Assembly: GCA_027003115.1 (NCBI GenBank)
Contig: JALWYS010000148.1
Span: 1 to 44,720 of the forward strand
Source: Deltaproteobacteria bacterium
GTDB taxonomy: Bacteria > Desulfobacterota > Dissulfuribacteria > Dissulfuribacterales > QOAL01
Direction of reading: 5' to 3'
DNA length: 44,720 nt
A program made the translations under genes and the position numbers. This document shows, one piece after another, positions 1 through 44,720 of the stretch (positions are counted from its first letter, which is position 1; each line of letters opens with the position of its first letter). The notes under the pieces were generated by a model that had not been told where the DNA came from, searched no databases, and saw only the letters and a program-made list of their open reading frames with translations.

Positions 1-116
1 CAGCACTGAGGAAGGAGGCCCAAACACTTTTTAAAAGCGTTCGAATCTTTAAGCCCAAGAGCTCAAGGGCAGAAAGCGTAGAAAAGTTTCTTCTGTGTCA
101 GAACAAGAAGTCGTAG
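1..116 (+). CDS. rlmE: 3' end of 23S rRNA U2552 2'-O-methyltransferase RlmE/FtsJ (partial, truncated by window edge)
   Basis: Not in the ORF track. The frame starting at 3 reads ALRKEAQTLFKSVRIFKPKSSRAESVEKFLLCQNKKS* (TAG 114-116), matching the RlmE C-terminal F..V...KP.SSR..S.E motif. Confidence 0.8.
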   Translation, partial: ALRKEAQTLFKSVRIFKPKSSRAESVEKFLLCQNKKS

Positions 117-119
117 GAA

Positions 120-1265
120 TTGGCTGGGCTGTATATTCACATACCCTTTTGCAGGAAAAGGTGTAACTACTGCTCCTTTGTCTCCTTTGAAGGAAGGCTA
201 CATCTGATACGCCAATATGTTTCCTGCCTGAAGAAGGAGGCAGCGCTTACAGTAGAGACAGGCTTAACAGATGGACTTTCCTTTGATACCATCTATTTTG
301 GAGGTGGAACCCCTTCCCTTCTGCCTGCTGATTCCATCCCTGGGCTCATTGACCAACTGCTTTCAATACTTCCCGTCTCATCTGGAAACGGCCTTGAAAT
401 AAGCTTTGAGTGTAACCCAGAGTCTGTTCATACGCCCTTACTACATGCGCTGAGGAAGGCAGGGGTAAACAGAATAAGCCTTGGCATCCAGGACCTTACG
501 GAGAAGGGACTTTTGACCCTTGGAAGGATACATTCTGTCTCAGATGCCAAAAGGGCTGTTCGGAAGATAAGGGAATTCGGATTTAAAAACCTCTCAGTGG
601 ATATAATCTACAGCCTTCCTGGACAGGACGTGAGGCTTCTTGAAAAAACTCTTAAAGAGGTCGTCAGCCTTGGCCCGACCCATATTTCGGCATACGAGCT
701 TACTGTGGAAAAGGAAACCAGGCTCTACCAGATGGTTAAAAAGGGCAAGGTAACGCTTCCAGGCCAGGATGAAAGGCTTGGGCTTACAAAATTTCTTGAA
801 ACATTTCTTGAGGCAAGGGGCATTAAGCAGTACGAAATCTCAAACTTTGCCAGAGACGGCTTTGAATGCAGACATAACGTAAACTACTGGAAGTGCGGAG
901 ACTATCTCGGACTTGGCTGCGGTGCAGTATCTTATATTAATGGAATCAGGTACTTTAATACCACTGACATCAACGATTACGTTAAACGGACAGAGGCTAA
1001 GGAGCTACCTGTTTCCGAAAAGGAGCGTCTTGACAGAATTACCAGATTCAGGGAAACATTTGTCATGTCTCTTAGGATGACAAAAGGGATTGAGCTTGTA
1101 TCCCTAAAAAGTCTCTTTGGAATAGATCCCCTTTCCCATTACAAGGGCCTTATTGAGGGGATGTGCCAAAACGGCCTCATGGAGATGGATGACAGGAAAA
1201 CCAGGCTAAAACTCACAGAAAGGGGCCGATACATATCAAACTACGTACTAAGCCACTTCGTATGA
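120..1265 (+). CDS. hemW: Radical SAM heme chaperone HemW (HemN-like)
   Basis: YIHIPFCxxRCxYC radical-SAM motif, YFGGGTPS, YEISNF and the HNxxYW motif typical of HemW. TTG start. Confidence 0.9.
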   Translation: MAGLYIHIPFCRKRCNYCSFVSFEGRLHLIRQYVSCLKKEAALTVETGLTDGLSFDTIYFGGGTPSLLPADSIPGLIDQLLSILPVSSGNGLEISFECNPESVHTPLLHALRKAGVNRISLGIQDLTEKGLLTLGRIHSVSDAKRAVRKIREFGFKNLSVDIIYSLPGQDVRLLEKTLKEVVSLGPTHISAYELTVEKETRLYQMVKKGKVTLPGQDERLGLTKFLETFLEARGIKQYEISNFARDGFECRHNVNYWKCGDYLGLGCGAVSYINGIRYFNTTDINDYVKRTEAKELPVSEKERLDRITRFRETFVMSLRMTKGIELVSLKSLFGIDPLSHYKGLIEGMCQNGLMEMDDRKTRLKLTERGRYISNYVLSHFV

Positions 1266-1939
1266 ATCATGCGTTTAAGGCCCTCATACTTGCTGCAGCC
1301 TCGTTCTGCCTGCTTTGCGGATGCTCTGATTTCAGGGACAGGTGCACCAATATTTACAGCCCTGATGTCAAGATCATAAACCATCACATCGAGAAACACT
1401 ACCAAGCCGTAAGGTCCCTGGCAAAACGGCTCTATGCCAGAAACCCCTGTTATGAGTCAGACCTTCGCGTAAGAGTAGAGAAGATAAGGGCCATATTTGG
1501 CGAAAAAAGTTCTTATTCCATTCCTTACCAGCTGCAGATTATGCTCTCTCACGAGCTTTTAAAGACCGCCTTCAGTCCCAAACCTCCCATAGGGGACAGG
1601 GTGCTTATACTAATCCTTGGCCTTAAAAGGGGAATAGACGAGGCCTACAACACCGGGCGCGGACCCTTTCTCACAGGTTGCCAGATAGATGCAAAGCGCC
1701 TTGAAAGGCTCTACAGCAACATATCCCAGACAAACTGGAGGCTAAAGACCTATAAAGGGCCGGATGGAAGGCCCCTGTTTCTTACAAACCAAGCCTCTCT
1801 AGACGGCTATGTAAATATGGGATTTGAGGTTATCATGACGCAGATGTTGACTCGAATTCAAGATGATATTTATCTTAGGGGTGGCCTTGAGGGTAATTTG
1901 ACCTTCAGGCTCAGTACCGTGTTTCTTTCTATTTTATAA
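1262..1939 (+). CDS. Hypothetical lipoprotein
   Basis: Hydrophobic signal peptide with lipobox-like LLCGC. 4-bp ATGA overlap with hemW. Confidence 0.7.
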   Translation: MNHAFKALILAAASFCLLCGCSDFRDRCTNIYSPDVKIINHHIEKHYQAVRSLAKRLYARNPCYESDLRVRVEKIRAIFGEKSSYSIPYQLQIMLSHELLKTAFSPKPPIGDRVLILILGLKRGIDEAYNTGRGPFLTGCQIDAKRLERLYSNISQTNWRLKTYKGPDGRPLFLTNQASLDGYVNMGFEVIMTQMLTRIQDDIYLRGGLEGNLTFRLSTVFLSIL

Positions 1940-1971
1940 GCAAGAACCATCTAAAAAAAGGAGCTAGACAT

Positions 1972-2757
1972 ATGTCCCAGGGACCTGAATCATATCTTGA
2001 CGACTCAAAACAGCTTACCGACGACAGCACCTTCTGCTTTTCTTGTACGCCTGAAAAGAAGTGCTTTACCAGGTGCTGTTACGACATCAATCTCGTGCTA
2101 ATGCCCTACGATATCCTGAGACTCAAGAACAGGCTTGGCATGAAGTCCGGGGATTTCCTCAAAAAATACACCTCGGTTCACGTGGGTTTTGGATCAGGAC
2201 TGCCGGTTGTAGTGCTTAAGATGGACGGGCCATATCTTAAGTGCCCTTTCCTTGAGGAGGGAAAGGGATGCACTGTCTATGACGCAAGGCCAGGGGCCTG
2301 CCGCACCTATCCCCTTGCAAGAATGGCAAAAAGGAGCAAGGACTCGGAGACGGTTGAGGAATTCTATTACATTGTCAGAGAACCAGACTGTCACGGTTTC
2401 AGGGATGGCAAGGAGTGGACCGTAAGGGAGTGGAAGGAAAACGAAGGCATAGACGAATACAACGAGATGAATGACATCTTTGGTGAGCTGCTCCAGGCAA
2501 AGACCGAGTCTGGGATCGAAACCTTGAATGCGGACCAGATAGATATATTTTACATGGGATGTTACGATATAGACTCTTTTAGAGAAAATTTTCTTGAGGG
2601 ACCGAACCTTGAAAGATACATGGAGGACCCGGAGGTGATCGAGCTCATCTCAAAGGATGAAAAAGAGCTTTTAAAATATGGCATGCGCTGGGTCAAGAAG
2701 AAACTGTTCCAGGGAGGATGTCTTGCCTGTGCAGGCAGCTGTTCAACGGAGAAATAA
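1972..2757 (+). CDS. YkgJ-family cysteine-cluster (zinc/iron-chelating) protein
   Basis: CFSC..CFTRCC and CPFL..CTVY..RP.ACRTYP motifs, extra C-terminal CLACAGSC, AGGAG RBS. Confidence 0.85.
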   Translation: MSQGPESYLDDSKQLTDDSTFCFSCTPEKKCFTRCCYDINLVLMPYDILRLKNRLGMKSGDFLKKYTSVHVGFGSGLPVVVLKMDGPYLKCPFLEEGKGCTVYDARPGACRTYPLARMAKRSKDSETVEEFYYIVREPDCHGFRDGKEWTVREWKENEGIDEYNEMNDIFGELLQAKTESGIETLNADQIDIFYMGCYDIDSFRENFLEGPNLERYMEDPEVIELISKDEKELLKYGMRWVKKKLFQGGCLACAGSCSTEK

Positions 2758-2910
2758 GAAAAAAGGCTTGGGAAGGCGTTTTTTCACCCACCCTCTTACC
2801 GTTGCCGGGGGCCTTCTCCTTGCCAGGTTTGGGCTTGATCTTTTCGCACAAATGATCCTTGAAAAACACCAAAGAAAGAACTCACTAACTGAGAGAAAGG
2901 AGGAATGCCA

Positions 2911-3165
2911 ATGCCCTTGAAGGCCTATATCCTGATCAACACCAAGATAGGAAAAACCGCGGATGTTTTAAAACAGCTTAAGGAGATGGATGAGATCAAG
3001 CACCTGGATGTCATCATGGGCCCTTATGACATCATTGCCCAGGTGGAAACAGATTCCCACGATTCCCTCTCACAGATAGTCATGCAGAGGCTTCAGGCCA
3101 TTGACGCAATAAAGCACACTATGACCTGCACCGTGGTAAATGTGGATCAGGAAACACAGACGTAG
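2911..3165 (+). CDS. Stand-alone Lrp/AsnC ligand-binding (RAM) domain protein
   Basis: KAYILI...GPYDIIA...T.T motifs, no HTH. AGGAGG at 2898-2903 favours ATG 2911 over 2905. Confidence 0.85.
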   Translation: MPLKAYILINTKIGKTADVLKQLKEMDEIKHLDVIMGPYDIIAQVETDSHDSLSQIVMQRLQAIDAIKHTMTCTVVNVDQETQT

Positions 3166-3193
3166 CCTGAAAGCACTTCCTTTTAAGGCGAAT

Positions 3194-3571
3194 TTAAGAT
3201 GCCACACTGTTTATTGAAAGGATAAGTTCCACCTCTCCAGTGGTAAGACCTGCCATCTCGGCTATCTGGGCCGCCTCAAACCCCTTCTCATGAAGAGCAA
3301 GCACCTTGTCCCGATTTATCAGAAAGGTGTTTTCACCTCCCGGACTTTTTTGGAGCAGCCGGGACTTGAGTTCACTTGAAAGTCTCGCCTTTTCCTCCAC
3401 TATTTTGTCAAGCCGTCTCACTAGTTCCTGACTCTCCTTAAGTTGGCTTATGAGAAGCTCAAGCCTTCTGGGACCAAGCTGCCTGACCTTGAAAAACAGC
3501 CAGCCAATAAGGACAAAGAGTAGCAGATCGCAACAGATGGAAACTATGACAAGGAACTGAATGTTCTCCAT
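3194..3571 (-). CDS. Membrane-anchored coiled-coil protein with C-terminal HTH-like motif (SwrB/DUF2802-like), last gene of flagellar operon
   Basis: N-terminal TM, coiled coil, and G...QIAE..GLT.GEVELIL C-terminus. Confidence 0.65.
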   Translation of the reverse strand: MENIQFLVIVSICCDLLLFVLIGWLFFKVRQLGPRRLELLISQLKESQELVRRLDKIVEEKARLSSELKSRLLQKSPGGENTFLINRDKVLALHEKGFEAAQIAEMAGLTTGEVELILSINSVAS

Positions 3572-3577
3572 TTTTGC

Positions 3578-3874
3578 TCAGATCCTTATATCTATATGCC
3601 GAACTTGATGTTCAGATTCGTGGGCTGAAGCCTTGTCCTGACTCCTTTTTTGGGCAGCCTCCCCTTTCATATCCTTTTCCACTGCGTGTTCAATGGTAAT
3701 CCTGTCCTTGCCAGATAGTGAAGAGGCTTCACGTTTCCTTTTCTTTCCGCCACCGTCCCGAGATCCTTGCCCTCCACGCCTTCTCCTCCTTTCATGCCTG
3801 ATATTTGATGGATGCGGCCTTATTGGTGCCACTTGGCTGAGAGGAACGATATCATGGACGTAATCCTCGGGCAT
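3578..3874 (-). CDS. Small basic, disordered hypothetical protein ending HIDIRI
   Basis: Tight packing (4-6 bp gaps) with neighbours and a GAGG(T) RBS in the end of the upstream gene. Confidence 0.6.
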   Translation of the reverse strand: MPEDYVHDIVPLSQVAPIRPHPSNIRHERRRRRGGQGSRDGGGKKRKREASSLSGKDRITIEHAVEKDMKGEAAQKRSQDKASAHESEHQVRHIDIRI

Positions 3875-3878
3875 AAAC

Positions 3879-5027
3879 CTACCTCAAAAGATAGCCCATC
3901 AATCGAATATCCTTTATTTTAAGGGGTGAAAATTCCATGTTGAGTCTTTTCAAAAGCGGTGCCCTGTAACGATCAAGAATGTCACCTTGGATTCCCCTTG
4001 AGATGTCAAGGCCCTTTAGCTCCTGATAAATTATGTCCCTGAGCCAGGCCTGCCTTCTCATAAGCTCCTGCTTTGTTAAGGCGTCCTGGACAATAAGCTC
4101 AACCTGGAGCTTGAAAAACACAAGCTCCCCGCCACTTTTTCCAGGGATTATGAAGGGAGCTAGGTCTATGGCCTCAAATCCTTGCCGTGCCCCGGTAGGA
4201 CTCTGAATATTTACTTTTTTTTCTGCCCTTTTTACGATTTTTTGAGTTGAGACTGGCTGGGAACTTTCAAGAACCTTTGCCTGCTGGTTAGCAGGACCAC
4301 TCCACATGAGATAAATGGTAAGAACTGCAAGTATTATAAGAATGGACGAAAAGCCTGTGACTATCCAGGGAAGAAGCCTTGATGCGAGCCCTGGTGCCTC
4401 TTTTGGGGATAAATCCTCTACCTCATCGACTTGGTTGTCCTCGATATCCTCCTGTTTCTTTTCCGCCTCCTCTGATCCTTGGCCCTCATCTGCTAAAAGT
4501 TCTTCACTAAGCTCATCTGATAAACCTTCCGACCCTTCAGAGACACCCTCAACCAAAGGCTCTGAAGGCTTGCTCTCATTGTTAGCCTGTTTTTCCTTCT
4601 CCTCTTCCTGGCTTATCTCGCTCAGAAGTTCTTCCTCAAAAAGAGGAATTTCCTCAACCTCTCCGTCATCCCAAAGCTCATCATCGTCAAGATTTATTCC
4701 AACCTCGTCCTCTGTGACTGGTTGTTGGCCCTTTTCTGCTTCAGGCTCTTTTACTTTGACAGATTCAGCTTTCTCCGGTTCGGTATCCTTGGAAGTTAAC
4801 GGATCTTCTGTGACCGCCTCTTCAACATTCTCCTTGCCCAAGGCATCAATTGAGGTCTCATCGGCAGGCTTTTCCACATTCAGTGAGAGCTCTTGATCTT
4901 CAACCCCGGATTCATCAGTGGCAGTCTTAAGGCTCTTTTCCTTTCCGTTTACCTCTTCCATCTGCCGACCTAGTTCTCCAAGCTTTTCAAGGACATCTAT
5001 CTTATACTCTTCAAGAGCCTGTGCCAT
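3879..5027 (-). CDS. Second FliL-family protein with long acidic N-terminal extension
   Basis: About 215 aa E/D-rich region, one TM, and a C-terminal FliL-like domain (IDLAPFII..FFKLQVEL..LRDIIY..L..LN..IKDIRL). Confidence 0.7.
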   Translation of the reverse strand: MAQALEEYKIDVLEKLGELGRQMEEVNGKEKSLKTATDESGVEDQELSLNVEKPADETSIDALGKENVEEAVTEDPLTSKDTEPEKAESVKVKEPEAEKGQQPVTEDEVGINLDDDELWDDGEVEEIPLFEEELLSEISQEEEKEKQANNESKPSEPLVEGVSEGSEGLSDELSEELLADEGQGSEEAEKKQEDIEDNQVDEVEDLSPKEAPGLASRLLPWIVTGFSSILIILAVLTIYLMWSGPANQQAKVLESSQPVSTQKIVKRAEKKVNIQSPTGARQGFEAIDLAPFIIPGKSGGELVFFKLQVELIVQDALTKQELMRRQAWLRDIIYQELKGLDISRGIQGDILDRYRAPLLKRLNMEFSPLKIKDIRLMGYLLR

Positions 5028-5036
5028 GCATCATAA

Positions 5037-5417
5037 TTACACAAAGATCTTTTCTATCTTCTCACCAAGGGTCTCGGGTGTAAAGGGTTTCACAATGTAG
5101 TTGCTCACCTTTGCCTTTACAGCCTCGATTATATTCTCCTTCTGGGCCTCGGCTGTAACCATCAGGAAGGGGATATCCTTTAGCTTTTCGTCTGCCCGAA
5201 CCTTCTTAAGAAGCTCGATCCCAGGCATTTTGGGCATGTTCCAGTCGGAGACTATGAAGTCCACCGGTTCCTTCTGGAGGATATCCCAAGCAACAGAGCC
5301 GTCGTCTGCCTCAATAAAATTTTTAAAACCAAGCTGTATAAGAATATTTTTTACTATACGTCGCATTGTGGCAAAATCATCCACAATAAGAATTTTCATA
5401 TCATAGTTTATGGCCAT
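5037..5417 (-). CDS. cheY: Chemotaxis response regulator CheY
   Basis: ILIVDDFATMRRI, SDWNMP, MVTAEA, YIVKPF motifs. AGGAGG RBS. Confidence 0.95.
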   Translation of the reverse strand: MAINYDMKILIVDDFATMRRIVKNILIQLGFKNFIEADDGSVAWDILQKEPVDFIVSDWNMPKMPGIELLKKVRADEKLKDIPFLMVTAEAQKENIIEAVKAKVSNYIVKPFTPETLGEKIEKIFV

Positions 5418-5455
5418 TTAGAGCACACCTCCTGACTCACGTTGATTTTACTAAT

Positions 5456-5482
5456 TCATCGAACTTTTCGGACAATTTCATA
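5456..5482 (-). promoter_or_regulatory. Possible sigma-28 (FliA) promoter for cheY and downstream genes
   Basis: Minus strand TATG-N15-TTCGATGA versus consensus TAAA-N15-GCCGATAA. Spacing is right but the match is degenerate. Confidence 0.3.
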
Positions 5483-5493
5483 AATGGGCCTAA

Positions 5494-6312
5494 TCAAAAA
5501 ATCTCACGTATCTGGGACAGCTCATTCTTGTCAAAAATCTCTGCCAGTCTGGTCCTGATAGTCATTACCGCCTTGGTATGCATTTGGGATATGCGGCTTT
5601 CCGTATATCCCATTATCTCGCCTATCTCTTTCATGGTCAGATCCTCGAAGTAGTAGAGGGAGACAACGAGTTTTTCCTTCTCAGGCAACTTCTTTATGCA
5701 GTCAACCACGATCTCCTTGATCTCAAGCATGTTCAGTCTTTCAAAGGGGTCACTTTGTCCATCATCAGCTATCAGGTCGAAAAGATCTTCATCGGTGGCG
5801 TCGGGCATGCGGCGTCTGATGGCGTCTATGTCAAGAAAGGTAACGCCCCTGGTCTTATCAAGAAGCTTGTAGTATTCATCAAGGCTTATTCCCATCTCCT
5901 GTGCGATTTCCTCATCTTCAGGAACCCGTTCAAGCCTCTTTTCCAGCCTCTCTATCACCTGCTCAAGCTCTGTGGCCTTTTTCCGGACAGAGCGGGGAAC
6001 CCAGTCGAGATGCCTGAGCTCGTCGAGCATTGCACCCCTTATGCGAAATTCAGCGTATGTCTTGAATTTTATCTTTTTGGAAGGGTCAAATTTCTCAATG
6101 GCATCAATAAGTCCAATTACACCAGGGCCTATGAGGTCTTCCGGAAGAATGTGCGGTGGAAGCCTTCCGGCAAGCCTGTTGGCCACATAGTTAACAAGGG
6201 GAGAGTACTTGACTATCAACTCCTCCCTCTTCTCAGGGGTTAGATGCCTTCCCTCACCAAAGAACTCCTCTGTATAATCTTTGAGCTTAGGAGCTGCATT
6301 CGTCTTTGCCAT
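5494..6312 (-). CDS. fliA: RNA polymerase sigma-28 factor FliA
   Basis: FKTYAEFRIRGAMLDELR..DWVPRSVR and ESRISQ.H motifs. ATG 6312 has a GAGG RBS (ORF track start is 6339). Confidence 0.95.
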   Translation of the reverse strand: MAKTNAAPKLKDYTEEFFGEGRHLTPEKREELIVKYSPLVNYVANRLAGRLPPHILPEDLIGPGVIGLIDAIEKFDPSKKIKFKTYAEFRIRGAMLDELRHLDWVPRSVRKKATELEQVIERLEKRLERVPEDEEIAQEMGISLDEYYKLLDKTRGVTFLDIDAIRRRMPDATDEDLFDLIADDGQSDPFERLNMLEIKEIVVDCIKKLPEKEKLVVSLYYFEDLTMKEIGEIMGYTESRISQMHTKAVMTIRTRLAEIFDKNELSQIREIF

Positions 6313-6314
6313 AT

Positions 6315-7211
6315 CTATAGCCTCAACAGATTTTTCCAAAAAAATTTTATGTTTCCGTCACTGGTTTTTACTTGCTGATTCAATATGTTTTCTGCAAGCT
6401 GCCTGAACCCCTTGCATGCCCTGGATTCTGGAAAGAGCTCAAGGGCAGGCTTTTGCTGCCGTACCGATTTTGGAATGGACATATCCTTTGGTATGTGGCC
6501 CAAGAAATTGAAGGACAAAAACCCAAGGAACCTGTCTGCAACTGCGGTAAGTTGCCTGAATATCTTGTAGGCCTCTTGCCTGCTGCTGGTCCAATTAACG
6601 ATTATTGAAAATTCCTTTACCATGTACCTGGTAGAAAGCACCTTTATGAGGGCATAGGCATCGGTGATGGAAGTGGGCTCTGGCGTCAAAATAATTACCC
6701 TGCTTTGGGATGCCATGTTAAAATACATGACAGTGTCAGAAATTCCGGCAGCATTGTCTATAAGCATTACATCCACAGGGTCTTCAAGGGTGTCAAATTC
6801 GTTCAAAAGAAAGAGCTTTTCGCTTTCATTTAGATGACAAAGCTCCTGGATGCCTGAGCTTGCCGGAAGAAGTCTAATACCGCCAGGCCCCCTCATGATG
6901 ATGTCCGAAAGGCTTCGTTCCCCTGAAAAAACGTGTTGGATGGAATACTTTGGCGTTATGCCAAGCATGACATCCACGTTGGCAAGGCCAAGGTCTGCAT
7001 CCAGAACCAGGACATTTTTGCCCATTTTGGATATTGCAATGGCAAGATTTGTAACGATGCTTGTTTTGCCGACTCCTCCCTTTCCGCTACTGAAGCAGAG
7101 TACCCGAGGATTTGACACCGTTGCATTGTAATTTCCGTTCCCTCCGTTAAGACCCGTCCCGTCCAGGGAACAGAATGCCTTCCATTGCTTTAGAGTAGCC
7201 GCCTGATTCAT
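6315..7211 (-). CDS. flhG: MinD-like flagellar number regulator FlhG/FleN
   Basis: SGKGGVGKT, DADLGLAN, PEPTSITDAYALIK motifs. Lies between flhF and fliA. Confidence 0.93.
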   Translation of the reverse strand: MNQAATLKQWKAFCSLDGTGLNGGNGNYNATVSNPRVLCFSSGKGGVGKTSIVTNLAIAISKMGKNVLVLDADLGLANVDVMLGITPKYSIQHVFSGERSLSDIIMRGPGGIRLLPASSGIQELCHLNESEKLFLLNEFDTLEDPVDVMLIDNAAGISDTVMYFNMASQSRVIILTPEPTSITDAYALIKVLSTRYMVKEFSIIVNWTSSRQEAYKIFRQLTAVADRFLGFLSFNFLGHIPKDMSIPKSVRQQKPALELFPESRACKGFRQLAENILNQQVKTSDGNIKFFWKNLLRL

Positions 7212-8428
7212 ATGGTCTCCGAAACCGCCTTTTTGTGGTCTCTAACTTGAACAACTGGAACTTCCAAGAGCCTTTCAAGGCCCTTCAAGGGCTCAAGTGA
7301 AAGTTCAGCAATCTCTGACCCGTGTACATGCATTATGTCCTCTGGCACCCTTTGACCGTTTGTTACATAAGAAACCGGAAGATCAGCCTCTATGAGAGGA
7401 AAAACGGAGGAGGCCAGGGACCTGGTCTCGTCTGTCTTTGTCAGGGTCCAGCCCGCAAAGGGGAATTGTCTGTAGAAACTGATGGCTCCCATAAGGTCCT
7501 CTCTCTTACTAGTTGCACTAAGCATGACCTGTGCCATAAGTCCTGGGACAGAATCAAAGAGTCTTTCGAGTTCAGTCTTATGGGAAGAAGAGAAGGGATT
7601 TCGGCCAGTTGTATCCACAAAGATGAAATCCATGTCTTTGTATTCGCCAAAAAGCCTCACAAGGTCCTTGTTCGTTCTTGCAATTTCCAGTGGGATCGAC
7701 ATTAAATTGGCGTACTTTTCAAGCTGTTCCCTTGCTCCCATCCTGTAGCCATCAACGCAAATGAAGACCCCTTGGCGCTTGCAGAGGAATTTTAGCCTTG
7801 CAGCAATTTTGGCAAGGGTAGTCGTTTTTCCGACACCGGTTGGCCCCACAAAGGCCCACCAACACCTTTCCTTTACATCTTCTGCCACAGGCCCTGGCTT
7901 TATGTTTGATGAAATGAAGCTTCGAAGCCTTAGCACCACTCTGTTCAAGCTACAAAGCTCATCTTCCGGGCATGACGAAAGCAGCTTGTGTACAATGTTC
8001 TGTCCCCTTTTGTCTAGTCCCAGGCAGGAGGCTATGCTGTCTGAAAGGCGCAATATGTCGTCTGGACTGTCACTTCCTGTGGCATTGAGGGCTGATTCTC
8101 TCTCATTGAGTTCTCTAAGCGCCTTGTGCATCTGTTTGATTTCGGTTTTAAGTTCATCTATTTCCTTAAGAAGCCTGGCCTCAGCATCCTGGGCCTTTGG
8201 CCTTGATTGAAATATCCTTGGAGCCCTGCCCTTTCCTACACTGGACGATTCCTTGGCCCCTCTATCAATTGCAGCCACCACTTCTACGTAATTTATGGTG
8301 CGGCCTGTCTTTTCATCAATTCTTGACCTGTTTTTTGTGCCAAGGATTATGGCATCAGGCCCAAGGCTTTCCTTGACCTTTAAAAGTGCCTCTGAAGCAT
8401 TTTTTGCACTAAAACGTCTAAGCTGCAT
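7208..8428 (-). CDS. flhF: SRP-type GTPase FlhF
   Basis: GPTGVGKTTTLAK, DTTGR, TKTDET, TNGQRVPEDI motifs. Confidence 0.93.
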   Translation of the reverse strand: MQLRRFSAKNASEALLKVKESLGPDAIILGTKNRSRIDEKTGRTINYVEVVAAIDRGAKESSSVGKGRAPRIFQSRPKAQDAEARLLKEIDELKTEIKQMHKALRELNERESALNATGSDSPDDILRLSDSIASCLGLDKRGQNIVHKLLSSCPEDELCSLNRVVLRLRSFISSNIKPGPVAEDVKERCWWAFVGPTGVGKTTTLAKIAARLKFLCKRQGVFICVDGYRMGAREQLEKYANLMSIPLEIARTNKDLVRLFGEYKDMDFIFVDTTGRNPFSSSHKTELERLFDSVPGLMAQVMLSATSKREDLMGAISFYRQFPFAGWTLTKTDETRSLASSVFPLIEADLPVSYVTNGQRVPEDIMHVHGSEIAELSLEPLKGLERLLEVPVVQVRDHKKAVSETI

Positions 8429-8442
8429 GATGAGCCTCCTGC

Positions 8443-10545
8443 CTATTCAAGGGAGATAACCCCCACGGATTCCAGCTGGATATTGCCTGGAATTTCTGAA
8501 TGTGAAATCACGTTAACGTCTGGTATAAAGCGTTCCACAAGACGCCTAAGGTGCCTTCTCAGTGTCGGGTTCGTAAGGATCACCGGGGTCAGCCCCATGC
8601 CCTCTGCCTCCTCAAGGGCCTTTTTGACCGCATTTATGATCTTCTGGGCGGACGCTGGATCAAGAGTGAGATAGGCCCCGTGTTCTGTCTGCTGCAAACT
8701 GTTACGAAGGGTCTCCTCTATTTGCGAATCCAGGGTGAGCACCCTGAGGGTGTCGTTTTCATCAAGAAACGGCTTGACAATGGCCCTTCCAAGCCTCTGA
8801 CGGACGTACTCGGTAAGGATCTCTGGGTCCTTTGTCATCTCGCCGTAATCGGCAAGGGCCTCTGTTATGGTAAGAAGGTCCCTGATTGAAATGCCCTCTC
8901 TGACCAGGTTCTGGAGAACCTTCTGGATGATTCCCAGATTGAGGACATTGGTTACCTCTTCCACCGCCTTTGGGCTTGTTTTTGAAAGGGCATCAAGCAG
9001 CCTCTGTACCTCCTGCCTTCCAAGAAGGTCCGCAGCGTTTTTCTTTATGACCTCTGCAAGATGTGTTGCAATGACGGTTGAAAGGTCAACTACTGTGTAT
9101 CCGGCAAGCTGAGCCTCCTCCTTTTGCTCCTCGGTTATCCAGATGGCGGGAAGGCCAAAGGCTGGCTCCGTTGTTGGGATACCCTCTATCTCCTTTCTCA
9201 CATCCCCTGGATTCATTGCGAGAAAATGGCCAATCATCAGGTTACCCTTTGCAACATCGATCCCCTTTATAAGAAAACGGTACTGGCCAGGCTGAAGCTG
9301 AAGATTGTCTCTCACGTGAAGAGGGGGAACGATTATTCCCATCTCCTGGGCAAACTGACGTCTTATGGACTTTATCCTGTCTAGCAGATCTCCTCCCTGC
9401 TCTTCATCCACAAGGGGAATCAGGCCATAGCCCACCTCAAGCTCAAGGATGTCGAGCTGCAGAAGCCGTTCAACCTCCTCGGGCTCAGATACTTCTTCCT
9501 CAGGTCTTGTCTCTTCCTCTGTACCCCTTCCGGCAATTTCCTCCTTCACCCTTTTCTCTTCCTTGAAGGCCGTGTAAGCCAGAAATGCTATTGCAGAGGA
9601 AAGGATCACAAAGGGCACAGTTGGAAGGCCCGGTATGAAGCTAAAAAGAAAGACGATGACGCTTGTTACTGCAAGGGCCTGGGGATGGGTTGAAAACTGG
9701 CGCAGGAACTCCTTTCCCATGCTTGCAGTAGAGGCGGCCCTGCTGACAAGCACGCCTGCAGCAGTTGAGATTATGAGGGCTGGAATCTGGGAAACAAGCC
9801 CGTCACCAATGGTAAGAAGGGTGTAGCTTTGGGCAGCGGCTGAGACTTCCATTCCCTGCTGAAGCACTCCTATTACAAAGCCTCCCACCACGTTTATGGC
9901 CATTATGATTAGACCGGCAATGGCCTCGCCTCTTACAAACTTGCTGGCACCGTCCATGGCCCCGTAAAATTCAGACTCCTTTGCAATCTCCTCCCTGCGC
10001 CTTTTGGCCTCTGCCTCGTCAATGAGTCCGGCATTTAAGTCTGCATCTATGGCCATCTGCTTTCCTGGCATTGCATCCAGGGTGAAGCGTGCTGCAACCT
10101 CTGCAATCCTTCCAGCACCCTTAGTGATGACAACGAAGTTGATGATAACGAGGATAAAGAAGACGATTGCCCCGACCACAAAGTTGCCTCCAACAACAAA
10201 GTGGCCAAAGCCCATGATTATCTTTCCTGCAGCATCAACTCCCTCATGCCCATGAAGCAGGATGAGCCTCGTGGAGGCAATATTCAGGGAGAGTCTGAAA
10301 AGCGTGGTTATGAGAAGAAGGGAGGGAAACACTGGAAAATCAAGGGGCTTTAGGATGTAGATGGACATGAGAAAAATAAGAAGCGAGATGGTGATGTTAA
10401 GTGCCAGGAAAAGATCCAGGGCCGGGGCTGGAAGGGGCAGAATCATAAGAAGGAGAATGCCAACCAAGCCTACAGCCGCCAAAATGTTGCTCTTGTCAAC
10501 TTCCATCCCTGTCCAAATGGATCTTACTGCATCTATGGCTGCCAC
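8443..10545 (-). CDS. flhA: Flagellar export apparatus FlhA
   Basis: RIAEVAARFTLDAMPGKQMAIDADL and GAMDGASKFV motifs. Confidence 0.98.
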   Translation of the reverse strand: MAAIDAVRSIWTGMEVDKSNILAAVGLVGILLLMILPLPAPALDLFLALNITISLLIFLMSIYILKPLDFPVFPSLLLITTLFRLSLNIASTRLILLHGHEGVDAAGKIIMGFGHFVVGGNFVVGAIVFFILVIINFVVITKGAGRIAEVAARFTLDAMPGKQMAIDADLNAGLIDEAEAKRRREEIAKESEFYGAMDGASKFVRGEAIAGLIIMAINVVGGFVIGVLQQGMEVSAAAQSYTLLTIGDGLVSQIPALIISTAAGVLVSRAASTASMGKEFLRQFSTHPQALAVTSVIVFLFSFIPGLPTVPFVILSSAIAFLAYTAFKEEKRVKEEIAGRGTEEETRPEEEVSEPEEVERLLQLDILELEVGYGLIPLVDEEQGGDLLDRIKSIRRQFAQEMGIIVPPLHVRDNLQLQPGQYRFLIKGIDVAKGNLMIGHFLAMNPGDVRKEIEGIPTTEPAFGLPAIWITEEQKEEAQLAGYTVVDLSTVIATHLAEVIKKNAADLLGRQEVQRLLDALSKTSPKAVEEVTNVLNLGIIQKVLQNLVREGISIRDLLTITEALADYGEMTKDPEILTEYVRQRLGRAIVKPFLDENDTLRVLTLDSQIEETLRNSLQQTEHGAYLTLDPASAQKIINAVKKALEEAEGMGLTPVILTNPTLRRHLRRLVERFIPDVNVISHSEIPGNIQLESVGVISLE

Positions 10546-10556
10546 AATATTTCCTC

Positions 10557-11639
10557 CTAGCTCCTTCCTGATGCCGCCTTTTTACCCTTTAGCCTGTAAA
10601 CGTAGGCAAATATCTCGGCCACGGCCTTAAAGAGGCTCTCGGGGATCACCTGCCCGATATCCACCAGTTTGTACAGGCTTTGGGCAACGGGCTTGTTCTC
10701 GATCACTGGCACTGAATGCTTTCTGGCTATTTGTCTTATTTTTTCAGCCAGATGGCCTGCGCCCTTGGCCACAACCATGGGGGCATCCATGTCACCCGGC
10801 TCGTATTTCAAGGCAACGGCAAGATGGGTCGGGTTGGTGATTACAACATCCGCCTCAGGCACCTCCTGCATCATGCGCTTTCTTGCCATCTCCCGCTGTA
10901 TGCTTCTTATTCTACTTTTTACCTGAGGATCTCCCTCTGTTTGCTTGAACTCTTCCTTTACTTCCTGCTTGGTCATCTTAAGATTCTTCTCATGGTCGTA
11001 GCGCTGGAACATGTAATCAAGGATAGAAAGCAATATCATTGCCAAACAGGATTTCCAGAATATCTCGTAACTCACCATGCCTATAAAGGAGGCGATGTGA
11101 TAAGGCGTCATGTCAAGAAGGGGAACCATCTTGTCAAGGCCCTTTGAAACAGTGGAATAGACAATCCAGCAAACAACGATGAGCTTAAAAAGTGATTTCA
11201 GGAACTCCATGAGGGCCTGGAGGGAAAAAAGCCGCTTGATGCCCTGAAGAGGGCTTATCCTGGAAAATTGTGGAATCAGGGGTTCAAGGGTCAAAAGCGG
11301 CCCCACCTGCAGGAAATTTGACAGTATGGCCACCACGGTGATTACGAGAAGGAGGGGCGCCATGATGGATGCCATCTGTGCAAGGCCCAAAAGGCCCATG
11401 GAGCGCATGGATGTAAGAGTTATTGTATGGCTGTGAAGGTTTTCAAGATAATAGGCAAGCATCCTGTCCATTCGTGACATGAAAAAGCCACTTCCCCAGT
11501 AAAGGGTAAAAAGGCCTGAAAGAAGGACGGCAACCGAGGCGAGCTCTCTGCTCTTTGGTACCTGACCTTTTTTTCTGGCCTCCTCCCGTCGTTTCGGGGT
11601 GGCCTGCTCTGTCCTTTCCTGGAAGGATTCCTGTGCCAC
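10557..11639 (-). CDS. flhB: Flagellar export switch FlhB
   Basis: RTE.ATPKR..EAR.KGQV, EGDPQVK and the NPTH autocleavage site. Confidence 0.97.
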   Translation of the reverse strand: MAQESFQERTEQATPKRREEARKKGQVPKSRELASVAVLLSGLFTLYWGSGFFMSRMDRMLAYYLENLHSHTITLTSMRSMGLLGLAQMASIMAPLLLVITVVAILSNFLQVGPLLTLEPLIPQFSRISPLQGIKRLFSLQALMEFLKSLFKLIVVCWIVYSTVSKGLDKMVPLLDMTPYHIASFIGMVSYEIFWKSCLAMILLSILDYMFQRYDHEKNLKMTKQEVKEEFKQTEGDPQVKSRIRSIQREMARKRMMQEVPEADVVITNPTHLAVALKYEPGDMDAPMVVAKGAGHLAEKIRQIARKHSVPVIENKPVAQSLYKLVDIGQVIPESLFKAVAEIFAYVYRLKGKKAASGRS

Positions 11640-11640
11640 T

Positions 11641-12429
11641 TCAACCTCCCATGGCCCTAAGGGCGAGGGGCATAAGCTCCACCGCCCTGTTTAGGGAGCG
11701 GGCAAGTACAGGCCAGAAGTACTGGAGCGTGAGGCCAAAAAAGAAAAGGCCCAGGGCAACGTTTACGTTGAAGCTAACTATCAGCATGTTTATCTGGGGG
11801 ACAAGTTTTGCAAGTATGCCCAGAGCCACCTGGGAGAGAAAGAGTATGGCCATGACAGGGGCCATGAGCTTTATGGAAAGTACAAACATCTCATGCCCCA
11901 TGGTCATGATTATCTCGTAGAGGGGCTTTGAAAAAATAAGACTACCAGGGGGAAGTATCTCAAAGCTTTCAAAAAGCGTCCTTATGACTGCGTGGTGTCC
12001 GTTTGCCACGAGAAAAAGCAAAAGGGCAATCATGTAGGCAAACTGGGAAACTATTACAGACTGCACCCCTGTCTGCGGATCCATTATATTGGCAATACTA
12101 AGCCCCATCTGTACACCAACCATCTGGCCAGCTATCTGTAGGCCAGCAAACACCATCCTAAGAAGAAGGGAGAGTATCAGGCCAATAATGAGCTCCTGGA
12201 CTGTAAGGAGGAAAAACCCAAAGGAGGTGGCAGGGAAAAGGGCCCCGGATACGTGGACTACCGGCGCAACCAACCATGAAAGCACAAGGGCCATGGCCGC
12301 CTTTACTGGCATGGCAATGGTCCTTGAATTGAACACAGGCATGAGGAAAAGAATTGTTGAAATCCTAACCAGAACCAGAATAAATACCTTGTAATGGAGA
12401 AGGATCCAGGCAAGGGCGTCATTTCCCAT
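11641..12429 (-). CDS. fliR: Flagellar export protein FliR
   Basis: Polytopic membrane protein with AGQ..G.QMGL....DP and PQIN motifs, plus synteny. Confidence 0.95.
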   Translation of the reverse strand: MGNDALAWILLHYKVFILVLVRISTILFLMPVFNSRTIAMPVKAAMALVLSWLVAPVVHVSGALFPATSFGFFLLTVQELIIGLILSLLLRMVFAGLQIAGQMVGVQMGLSIANIMDPQTGVQSVIVSQFAYMIALLLFLVANGHHAVIRTLFESFEILPPGSLIFSKPLYEIIMTMGHEMFVLSIKLMAPVMAILFLSQVALGILAKLVPQINMLIVSFNVNVALGLFFFGLTLQYFWPVLARSLNRAVELMPLALRAMGG

Positions 12430-12436
12430 GGCCCGT

Positions 12437-12706
12437 CTACCTGATGAAGTTTGGTATGTTGACTATGATGTCCCTTGTGTAGTCCACCATCTTGTTCATC
12501 ATCCAGGGAAATGCAACAAGTAGCCCTATAAGGACCGCAATGATCTTGGGAACAAAGGTGAGGGTCATCTCCTGGATCTGTGTCACCGCCTGGAAGATGC
12601 TTACGAGAAGGCCCACTACAAGCCCAAGGCCCAGCATTGGCAGGCTAATAAGCAGGGTTATCTCAACAGCGTTTCTTGCAAGGCCAACTACCATATCCTG
12701 GGTCAT
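12437..12706 (-). CDS. fliQ: Flagellar export protein FliQ
   Basis: FQAVTQIQEMTLTFVPK motif. Confidence 0.97.
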   Translation of the reverse strand: MTQDMVVGLARNAVEITLLISLPMLGLGLVVGLLVSIFQAVTQIQEMTLTFVPKIIAVLIGLLVAFPWMMNKMVDYTRDIIVNIPNFIR

Positions 12707-12717
12707 CTCATACCTCC

Positions 12718-13464
12718 CTAAAAGAAACTCTTTAACAAGGAGCCTGTCAGCAAATGCCAGCCGTCAACGAGAACAAAAAGAAGGAGCTTAAAGGGCAAGG
12801 AAATGAGAACAGGCGGTAGCATCATCATTCCCATGGAAAGAAGAACAGAGGAGACCACCATGTCTATGATGAGAAACGGGATATAGAGCACGAAACCTAT
12901 CTCAAAGGCAGTTTTGAGCTCACTTATCATGAAGGAGGGAACCAGAACGGATGTTGGTATCTCACTTTCGTCCTTTGGGTCCTCTATCTTTGCAAAACGG
13001 GCAAAAAGGGCGAGGTCTTCTTCCCTGGTGTTCTTGAACATGAAGCGTCTGATTGGGCCTTCAACATTCTTAAGTGCCTGCTTGAAGTTTATCTCATCGT
13101 TTAAATAGGGCTGTATGCCTCTTTCATTGGCAGTACTCCATACAGGCTGCATGATGAAAAAGGTGAGAAAAAGGGACAGACCAATAATTACCTGGTTGGG
13201 AGGCATTTGCTGGGTACCAATGGCCTGGCGCAGAAAGCCAAAGACAATGATGAGCCTGGTAAAAGACGTCATCATGAGTAGAATCGACGGGGCAAGGGAA
13301 AGTACGGTAAGAAGAAGGACAATCTCTATGGCTGCGGAAATCTTTTTGGGATCATCAGTGTTTTCAATACCGATGCTTACGCTTGGTATGTGAACGGCCA
13401 AGGCATCGAGTGGAAGCAAAAAGAAGAGCCCAAGCAGTGTTCCCAAAAAAATCCACCTCTTCAT
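12718..13464 (-). CDS. fliP: Flagellar export protein FliP
   Basis: MMTSFTR, QQMPPNQV, SELKTAF, ISLPFKLLLFVLVDGW motifs. Confidence 0.97.
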   Translation of the reverse strand: MKRWIFLGTLLGLFFLLPLDALAVHIPSVSIGIENTDDPKKISAAIEIVLLLTVLSLAPSILLMMTSFTRLIIVFGFLRQAIGTQQMPPNQVIIGLSLFLTFFIMQPVWSTANERGIQPYLNDEINFKQALKNVEGPIRRFMFKNTREEDLALFARFAKIEDPKDESEIPTSVLVPSFMISELKTAFEIGFVLYIPFLIIDMVVSSVLLSMGMMMLPPVLISLPFKLLLFVLVDGWHLLTGSLLKSFF

Positions 13465-13784
13465 GAGGCCTCCATCTTCTGGGCCTTTTCTACCTCCCTT
13501 GAAAGCACCTGATTGAATCCTTCAAGGTTTTCACCCTTCATGGAACCGAGAAGGGTGATGCCCTGTTCTGTTGAACCTATGAGAAAATAACTTCCTGCAA
13601 CACGGACAAGGGAAATATGGCGTTTTGGAAGAATGGCCCTATTCTCAATCACCTCTATAAGCCCCTTGCTGGCACCTTGGGCCACAAGGCCAAACCTTCT
13701 GAGTATGAACGCAACCAGGAACATGAGCCCGAGTATCAATGCCAGGGCTCCTGCCATTTTCACTATTAGCTCAAAGACGTCCAT
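13461..13784 (-). CDS. fliO: Flagellar protein FliO/FliZ
   Basis: One TM plus the LVRV....FLIG.TE..ITLL pattern. Sits between fliN and fliP. Confidence 0.88.
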   Translation of the reverse strand: MDVFELIVKMAGALALILGLMFLVAFILRRFGLVAQGASKGLIEVIENRAILPKRHISLVRVAGSYFLIGSTEQGITLLGSMKGENLEGFNQVLSREVEKAQKMEAS

Positions 13785-13789
13785 GAAAC

Positions 13790-14440
13790 CTACCCTAGTG
13801 ACTTGACCCTTTCCTGAGGGCTTATGATCTCGGTAAGCTTTATGCCAAACTTTTCATTCACCACCACCACCTCGCCCTTGGCCATGAGCTTGCGGTTTAC
13901 ATAGATGTCCGCAGGCTCCCCTGCCATCTTGTTGAGCTCGACAATGGAGCCCTGGCCTAGCTGCAAGAGGTCCTTTATCTTCATTGTGGATCTTCCAAGC
14001 TCAACTTGTATCTCTAGTGGAATCTCAAGGAGAAAATTGAGCTCAGGCTTCGTGCCAGGCTCTACCTCCCCGTCACTTTTTAGCTCATGGAATTCGGCTG
14101 CTGGTGCAGGCTCCCCGGTGCCAGCTTCTTGGGCCCCCTGGGCGTCTTCTGGAAGCCCTTCGCTGACGGCCTTCTGGGCAGCAGCATCGCCCCCTTCTGC
14201 AGCCTCCTTAAAGGCATCGGACCAGTCTATGTCGTCTGATCCCGCCTCTGGTGATTCTTCGGATTTTGGTGTTTCATCCTGGGAATCTTTACCTTCCAAG
14301 AGCTTGTCCAACTCATCTTGGCTCACAGCACCTTGAGATTCATTTGAGCCCTTGGCGGCTTCCTGCTCCTGGCCTGCCTTTTCTCCAGAGCCTTCTCCCT
14401 CTTCCTGTAAAAGCTTGTCCAACTCTTCCTGTGTCAACAT
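13790..14440 (-). CDS. fliN: Flagellar motor switch protein FliN with extended acidic N-terminus
   Basis: C-terminal SpoA domain (IPLEIQVELG..GSIVEL.K.AGEP..GEVVVVNEKFG). Confidence 0.93.
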   Translation of the reverse strand: MLTQEELDKLLQEEGEGSGEKAGQEQEAAKGSNESQGAVSQDELDKLLEGKDSQDETPKSEESPEAGSDDIDWSDAFKEAAEGGDAAAQKAVSEGLPEDAQGAQEAGTGEPAPAAEFHELKSDGEVEPGTKPELNFLLEIPLEIQVELGRSTMKIKDLLQLGQGSIVELNKMAGEPADIYVNRKLMAKGEVVVVNEKFGIKLTEIISPQERVKSLG

Positions 14441-14458
14441 AGTGTGCCCCTGACTTCT

Positions 14459-15442
14459 TTATTCTTCTAGTAGTACCTTTTCTATCTTAAGGGCCTTCTG
14501 ACCCCGGTATATACCTGGCTGCCCCAGGAACTTGGGCTGATCTTTTATGAGGGCAGTCAGAAGATCATCCACCCTGGTGTCCAGCTGTATTATGTCTCCC
14601 ACCTCAAGGTCGAGGATGTCTGTACCTGTAAGTTCTGCGGTGCCAAGCGGTACATCCACCCTCACGGGTATATCCAGCACATTTTTTAGCATTGCCTGTC
14701 TCCAGGCTGGATCCTCTGTTTCATCGATCTGGAACGACTTTTGGAGTTTGCTTTTTATGGGCTGTATGAGGCTCACGGGAAGGCATATATATATGACGCC
14801 ACTCATCTCCTCTATATCCAGTTGGAACTTGCACACGATCACCGCATCCTCTTCCTGTATTATCTTTGCAAATTGTGGGTTTATCTCGCTTCTAACGTAC
14901 TGGATCTCCACTGGATGAATGGACGACCAGGCACGGCTCCAGTCTTTCAAAATGGAGTTGACTATGCGTTTTATAAGCCTTTGCTCTATGGAGGTAAATT
15001 CCCTTCCCTCTATGCGACTCTGTCCTATGGACGTTGAACCAAGGAATATTTCAACAATGCAAAATACAAGCTGCGAATCCATGACCAGCATGGCGTGCCC
15101 GCGAAAGGGCTCCATTTTTATTATGTGAAGACTGCTTGGGACTGGCACCTTTTTGAGAAAATCCTTGAACAGGATAACCTCTATGGGAACCACTGAACTG
15201 TCGACCATCACCCGGAGGATGGAAGAAAGGGTGCTCCTGAGGCCACGGTTAAAGTGGTCATTTATGATGGCAAAACCTGGAAACTTCACCCTTGACATAG
15301 CCGTGGCATTGGCAAAGTCGTAGGGTATTACATCACCTTCCTGCTCCCCGGATTGTGATTGTTCCTCAGATTCTGGCTCAACGGCCTCATCCAGCCCCCC
15401 GAGAAGGGCATCTATTTCATCCTGACTTAATACCTGGGCCAT
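14459..15442 (-). CDS. fliM: Flagellar motor switch protein FliM
   Basis: LSQDEIDALL CheY-binding peptide, REFT.IE, RSE.NPQF and a C-terminal SpoA domain. Confidence 0.97.
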   Translation of the reverse strand: MAQVLSQDEIDALLGGLDEAVEPESEEQSQSGEQEGDVIPYDFANATAMSRVKFPGFAIINDHFNRGLRSTLSSILRVMVDSSVVPIEVILFKDFLKKVPVPSSLHIIKMEPFRGHAMLVMDSQLVFCIVEIFLGSTSIGQSRIEGREFTSIEQRLIKRIVNSILKDWSRAWSSIHPVEIQYVRSEINPQFAKIIQEEDAVIVCKFQLDIEEMSGVIYICLPVSLIQPIKSKLQKSFQIDETEDPAWRQAMLKNVLDIPVRVDVPLGTAELTGTDILDLEVGDIIQLDTRVDDLLTALIKDQPKFLGQPGIYRGQKALKIEKVLLEE

Positions 15443-15454
15443 TAACTTACCCCC

Positions 15455-15982
15455 TTACTGGACAACAAACTGGCTGAAATAGACGTCCTTGAGCTTTCCA
15501 GGACCGATTATCCTGCTCACCCTGGACATTATCTCGTCCTTGAGTCGCACCTTTCCTTCAATGGTTATTACGTCCTCAAGGGTCTTGCTGCTAAGGAGTA
15601 AAAGTATGTCGTTTCTGATCTTTGGGAGAAACTTCTCCACCAGCCCCTTGGCATCATCATCTTTGACCTCTAAAGATATGGTCGCCTTCAAGAAATGACG
15701 GGCCTTGGGATCCGCAAGATTCACCAAAAACGGCTTTAAATCTACAACAACGCCTATACTATCAGGGGAAGGGGCAACAATTTCCTGAGGAGTCTCATCC
15801 TTTTTGATCTCCTTTGCCACCTCCTCATCACTGGGTGCAGAATAGAGAAAGAAAAAGGCCCCTGCACCTCCGATGATGATTAGAACCAAGAGGGCGATGA
15901 TTATGAGAAGGAGCTTTGAACCGCCTTTCTTTTCCTTCTTTTCCTTTTCCTCTGATTTTTCCTTTTTTTCTTCCTTTGCCAT
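15455..15982 (-). CDS. fliL: Flagellar basal-body protein FliL
   Basis: Basic N-terminus, TM, F.VNLAD..., P.IRN.I..LLSSK, VYFSQFVVQ. GGAG RBS before ATG 15982. Confidence 0.95.
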   Translation of the reverse strand: MAKEEKKEKSEEKEKKEKKGGSKLLLIIIALLVLIIIGGAGAFFFLYSAPSDEEVAKEIKKDETPQEIVAPSPDSIGVVVDLKPFLVNLADPKARHFLKATISLEVKDDDAKGLVEKFLPKIRNDILLLLSSKTLEDVITIEGKVRLKDEIMSRVSRIIGPGKLKDVYFSQFVVQ

Positions 15983-16025
15983 TGGGTGCTCCAAAATTTG
16001 TCATGATTTTGTCAGGACAAAAAAG

Positions 16026-16042
16026 AGCAACCGTCGTGCCAA
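16026..16042 (-). promoter_or_regulatory. Sigma-54 (RpoN) -24/-12 promoter of the fliL operon
   Basis: Minus strand TTGGCACG-ACGG-TTGCT, an exact TGGCACG-N4-TTGCW match about 45 bp upstream of the fliL ATG. Confidence 0.92.
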
Positions 16043-16058
16043 CTACCTTTCCTCATAT

Positions 16059-16071
16059 TAACTTTTTGATA
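16059..16071 (-). promoter_or_regulatory. IHF binding site
   Basis: Minus strand TATCAA-AAAG-TTA equals WATCAANNNNTTR. It lies in AT-rich DNA just upstream of the -24 element. Confidence 0.65.
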
Positions 16072-16137
16072 TTAAAGGATATTTTTAAAAAGTGGTTTAA
16101 TAATGAAACTAAGATCAGGCCACAAACAAGGCCTTTT

Positions 16138-16153
16138 CGTCATATTTATGACG
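16138..16153. promoter_or_regulatory. Palindromic upstream activator sequence (FleQ-box-like GTCA-N6-TGAC)
   Basis: CGTCATA-TT-TATGACG, a perfect 7-bp inverted repeat about 130 bp upstream of the predicted sigma-54 start site. Confidence 0.6.
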
Positions 16154-16154
16154 C

Positions 16155-17804
16155 TCATTGGAAGATGAAAATAGAAAGGACCTTTTTTGCGTGGATGTAA
16201 CCCTTTGAAATAATTTTATATTTCCGACTTTCTAAAACTTTTAACACCTTCCTTTTGTCCTTTTCATACACAACCAGCATGGCCCCTTTGGGTAAGGACT
16301 TGAGCATGTCTTCATTCTTGAAAAAAGTTATTTCCCCAGAAGAAAACCTGCTATAGAGGGCATACTTTAGGCCTTCCCCATCTGGTTTGAATCTGAAAAG
16401 AAATACCCCTGCCGCAGCATTTACAGATCCTTCAGATTCCATAACGAACTGCCTTCCAGACTCTTTCTTGGAAATTCCTGGTTCCAGGGTACAGGTAAGG
16501 CCTGCTGCAAAAACAAAAATCAAAATGCCATATAAAAAAATTGGCCTCCAAGTACCCGGAGCCCTGGCGAAAAAGTACATCAAGGCTAAAAAGACACCAG
16601 TAAAAAGAAGAACCAAGGCCAAAAATGAAAACGGCTCTTTTCCATGATTAATAAAGAAAATGGCAACAAGCAGAAAAGATATAAAAACGAACACCCTCTT
16701 CCAGTGACGTGTGATGATATTCAAGCGTCCCATGGTTTCACTGGCATCTACTTCTTGGCACAAGAGACATGTAAAAAGAATGGATATGGCAGGGAATACA
16801 GGTAATAGGTAGCGGCCATGCCTTGATGTGGCAAAAAGAAAAGGCAGAATAGTTCCTACCGCCATGAGGACAACAAAGACATTAAAATCATTTCCTGAAA
16901 AACAGATAGACCTTTGCTTTATACAGCTTCTGGCTTTTTTGACGCAAAGACCACCAAGAAGCAGCCACCAGGGGGAAAATACCACTAAAAGGTAAAAAAA
17001 GTAGAAGTAAAAGGGCTTGTTTGCACTGCCTGATATCCTTGAAAGGATTTGGGCGTTAAGCACCCTAAAAACAAGTTCCTCTCCTCCCTGGAAAAAAAGG
17101 GCCAGTAGATGGAGACCTGCTACAAGCCCACAAGTGACAGCAGCATAAACAAAAAAGATGACAAGTTTCCTGACATCCCTTTTTAAAGCGAGAAAAGAGG
17201 CAATGGGAATAATACAAAGGACAAGGCCCACGGGCCCCTTCACAAGGTAGGAAAAGGCCATGAACAAATATCCCAGGCCCTTTTTTATGCGGTTTTTACC
17301 CTCTTGTTCCCAAAAGCCTTGGAACAAAAGCATGTTTGAAGAAAAGACCGAAAGCGCAAGCAGCATATCAAGCGTTGCCCTTTCTGCCTTTAGAAAGAAC
17401 TCAGGGGTTGCAAAAAGAATCAGGGAAGAAATGGCGGCCTGGATGCCGCCTGCGTATTTCCTTGTAAAAGAAAAAACAAGTACGAGCAACGCCGTTGCCC
17501 CAAGGAGACTGGGAATGGAAATGCAAAGGGCACAAACCCTTCCCATTAACAGGCAAAAAGGGGCTGAAAGCAGGAAATATAAGGGTGGATAATCGGGATA
17601 GGGCCGACCAAAAAGGATCGGGCAAAATAGGCCCTCACCTTTTAGAACCCCCTTTACGAAAAGGGCCACCCTTGTCTCAAGGCCGTAGATATCCCTTTGG
17701 ACAAGCACAAGCAGGGACGTAAAAAGAAAGAGAAGGGATAGAACCAACACGAAAAAGAAGGGCGATGCTTCAAATGAATCGCCCTCTGCATTCTGTTGTT
17801 TCAT
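16155..17804 (-). CDS. ArnT/PMT-like GT-C membrane glycosyltransferase
   Basis: Polytopic. Y.D.PPL, LD..L, LVKGP.G, KPFYFY, PW and RYLLP motifs. Adjacent to the arnA halves. Confidence 0.85.
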   Translation of the reverse strand: MKQQNAEGDSFEASPFFFVLVLSLLFLFTSLLVLVQRDIYGLETRVALFVKGVLKGEGLFCPILFGRPYPDYPPLYFLLSAPFCLLMGRVCALCISIPSLLGATALLVLVFSFTRKYAGGIQAAISSLILFATPEFFLKAERATLDMLLALSVFSSNMLLFQGFWEQEGKNRIKKGLGYLFMAFSYLVKGPVGLVLCIIPIASFLALKRDVRKLVIFFVYAAVTCGLVAGLHLLALFFQGGEELVFRVLNAQILSRISGSANKPFYFYFFYLLVVFSPWWLLLGGLCVKKARSCIKQRSICFSGNDFNVFVVLMAVGTILPFLFATSRHGRYLLPVFPAISILFTCLLCQEVDASETMGRLNIITRHWKRVFVFISFLLVAIFFINHGKEPFSFLALVLLFTGVFLALMYFFARAPGTWRPIFLYGILIFVFAAGLTCTLEPGISKKESGRQFVMESEGSVNAAAGVFLFRFKPDGEGLKYALYSRFSSGEITFFKNEDMLKSLPKGAMLVVYEKDKRKVLKVLESRKYKIISKGYIHAKKVLSIFIFQ

Positions 17805-17822
17805 ATTGCAGATTTCAGTCTC

Positions 17823-18878
17823 TTAGAGGTCCCCTGGCCTTCCAAGGTCCTCTAGGCCAATCTGGCCGGAGTCAACATAGAAGGAGATGGTCTTTCTTAG
17901 TGCCTCCTTGAGCCCAACCCTTGGCTCCCAGCCCAGAATCTTCTTTGCGTTTGATATGTCAGGGACCCTGTAGCCTACGTCCTGGTAGTCAGGGCCGTAG
18001 TAATCCTCCGAGGAGACTTCCCGGAATTCCACCCTTTCTGCAAGGTGGGAGAGGTGTGGAAACTCCTTGACCACCTCTATCATCATCTGGGCAAGATCGC
18101 GTATGGAATAGTCGTTGTGGGGATTCCCAATGTTGAAGATCTGTGAATCGCAACAGCCATCCCTGTTGTGTATAATCCTGAAAAGACAGTCAAGGCCATC
18201 ATCCACATAGGTGAAACAGCGCCTCTGGCTTCCGCCATCAACGAGGGTAATGGGCTCACCCCTTAGTATGTGGCCAAGGAACTGGGTGACCACCCTTGAG
18301 CTGCCCTCCTTTGGTGTGGCAAGGCTGTCAAGCCCGGAACCAATCCAGTTGAAGGGGCGTATGAGTGTAAAACGAAGGCCCTTGTGCTTTCCCATGGCCC
18401 AGATCACCCTATCCATCATTTGCTTGGCACAGGCGTATATCCAGCGCTGTTTGTGGATGGGCCCATAGACCAGGTTGCTTGTCTCTTCGTTGAACTTCTC
18501 ATCCTCGCACATGCCGTAAACCTCGCTGGTGGATGGGAATATCACCCTTGTTCCGTATCTTGCGCACTGCCTTACGATCCTAAGGTTCTGCTCAAAGTCC
18601 AGCTCAAAAACCGCAAGGGGATCCTTTACATAGCTGGCAGGGGTTGCGATTGCTACCAGGGGAAGACAGACATCACACTTTTTTACATGGTACTCGATCC
18701 ACTCCTTGTTTATGGATATGTCACCTTCTATGAAGTGTACCCGGGGATGATTCACCCTGTCCCCAAGCCTGTCACAGGCGAGATCCATGCCGTATATCTC
18801 CCAGTCTGTCTCATCTACTGCCCTTCTGACAAAGTGGCTTCCAATGAATCCGTTGACCCCAAGTATAAGTATCTTCAT
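17823..18878 (-). CDS. arnA: UDP-glucuronic acid oxidase/decarboxylase (ArnA C-terminal domain as a separate gene)
   Basis: ILGVNGFIG, EWIEYHVKKCD..LPLVAIATP, FELDFE.NL, RWIY, RPFNW, SSRV.TQ motifs. Confidence 0.93.
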   Translation of the reverse strand: MKILILGVNGFIGSHFVRRAVDETDWEIYGMDLACDRLGDRVNHPRVHFIEGDISINKEWIEYHVKKCDVCLPLVAIATPASYVKDPLAVFELDFEQNLRIVRQCARYGTRVIFPSTSEVYGMCEDEKFNEETSNLVYGPIHKQRWIYACAKQMMDRVIWAMGKHKGLRFTLIRPFNWIGSGLDSLATPKEGSSRVVTQFLGHILRGEPITLVDGGSQRRCFTYVDDGLDCLFRIIHNRDGCCDSQIFNIGNPHNDYSIRDLAQMMIEVVKEFPHLSHLAERVEFREVSSEDYYGPDYQDVGYRVPDISNAKKILGWEPRVGLKEALRKTISFYVDSGQIGLEDLGRPGDL

Positions 18879-18907
18879 GAAAGGCTCCTAAATAGCTTCT
18901 GTATTTC

Positions 18908-19828
18908 TTATCTCAAAATGACTTGCCTTTTAAAAAGCTCTTCTGGGATTTTGCCCGCATCAGGCGCAATTTTATTTGTAAAAGAGGCGCTAATCACCCT
19001 TAGCATCCCCTTTCCTGTCTGTACAAGCACCCTTTCATCCTGAACATGCACCGTACCCTCCTTGAAGCCAAGGTGGGTGTCCTCGAGGGGCTCCGCGTCC
19101 CAGATAAAAAGACTCCTATCTTCCAATTGGCAAAATGCCCCAGGATAGGGCCAGGTAACGGCCCTTATTAGGTTGTAAATGTTTACGCAGGAATCCTTCC
19201 AGTTGATCCTTCCATCCTCAGGACGCCTTCCTCCAAAGTATGTGGCCTTGGAATGGTCCTGGGGGATACGGGGTGCCGTACCGTCAAGGAGCATTGGAAT
19301 GAACCTTCGCAGGACCTGTTCCGCAGCATCCTCGAGCTTTTTGAAAAGGGTAAGGGCCGTATCCCTAGGCGAGACCTCAACCGCCTCCTGGCCAACTATG
19401 TCCCCTGCATCAGGCCTTACAACCATGTGGTGCAAGGTTACTCCGCTTACCCGCTCTCCATGGACGAGCTGCCAATTCACTGGGCAGCGACCCCTGTACT
19501 TTGGAAGAAGGGATCCGTGCAAATTCACGGCTGCAATGCGGGGGATGGAAAGTATCTCCTCCTTGATCATCTGCCTGAAATAACAAGATAGAATCACCTC
19601 TGGAGAAAGGTCCCTCAGAAGATCCACCCACTCTTTTTCATTTACATTTTCAGGAAAGTAAACTGGGATATTGTAACTCCTTGCAAGGGCTGCAAGGGAG
19701 TCAAACCATATGTTTTCAGACTCACTATCTTTGTGGGTAAAGACTGCTGGCACATCCAAGCCAAGATCCATGAGGACCTTCAGCGCCCTGCACCCCATAT
19801 TGTGATATCCGAGAAGGACAACGGACAT
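18908..19828 (-). CDS. arnA: UDP-4-amino-4-deoxy-L-arabinose formyltransferase (ArnA N-terminal domain as a separate gene)
   Basis: YHNMG, VFTH.D...ENIWF, NLHGSLLPKYRGR.P.NW, YFGGRRPEDG, NLIRAVT.PYPGAF motifs. Confidence 0.92.
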   Translation of the reverse strand: MSVVLLGYHNMGCRALKVLMDLGLDVPAVFTHKDSESENIWFDSLAALARSYNIPVYFPENVNEKEWVDLLRDLSPEVILSCYFRQMIKEEILSIPRIAAVNLHGSLLPKYRGRCPVNWQLVHGERVSGVTLHHMVVRPDAGDIVGQEAVEVSPRDTALTLFKKLEDAAEQVLRRFIPMLLDGTAPRIPQDHSKATYFGGRRPEDGRINWKDSCVNIYNLIRAVTWPYPGAFCQLEDRSLFIWDAEPLEDTHLGFKEGTVHVQDERVLVQTGKGMLRVISASFTNKIAPDAGKIPEELFKRQVILR

Positions 19829-20038
19829 GGCCCCTCCTAATTCCTTGTTATTGGCATCATTGATTGGTCTTGATGGTCAAAAGGCGGGGCCCCACCCGGA
19901 ATTGTAAAGGGAGTGCCCCCTTGACAACTACCTCTGCAGAGATAATCGCCAAAAGGAATCCTGCTGCAATGTCGGTCAGAAAGTTGGACTGACCCACAAA
20001 TCTTCCCAGAGAAACAAACATTGCAAAAGACATAAACA

Positions 20039-21299
20039 GAGACCTCTTAAAAAGAGCTTTCAATTCGGCGTTTTTGAGCTTAAGCTCATAAAAAATGGCA
20101 TGAATCAAACACAACGAGATTTTATCACAAATTAGGGCATTGTATGCATGATTTTCATGTCATATCTAAGCTTATTTCCGTCTATTTCTGCCAGAAGGCG
20201 CACTACTCCTATGAAATCCTTTATCCGGTGGCCAGTGAACAGGCTCGTCGCAGGTTGTAAGCCATGGAAATAAGGAGAAGATGAACCTCGTTTCTAAAAA
20301 GCCCTATATATCTAGCCCGGGCATGGCCCCATTTGCTCTTTATTATGGCAAAGGGCCTTTCTACCTGGGCCCGTATCTTGGAAATCTCCTTGTTCCTTTT
20401 CTTGTCTTTCTCAGAAAGAGGTGCCCCTCTATAAGCCTTCTTCATAAGACCGTTCTTGATGCCCTTTGCTTCAAGCTCCTTGGCCCTATGTTTGTCATAA
20501 TATGCCTTGTCTGCATATACGGCCTTTTCATCCCCGCTAAGAAGCTCATTGAATATCTCATGGTCATTTACTCTTGCCTGGGTCATCTCAGCTTTTCTGA
20601 TTATGCCAGAGCCCTGGTCCACTCCAATATGGGCCTTGTAGCCATAGCAGTGCTTCTTATTCTTGCCTTTTCCCTTTGCTCCCCAGGAGGCCTCTGGGTC
20701 CCTGGGCTTCTTGTCTTTTCCAGGGGGTCTTGTGGCAGCAGGATAAAAGGTGGCATCAATCAGAGTGCCAGCCTTTACCACAAAACCCTTGTTCTCTATC
20801 TGTCTGTTGATTTCCTCAAAAAGCTCTTTTGCAAGATCACCAAGCTGTTTTCTGAAAAGGCAAATTGTGGTTTCATCAGGACCTGTTTGGGTAATCTCCA
20901 TATCTAGGAAGACCTTGAAAGAGATCCTGTCATTGACCTGGGCTTCTGCCTGGGGATCAGAGAGCCCGAACCACTGCTGGAGCAAGAGAATCTTGAACAT
21001 GAGGACCGGGTCATATGCAGGTCTTCCTGTATTGGAGGGATGGAGTCCTGCGAGCTTTTTACGAATTGGAGCCCAGTCGATGATGTCGTTGACCTTGTGG
21101 AGCCAATGGGCGGTGTTGATACAGTTCTTGACCTGGAATTGTGCAAATGATAACTGTTGGGTTTTCTTTCGTATCATTGCGATATCTCCTTGATTATGAA
21201 CTGTAGCTATTATAAAATATTTAGTAAAATTTGGCAATAGCTAGTAAATACTATACTGATTTAGTTTTTAAATGAGACAAAAAGTTTCTCAGAGGTCTC
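20039..21299 (-). mobile_element. IS5-family insertion sequence (IS1106-like ends), 1261 bp
   Basis: Terminal inverted repeats GAGACCTCTTAAAAA / GAGACCTCTGAGAAA (first 9 bp perfect), flanked by the direct repeat AAACA at 20034-20038 and 21300-21304. Confidence 0.93.
20221..21177 (-). CDS. IS5-family DDE transposase
   Basis: GRP.Y, LLQQWFGLSDP..E, PDETT, IDAT, YGYK.H, YADKAY, R..VE motifs. AGGAGA RBS before ATG 21177. Confidence 0.95.
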   Translation of the reverse strand: MIRKKTQQLSFAQFQVKNCINTAHWLHKVNDIIDWAPIRKKLAGLHPSNTGRPAYDPVLMFKILLLQQWFGLSDPQAEAQVNDRISFKVFLDMEITQTGPDETTICLFRKQLGDLAKELFEEINRQIENKGFVVKAGTLIDATFYPAATRPPGKDKKPRDPEASWGAKGKGKNKKHCYGYKAHIGVDQGSGIIRKAEMTQARVNDHEIFNELLSGDEKAVYADKAYYDKHRAKELEAKGIKNGLMKKAYRGAPLSEKDKKRNKEISKIRAQVERPFAIIKSKWGHARARYIGLFRNEVHLLLISMAYNLRRACSLATG

Positions 21300-21787
21300 A
21301 AACAGATACTTATACCTTGGAAAATAATGGGAAAGAACAAGGGCAACAACAAGTGCCCCCGCTGCATGCCCTGACGGGAAGGAGTGAAAGTCGTTCCTTG
21401 TCGAAAACATGCTAAGGGCCCAGCTCTCTAGACCTGTGCCAGGCCTTGGACGGCCAATTACGAATTTCAAAAGCTGCCCTGCAAGCCCTGCCACCACAAA
21501 GGCCAAAACTGTTTGAATCATACACTTTCGCCGGTAAGACCGCGTACCCTTGGGAACGAAAAAACAGAACAACAAAGTGAGGCCCAGCAGGACTATGCCG
21601 TTTCCCAGGAGATCGGCACTGTGGGCCCAAAGGGTTCCAAGATCGCTGTTTGAAAGTGGCAGGACCAAATTGAAAAAAAACCTGTCAAGGGGTATGACCA
21701 AAGAGCAAAGTATGAGCCCAATAATCAGAAAGTAGAAATACCAACGCCCAAACAGAAAATGTGCAGAGCGGAACGAAGGAAGCACCT

Positions 21788-24073
21788 TTACCAGATACCC
21801 CTCATTCCGAACTCTTTCCTGACCCTGTCTATTCGTCTTTCAAGGTCAACACGCCACTCAGCATGTATCCTGGCACTAGGTGGTGCAATGAGTTCCGGAA
21901 GCCCGTAAACCAGCCTGTCTGCCGCCTGGCTCGCCTCAATGACTGCCTCTATACTCCTTGCGCCAAACTTGTACTTTGCCACAAGAAGCCTCAGGAGGAG
22001 CCCAGATGTCTTTCTCGCAGCCTTTTTCCAGTGGGTCTCCATCTGGTGGGCAATTATGAAGGCCCTTTTAAGAAGTATTCGCTTTAGTCTTTCAAGTTCG
22101 GCGCCAGAGGCGGAATCCCTTAGTAGCTCTTCTGGAATGTCTATGCCATCGATATCGATTACAACCCTCAACCTGCTCATAAAATCGGGTATCTTAAGTG
22201 CCTTTATTTTCCTGAGTTCCTCATGGTCATCCGTATGAAGCAGGGCCTCCATGGCGCTATAGGAATCCTTCACCCCTCCTGCAAACACAAAGACACTTCG
22301 CCCAATGTAACGTGGTATGCCATCAACATAGGTAACACCGTCCTGCATGGATGGAAGAAAGTAGCGCAAGTAACCAAACTCGTTGTCATCGTAGCGACAG
22401 TCAAACTCATCCCAGAAGGCCACAGGCACCCTTCCCTTGGCAACACTTGCCCTCACAAGATCAATGGCAGAGTTAATCTCCTCAGGACCGGAAAATTGGG
22501 TGAGATTGAACTCGAAAAACTCAAAGGGATTGGTATCGAAATTTTCCGCAATGACCTTTGCCACCTGTTCCACTGCAAAGGATTTGCCAGAACCAGGAGG
22601 GCCAAAAACACCTATGCACAAAGGACGCTTGCAGACCTCACGCATGACATAACTGTTCATTACACCCCTTAGGGTAACAACCGGTGCCATCTCAGCCGGG
22701 TCGGTGGTGCGAAGATGTCCAACATTGAACATCCTCAAATCCTTGAAGCCCTGTTTGCGGTTGACCTCCTCCTTTAGATTCTTGAGAACCTGTAGGATCA
22801 CAGAGATGTAGCCGAGATTGTCCACCTTGTCATCGATGTGGCAAGAACTCCGCTTCTCCACATTGGTAAAGAACTGGCGAAATGCCTCCTTTCTTTCTTC
22901 ATCCCAAGACTGGCAGGAAACCTTTTCCAGGATACGCTCCATCTCAAGGCTGTAGGGCGGAAGTTCAAAGAAGCACGGATCTGATTCCGTCTCCAGGAAG
23001 GAACACGGAACCCCTTTGGGATAGTTGGAAGAAAAGTCAAGGTCCGGAAACTCGAGGGCCCCTGAAAAGGCGTAGCCCTTTTGACGAAGGAGCTCCCAAT
23101 TCATCAGGACCCTCTTTGAAAAGTCAAAGAAGAAACTCCTTTCACTGGGAATCCTTGAAAGTCTCAAGGCATCTAAGGTAAGCATTGCCGTAACCAGTGT
23201 ATCGTAACATGGCACAGAGCCCCGCTGTCTGTTGGACCCCCTTTCAGGAAGGCTCGCCTCCTTGTGCCTGAACATCATGTGGCGTGGCCCCACGTATAAC
23301 AGGGCATTGGGAAATATCTCCACAAGGATGTGGCATTTGAACCTCATGGATGAAGGACGCCACAGCCCAACCTCGTCGGATTTGAGGGCCCTGATGCACA
23401 TTGCAACCAGGGACTCCCAGACCACCGCACTGTCCATCTCCATGCGCGTAGTCTCAAGGTCTGACAGGCGGCAAAAGAGCATGAACTTGTTTCCAAAGGC
23501 ATCTGCCCAGTCCTGCCAGTTGGCAGGCGTTATTCCAAGGGCCATGACCCAGGCATTTGGGTTCCTTTTCTTAAGCTCCTGGGCAATGCGCGGAGGATTG
23601 CCACCGTCATCCACTATGATGATCCCCGAATTGTCGCTCACCTTTTTCTGGTTTTCTCCATCCAGATCGACATGATCCGGTTGGCCAGGACGGCCGCCTG
23701 GAGGCAAAATCTGGCGCATCATGAACCAGCCGTGGCCAGGATCCTCAGTGGGCTCTCCCTTCTTGTAAAATATCTGGAATACGTCCCTGGGCTCCCCGTA
23801 GGATATCGTGCTTATCTTCGGGGCAAGTTCCGAGGGGGTGAGAAAGGAAGAAAGCCAAGTCAGGCACTCTTCCAGCCTGCCTTCCTCGGTTGTTATCTCT
23901 CCTGCCAGAAGCTCGATAAAATCCCCGGGATTGTAACCGTAGGCTGGAAGGCTGCCTTCGGCTATCATGCTTACTTCCTTTATGGGAAGATTGGTTATCT
24001 TTACATGGGAACCAAGCAAGAGAAGTCTGTGATCTGTCTTCACCTTGTCACCCCCGTTAAAGCCACTTACCAA
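21788..24073 (-). CDS. Uncharacterised AAA+ ATPase (ClpA/B-D2-like module) with large N-terminal domain
   Basis: Walker A GPPGSGKS, FNLTQF, Walker B VAFWDEFD, MQDG, PDFMSRL, GARSIE. Start codon uncertain (TTG). Confidence 0.8.
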   Translation of the reverse strand: MVSGFNGGDKVKTDHRLLLLGSHVKITNLPIKEVSMIAEGSLPAYGYNPGDFIELLAGEITTEEGRLEECLTWLSSFLTPSELAPKISTISYGEPRDVFQIFYKKGEPTEDPGHGWFMMRQILPPGGRPGQPDHVDLDGENQKKVSDNSGIIIVDDGGNPPRIAQELKKRNPNAWVMALGITPANWQDWADAFGNKFMLFCRLSDLETTRMEMDSAVVWESLVAMCIRALKSDEVGLWRPSSMRFKCHILVEIFPNALLYVGPRHMMFRHKEASLPERGSNRQRGSVPCYDTLVTAMLTLDALRLSRIPSERSFFFDFSKRVLMNWELLRQKGYAFSGALEFPDLDFSSNYPKGVPCSFLETESDPCFFELPPYSLEMERILEKVSCQSWDEERKEAFRQFFTNVEKRSSCHIDDKVDNLGYISVILQVLKNLKEEVNRKQGFKDLRMFNVGHLRTTDPAEMAPVVTLRGVMNSYVMREVCKRPLCIGVFGPPGSGKSFAVEQVAKVIAENFDTNPFEFFEFNLTQFSGPEEINSAIDLVRASVAKGRVPVAFWDEFDCRYDDNEFGYLRYFLPSMQDGVTYVDGIPRYIGRSVFVFAGGVKDSYSAMEALLHTDDHEELRKIKALKIPDFMSRLRVVIDIDGIDIPEELLRDSASGAELERLKRILLKRAFIIAHQMETHWKKAARKTSGLLLRLLVAKYKFGARSIEAVIEASQAADRLVYGLPELIAPPSARIHAEWRVDLERRIDRVRKEFGMRGIW

Positions 24074-24124
24074 ATACGAAACAAGACTTTAAAGACTCCC
24101 TGAATGAAGCTGTCTTATTCGTCA

Positions 24125-25657
24125 TCAGTTCCACTGCCAAATTGGCCCTTGCGTCTGCGCTGGCCCATTTTCAGGGGCTTCCACTGAAGGGACCTCTATC
24201 TTTTTTTCTGTTACCTCCTTTGGGGAAGATGGTAGAGCCTGCGCGGGAACCGAGGCTGCTGGAAGTTGAGAACCTCCTTCTGCATGATGGCCCCTTTCCA
24301 TCTCAAGCTGTCTCCTTAGTGCCTCAATCTGTGCACCTGAATCAAAGGAGTGGACACCGCCTTCCACGGGCTTTTGTACCTCCTGGGCCATAACGTGCGG
24401 AGGCGTGGTTTTTACCACCAACTCTTCGTCAGAGTCACCCCAAGGCCAAAGCCTTGAAAGCCAGCCCTTTTCCTTCTTCCTCTCCACCTTGATGTTCTCT
24501 ATCTGTCCTAGAGCCTTTTCCAAAGGAACCGGCTCCGGGATGCTAAACTCCACTTCTGGCGGTGGAGGAACAGGAAGCTTTTCCTTGGAGCTCACCACCA
24601 CTGGCTCCTTGTCTTCCTTCTCCTTCTCAAGCCTTGTCTCCTTTGCCTGGGAGACGGTTGGCAACTGGTTCTCCTTTTCCTTACTGCCAAAGGGCCAAAG
24701 CCAAGAGTACCAGCTCCCCTTTTCCTTCTGTGCAGCCCCAGATGAAGGGGACGATCCTTCCTCAGTATCTCCCGCACTGGTCATTTGCGTTTCGTTTTTG
24801 ACAGACACTTTCTTTGGAGTTTCCACGGCATTTTCATCATCGTCAGGTTCATAGACATCTGGCAGTGGGAAAAAGGAATTGTCGTCCTCCTCCTCTGTTT
24901 TAACGGTTGCAGCCTTATTTACTGTATTGCCAGTCATTTCACCTTCTGGCACGTCATCACCTGCGTCATAAACGTCGGGCAAAGGCATGTAAGAGTCGTC
25001 CTCACCAGTTGCCAAAGGACGACTGCTGCCTGTTTGTTGTGCTTGCCTCTTCTGCTGCCTGATCTCACGTTCCTCGTCCTTTTCAAGTCTTTGGCGAACA
25101 AGGATGTCTGGATGAAGCCTCGCCATTGCAAATTCATCATTGGCCTCTATCTTTTTTGACCCAGGTCCTGCAAGGGTTGCAAAATTGGAAACTGTATCGG
25201 CAACAAGTACCTCGCCTGTATGCTTTATGGCATCAGCCATTTTTGCTGAAAGAAGACTGGTTTTTTGGGCAAGCATGCCAAGATCTGAGGCCACAAGGTC
25301 CCAGGTTTTTACTGTCTTGCCATTTTGGGAGGATTTGAGCCAAAAAGAGGCCCCAAAACCATTGCCCATTCGAGAAACCTTGCCAGAAAGTATAAAATCG
25401 GCAAGTTCCACCACACTTGTTTTTCCCTTTCCCACCAAAACCGTGTCTATGTCCTCAGACGAAAGCCTGGTAATGAGCATCTGGCTCAAGGCCTTTCCAA
25501 TATATGCCGGGGAAGAAGAATCACACTTGATGGGCTCTATGGCTACCAGAGGTTTTTTGGATCCTTGAGCATATGCTGCAACGACAAACAATAAGAGCAG
25601 AAAAATAAAAAAAGAAAAAAACAATGAATTCCAGCGAAAAAATACTTTTTTTACCAT
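24125..25657 (-). CDS. Exported hypothetical protein: signal peptide, small globular (TolB-N/CsgG-like) domain, long acidic low-complexity tail with short repeats
   Basis: Hydrophobic N-terminus ending AYA. Motifs PLPDVY and W.S.LWP each occur twice. Confidence 0.7.
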   Translation of the reverse strand: MVKKVFFRWNSLFFSFFIFLLLLFVVAAYAQGSKKPLVAIEPIKCDSSSPAYIGKALSQMLITRLSSEDIDTVLVGKGKTSVVELADFILSGKVSRMGNGFGASFWLKSSQNGKTVKTWDLVASDLGMLAQKTSLLSAKMADAIKHTGEVLVADTVSNFATLAGPGSKKIEANDEFAMARLHPDILVRQRLEKDEEREIRQQKRQAQQTGSSRPLATGEDDSYMPLPDVYDAGDDVPEGEMTGNTVNKAATVKTEEEDDNSFFPLPDVYEPDDDENAVETPKKVSVKNETQMTSAGDTEEGSSPSSGAAQKEKGSWYSWLWPFGSKEKENQLPTVSQAKETRLEKEKEDKEPVVVSSKEKLPVPPPPEVEFSIPEPVPLEKALGQIENIKVERKKEKGWLSRLWPWGDSDEELVVKTTPPHVMAQEVQKPVEGGVHSFDSGAQIEALRRQLEMERGHHAEGGSQLPAASVPAQALPSSPKEVTEKKIEVPSVEAPENGPAQTQGPIWQWN

Positions 25658-25660
25658 TTT

Positions 25661-27067
25661 TTAAGCTGCCTTCTTGGATTTTGGCATAAGACCCAATTTC
25701 TTCATTTTTTCAATGAGGGTAGTTCTGTTCATCTTAAGTAGTTTGGCGGCCCGGTTCTTTACGCCGTCTGTCCTTTCAAGGGCCATAAGTATGAGCCTTT
25801 TTTCAAGTTCAGAAACCGCCTGGCTAAGGCTTAACCCGTCTTCAGGAAATTCCAGATCTCCAGAAATTGCGCGCCCGGAAGCCCCAACTGTCTTTTCAAC
25901 TATCTGAAAGGGAAGGTCATCCTTGGTGATCATTTTGCCATTTGCAAGAATAACCATTCGCTCCATGATGTTTTCAAGCTCCCTGACGTTACCAGGCCAG
26001 TCATACCTGGTAAGGATGTCCAGGGCCTCATCCGTTATACCTTCTACACATCTCTTTTTACCACTACAGTACTTTTTGAGAAAGTGGTTGGCGAGAAGGG
26101 GTATGTCGCTCTTTCTCTCTCTTAGCGGTGGCACATGAATGGGTATGACGTTCAGCCTGTAAAAGAGATCTTCTCGGAATCTACCCTCCTTTACAGCTAT
26201 CTCAAGGTCCTGGTTCGTTGCGGAAACCACCCTTATATCCACTGATATGGTCTTTACACCACCCACCCTCTCGAATTTCCTCTCCTGAAGCACCCTGAGA
26301 AGCTTCACCTGCAGAGATGGGCTCATCTCCCCTATCTCGTCGAGAAATATGGTGCCCTTGTTGGCAAGCTCGAACCTGCCAATTCTTGTTTTGATGGCGT
26401 GGGTAAAGGCCCCTTTTTCATGGCCAAAGAGCTCGCTTTCCAGGAGTTCTTCCGGAATGGCTGCACAGTTGACAGGTATGAAGGGACCATCCTTCCTGTC
26501 ACTGGCGTAGTGAATCGCATGGGCAATGAGTTCCTTGCCCGTACCGCTTTCACCAGTGATAAGAACGGTGCTGTCGGTGTCGGCAACCTTTTCCACCAGC
26601 CCAAAGACCTCTTGCATGGCCTTGCTGTTGCCAACTATGTTTTCAAAACCATACCTGGTCTTAAGTTCCTTCTTTAGGCTCTTGTTCTCCCTTTTTAGAT
26701 TTCTGAGCTCAAGGGCCTTATCAATTAGAATCGTTACTTCATCCGGCTTAATGGGCTTACAAAGATAATCGTATGCCCCCATTTTCAGGGCCTCTACAGC
26801 ACCCTGTATGGACCCAAAACCGGTAATGATTATGCATATTGTTTCAGGGGAGTGCTGCGTAACATAACGGAGCACATCCATGCCCGTCTTTCTGGGCATG
26901 CTAAGATCTGTTAGCACTATGTCAAAAAAACGGTTGTCCAGAATCTCTATGGCCTCCTGGCCATCACTGGCACTTTCAACAGAAAAGCCCTTGGCCCGGA
27001 GCACCTCTGACATGGTAAAACGTATGTCAGGGGAGTCATCAACGACCAAAATACACTCGTTTCTCAT
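25661..27067 (-). CDS. Sigma-54-dependent response regulator (REC-AAA-HTH), FleQ/FlrA-like HTH
   Basis: VVDD..TDLSMP..KP receiver, [40 protein letters not shown]. Confidence 0.93.
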
Positions 27068-27186
27068 CTTTATTCCTCTCCCTGTTCTCCTCTGCCTCCG
27101 TGAAGGCCCTATGAAAAAGCAGCCTATAAGATACCCATTTCTTCAAATTGTTGATAATTTCAGGTTAATAAACAGGTAGATAGGTG

Positions 27187-28698
27187 TCAAACCTTTTGTG
27201 CCATTTTTTTGACGGAGAACCTTGTAGGAAAAGGCGTCCCAGATAGATAGCTGTTAAGGCCTTGATAACCAAGGTCAAGGCCCGTATGGGTTTTTAAAAA
27301 AGAGACAAGGTCCAGCCTGTTTCCATGAAAAGACCACTTCTTGAGGAGACCGAATGCATCAGCCTTTAAAAACCACCCGTTGCCAAACTCTTTCCTTAAA
27401 AGATCTCTCAGCATCCATGCCCCTAAAAAGGCCTGGAAGTAGTCAAGACTATAAAGATCTGGCATGAGATCAAAGTAGTATGTCTCGGCATGGTACCTGA
27501 AACCGGTCTGTTCCTTCATGACCTTTGCATATCTTTTCTGGCTGGCTTCAGATCCTTCATGAAAAGAAAAATTTTCATATTCTATGAGACTTTTTGCACC
27601 GTATCTTCTGGCTAGGGTTAAAAACTTGACAGATTGAAGCGTGTTCAAAAGCCCCGCCTGTTCATCATCAAGCCCCATGACTCTTACGAGAAATTCCTGA
27701 TCCATGGAAATGAGCTGAAACAAAAAGGCAAAGGTTTCACCAAGAGCAAAGTCCATGAAAAAATCCTTTAAGGCAACATCCATCTTTGCGTCGTTGTTCA
27801 AAAAGAAAAAGGCGTGACCAAGCTCATGGAAGAGTGCCTCCAGATCTATCCAACCACTAAGGCTGCCTGTTATCACATGAATCTCACCAGGAATCTGAAC
27901 TGGAAGACAGCATGACTGCCCCCTGGCCCCTTGACCCATGTGTAGTTTAAGGGCCTTAGAGTCTTTCAAAATCGGTCCGAAAAACCCCATCACCTTCTCT
28001 GTGCCTTTGTCCGCCTTCCAGGACAGGGGATAAAGATGGTCAAGATAACGAAGGCCGAGGAGATAGATGGCATCAAACCGACTCCTTTCTTCTGGTTCAA
28101 CAGATTCCTCTAGCATGTAAAACCATGTATCCACAAGCTCCTGGTAGACCCTGGATGTCTCGGAAAGAAAATCCCTGGAAAGCCGTATCAGCCTTTCAAG
28201 CCTGTCTCTCCCCTTCTTGTGGGCCAAAAACTCGATATAGCCCTGATAGTCAAGGTCTTCGGATACAGTCTTAAAGGTCTTGTTCCATGTTGCCTGGCTA
28301 AAGGGGGACAAAAACCTGCACAGGGATCTTGCCTCCCTTTCAAGTGTGTCTCTAAATGTCTTTTTATGCTGCTCCTGGCACCAATATATTATGTTTGAAA
28401 ACTGGATATCTTCTCCGTTAACCTGTGCCTTTGCACCACTCATCCAGTTGTTAAAGACCTGTTGAAGAGGCTCAACCTGGTTGCGAATATAAAGATCGCA
28501 GGCCTGGAAATATACATTTTTGTGTATGGTCCCCTTCTCAACCAACCTCCTTATCTCCTTTACATGATCGAGGCTGATGAAAGGTATCGTCTTTTCAAGA
28601 CCTTTCATGTCAGGAGCACGCCCAAGATAGTAAAGGAGATCCCTTTTCCTGTTTAAGACCACCTGGTCAAGGATTAACTTTCTAAGATCCTTATGCAT
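27187..28698 (-). CDS. Hypothetical gluzincin (M3-like) metallopeptidase-fold protein
   Basis: FHELGH motif followed by a distal Glu (ALGETFA). Confidence 0.65.
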   Translation of the reverse strand: MHKDLRKLILDQVVLNRKRDLLYYLGRAPDMKGLEKTIPFISLDHVKEIRRLVEKGTIHKNVYFQACDLYIRNQVEPLQQVFNNWMSGAKAQVNGEDIQFSNIIYWCQEQHKKTFRDTLEREARSLCRFLSPFSQATWNKTFKTVSEDLDYQGYIEFLAHKKGRDRLERLIRLSRDFLSETSRVYQELVDTWFYMLEESVEPEERSRFDAIYLLGLRYLDHLYPLSWKADKGTEKVMGFFGPILKDSKALKLHMGQGARGQSCCLPVQIPGEIHVITGSLSGWIDLEALFHELGHAFFFLNNDAKMDVALKDFFMDFALGETFAFLFQLISMDQEFLVRVMGLDDEQAGLLNTLQSVKFLTLARRYGAKSLIEYENFSFHEGSEASQKRYAKVMKEQTGFRYHAETYYFDLMPDLYSLDYFQAFLGAWMLRDLLRKEFGNGWFLKADAFGLLKKWSFHGNRLDLVSFLKTHTGLDLGYQGLNSYLSGTPFPTRFSVKKMAQKV

Positions 28699-28710
28699 GG
28701 GGAAGTGGTT

Positions 28711-29271
28711 TTAAAAAAGATTCTTCTTTAGAAGAAAGTTGCAAACACCTGATGCGATTTTGGAATAGCCAGACTCGTTTGGGTGAAGTCCGTCTGGAAG
28801 AAAGTCCCCTCCCCTTTTTGAAAGGCCTTCAAATATGTTTGGGTAAAGGGGTATGTTGCATTTTTCTGAAAGGCGTCTGTAAAGTTTTATCCATTCTGGC
28901 ACCCCTGGGTAATCCATGTTGAAACCTAAAAGGACTGGCCTGTGACCCGTTGAATGAATGTGCCCGATTATCTTTTCAAGATTTGTTTCACATGCCTTGG
29001 CGGGGATTGCCATAAAAAAGTCATTTATGCCAAACTCAATCAGCACCAGCACCTGCTCATCCGTTGAAAGGTGCTCATTAAGCTCACCAAGTCTTTTGAG
29101 AGCGTCATAGGAGGTATCACCAGAAACACCCAAATTTACACAGTTTACACCCAAAAGCCTTGACAAAAGAGTTGGGTAGGATGCCTCCCTGGAGACCATG
29201 TAACCCTCTGTAATACTGTCTCCAAAACATACCATTTTCACGTAAAGGCGCTCCTTGGCCATTTTTTTCAA
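28711..29271 (-). CDS. SGNH/GDSL esterase (TesA/arylesterase-like)
   Basis: FGDSIT, GVSGDT, G.ND and DGLHPN blocks. Start is TTG 29271 or ATG 29262. Confidence 0.9.
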   Translation of the reverse strand: MKKMAKERLYVKMVCFGDSITEGYMVSREASYPTLLSRLLGVNCVNLGVSGDTSYDALKRLGELNEHLSTDEQVLVLIEFGINDFFMAIPAKACETNLEKIIGHIHSTGHRPVLLGFNMDYPGVPEWIKLYRRLSEKCNIPLYPNIFEGLSKRGGDFLPDGLHPNESGYSKIASGVCNFLLKKNLF

Positions 29272-30044
29272 GAAGCGTTTCTAAGTTTGACCACAACGCC
29301 ATCTCTGACTATTTCCATGTCAGACCCCGCCTTTTTAAGGCTTGTCTTTGCCACTGCCATTGCCAGGAGAAGTGGCTTGAGGGTGAGGGAGACTAATTCC
29401 TTCGCCAGCTCGTTTTCATTGGAGATGGATGAAATCTTTTCAAGTTCTTCCACAGGATAGCTGATGCCCTTTGGATAGAAACCCACAGACACTAGATTTT
29501 CATCGCTGGTTGAAAGGGCTATTTCAAGGACCGGCTCCGGTGTTTCCCTGAGAAGCTCTATTGTTGAAAAAAGGATGCCATCGAAACTGTCCTTGACATG
29601 CTGTTCGTTAAGTATCAGCACCGGCGAAGTCTCAGGGAATGAAAGGTCAAGGCCTACCTTGTGCTTAAAAAAGAGATCGGATTTCCAGAATTCGATTGTT
29701 TCTGAAAGAAGCTGGGTAACCATTACGGGCCCTTCTTCCTCCTGTTGCTCTTCATCATAGACCCTGGAACCAACCAGCTTCACCATGTCATTGATCCTGG
29801 AGACAATGTCCTCAAGCTGCTCAAGCCTGTTGGCAGCCTGGCTGATGCCTGAAGTGATCTGGCTGTTTTCGCATTTAAGACCGGAAAGATGCCCAAGGTC
29901 CATTGCCAGAAGCTCCATGTGCATGGACAGCACCTGGAGAGGACTGTTCATGTTGTGTACTATTCCCTTGGCATTTCTCCCAATAAGGCTGTCCCTGAAA
30001 TACCTTAGAAGATTCGCGACAGCCACATCCTTGTCAAAAGACAT
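29268..30044 (-). CDS. Histidine-kinase-like protein with H-box but degenerate ATPase domain (putative phosphotransferase/pseudokinase)
   Basis: GIVHNMNSPLQ H-box. N, G1 and G2 boxes are not recognisable. AGGAGG RBS before ATG 30044. Confidence 0.7.
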   Translation of the reverse strand: MSFDKDVAVANLLRYFRDSLIGRNAKGIVHNMNSPLQVLSMHMELLAMDLGHLSGLKCENSQITSGISQAANRLEQLEDIVSRINDMVKLVGSRVYDEEQQEEEGPVMVTQLLSETIEFWKSDLFFKHKVGLDLSFPETSPVLILNEQHVKDSFDGILFSTIELLRETPEPVLEIALSTSDENLVSVGFYPKGISYPVEELEKISSISNENELAKELVSLTLKPLLLAMAVAKTSLKKAGSDMEIVRDGVVVKLRNAS

Positions 30045-30257
30045 ATCTTTCACCCTCCTGATAACCCACCGGTGTAGGAAAGGCCATGCCCAGGAGCCGC
30101 AGGCTTTTAGAAAAAGTCCTGGCATGGTTAACTGTCAAATATATTTATTTTTTGGCTTTCTACAACAAAATTTCAGAAAAAATTGGTAAAGGTGCAAAAG
30201 AGAGGGAAATGTTTTGAAAAAGTTTTGGAACTAAACAGGGAGGGGGCTTTTTACGGG

Positions 30258-31862
30258 TCATTCATCCTGACCCTTTCTCCTCTTCTCATCCATTATGGAA
30301 GAAAAGGCCTCTACTACATCAGGGTCAAACTGGCTTCCTGAATTTCTTATTATTTCTTTGCAGGCGAACTCCACTGACATGGCCTTTCTGTATGGACGTC
30401 TTGACGTAATGGCATCATACGTGTCTGCAACCGCCAGTATCCTGCTCAACCTGGGAATCTCATCCCCTTTGAGTCCATCAGGGTAACCCTTACCATCCCA
30501 TCTTTCGTGATGGTGCCTGATGATGGCTGTTTCCAGCTGGAGAAGACCCAGATGCCCAACGATCTCCGCACCAATGACCGGGTGGGTCTTTATGATCTCG
30601 TACTCCTCATCCGTAAGCCTGCCTGGCTTCATGAGTATCTGGTCCCTGATCCCGATTTTTCCGATATCGTGAAGATGGCCTGCAAATGTCAGGGACTCTA
30701 TCTCTTCCTCTGAACAGTTCATCTTCTTTGCCACCTCAACCGCCCACTGGGTTACCCTTTCTGAATGGAGCTTTGTATAAGGATCCTTGGCTTCAAGGCT
30801 TCGAACAAGGGCACGAAGGGTGGCGTGCAGATTCATAAAAAGGCTGTCATAAAGGAGGATGTTCTCCACTGTAAGGCTTGCCCTTTCAGACAGTATATGA
30901 AGAAGAAAAAGATACTCGTGGGCGACTTCAGCCTCAATATCTTGTGAAGATATCCCTAATACACCAAGTATCTCCTCCCTGATCTTGAAGGGCACCATGA
31001 GATAGCACCCATCCGAACCATGGGTGCTTCCTGACTGGGGTTCATGTTTGATGGGATTTCTGCCAAGAACAGGGATGCCATCCTTCATGACCTTAACTAC
31101 AGGATGGCGCGCATCCATAACAGGTATCTCTGATAGCCCTCTGTCCACGTCGCCGTGAGATGCAACCATCACAAGGCTGTCTGCCTCTTCCTCTTTAATC
31201 CATAACATGGCCATGGATGAGTCAAGCAGGCTCGCCCCAAGATCAACAAGGGTTTGATAGAGCTCGCTGGTGTTCTTGGTCTTGGCAAGGGTCTCGTTTA
31301 TGGTAAAAAGAATACTCTGCTCCCGCATTTTCTTCTCAAGCTTCCTGTTCATCTGTTCAAGAAGCTTTTTTACCTTTACCTCTTCTGTTAGAAATGCATT
31401 TTCAAGCAGGATGCTTCTTTCCTTTACGAGACGCTTAAGTGCCACCTGGAACTGCTCAAACTTGAACGGCTTTGAAAGGAAATCCGATGCTCCGCTCCTC
31501 ATGGCCTTTATAATCACGTCCATGGAAGGGTCACCGGTTATAATGGCTGCAACCACGGTCCTGTCCCTTTCCTTCAGCCTCTTGACAAACTCGATTCCGC
31601 TCATGCCAGGCATATTGATATCAACAAGGACAACGTCCACATCCACTGTCTGGTCCAATACGTTAAAGGCATCAAAGGCATTGGAGGCCTTAAAGACCTC
31701 GTAACACTTCTGAAACTTGAGAAAGGACTCGAGCATGTCGATGATCTGGGGATCGTCGTCAACGATCAACACGCGCCAGACCTTGTCCTTACTGATGGGG
31801 CTGTCTGAATGGGAGCTAGGAGTAGATGCAGAAGATTGCATTGGCTGGTCAAATCTGGTCAA
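30258..31862 (-). CDS. Response regulator c-di-GMP phosphodiesterase (REC-GAF-HD-GYP)
   Basis: LIVDDD/VDINMP receiver, GAF-like middle, HSERV, HDIGK, HHHERWDGKGYP, ADTYDA..S.RPY. Alternative start ATG 31841. Confidence 0.92.
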   Translation of the reverse strand: MTRFDQPMQSSASTPSSHSDSPISKDKVWRVLIVDDDPQIIDMLESFLKFQKCYEVFKASNAFDAFNVLDQTVDVDVVLVDINMPGMSGIEFVKRLKERDRTVVAAIITGDPSMDVIIKAMRSGASDFLSKPFKFEQFQVALKRLVKERSILLENAFLTEEVKVKKLLEQMNRKLEKKMREQSILFTINETLAKTKNTSELYQTLVDLGASLLDSSMAMLWIKEEEADSLVMVASHGDVDRGLSEIPVMDARHPVVKVMKDGIPVLGRNPIKHEPQSGSTHGSDGCYLMVPFKIREEILGVLGISSQDIEAEVAHEYLFLLHILSERASLTVENILLYDSLFMNLHATLRALVRSLEAKDPYTKLHSERVTQWAVEVAKKMNCSEEEIESLTFAGHLHDIGKIGIRDQILMKPGRLTDEEYEIIKTHPVIGAEIVGHLGLLQLETAIIRHHHERWDGKGYPDGLKGDEIPRLSRILAVADTYDAITSRRPYRKAMSVEFACKEIIRNSGSQFDPDVVEAFSSIMDEKRRKGQDE

Positions 31863-32514
31863 AGAGTTTCTTTTTCAAGGTTAGAAACTCTTTCTCTGTA
31901 ATGGCACCCTGGGCCTTGAGTTTTGCCAAACGCTCAAGCTGGGTGAGAACCTCTTCCCTGTCAGGACCGCCTTTATGGTGTTGAAGGATATAGGGCGAAA
32001 ACCATTCGGGTCCAAAAAGGGCCTTCTGGCTTGCCTCATCTGGGGTGGCCTTGGTGCTTGCATCCTTGGTATCACCGTCACCCTTTCTGCATGCCTTCAC
32101 AAATTCAATTAACCTCTGGTTTTCCTGCTGAAGCCTTATTTTCTCACAGGCGTTATCAACGCTGATCTTGAGCTCCTCAAGACGAAAGGGCTTTCTAAGA
32201 TAGTCGTAGGCGCCCTCTTTTACTGCCTGAATGGCTGTTTCAAGGGAAGCATAACCTGTTATTATGATAACAATGATATCTGGGTGAAGTTTCTTGGCCT
32301 GATGCAGCACCTCCATCCCGTCCACTTCTGGCATCATGAGATCCGTAATAAGGAGATCAAAGTGTCCTTCCTTCAACTTGCCAACTGCCTCAAGACCGTT
32401 GTGGACAAGGACTATCTCCCTGTCTTCCCGGTCGAGCAATTCGGTAAGAAGGTCACCGATATTTTTTTCGTCTTCGGCTATGAGTACTCTAAGGGGGGTC
32501 TGCTGGTCTGCCAT
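31849..32514 (-). CDS. Response regulator receiver protein with C-terminal SHOCT domain
   Basis: IAEDE, TDLMMP, KPF receiver motifs, and C-terminal LERLAKLKAQGAITEKEF..LKKKL. Confidence 0.85.
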   Translation of the reverse strand: MADQQTPLRVLIAEDEKNIGDLLTELLDREDREIVLVHNGLEAVGKLKEGHFDLLITDLMMPEVDGMEVLHQAKKLHPDIIVIIITGYASLETAIQAVKEGAYDYLRKPFRLEELKISVDNACEKIRLQQENQRLIEFVKACRKGDGDTKDASTKATPDEASQKALFGPEWFSPYILQHHKGGPDREEVLTQLERLAKLKAQGAITEKEFLTLKKKLFDQI

Positions 32515-32630
32515 TTTATAAAGCCCACTTGTGAAAGCAATTAAGTATGATTAACGTTTGGGACCGCAAGAAATATACCCAAAAACTCTTATTATTCACA
32601 ATAATTTAACTTTTTTTCTTTATCGGAGCT

Positions 32631-34349
32631 ATGACAAATAACTTGAAGCCACAAAAAAACAATGAAAAGAAAACAGATTTGGAGACCCAAATCAATACCC
32701 TGGATCTATCAGATCAACTGAATTTGGTTTTGACAGCACCCTGGGAGAAACGATTTGAGATCATAACGTCTTCTGAACGGGCGGGTGAGATCGTTGCCAA
32801 CATGCCTGTTGAAGAGCTTTTCTGGACCATAAAGGCGACAGGCATTGAAGACTCCGCCATTATCCTGTCACTTGCAACGGCCGAACAGCTCCAGTTCATC
32901 TTTGACCTTGACTGGTGGCAAAAGGACCGTTTGAGGCCAGAAAAAATAGCCGCCTGGCTCCTGGTCATGTTTGAGCTTTCTGTGCAGGTGCTCAAAAACT
33001 GGCTCAAATGGATACTTAACCGCGATCCTTGGCTTTTGCCTGCCATACTCAACGAGTTTATTACTGTGGTAAAAAGACCGGATGACATGGATATCCAGGA
33101 GGCAAAGGACAGATTGCCAGCCTTCACCCTGGATAACGTATATTTCATGGATTTTAAGAAAAAGAAACTTGCCCCCCTTTTCATAAGACTTATAACGGAC
33201 ATGGTTGAAATGGATGCAGGTAAATACAGGGACATCCTTGAAACCATGCTGTGGGAGACGCCGAGCCACAACCTGGAGACCGCTTACAGGCTAAGATGCG
33301 GGCGCATTGGTGACTTTGGCATACCAGACTACTATCAGTCCCTTGACATCTACGTGCCCATTTCAGAAGAGGAGATGCACGTAATCGAGCCGGAAAACTC
33401 TCCCTTTGCAAGGCTTCCAGTAAACTATGACATGCCCGCCTTTGTGCCGACCCTGTATGTGTCCGGCTATCCAGCCCTTGAAGATGCAGTGCGAATACTG
33501 GCAGGAAACCCTGTAATGGAAAGGATAGTGCGGGAGACAACCGGCGTTGCTAACAAGGTTTTGATGGCAGACCTTGTTGACCTGGATGATCCTGAAAGGC
33601 TGAAAATGGCTCTGGAAAAGGCCTTTTCCCTTATCAACCTGGGAATGGAGAAGCTTTCAGAATCATCGGGAAAGTCTCCTGAGGAAATACTCAAAAGCCA
33701 CTACTTGGAAGAGATAACAAGGTTTGCTTCAGGTCTTCTTCTGCCCTTTGGAGATAAGGCACGAAAAATCATGTCTGAGCCGTTTTTCAAAATATTACCT
33801 CATAGGCTCAAGGATGTGGTTGAGGCGGCAAGCCTTCGCCCGTCCATGCTCTTGGACGTTGGCACAGGCCTGTCAGAGAACGTAAAACACCTTAATGAGT
33901 TGGAAAAACTTGAATTTCTTCTATCCAAGGCCTCATCATGGAGCAAGGTGATCCCGTTTATTGAGCCATCCTTCGAGAAGTGGCCCTCCCAAATTAAATG
34001 GCAAGAGACCAACTTTCTTGCACCTGAGGAATTTTCAGTGGATAGCGCCCTTGCAACTGCTGTTTCCAACCTCATTATCAAGGCAATCTTCCACGTTTCC
34101 CCTCTGGACAGGGAGGAATTAGAAGCACTTTATGAAAGGCTTTCTGAAATGGGAAAAGAAGAGGTCTTTGGGCTTCTTAAAGAGCTCTTAGACCCCCTTT
34201 GCACAGGAGATGATTCTGGGTTGACTGAAAAGGAGCTCAACGAAACTATCCTTCCATATCTTGTGGAGGTATTCTCCGAGCTAGTCACACAAGGCAAAAG
34301 GGTCATTAATGAACCCCGGTACATCAAAAACATACTGGTAAAAGTCTAG
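32631..34349 (+). CDS. Conserved hypothetical protein (DUF6178-like)
   Basis: 572-aa ORF with EQLQF..DLD.W..D, FTLD..Y and E.AY..R..R..D.G.P motifs. GGAG RBS. Confidence 0.7.
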   Translation: MTNNLKPQKNNEKKTDLETQINTLDLSDQLNLVLTAPWEKRFEIITSSERAGEIVANMPVEELFWTIKATGIEDSAIILSLATAEQLQFIFDLDWWQKDRLRPEKIAAWLLVMFELSVQVLKNWLKWILNRDPWLLPAILNEFITVVKRPDDMDIQEAKDRLPAFTLDNVYFMDFKKKKLAPLFIRLITDMVEMDAGKYRDILETMLWETPSHNLETAYRLRCGRIGDFGIPDYYQSLDIYVPISEEEMHVIEPENSPFARLPVNYDMPAFVPTLYVSGYPALEDAVRILAGNPVMERIVRETTGVANKVLMADLVDLDDPERLKMALEKAFSLINLGMEKLSESSGKSPEEILKSHYLEEITRFASGLLLPFGDKARKIMSEPFFKILPHRLKDVVEAASLRPSMLLDVGTGLSENVKHLNELEKLEFLLSKASSWSKVIPFIEPSFEKWPSQIKWQETNFLAPEEFSVDSALATAVSNLIIKAIFHVSPLDREELEALYERLSEMGKEEVFGLLKELLDPLCTGDDSGLTEKELNETILPYLVEVFSELVTQGKRVINEPRYIKNILVKV

Positions 34350-34419
34350 CCTAGGGCGACTCCAAATCCCTTGCTTTTTAGGGCAGGCTCCTCAAGCGTT
34401 GACTGGCTGTCTTTAATGT

Positions 34420-34575
34420 CTTAAATATTTAGGCGTCTTGACCGCTGGGAATCTGGTGAAAATCCAGAACGGGCCCGCCACTGTGAGTGGGGACGAAACC
34501 TGAACGACGCCACTTTGACTTTGGGTCAAGGGAAGGCTCAGGTGGTAGGATGATCCACGAGTCAGGATACCGCGG
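34420..34575 (+). ncRNA. Cobalamin (B12) riboswitch
   Basis: GGGAA-tctGGTGaAAatcca, GCCCGCCACTGT, GCCACT...GGGAAGG, and the B12 box GAGTCAGGATAC. Lies upstream of B12 genes. Ends approximate. Confidence 0.92.
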
Positions 34576-34645
34576 CAAGACGCATGTTTGCTGCACCGGC
34601 CAAGGCCCGGTCTGCAAACGCGGGCAGGATATACGGGAAAAGGGC

Positions 34646-34680
34646 GCCCGAATCCTTGTGGATTCGGGCTTTTTATTTTT
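34646..34680 (+). terminator. Intrinsic terminator/attenuator of the riboswitch expression platform
   Basis: GCCCGAATCC-TTGT-GGATTCGGGC perfect 10-bp stem followed by TTTTTATTTTT. Confidence 0.88.
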
Positions 34681-34684
34681 GGGA

Positions 34685-35617
34685 ATGAATATGCACCCTT
34701 TAAAAACATGTCTCATTCTGTTTTTTGTAACTTGCTTTTTGTTTGTTTGCTCCTCTGGTCATGCGAAAGTCTCCGTGGTTGACGACGCAGAAAGCCGCAT
34801 AAGCCTTAACCGTCCTGCCAAAAGGATTGTCAGTCTCTATGGAGGAATGACAGAGATAGTCTGTGCAGTTGGGGCATGTAATCAACTGGTTGGGGTAACC
34901 AAGAGGGACGCCTGGCCTGTCCAGGTTAAGAATAAACCCAAGATTGGCACACACATGCGGCCCAATCTTGAGCTCATACTTGCGCTTAAGCCAGAGCTTG
35001 TTCTTCAAGGCTCGTCAAGGCCTGGAAGCCAGATGGTGGTTCAGAAGCTTAAAGAGATGGGCATCAAGGTGGCCATCTTTAATCCCAGGGACTTCCCTAC
35101 CCTTTATTCCACCATTGAGAGGGTAGCCAGGCTTTGCGGACACGAAGACGAAGGAAGAGACCTTGTTGAACATATGCGAAAGCAGCTTGAAGCAGCTGAA
35201 AAGAAGTATCCCCTTGAAAAAAGGCCCAGGATCGTTTTTGAGGTGAGTTATCCCAGCCTGCTATTTGCCGGGCAAAAAAACATAGTAAACGACATCATAC
35301 GTATGGCCGGGGCAGAAAACATAGTTAAAAAGGACAAGAAATTTGTAAGATTCAGCCTTGAACAGATAATAGTGGATGATCCAGATGTCTACATTGTTCA
35401 AAAAGGCCCCATGAACAGGAACAACATTTCCCCTCAAAAAAGGCCAAATTTTGACGCCATAAGGGCAGTGAAGGCCGGACATGTGCTGGTTGTGGACGAG
35501 TTCCTCTTTTCACGGCCAGGGCCAAGATCTGTAAAGGCAGTTGAGCAGCTAAGGGGCTACCTCTACTCCCTTTACGGAGGGGACAGGACAAATGAAAAAC
35601 AAATTGGTGACAGGTGA
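34685..35617 (+). CDS. BtuF-like cobalamin/corrinoid ABC substrate-binding protein
   Basis: Signal peptide, RIVSL...TE, PNLE.ILALKPELV, SRPGPR motifs. Downstream of a B12 riboswitch. Start at 34685 or 34691. Confidence 0.85.
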   Translation: MNMHPLKTCLILFFVTCFLFVCSSGHAKVSVVDDAESRISLNRPAKRIVSLYGGMTEIVCAVGACNQLVGVTKRDAWPVQVKNKPKIGTHMRPNLELILALKPELVLQGSSRPGSQMVVQKLKEMGIKVAIFNPRDFPTLYSTIERVARLCGHEDEGRDLVEHMRKQLEAAEKKYPLEKRPRIVFEVSYPSLLFAGQKNIVNDIIRMAGAENIVKKDKKFVRFSLEQIIVDDPDVYIVQKGPMNRNNISPQKRPNFDAIRAVKAGHVLVVDEFLFSRPGPRSVKAVEQLRGYLYSLYGGDRTNEKQIGDR

Positions 35618-36378
35618 TAATTGTGGCCTGTTCAAAAAAAGAAAATAATTCAGGAACCCTTTATGCTGTGGGCGTAGGCCCAGGAGACCCAGAACTTTTG
35701 ACCATCAAGGGGAAGCGGGTTCTTGAGAGGGTCAAATACGTCTTTAGCGCCACATCCAAGAGGGAGAAAAAGAGCCTTGCCCTTGATATTGCACGGCCTT
35801 TTCTTAAAGAGGATGCCCAAATCGTACCCCTGGTATTTCCAATGGTCCGGGACAAGAAGGTCCTTGAGGAGGCCTGGAAGAATGCTGCCCAAAAGGTCCT
35901 TGAACTTCTTGGTACCGGAAGCGATGGAGCCTTCGTAACCCTTGGAGACCCTTGTACTTATTCTACCTTTACCTATCTCCAAAGAACTGTCACATCCCTT
36001 TTGCCTGAAACAAAGGTGGAGATCATACCGGGAATCACCTCCTTTCAGGCGGCTGCAGCACGGGTAAAAAGCCCCCTTGCAGAGGGGGAGGAGTCCCTGG
36101 CCGTGGTCTCAGGCGCAAAGGGTGGCAAGGAAATAAAAAGGCTGGCTCACCACGTGGACAACCTTGTCATCATGAAGGCCTACAGGCATTACAACGAGGT
36201 TGTTGATTGCCTTGACGAGCTTGGACTTTTAAAGGGTACTGTGGCAGTCAGACGTGTGGGACTGGACGGAGAGTCCGTTACGGAAAAACTTAGGGATTGG
36301 GACGGCCACAAACCCTCCTATTTCACGCTTTTAATCTCCAAGAAGAACAGGGAAGACAAGAAACTTCATAACAGCTAG
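35614..36378 (+). CDS. cobI: Precorrin-2/cobalt-factor II C20-methyltransferase (CobI/CbiL)
   Basis: GVGPGDPELLT.K, FPM, FVTLGDP..YSTF, IPGITS, YF motifs. Confidence 0.92.
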   Translation: MIIVACSKKENNSGTLYAVGVGPGDPELLTIKGKRVLERVKYVFSATSKREKKSLALDIARPFLKEDAQIVPLVFPMVRDKKVLEEAWKNAAQKVLELLGTGSDGAFVTLGDPCTYSTFTYLQRTVTSLLPETKVEIIPGITSFQAAAARVKSPLAEGEESLAVVSGAKGGKEIKRLAHHVDNLVIMKAYRHYNEVVDCLDELGLLKGTVAVRRVGLDGESVTEKLRDWDGHKPSYFTLLISKKNREDKKLHNS

Positions 36379-37145
36379 ACCGCCTCTTCATGAGGAGGGA
36401 GCAGGTTCCTTGTAAAACGGTAGGCGTTTGGCTCCCTCTCAAGGCAGTTGGTGTGTACCCTTCTCAAATATGTCCAGACCTGGCTCATTATCTCACCGCT
36501 TACCCGGAGCCTTAAGACCTTGGCCAGGGGCTGGGCCAGCCAGAAATCCATGGACTTGATGGCAGATATTCCAAGGCTCCTTCCAGGCTTTTCATTTCCA
36601 CAATCCTTACAAAACACCTGGCCTGTTGATGCCTCGTAGCCAAAGTGTTTCCCCGATAACTCCTTTTTACAACCATGACAGGCCTTCAGAGAAGGCATGA
36701 AACCACAGGCCTTTAAAAGCCTTGTTTCAAAGATTAGCGTGCATAGTAAAAAATCCCTTCCCACTTCAATACTTTCAAGGTACCAGGAAAGGAGCTGGTA
36801 GATTTCTTTTTCTGCCTGATGTTCCCTGCACCAAAGGTCAACGAGCTCAAGACACAGAGAGGCAAGGATAAATCGGCTGTAGTCCTTTCGCACCGACTCA
36901 AGGCCCCTTTTAAGCCAGCCATTTTCCAGGAAAAAAAGGCCCGTTTTGGTCGGCGTTCGGACAACGGCATCAATATTTGCAAAGGGATCAAGCACGTTCA
37001 TGAACCTTTTCTTGCTCTTTCTGGCCCCCTTGGCAATGCACCTTATCTTCCCAAGCTCAAGGGTCAAAAGGGTTACAAGAAGGTCACTTTCGCCTGTTGG
37101 GTTGGTTTCGATCACAAAGGAATGAAGAAGCTGCTTTTCAGACAT
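36375..37145 (-). CDS. recO: DNA repair protein RecO
   Basis: GESD..VTLLT...GK...AKGARKSKKRF, Zn-finger C..C...C..C. Confidence 0.93.
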   Translation of the reverse strand: MSEKQLLHSFVIETNPTGESDLLVTLLTLELGKIRCIAKGARKSKKRFMNVLDPFANIDAVVRTPTKTGLFFLENGWLKRGLESVRKDYSRFILASLCLELVDLWCREHQAEKEIYQLLSWYLESIEVGRDFLLCTLIFETRLLKACGFMPSLKACHGCKKELSGKHFGYEASTGQVFCKDCGNEKPGRSLGISAIKSMDFWLAQPLAKVLRLRVSGEIMSQVWTYLRRVHTNCLEREPNAYRFTRNLLPPHEEAV

Positions 37146-37173
37146 GAAGGATCAAAGATAAAAAGCATAGGCG

Positions 37174-37767
37174 CTAGTTTTTCTGTTTTCCCCTTGTGAA
37201 AGAAGGGCTTTTGATGGGTGGTTCATTGGTGGTATTGGTCTCCTCTTCCAGCAGGATTTTTGGAGCCTCCCCTCCTGATTTGATTTCCATGGATCCGTTT
37301 GCGCCGCTTTGAATCCCTTCAGTAGTTCCAAAGGTTGTGTTTGACCCCATGGTTAAAATGGAGGTCTTTTTGTGTCCAGAAAAGAAAAAGTAATAGACTC
37401 CCGCAGCCACAAGGAGGATAAGGATAACACCTATTATCCAACCAATGATACGTCTCGGGTCCCGGGCCCTTATATCAATGGTGGTGGAGCTTGTCATTTC
37501 CGGCTGTCTTGCAACTGAGGCAGACTGGCCTTTAAGGTCTTCTTCCAGCCTCAATATGGCCTCTTCTGGGTCAATACCTATGTATTCTGCATAGTTTCTT
37601 ATGAATCCCCTTACAAAAACCTCTGCTGGAAGATCATCAAATCTGTTCTCTTCAATGAGTCGTAGGCGGCTGATGGATATCTTTGTTCCTTCTGCCACCT
37701 CCTGTATGGAGATCTGCCTTAATTCCCGTTCCTTTTTCAGGTATTCGCCTACCGTTTCCTTTGACAT
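37174..37767 (-). CDS. RodZ-like membrane-anchored HTH protein
   Basis: G.YLK..RE...IS..EVA..TKI, FVRGFIRNYA..G, single TM. Confidence 0.85.
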   Translation of the reverse strand: MSKETVGEYLKKERELRQISIQEVAEGTKISISRLRLIEENRFDDLPAEVFVRGFIRNYAEYIGIDPEEAILRLEEDLKGQSASVARQPEMTSSTTIDIRARDPRRIIGWIIGVILILLVAAGVYYFFFSGHKKTSILTMGSNTTFGTTEGIQSGANGSMEIKSGGEAPKILLEEETNTTNEPPIKSPSFTRGKQKN

Positions 37768-37798
37768 GGAATCTCCCTGACCCTTTTTATTGAACCAG

Positions 37799-38785
37799 CT
37801 ACAATAGTATCCTGATGGTTGACTTGGAACGCAGTTCGTTAAGCCAATCCTGGAAGCGTTCGTTTATCTCCTGATCGTAAAGCCTTCTTCTGACCTCCTC
37901 CATGGTGGCAGGATCGACATCTTCATCCTTTGAGTTGGATATACCAGCAAGCCGCAAGATTTCAAAACCAAGGGGGGTCTTTAGTACGCCAGAATGTTCT
38001 CCAGGGGATAATTTTTTTACCGTCTCTTTAATATAGGGGGCCATCTCATCGAGACTGAAGACTCCGAGCCTAACCTCCCTTGCAACAGGCACATTGCTTG
38101 AATAACGTCTTGCCGCCTCCTCAAAGGGCATCCCCTCTTCAAGGGCCTTTAGCGCGTCCCTGGCCCTCTTTTTGGCAGCCTCCATATCTGAAGGAGAATC
38201 TCCCTTAGGCACCACGCATATGTGTTCAAGGATGTAAAAGGGGCCCTGATATCCAGTGGATCCCTTTTGCTTTCTAAGATAGTCCCTGACCATCTCATCA
38301 GTGATGACTATCTTGGACTTGACCTCGGCATTTACGAGCTGGAGCCTTTCTATCTGGGTGGCTATCTGTTTTTTATACTCTTTTAACGATACCCCATCTT
38401 TTTTGAGCTTTTCCTCAAATTCCTGCCTGGTAAGGCCGTTATTCCTGCAGATATTGTCTATGGCATCCTCAACTTCCTGATCAGTCACCTTGATGCCAAG
38501 CCTGCGGATCTCTTCTTCAACCAAGTAATCGTCTATCATCTGAGGAAGGATCTGGGCAAATATCTTTCGCTTGACCTCTGCCCTTTGTTCCTTGGACATA
38601 TCCGGGGTCAAATACTTTGAAAGGATTGGCGCTGCCCTTTTCTCAAGCTCCGAAAGGGTAATCACCTTGCCATTTACGACAGCTACAATCCGGTCCACTA
38701 TTACAGCCCTTGCTGTAACAGCGGTTGTCATGGTCCCCAAGAGAATGGATAAAAAAAGTGCCCAGGATATGTATTTATTTTTCAT
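37799..38785 (-). CDS. SurA-like periplasmic chaperone/parvulin PPIase
   Basis: Signal peptide, VDRIVAVVN..IT.SE, FEEAARRYS, rotamase domain. Confidence 0.88.
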   Translation of the reverse strand: MKNKYISWALFLSILLGTMTTAVTARAVIVDRIVAVVNGKVITLSELEKRAAPILSKYLTPDMSKEQRAEVKRKIFAQILPQMIDDYLVEEEIRRLGIKVTDQEVEDAIDNICRNNGLTRQEFEEKLKKDGVSLKEYKKQIATQIERLQLVNAEVKSKIVITDEMVRDYLRKQKGSTGYQGPFYILEHICVVPKGDSPSDMEAAKKRARDALKALEEGMPFEEAARRYSSNVPVAREVRLGVFSLDEMAPYIKETVKKLSPGEHSGVLKTPLGFEILRLAGISNSKDEDVDPATMEEVRRRLYDQEINERFQDWLNELRSKSTIRILL

Positions 38786-38852
38786 TGTTTTCCTTTTTTG
38801 GCCTCAAGAATTATCTTTCTTGAAAATTTAAGATAAGGAAGAAACCTAGACC

Positions 38853-41800
38853 TTAATTAGTAAGTTTAATCAATTCTTTCAATACCCCAATAGTCTCCTG
38901 GATAAGACCCTTTGATTCTACATCCTTTTGGTTCATTTTGAAAAGCACCCTTTCACCAGGAAGCAGTTTAAGGCGCCCATCCCTCTGAATAAGACGTATC
39001 AACCCCTCGCTGTTTGGAGGACCCTGCGGGCCAAAGGAAAGGGTGAGCCTGGGAGCCCCTTTTCCCGCCCCATCTAGCCTTATGCAGTTAAGCCTCCTAA
39101 GGAGGGCCTTTATCACCATGATATCAAGAAGATTCTTGACCTCCCTAGGCACAGTGCCGAACCTGTCCTCAAGCTCCATCATGGTCTCGTCTCTTTCATC
39201 CTCTGTTTCAATATGGGAAAACCACCTGTACATCTCAAGACGCTGGCTGATATCCGGTACGTACTCCTCGGGGATAAAGGCTGAAAGCCCAAGATTTACC
39301 TCCGGCTCAATCCTTTCCTCCGACTTGTTTCCCTTTATGTCTTCAATGGCCTCCTTTAGCAGGTCAAGGTAGAGATCGTAGCCCACCTCTGATATCTGGC
39401 CTGCCTGGGCCACCCCAAGAAGGTTGCCGGCGCCCCTTATCTTGAGATCGTGCATAGCAAGGTTCATTCCTGCACCAAGGTCACTGGTCTCTATTATAGC
39501 CTTAAGGCGCAGGGCAGCGTCCCTGGTAATGGACTGAAGGGCTGGCACAAGCATGTAGGCATAGGCCTGACGGCTGCTTCGCCCCACCCTGCCACGTAAC
39601 TGGTAAAGATATGCAATTCCGAGCATGTCCGCCCGATTTATTATGAGGGTATTTGCAGATGGAATATCAAGGCCCGACTCTATTATTGTAGTGCAGACCA
39701 GACAGTCTATGTCTCCCCTGACAAACCGTACCATCTTTTCCTCAAGCTCGGCAGGCTCCATCTGACCGTGGGCAACATCTATCCTTGCCTCTGGCACGAG
39801 ACCTTCCAGGTGTTCTGCAACCCTGTATATACCCTTTACCCTGTTATGCACGAAAAAGACCTGGCCACCCCTTTTCACCTCTTTTTCTATTGCATCCTTA
39901 ACTATGGCGTCGTCATATTCAGCAAGAAAGGTCTTAATGGCCATGCGCCCCCGAGGTGGGATCTCTATGGTGGAAAGGTCCCTTATTCCCAAAAGAGAAA
40001 GCTGGAGTGTCCTTGGAATGGGTGTGGCTGTTAGACTCAGGCAGTTTATGTCCCTGGCTAGAAGCTTTAGCTTCTCCTTGTGCCTTACACCAAAACGGTG
40101 CTCCTCATCTATTATTATAAGGCCGAGCCTTTTGAAGATTACGTCACTCTGGAGCAGCCTGTGTGTTCCAATGAGGATATCCACCTTGCCCTCCTTCACC
40201 ATGGAAAGGATTTCTCGCTGCTCTGCCCGGGATTTCATGCGGCTTAACCCTGCTATTGTCACCGGAAAATTCCTGAACCTTTCCGAAAAGGTTCGCTGGT
40301 GCTGCTCGGCAAGAAGGGTTGTGGGCACAAGAACCGCCACCTGATAACCGTTTTCCACAGCAAGAAAGGCGGCCCTCATGGCTACTTCTGTCTTTCCAAA
40401 ACCCACATCCCCGCAAAGAAGCCTGTCCATGGGGTAGTCCGCCTTTAGGTCCTTAATTATTTCCCCTATGGCCTCCAGCTGGTCCCTTGTCTCCTCAAAG
40501 GGAAAGGCTGCCTCAAACTGCCTGTACATCTCGTCTGGGCCATGAAACGACAAACCTTTTTTAACCTTTCTGAGGGCGTAAAGCTCAACGAGTTCATGGG
40601 CTACCTCCTTTATGGCCTTTTTTACCTTGTTCTTTCTAAGGGCCCATGATTTTCCACCAAGGCGGTCAAGCCTGGGCTCTTTTCCTTCAAGGCCGACGTA
40701 CTTTTGAAGAAGGCCCAGTCTGTCTACAGGTACGTAGAGCTTGTCTCCACCATGGTATTCAAGGTGTACAAACTCGCCCTCCACCCCTGCCACATCCATT
40801 CTAACAAGGCCAATGTACCTTCCTATGCCCTTGTCCCTGTGGACAACAAGCTCTCCCGGGCTTATCTCATCAAGGCCAAAGGCCCTGGTCTTTCCCTTCC
40901 TCGCCCTCCGTCCTGCCTTTGGCTCAGACGGGACCTTAAAAAGGGTGTGATCCGGAATGAAGACCTCCCTTGCCTCCTCAAGCAAAAAGGCCTCTTCCAC
41001 GTAACCATTTGTCAGGAAAAGGCCTCCACCACCTTTTGCCTGAATCTCACTCAAGGGGCCCTTTACCTGGGTAAACTCCTGGCCATAGTGCTCAAAAAGG
41101 CCTGAAATCCTTTCAAAACCGGAATCGGAATCACTAAGCACGTAAACCCTTTTTCCCTCCTCAAGCCACCTTCCAAGTTTTTCAAAAAACGGGGCAAAAA
41201 GCTCCATCCTGGAGCCTGTCCTGGACGTCACAAGAGACGATTCAAGGCCCTTTGCAGAAACCTCTAGTCCCTCATCAAACTGCCCCAAAAATCTCGAAAC
41301 CGGACCTGATGTTTCTGAAAGTAGAGCAGGCGGATTTATAAGAATGCGGCTGTAACCTTCAAACCTTGAACAAAGTTCATACATGTCTAGCCTGAAGGAA
41401 TCAATGTCTGGCAGAAGCCTTCCCGGGCTCACCTGGGCAGTATAGGAATCCTCCATCCTTTTCAAATGCTCCAAAACTGCCGCGGCCAAGGCAAGGGGTG
41501 ATTCCATCACAATCACTGCATCCTTTTTGAGAAAATCAAAGATGGACCACAGCGAGCCATACAAAAAGGGCATGAAGGCAAGGCTTCCTTCTGTCTGACA
41601 CCTGTTTTCAAGGCTGTGAAGGACCTGGGCCACCTGCTCACCGCTCCATCCAGCCCTGGAGGCACGACCCACAATGTCTTTTCTTGCCCTTTCCACCAAC
41701 GCATCTGAAAGGATACTTTCAGCAGCTGGAAGAAGCACTACCTCCTGCCTCTTCTCAATGGTTCTCTGGCTTTTAGGGTCAAAAAGCCTGATCTCTTCAA

Positions 41801-42371
41801 CAAGATCGTCAAAGAAAAGAAGCCTTATGGGCGAGCTGAAACCGGGAGAAAATATGTCCATTATCTCGCCACGCACTGCAAAATGGCCAGGAAGTGACAC
41901 CTGCGGTATGCGCTCGTATCCGGTTTCAATGAGCCACTTTAGAAGCGCATCCCTGTCAACCTCCTCACCTTCCAGTATGAGCTCTTCGTGGTTGAGGATT
42001 TCGCTTCCAGGCACGTATTTTTCCACCAGGCTCGAAGCACTGCAGACAACAAAGCCGGAACATCCCTCCAGGAGACTGTGAAGGATGCCTATGCGCCTTG
42101 AAGCGGTCTCAAGGGATGGAACAAGAGGAAGAAAACCAAAATGTTCGTATGAAGGCAAAAGCCCAACTTTGTTTTTATAAAAAAAGGAAAGTTCGCGGGC
42201 CCTTTTTTCAGCAAGCTCCCTTTCGGAAACTATCCAGAGTACCTGCGTTGGGCCTTTTTCGAAAAATTCTGAAAGGATACGGGAGCATGCGGAAACGGAA
42301 CTACTTTTTATGGAAAGGCTGCACGAGTCAGCCCCCTGCTTTTCCAAAAAGGTACAGATATCAAAATCCAT
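38853..42371 (-). CDS. mfd: Transcription-repair coupling factor Mfd
   Basis: UvrB-like N-terminus, CarD-like RID, GDVGFGKTEVA, DEEHRFGV, TATPIPRT, QLRGRVGR, TRCF C-terminal domain. Confidence 0.97.
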   Translation of the reverse strand: MDFDICTFLEKQGADSCSLSIKSSSVSACSRILSEFFEKGPTQVLWIVSERELAEKRARELSFFYKNKVGLLPSYEHFGFLPLVPSLETASRRIGILHSLLEGCSGFVVCSASSLVEKYVPGSEILNHEELILEGEEVDRDALLKWLIETGYERIPQVSLPGHFAVRGEIMDIFSPGFSSPIRLLFFDDLVEEIRLFDPKSQRTIEKRQEVVLLPAAESILSDALVERARKDIVGRASRAGWSGEQVAQVLHSLENRCQTEGSLAFMPFLYGSLWSIFDFLKKDAVIVMESPLALAAAVLEHLKRMEDSYTAQVSPGRLLPDIDSFRLDMYELCSRFEGYSRILINPPALLSETSGPVSRFLGQFDEGLEVSAKGLESSLVTSRTGSRMELFAPFFEKLGRWLEEGKRVYVLSDSDSGFERISGLFEHYGQEFTQVKGPLSEIQAKGGGGLFLTNGYVEEAFLLEEAREVFIPDHTLFKVPSEPKAGRRARKGKTRAFGLDEISPGELVVHRDKGIGRYIGLVRMDVAGVEGEFVHLEYHGGDKLYVPVDRLGLLQKYVGLEGKEPRLDRLGGKSWALRKNKVKKAIKEVAHELVELYALRKVKKGLSFHGPDEMYRQFEAAFPFEETRDQLEAIGEIIKDLKADYPMDRLLCGDVGFGKTEVAMRAAFLAVENGYQVAVLVPTTLLAEQHQRTFSERFRNFPVTIAGLSRMKSRAEQREILSMVKEGKVDILIGTHRLLQSDVIFKRLGLIIIDEEHRFGVRHKEKLKLLARDINCLSLTATPIPRTLQLSLLGIRDLSTIEIPPRGRMAIKTFLAEYDDAIVKDAIEKEVKRGGQVFFVHNRVKGIYRVAEHLEGLVPEARIDVAHGQMEPAELEEKMVRFVRGDIDCLVCTTIIESGLDIPSANTLIINRADMLGIAYLYQLRGRVGRSSRQAYAYMLVPALQSITRDAALRLKAIIETSDLGAGMNLAMHDLKIRGAGNLLGVAQAGQISEVGYDLYLDLLKEAIEDIKGNKSEERIEPEVNLGLSAFIPEEYVPDISQRLEMYRWFSHIETEDERDETMMELEDRFGTVPREVKNLLDIMVIKALLRRLNCIRLDGAGKGAPRLTLSFGPQGPPNSEGLIRLIQRDGRLKLLPGERVLFKMNQKDVESKGLIQETIGVLKELIKLTN

Positions 42372-42397
42372 GATTTAGAAATTTAAAAGGGACGAGG

Positions 42398-43009
42398 TCA
42401 GGAAAGAAGGGCCTTGGAAATCTTTAGACTGGTCACTTTTAAAAGCTTTTGAACATCTTCTATCAACTCATCCGTTGGACCATTTTCTCCTAAAAAGGGC
42501 CCCATATGCTCTTCAACAATAGACTTGGCCACATCAAAGGTAGATATATTTTTTGACTTTTCAAGACCTTGCGGGCCAAAAGAAAAAGAATTTGCCTCAA
42601 GCTGGTCAAGTTCGCTTTGAAAAATGCAGCCAAAATACTCGAAGTCCTTTCCTAATGCGTCCTTTTGAAACATGGACTCAAAGAGATAGGCACAGATACC
42701 CTTTTTCAATTCATTAAGATCAGAAAGGGAGTCGGATACCCTTTCAAACAAGGGATCCTTTTGAATAAGTAGCAAGGAATAATAAAGTATTTCCTTTGAA
42801 ATGGCAAAGAAGGCGTCGGCAGACTCTTCCCCTTTCTCATTAGCTAAAGCAAATATGCCCCTGACCCCGTCAACTACGTGAGCGACAATGGCGCAGGCCT
42901 CTTGAGTCATGGCCGCAGACTTCCAGGGCTTTGTACCACTAGGGGATCCCTGGGCCTTCTTATCCTCGTTATTTGAAAGATTGCTTTTACCTGATGCTGT
43001 CATGGCCAA
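42398..43009 (-). CDS. Hypothetical protein
   Basis: 203-aa ORF filling the gap between mfd and rsmA on the same strand. No motif recognised and start uncertain. Confidence 0.6.
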   Translation of the reverse strand: MAMTASGKSNLSNNEDKKAQGSPSGTKPWKSAAMTQEACAIVAHVVDGVRGIFALANEKGEESADAFFAISKEILYYSLLLIQKDPLFERVSDSLSDLNELKKGICAYLFESMFQKDALGKDFEYFGCIFQSELDQLEANSFSFGPQGLEKSKNISTFDVAKSIVEEHMGPFLGENGPTDELIEDVQKLLKVTSLKISKALLS

Positions 43010-43146
43010 TTATTTACATTTTCATGAAAAGATTACGCTGAAAAGACTTTAAATGTCAAGAAATAGAAGGATTTTCTTTAAAAAAATTACCTTGTACTAC
43101 CAGTTTTACAATTCCAAGGGATGCCCTAGGCCCCATGACAAGATTT

Positions 43147-43971
43147 CTATGATGTCAACAGATCTGACAGGAAGACATAATTTTCAAGAGAAACATCCTC
43201 TGCCCTGCTGTCAGGCTCTATGCCCGCCTCAAGAAGGAGCCCTTCAAGCCCTTTTTTTGAAATATTCATTTGATGAGACAAGCTGTTCACTATTTTTTTT
43301 CTTCTCTGGGAAAAAGCCGCCTTGACAACGCTTACAAAGTTGGAAAAATCCTTGGCCTTCGGACCTACTTTTCTCCTCTTAAAGAGTACCAGGGAGGAAA
43401 CCACCTTGGGCCTTGGTCTGAAGAGATTTGGAGACAGATCCATCACAATCTCTACTTTGTAAAAATGTTGAGCAATTAGACTAAGTACCCCATAGCTCTT
43501 TGATGAACGCGTAGACACTACCCTTTGGGCAACCTCCTTTTGGAAAAGAAGCAGGGCAGAAGGGATGGAACTGTATTCATGGGCAAGCTTGAAAACGATC
43601 TGTGAGGAAATGTTATAGGGAAGGTTTCCTGCCAAAAAGGCCTTGTTTTCTCCATAAGGCCTTAAAATCGAATCAAAGGAGACCTCTAGCACATCTTCAT
43701 GCAGTAAATGGCAGTTTTCCGGAAGGCACCCGGTCTTAAGAAGCCAATCAACCAGCCTGTCATCCTTTTCAATGGTGACAACATCCTTAAATCGTTTGCA
43801 AAGAAGCATTGTCATGTTGGCTGTTCCCGTTCCGATTTCAATGACAAGCCCAGGGGACTTTTCCGGAATAAAGGAGACAATTCTTTCAAGTACGCCCCTG
43901 TCTGATAAAAAATTCTGCCCAAGGCTCCTTTTAGGTGTAGGTGGGTTTTCGTTGTGATAACGGTAGTTCAA
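43147..43971 (-). CDS. rsmA: 16S rRNA m6,2A dimethyltransferase RsmA/KsgA
   Basis: KRSLGQNFL, EIG.G, GNLPYNISS, FQKEVA.R, F.P.PKV.S, AFSQRRK motifs. Confidence 0.96.
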   Translation of the reverse strand: MNYRYHNENPPTPKRSLGQNFLSDRGVLERIVSFIPEKSPGLVIEIGTGTANMTMLLCKRFKDVVTIEKDDRLVDWLLKTGCLPENCHLLHEDVLEVSFDSILRPYGENKAFLAGNLPYNISSQIVFKLAHEYSSIPSALLLFQKEVAQRVVSTRSSKSYGVLSLIAQHFYKVEIVMDLSPNLFRPRPKVVSSLVLFKRRKVGPKAKDFSNFVSVVKAAFSQRRKKIVNSLSHQMNISKKGLEGLLLEAGIEPDSRAEDVSLENYVFLSDLLTS

Positions 43972-44498
43972 TTCTGTTTTTTCGATATCCTTTTAAGGAA
44001 TTTTTCCTGTTTCTTTCTCTGCCTGTAAAAATAAAAATATACTGCTCCAAAATAAGATAAGAATCCAAAGGGCAATGCCAATACCACGCCACCTGCAACC
44101 AGGCAGCAGACCACGTGCATGAACTTTGCACAAAGCATCTGTGCCGCCTCCAAAAAACCTGCCTGATGGATATCATGAAGCATCGCCTGGACCTGCTGCC
44201 ACGTCACAGGCCTTCCTGTTATCAGAACCCCCAGCTTCCAGGAGACGTAATATTCAATTGGTATGGTAAGGGGGTTACTTACGATCCAGTTTGCAACTAT
44301 TGCCGCAATGATATTTGCCCTAAAAATGGCGCAGAAGAAGAGGCTAAGCACTGTATGAAAGGGAATGGTTGGAGTTAGGCCAACAAAAGTGCCAACGGCA
44401 ATGCCACGTGCAATAAAAAATGGATTGCCCCTTAGCCTTATGAGTCTTAGCCAGTAGTATCTGATCTGCCGCCGAGGCGACATCGCCTTTTTAAACAT
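43968..44498 (-). CDS. DUF2062 family membrane protein
   Basis: P..IARG.A.G.F.G..P, SNPLT.P motifs. GGAG-like RBS region. Confidence 0.85.
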   Translation of the reverse strand: MFKKAMSPRRQIRYYWLRLIRLRGNPFFIARGIAVGTFVGLTPTIPFHTVLSLFFCAIFRANIIAAIVANWIVSNPLTIPIEYYVSWKLGVLITGRPVTWQQVQAMLHDIHQAGFLEAAQMLCAKFMHVVCCLVAGGVVLALPFGFLSYFGAVYFYFYRQRKKQEKFLKRISKKQN

Positions 44499-44720
44499 GG
44501 AGTCACTTTTACCACAACCAAGGACGGCAGGCTATCACACGTCTGTTTTTTATATGTCCTGGAGCCACAGGACATACCGTTTTCACGGTCGGCCTTTTCC
44601 TCTGTTGTCAACAAATAGAGTTGTCCGGTTTTATAGCAAATAAACTGTCCGGTTTGACATATGCTAATTTTTTTAGGGAACCGCCCCGCCGGAGGCATCT
44701 TGCTGACATGAAAATGGCAG

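Follow-up and report, generated by a model that had tools for sequence, protein, structure and literature searches.

Layout of the locus

The window, by which we mean the whole stretch of 44,720 nucleotides that was analysed (contig C148), carries on its minus strand a run of genes whose order, read from the open reading frames and their Pfam matches, is a REC-SHOCT protein, a REC-GAF-HD-GYP protein, a 258-aa protein with DHp and CA parts, a GDSL hydrolase, an M3-like peptidase and a sigma-54 activator of REC-AAA+-HTH build. The source organism is a hydrothermal-vent sulfate-reducer relative. The features to which we refer are the following.

31849..32514, minus strand: REC-SHOCT response regulator, 221 aa (Pfam Response_reg 94.9 bits, SHOCT 28.8 bits)
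30258..31862, minus strand: REC-GAF-HD-GYP response regulator, 534 aa (Pfam HD_5 139.7, Response_reg 93 and GAF_3 29.7 bits; HD is matched too)
29268..30044, minus strand, reading frame open to 30125: pseudo-histidine-kinase, 258 aa (sub-threshold HisKA, no HATPase_c)
28711..29271, minus strand: GDSL/SGNH hydrolase, 186 aa (Pfam Lipase_GDSL_2 85.6 bits)
27187..28698, minus strand: HExxH protein (HELGH), 503 aa, probably an M3-like oligoendopeptidase (a lead from atlas features)
25661..27067, minus strand: sigma-54 activator, 468 aa (Pfam Response_reg, Sigma54_activat, AAA_lid_14, HTH_8)
24125..25657, minus strand: 510-aa protein whose N-terminus is hydrophobic and which contains an acidic low-complexity region (no family match)
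32631..34349, plus strand: DUF6178 protein, 572 aa, divergent from the cassette (Pfam DUF6178 388 bits)
16139..16152, no strand assigned: candidate enhancer, a GTCA-N6-TGAC palindrome that reads cGTCATAAATATGACg along the minus strand and precedes the sigma-54 promoter by 111 bp
16026..16041, minus strand: sigma-54 promoter TGGCACGACGGTTGCT, upstream of fliL (15-of-15 match)

An earlier note on this DNA described a signalling block of co-oriented genes, and the orientation is as stated, but that description left out the GDSL hydrolase and the HExxH protein, which sit between the H-box gene and the activator. Both are variable passengers among related loci. The hydrolase gene, whose start overlaps the stop of the pseudo-kinase gene, is present in L001, L003, L005 and L006 and absent in L002, L007, L008 and L012, and the HExxH protein is absent in L002, L006, L007 and L012. 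The HExxH protein has no sequence match in Pfam, NCBIfam or PDB, and its assignment is a lead from atlas feature matches at 0.98 to clusters named peptidase family M3. The pairing of the activator with the 510-aa protein is kept, the latter being next after the activator in L001-L014 and G011; its gene begins 3 bp past the activator gene in the window, and no Pfam or NCBIfam family matches it.

A short kinase without its ATP site

The H-box gene probably starts at position 30044 and then encodes 258 aa, since most homologues have lengths of 252-265 aa and an N-terminus at the internal Met. The product is a soluble, sensor-less, HisKA-like protein with an HN.N.P H-box, and scores 21.8 bits against Pfam HisKA (cut-off 26.9) with no match to HATPase_c. 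It has a DHp hairpin with an invariant His30 in GIVHNMNSPLQVLSM and an FFKHKV motif, followed by a CA-like alpha/beta domain that is devoid of the N, G1, F and G2 boxes. We scored six key ATP-binding residues (the N-box Asn, D/G/G of G1 and G/G of G2) against the syntenic intact kinases, and one of the six is left in the window protein, with the F box gone, in agreement with the earlier claim of an H-box protein with a dead ATPase domain. The AF2 model is nevertheless that of a folded protein (pLDDT 86.3, pTM 0.81), and its best Foldseek matches are HK853, WalK, DivL and RetS, with E values of about 1e-10 to 1e-8.

Conservation of the cassette and loss of the motifs

We read synteny in 80 related loci; since all relatives except one are metagenome bins, absences among them are provisional. 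The order of REC-SHOCT, REC-GAF-HD-GYP and short kinase recurs in dozens of genomes and is therefore more than chance, and the comparison shows these genes, the third encoding a short sensor-less DHp-CA protein, to form an old, conserved cassette of the Thermodesulfobacteriota. Among loci with at least 4.5 kb upstream, the REC-SHOCT gene is found in 20/32 degenerate loci and the HD-GYP regulator in 16/32, compared with 14/15 and 15/15 of the intact short-kinase loci, and the neighbourhood that the earlier note proposed to check in relatives thus holds for these three genes. The REC-SHOCT orthologues upstream of the H-box gene are 33-83% identical.

In distant relatives and sister lineages the third gene of the cassette encodes an intact kinase with every ATP-binding motif. 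Of 21 short proteins at this position with intact motifs, 20 score over the cut-off of Pfam HATPase_c, as against none of the 43 degenerate ones. Over 81 rows of the alignment, 43 carry 1-2 of the six key residues, 36 carry 5-6, and two carry 3-4. The 43 degenerate rows, the window among them, form one side of a single branch (SH-aLRT 99 in a quick maximum-likelihood tree; 0.897 in FastTree on 140 DHp-only columns), and the ATP-binding motifs were lost in the window's clade, apparently once, in a tree that is a quick search with long branches for several rows. The pseudokinase of the window is an orthologue, in degenerate form, of the kinase that belongs to the cassette.

The H-box histidine is found in all 81 rows, and the gene is full length in 43/43 degenerate rows. 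Both domains are under purifying selection, with dN/dS values of 0.23 (DHp) and 0.31 (CA-like) over 91 pairs. From the His onward, 15 of 17 residues are identical to the intact cassette kinase of L044, but only 8 of the same 17 residues of this docking stretch to the activator-paired long kinase of L057. These comparisons show that the H-box His, the receiver-docking helix and a predicted folded CA-like domain have been retained under purifying selection. That this His never varies would also fit a role in structure or binding alone.

The search for an active kinase gave a different answer for the window and for the genome. None of the window's 37 ORFs scanned with Pfam matches HATPase_c, and for the window the claim that it holds no real kinase is correct; a six-frame search of the genome yields 43 HATPase_c matches, all of them off contig C148, so genome-wide the claim fails. 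Thirteen of the 43 kinase frames are hybrid, and just two of the 13 have an HPt domain of their own.

Receivers and the HD-GYP regulator

Aligned with one another, all three receivers show a complete phospho-acceptor pocket, with the acidic pair, the phospho-Asp, the Thr (IIITG) and the Lys (KPF/KPI), which confirms the earlier reading of their phospho-Asp motifs as intact. In the REC-SHOCT protein a linker leads from the receiver to the SHOCT motif at the C-terminus. The translation of the REC-GAF-HD-GYP protein contains HLHDIGK, HHERWDGKGYPDGL and RRPYRK, and the motif types HD, HHE..DG.GYP and RxxK are all present; against the NCBIfam model of the NosR-family c-di-GMP phosphodiesterase regulator it scores 243.9 bits, under the cut-off of 400. 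A REC-PAS/GAF-HD-GYP architecture is described in 10.1101/2021.11.05.467447, where the phosphodiesterase activity of several members of the RpfG/RpfX family is reported to depend on receiver phosphorylation. The window regulator is likewise composed of a receiver, a GAF domain in the middle and an HD-GYP domain that bears catalytic motifs, and is probably a phosphorylation-controlled c-di-GMP phosphodiesterase of this type. Its putative partner differs in being a dead kinase and not an RpfC-type hybrid kinase.

The activator and the fliL promoter

In the activator a phosphorylatable receiver is joined to an AAA+ domain, whose loop reads GAFTHA, and to a Fis-type HTH. Its best NCBIfam match is AtoC (549 bits, under the cut-off of 714), and its PDB sequence matches include the AAA+-HTH part of FleQ (326 bits) and ZraR (323 bits). 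The genome encodes 18 strong sigma-54 activators, and of the 14 activator loops caught in it the one in the window is GAFTHA and no other; the loop is conserved in 13/13 orthologues of the activator, as well as in G007, G011, G012 and G013. The sole 15-of-15 sigma-54 promoter match in the window precedes fliL (15455-15994), the next best matches scoring 13.5 and lying inside ORFs, and fliL is followed by fliM-fliN-fliP-fliR-flhB-flhA-flhF-flhG-fliA, as identified by Pfam. The GTCA-N6-TGAC palindrome stands 108-111 bp upstream of the promoter in G000, G001-G005, G011, G012 and G013, and the arrangement of palindrome and promoter before fliL is conserved in eight relatives. In G014 the palindrome before the promoter is absent, and the best activator match there has GAFTGA. 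Of 28 such palindromes in the genome, the one before fliL is the only promoter-proximal one. The distance from the activator to fliM downstream is also similar (about 9 kb) in G001, G002, G003 and the window.

In D. vulgaris, DVU2894 is a FlrA/FleQ-like regulator with a GAFTHA loop that is predicted to control fliL, and yGTCA-N6-TGACr is its predicted site at its own fliL operon, both site and regulon being themselves computational predictions (PMC4641369). The window shares the rare loop and, upstream of a sigma-54 promoter, the predicted site type before an operon starting with fliL; DVU2894 lacks an N-terminal domain, whereas the window activator has a complete receiver pocket. The fliL operon is probably under the control of the window activator. 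On contig C176, directly upstream of flgB-flgC-fliE-fliF-fliG-fliH-fliI, there is another activator, whose receiver is degenerate, and this one could instead serve the fliL promoter. FleQ and FlrA have a receiver-like domain that lacks the phospho-Asp, in contrast to the complete pocket of the window activator. The link from activator to fliL that the earlier note had drawn remains a prediction, and it now extends beyond position to a single perfect promoter, a palindrome at 111 bp and the sole GAFTHA activator of the genome.

A connection to motility is also seen in L074 and L039, where intact cassettes are flanked by a PilZ gene and by Che, FliD and FliS genes. Five non-flagellated SEEP-SRB2-like genomes retain the dead kinase, beside DUF6178, and in all five of these relatives we found no full-length match to either cassette receiver gene and no FlhA match. 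This shared absence speaks for a tie between the receiver genes and motility. The role of the dead kinase, on the other hand, cannot be that of a motility relay alone, and the protein must have some function independent of those receivers. Similarly, G007 retains a 71%-identical GAFTHA activator with no FliM or FlhA match, which implies that the role of the activator is not flagellar only.

Proposed mechanism and known pseudo-kinase relays

The explanation that we prefer, and to which we would give about an even chance as a whole, is that the locus is a signalling island with a link to motility, and that at its centre stands a kinase without a catalytic ATP site. The 258-aa protein would be unable to form phospho-His from ATP and would act on the neighbouring receivers via its DHp domain, most likely as a phosphotransfer node, in which phosphate moves from REC~P to the His and on to a REC (Spo0B, ChpT and PhyT work in this way), and/or as a phosphatase. 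The phosphoryl donor would be one of the many kinases encoded elsewhere in the genome. As one output the HD-GYP regulator would hydrolyse c-di-GMP, and the activator, of the DVU2894 (FlrA/FleQ-like) class, would most probably bind GTCA-N6-TGAC and fire the sigma-54 promoter of the fliL-to-fliA operon. We think it less likely than not that the dead kinase serves the receiver of the activator as well, which is the branch put forward in the earlier note.

Spo0B is a dimeric, kinase-derived phosphotransferase between a single-domain receiver (Spo0F) and an output regulator (Spo0A) in Bacillus sporulation. It differs from the window protein in its independent origin, and it was not recovered by sequence among the PDB matches of the family profile. 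Pseudo-kinases working as phosphotransferases are described in PMC5898713 and PMC9981736, both of which name Spo0B as a precedent. PhyT (PhyP) of Sphingomonas melonis is kinase-derived with a degenerate ATPase domain, its gene adjoins that of the output regulator, and it shuttles phosphate via a conserved His from the single-domain receiver SdrG to the output receiver PhyR, with kinases scattered in the genome (PMC5898713). The window protein is also kinase-derived with a degenerate ATPase domain and has kinases elsewhere in its genome, but PhyT is membrane-anchored, of HWE/HisKA_2 type with HRxxN, and controls a general stress sigma factor, whereas the proposed outputs in the window are c-di-GMP and flagella. 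ChpT has a DHp-like domain with a phosphorylatable His and a "functionally degenerated" CA-like domain, and serves two receivers, one of them single-domain, as part of the Caulobacter and Brucella relay CckA-ChpT-CtrA/CpdR (PMC9981736). The window protein is similar in its His-bearing DHp and degenerate CA-like domain, and the analogy to ChpT in the earlier note stands for the kind of protein but not for its descent: it has no detectable sequence kinship with ChpT beyond the kinase superfamily (no ChpT chain is among the 30 PDB sequence matches of the family profile), and its cassette has intact orthologues in the same gene order in sister lineages. Its likely clients, a c-di-GMP phosphodiesterase and perhaps a sigma-54 activator, also differ from CtrA and CpdR.

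Alternative explanations

The scheme of the earlier note, which our results support in part, is a branched ChpT-like relay in which the dead kinase takes phosphate from a hybrid kinase elsewhere and passes it to both the HD-GYP regulator and the flagellar activator, REC-SHOCT being either a third client or a sink, so that one signal lowers c-di-GMP and turns on fliL. All support for the preferred explanation counts here too, and 13 of the 43 kinase frames in the genome are hybrid, only two of these with an HPt domain of their own. The activator follows the H-box gene in 13/13 close relatives with enough downstream DNA, directly in L002, L007 and L012 and with the passenger enzymes alone intervening in the other 10, and in the Cloacimonadota loci L057, L068, L071-L073, L075 and L080 long kinases with the same HN.N.P H-box directly precede NtrC-type activators. 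However, the docking helix is like that of the cassette kinases and unlike that of the activator-paired long kinases, the activator adjoins the dead kinase in the closest clade only (13/28 degenerate loci whose downstream DNA is long enough), no particular hybrid kinase can be pointed to as the donor, and there is the second flagellar-adjacent activator on C176. We regard this full relay as doubtful.

It is unlikely, in our estimate, that the dead kinase is a DivL-like reader or scaffold, which would bind a phosphorylated receiver (for example REC-SHOCT~P) or DUF6178 and regulate another protein with no transfer, the His serving for binding only. The fold matches include RetS and DivL, the latter described as a kinase that has come to serve as a sensor of whether a receiver is phosphorylated (PMC4211667), but DivL lost its His, which is kept here in 43/43 degenerate rows. 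DUF6178 lies upstream in 26/32 degenerate loci vs 0/15 intact loci, and beside the dead kinase even in genomes with no full-length match to either receiver; it is, however, a widespread, single-copy gene located elsewhere in 5/5 intact-kinase genomes, so the adjacency may be mere local gene order.

The DHp domain might alternatively act as a phosphatase only, a brake that drains phosphate from adjacent receivers charged by acetyl phosphate or by orphan kinases. The DHp domains of HisKA kinases have a phosphatase activity that needs no ATP, and a CheZ-like phosphatase gene comes next after the intact orthologue in L039. Such activity is usually tied to E/D at H+1 and T/N at H+4, but these positions are N and S/G here, a motif that intact relatives share. 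PhyT was at first proposed as a phosphatase, yet this sole comparable tested case gave transfer and no phosphatase activity (PMC5898713), and we consider a pure phosphatase very improbable. That the gene is a relic in decay, or that its product is a kinase still active through a nucleotide site of unconventional form, is scarcely credible: evolution is somewhat faster in the CA-like than in the DHp domain, but full-length genes in all 43 rows, dN/dS well under 1 and a confident fold prediction speak against decay, and the loss of all four nucleotide-binding boxes, with the HATPase_c cut-off reached in 0/43 rows, speaks against activity.

On the explanation that we prefer, the locus belongs to a kind already known from pseudo-kinases such as ChpT, Spo0B and PhyT, of which it is a variant, and it would be a fresh natural example of a kinase turned relay or brake.

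Gene order and genomic setting

The genome is a metagenome bin of 2.15 Mb in 207 contigs, about 90% complete, of which the window makes up the entire contig C148. The loci nearest to it are labelled Thermodesulfobacteriota or 'Deltaproteobacteria' MAGs, and its DNA is also found in hydrothermal-vent metagenomes, the sequencing runs listed for it including none of RNA. ORF calls, Pfam, NCBIfam and the protein atlas together give a co-oriented string of minus-strand genes from 32514 to 21261, listed here with its surroundings.

Genes of the string and its neighbours, with coordinates in the window
32631-34349 (+), DUF6178 protein, divergent from REC-SHOCT
31849-32514 (-), REC-SHOCT protein, first gene of the string
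30258-31862 (-), REC-GAF-HD-GYP regulator
29268-30044 (-), H-box protein, ORF open to 30125
28711-29271 (-), GDSL hydrolase
27187-28698 (-), 503-aa HExxH protein, M3-peptidase-like in appearance
25661-27067 (-), sigma-54 activator of REC-AAA+-HTH build
24125-25657 (-), 510-aa acidic protein with a signal-like N-terminus, of no known family
21788-24073 (-), 761-aa AAA-like protein, weak AAA/MoxR matches only, no family assignment
after the 761-aa protein (-), PAP2 protein, last of the string
20221-21237 (-), DDE transposase (DDE_Tnp_1 with DUF772), between the PAP2 gene and the envelope-sugar genes
between the transposase and fliL (-), three envelope-sugar genes
5494-15994 (-), fliL-fliM-fliN-fliP-fliR-flhB-flhA-flhF-flhG-fliA

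Scans of 24000-32700 for sigma-70 promoters (7 found, 7.9 expected) and terminators (16 found, 11.0 expected) are at chance level and so are uninformative on operon structure. The best-conserved gene of the block is that of the 761-aa protein (84-94% identity across relatives), which follows the activator and then the 510-aa acidic protein. The 503-aa protein, whose motif reads HELGH, has no match in Pfam, NCBIfam or PDB sequences; its hits in the protein atlas, at 0.98, are clusters that bear the name peptidase family M3, and it may be a divergent oligoendopeptidase. The distance from the activator to fliM is about 1 kb longer in the window than in the related genomes G001-G003, and the extra length would fit a recent insertion of the DDE transposase.

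The H-box protein and its intact orthologues

Sequence and gene order identify the H-box protein as a degenerate orthologue of the kinase belonging to the cassette formed by REC-SHOCT, REC-GAF-HD-GYP and a short kinase gene. The earlier note had described three receivers with complete acceptor pockets and an H-box protein without a working ATPase, and both descriptions are borne out, the first by the receiver alignment and the second by Pfam and by motif comparison with the intact orthologues. Its further statement that no kinase is present holds within the window, since none of the 43 HATPase_c matches of the genome lies on C148, but the premise is only a local one, as the genome has those 43.

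A word-indexed search for homologues returned 27 relatives, mostly of 252-265 aa and none with a precomputed Pfam domain, and of the only 280 hits that HMMER gave at E <= 0.001 in an exhaustive search of 1.84 billion representatives, 43 were at <= 1e-10 and 6 at <= 1e-30. Scanning one genome per species confirmed 171 stretches, the best 80 of which were kept as loci, and the ORFs called in these were compared with the proteins of the window. About 90 short proteins without G1 and G2 boxes are found among 173 homologues.

The whole order from RecO to PAP2 is repeated in the closest 14 loci, the two enzyme genes being present in some and missing in others, and more distant loci retain DUF6178 divergent from REC-SHOCT, REC-GAF-HD-GYP and the H-box gene. 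In the most distant short forms, REC-SHOCT and REC-GAF-HD-GYP are followed by a gene of about 270 codons for a protein with a normal HATPase_c domain, with Che, FliD or FliS genes in its vicinity; such forms occur in Syntrophobacteraceae, Desulfarculales and the cultured Desulfacinum infernum DSM 9756. In two annotated loci a PilZ gene separates the intact short kinase gene from that of the HD-GYP regulator (7386-8000 in L074, the Desulfacinum infernum locus, where the kinase gene is at 8004-8828; 7346-7936 in L039), and the 213-bp gap at the corresponding place in the window holds no PilZ gene.

Among the 66 proteins at this position compared with Pfam, the HATPase_c cut-off is reached by 20 of the 21 motif-intact short forms, by none of the 43 degenerate forms and by neither of the two intermediates. 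The window protein has no HATPase_c match at E <= 0.01, and its HisKA match is below threshold (22 bits against a cut-off of 26.9). We aligned 81 proteins, that of the window and one from each of the 80 loci kept as the best of the 171 stretches, and scored six key ATP residues: the N-box Asn, the Asp and two Gly of G1, and the two Gly of G2. The window protein keeps one of the six (its N-box has S, G1 reads PKGIS, G2 reads LLAM and the F box is absent). Forty-three rows (the window and 42 loci) keep one or two, 36 keep five or six, and two, both from Desulfonatronovibrio, keep three or four. In a quick maximum-likelihood tree a single branch (SH-aLRT 99) sets all 43 degenerate rows apart from the others, and FastTree recovers this grouping from 140 DHp columns alone (support 0.897), so that the pattern requires no more than one loss of ATP binding. 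In the Dissulfuribacterales-like loci L048, L049 and L054 (7278-12977), the gene directly after REC-SHOCT encodes a degenerate H-box protein of 227 aa, and next comes a partner-switching set made up of PAS-STAS and STAS proteins, two HATPase_c_2 proteins (one a SpoIIE fusion) and a kinase.

Constraint, fold and possible role of the pseudo-kinase

The phospho-carrying residue of a DHp domain, His30 in the window protein, is present in all 81 aligned rows. The motifs HN.N.P and FFKH are common to degenerate and intact relatives and are thus family traits, not signs of decay; for the same reason we rejected the Asn at H+1 as a mark of a DHp domain that does not autophosphorylate. Kinases dock their receivers on the stretch of 17 residues that begins with the His, and here 15 of the 17 are identical to those of the intact cassette kinase of locus L044, against only 8 of 17 in a related long kinase paired with an activator. 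An AlphaFold2 model built from 20 sequences gives a confident DHp hairpin (helices 5-55 and 60-92) and an alpha/beta domain (pLDDT 86.3, pTM 0.81), for which Foldseek returns 334 PDB matches at E <= 0.001; the top matches are HK853 (4jav, 3dge), WalK and YycG, with DivL and RetS also in the first ranks and top E values of about 1e-10 to 1e-8. In the model, then, the overall DHp and CA fold is kept. Over the 91 sequence pairs of the best-sampled subgroup, the DHp domain has a dN/dS of 0.23 and the CA-like domain one of 0.31. Read from these patterns, the dead kinase is still a working protein, with its His, docking helix and fold retained under constraint.

Like ChpT, Spo0B and PhyT, the H-box protein combines a conserved DHp His with a degenerate CA-like domain. 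PhyT is described as a His phosphotransferase between the single-domain receiver SdrG and PhyR (PMC5898713), and ChpT as a His phosphotransferase that serves two acceptors and whose CA domain is 'functionally degenerated' (PMC9981736). Common descent with ChpT and Spo0B is not what we find: searched against PDB sequences, the family profile picks up nothing but CA domains from true kinases (YycG 8.6e-7, FixL 6e-6), and its 30 hits at E <= 1 include neither a ChpT nor a Spo0B chain. The protein is thus an independent case of this kind of pseudo-kinase, working like them at most and not a member of their families.

The signalling load of the genome is heavy for 2.15 Mb, with 43 HATPase_c frames, 18 strong sigma-54 activators and only three Hpt matches. 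Thirteen of the 43 frames also carry a receiver, two of the three Hpt matches lie inside hybrid kinases, and REC-SHOCT adjoins the H-box gene. The number of hybrid frames and the scarcity of Hpt matches make a phosphodonor for the H-box protein plausible, and the candidates would be a hybrid kinase or a phosphorylated single-domain receiver. Alternatively, the H-box protein may act as a phosphatase or a scaffold.

The activator and the fliL promoter

A single site in the window, TGGCACGACGGTTGCT at 16026-16041, shortly before fliL, matches the sigma-54 consensus perfectly, and the weaker matches are all inside genes. A palindrome, cGTCATAAATATGACg, lies 111 bp further upstream. Palindrome and promoter are kept before fliL at a spacing of 108-111 bp in the related genomes G001-G005, G011, G012 and G013, and the arrangement is absent before fliL in Desulfacinum. 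The genome holds 28 copies of GTCA-N6-TGAC, 26 of them inside long open frames, and the copy at fliL is the only one that precedes a sigma-54 promoter; the second non-coding copy, C122:1467, was set aside as a candidate site, as it lies between convergent genes. An element TGACAA-N5-TGACAA (TGACAAAATCATGACAA in the window) occupies 15996-16025 (-), between the sigma-54 promoter and the start of fliL, and is found in the fliL leader of all six aligned genomes.

Where the family reads GAFTGA, the activator of the window reads GAFTHA. Of 14 activator loops caught in the genome, 11 are GAFTGA, two GAFTDA and one, that of the window, GAFTHA; the latter form is present in all 13 orthologues of at least 75% identity and in those of G007, G011, G012 and G013. 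The best activator hit of Desulfacinum (58% identity) reads GAFTGA and lies 18 kb from fliM on the same contig. Downstream of the activator, fliM is about 9 kb away in G001, G002, G003 and the window; it is on the other side of the activator in G005 and on another contig in G004.

A literature search for 'GAFTHA' matched one study alone, on the sigma-54 regulome of D. vulgaris (PMC4641369), which describes DVU2894 as an activator without an N-terminal domain, with a GAFTHA loop and a predicted site yGTCA-N6-TGACr. Its supplement lists DVU0047-DVU0043 as an operon from fliL to fliQ, for which a site of DVU2894, CGTCATTGCCCTGACA, is given at -381 and the sigma-54 promoter at -186. This arrangement, a GTCA-N6-TGAC site upstream of the sigma-54 promoter of fliL, recurs in the window, the DVU2894 site being itself a predicted one. 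By this likeness in site and promoter, the activator of the window probably fires the fliL-to-fliA operon.

The competing candidate is encoded on contig C176 (locus L086, 6626-8065, -). The gene of this 479-aa GAFTGA activator lies directly upstream of flgB-flgC-fliE-fliF-fliG-fliH-fliI and overlaps the start of that string, and the protein has lost every residue of the receiver pocket, where GG, F, A and P replace DD, D, T and K. FleQ and FlrA have an N-terminal receiver-like domain without the phospho-acceptor Asp, whereas the activator of the window has the complete pocket, DD, D, T and K; by the classical definition it is the C176 protein, and not that of the window, that looks like FleQ or FlbD. 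PDB scores for the window activator (FleQ AAA+-HTH 326 bits, ZraR 323, NtrC AAA+ 303, FleQ AAA+ domain alone 300, FlrA 287) let none of FleQ, NtrC and ZraR stand out as its nearest solved relative, and it is below every NCBIfam equivalog cut-off (FlbD 365 and FlgR 355 bits, against cut-offs of 750). Our first reading was that the window activator is not FleQ-like and that the C176 protein was to be favoured for fliL, and we revised it on the evidence of the GAFTHA loop and the palindrome; the C176 activator could act at fliL, with the window activator as the preferred candidate. A strict sigma-54 promoter match is found at C176:32290, near the start of a TPR gene upstream of the C176 activator.

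Non-flagellated relatives and conserved adjacency

In five SEEP-SRB2-like genomes, none of which has a match to the FlhA family, there are no full-length matches to REC-SHOCT or to REC-GAF-HD-GYP, these absences being provisional since the genomes are metagenome bins. The dead kinase remains in all five, directly adjoining DUF6178. One of the five, G007, keeps a 71%-identical GAFTHA activator, and no FliM match was found in it. Taken at face value, and with the absences as provisional, the two cassette receivers go together with flagella and the dead kinase does not, and at least one task of the activator lies outside the flagellar system. Among loci with enough downstream DNA, activator and H-box gene are adjacent in 13 of 13 close relatives and in 0 of 15 other degenerate loci.

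Of the 32 loci with enough flank (among L001-L041), 26 have a divergent DUF6178 gene upstream of the degenerate H-box gene, and DUF6178 lies beside the intact short kinase in 0 of 15 loci. Its spacing from the dead kinase is 56-589 bp in the lineage where neither receiver gene was found. The family is also present elsewhere, in unrelated contexts, in all five intact-kinase genomes, and on this ground we downgraded the adjacency as a functional link. The AlphaFold2 model of DUF6178 is all-helical (pLDDT 82.7), with no PDB sequence hit and no Foldseek match in the PDB at E <= 0.001; the protein atlas gives its own family only, plus a weak AtcB lead at 0.82-0.86, and a literature search found no mention of it.

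Proposed mechanism and implications

The earlier note had proposed a branched relay like that of ChpT, in which the pseudo-kinase serves both the HD-GYP regulator and the sigma-54 activator of the flagellar operon. This interpretation is partly supported, and the cassette and the link between the activator and fliL stand better than expected. The REC-GAF-HD-GYP protein has a receiver with a phospho-acceptor pocket and an HD-GYP domain with the HD, HHE..DG.GYP and RxxK motifs, the same set as in the RpfG/RpfX response regulators; the motif names are those used in 10.1101/2021.11.05.467447, which also states that receiver phosphorylation tunes the hydrolysis of c-di-GMP by HD-GYP in the RpfG family. 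For the SHOCT domain, the defining paper proposes oligomerisation or binding and states that oligomerisation could not be confirmed (PMC3581485).

By analogy with these precedents, the H-box protein would handle phosphate on His30 between receivers, or remove it, with a kinase encoded elsewhere in the genome as the presumed source. In the HD-GYP regulator, phosphorylation of the receiver would tune the hydrolysis of c-di-GMP, as in the RpfG family. The GAFTHA activator, when its receiver is phosphorylated, would assemble at the palindrome and open the fliL promoter, which would turn on the export gate, FlhF/FlhG and sigma-28. More speculatively, the receiver of the activator may be a client of the same His30, making one branched switch.

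Taken furthest, this would be a soluble pseudo-kinase family, evolved independently, that acts as the His hub of a relay to an activator of the FlrA/FleQ class, so that flagellar firing and c-di-GMP hydrolysis both issue from one phospho-His. The activator would be a true phospho-receiver, unlike FleQ, FlrA and DVU2894, and the hub would have a second client, because the dead kinase survives in non-flagellated relatives without full-length receiver matches. As a joint statement we hold this to be rather improbable.

Pseudo-kinase phosphotransferases and FleQ-class activators are already known kinds. What is new is an independent pseudo-kinase family with live orthologues in an identical gene order and, as read from its sequence, a putative FleQ-class activator with a retained, complete receiver pocket. 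To our knowledge, kinases turned into a relay or a brake after loss of the ATP site are known from few model systems only, such as Spo0B, ChpT and PhyT, and in all three the kinase from which they derive has long since disappeared. In the present case both forms, live and dead, occur in one cassette that is conserved across related lineages, of which Desulfacinum infernum DSM 9756 is in culture, so that a side-by-side biochemical comparison is possible. From its receiver pocket, a putative FleQ-class regulator of the operon for the export gate, FlhF/FlhG and sigma-28 appears to be controlled by phosphorylation. As far as we know, the control of motile and attached life is almost unstudied in the phylum of these vent-dwelling relatives of sulfate reducers, and an activator encoded beside a putative c-di-GMP phosphodiesterase regulator offers a testable wiring for the choice between the two.
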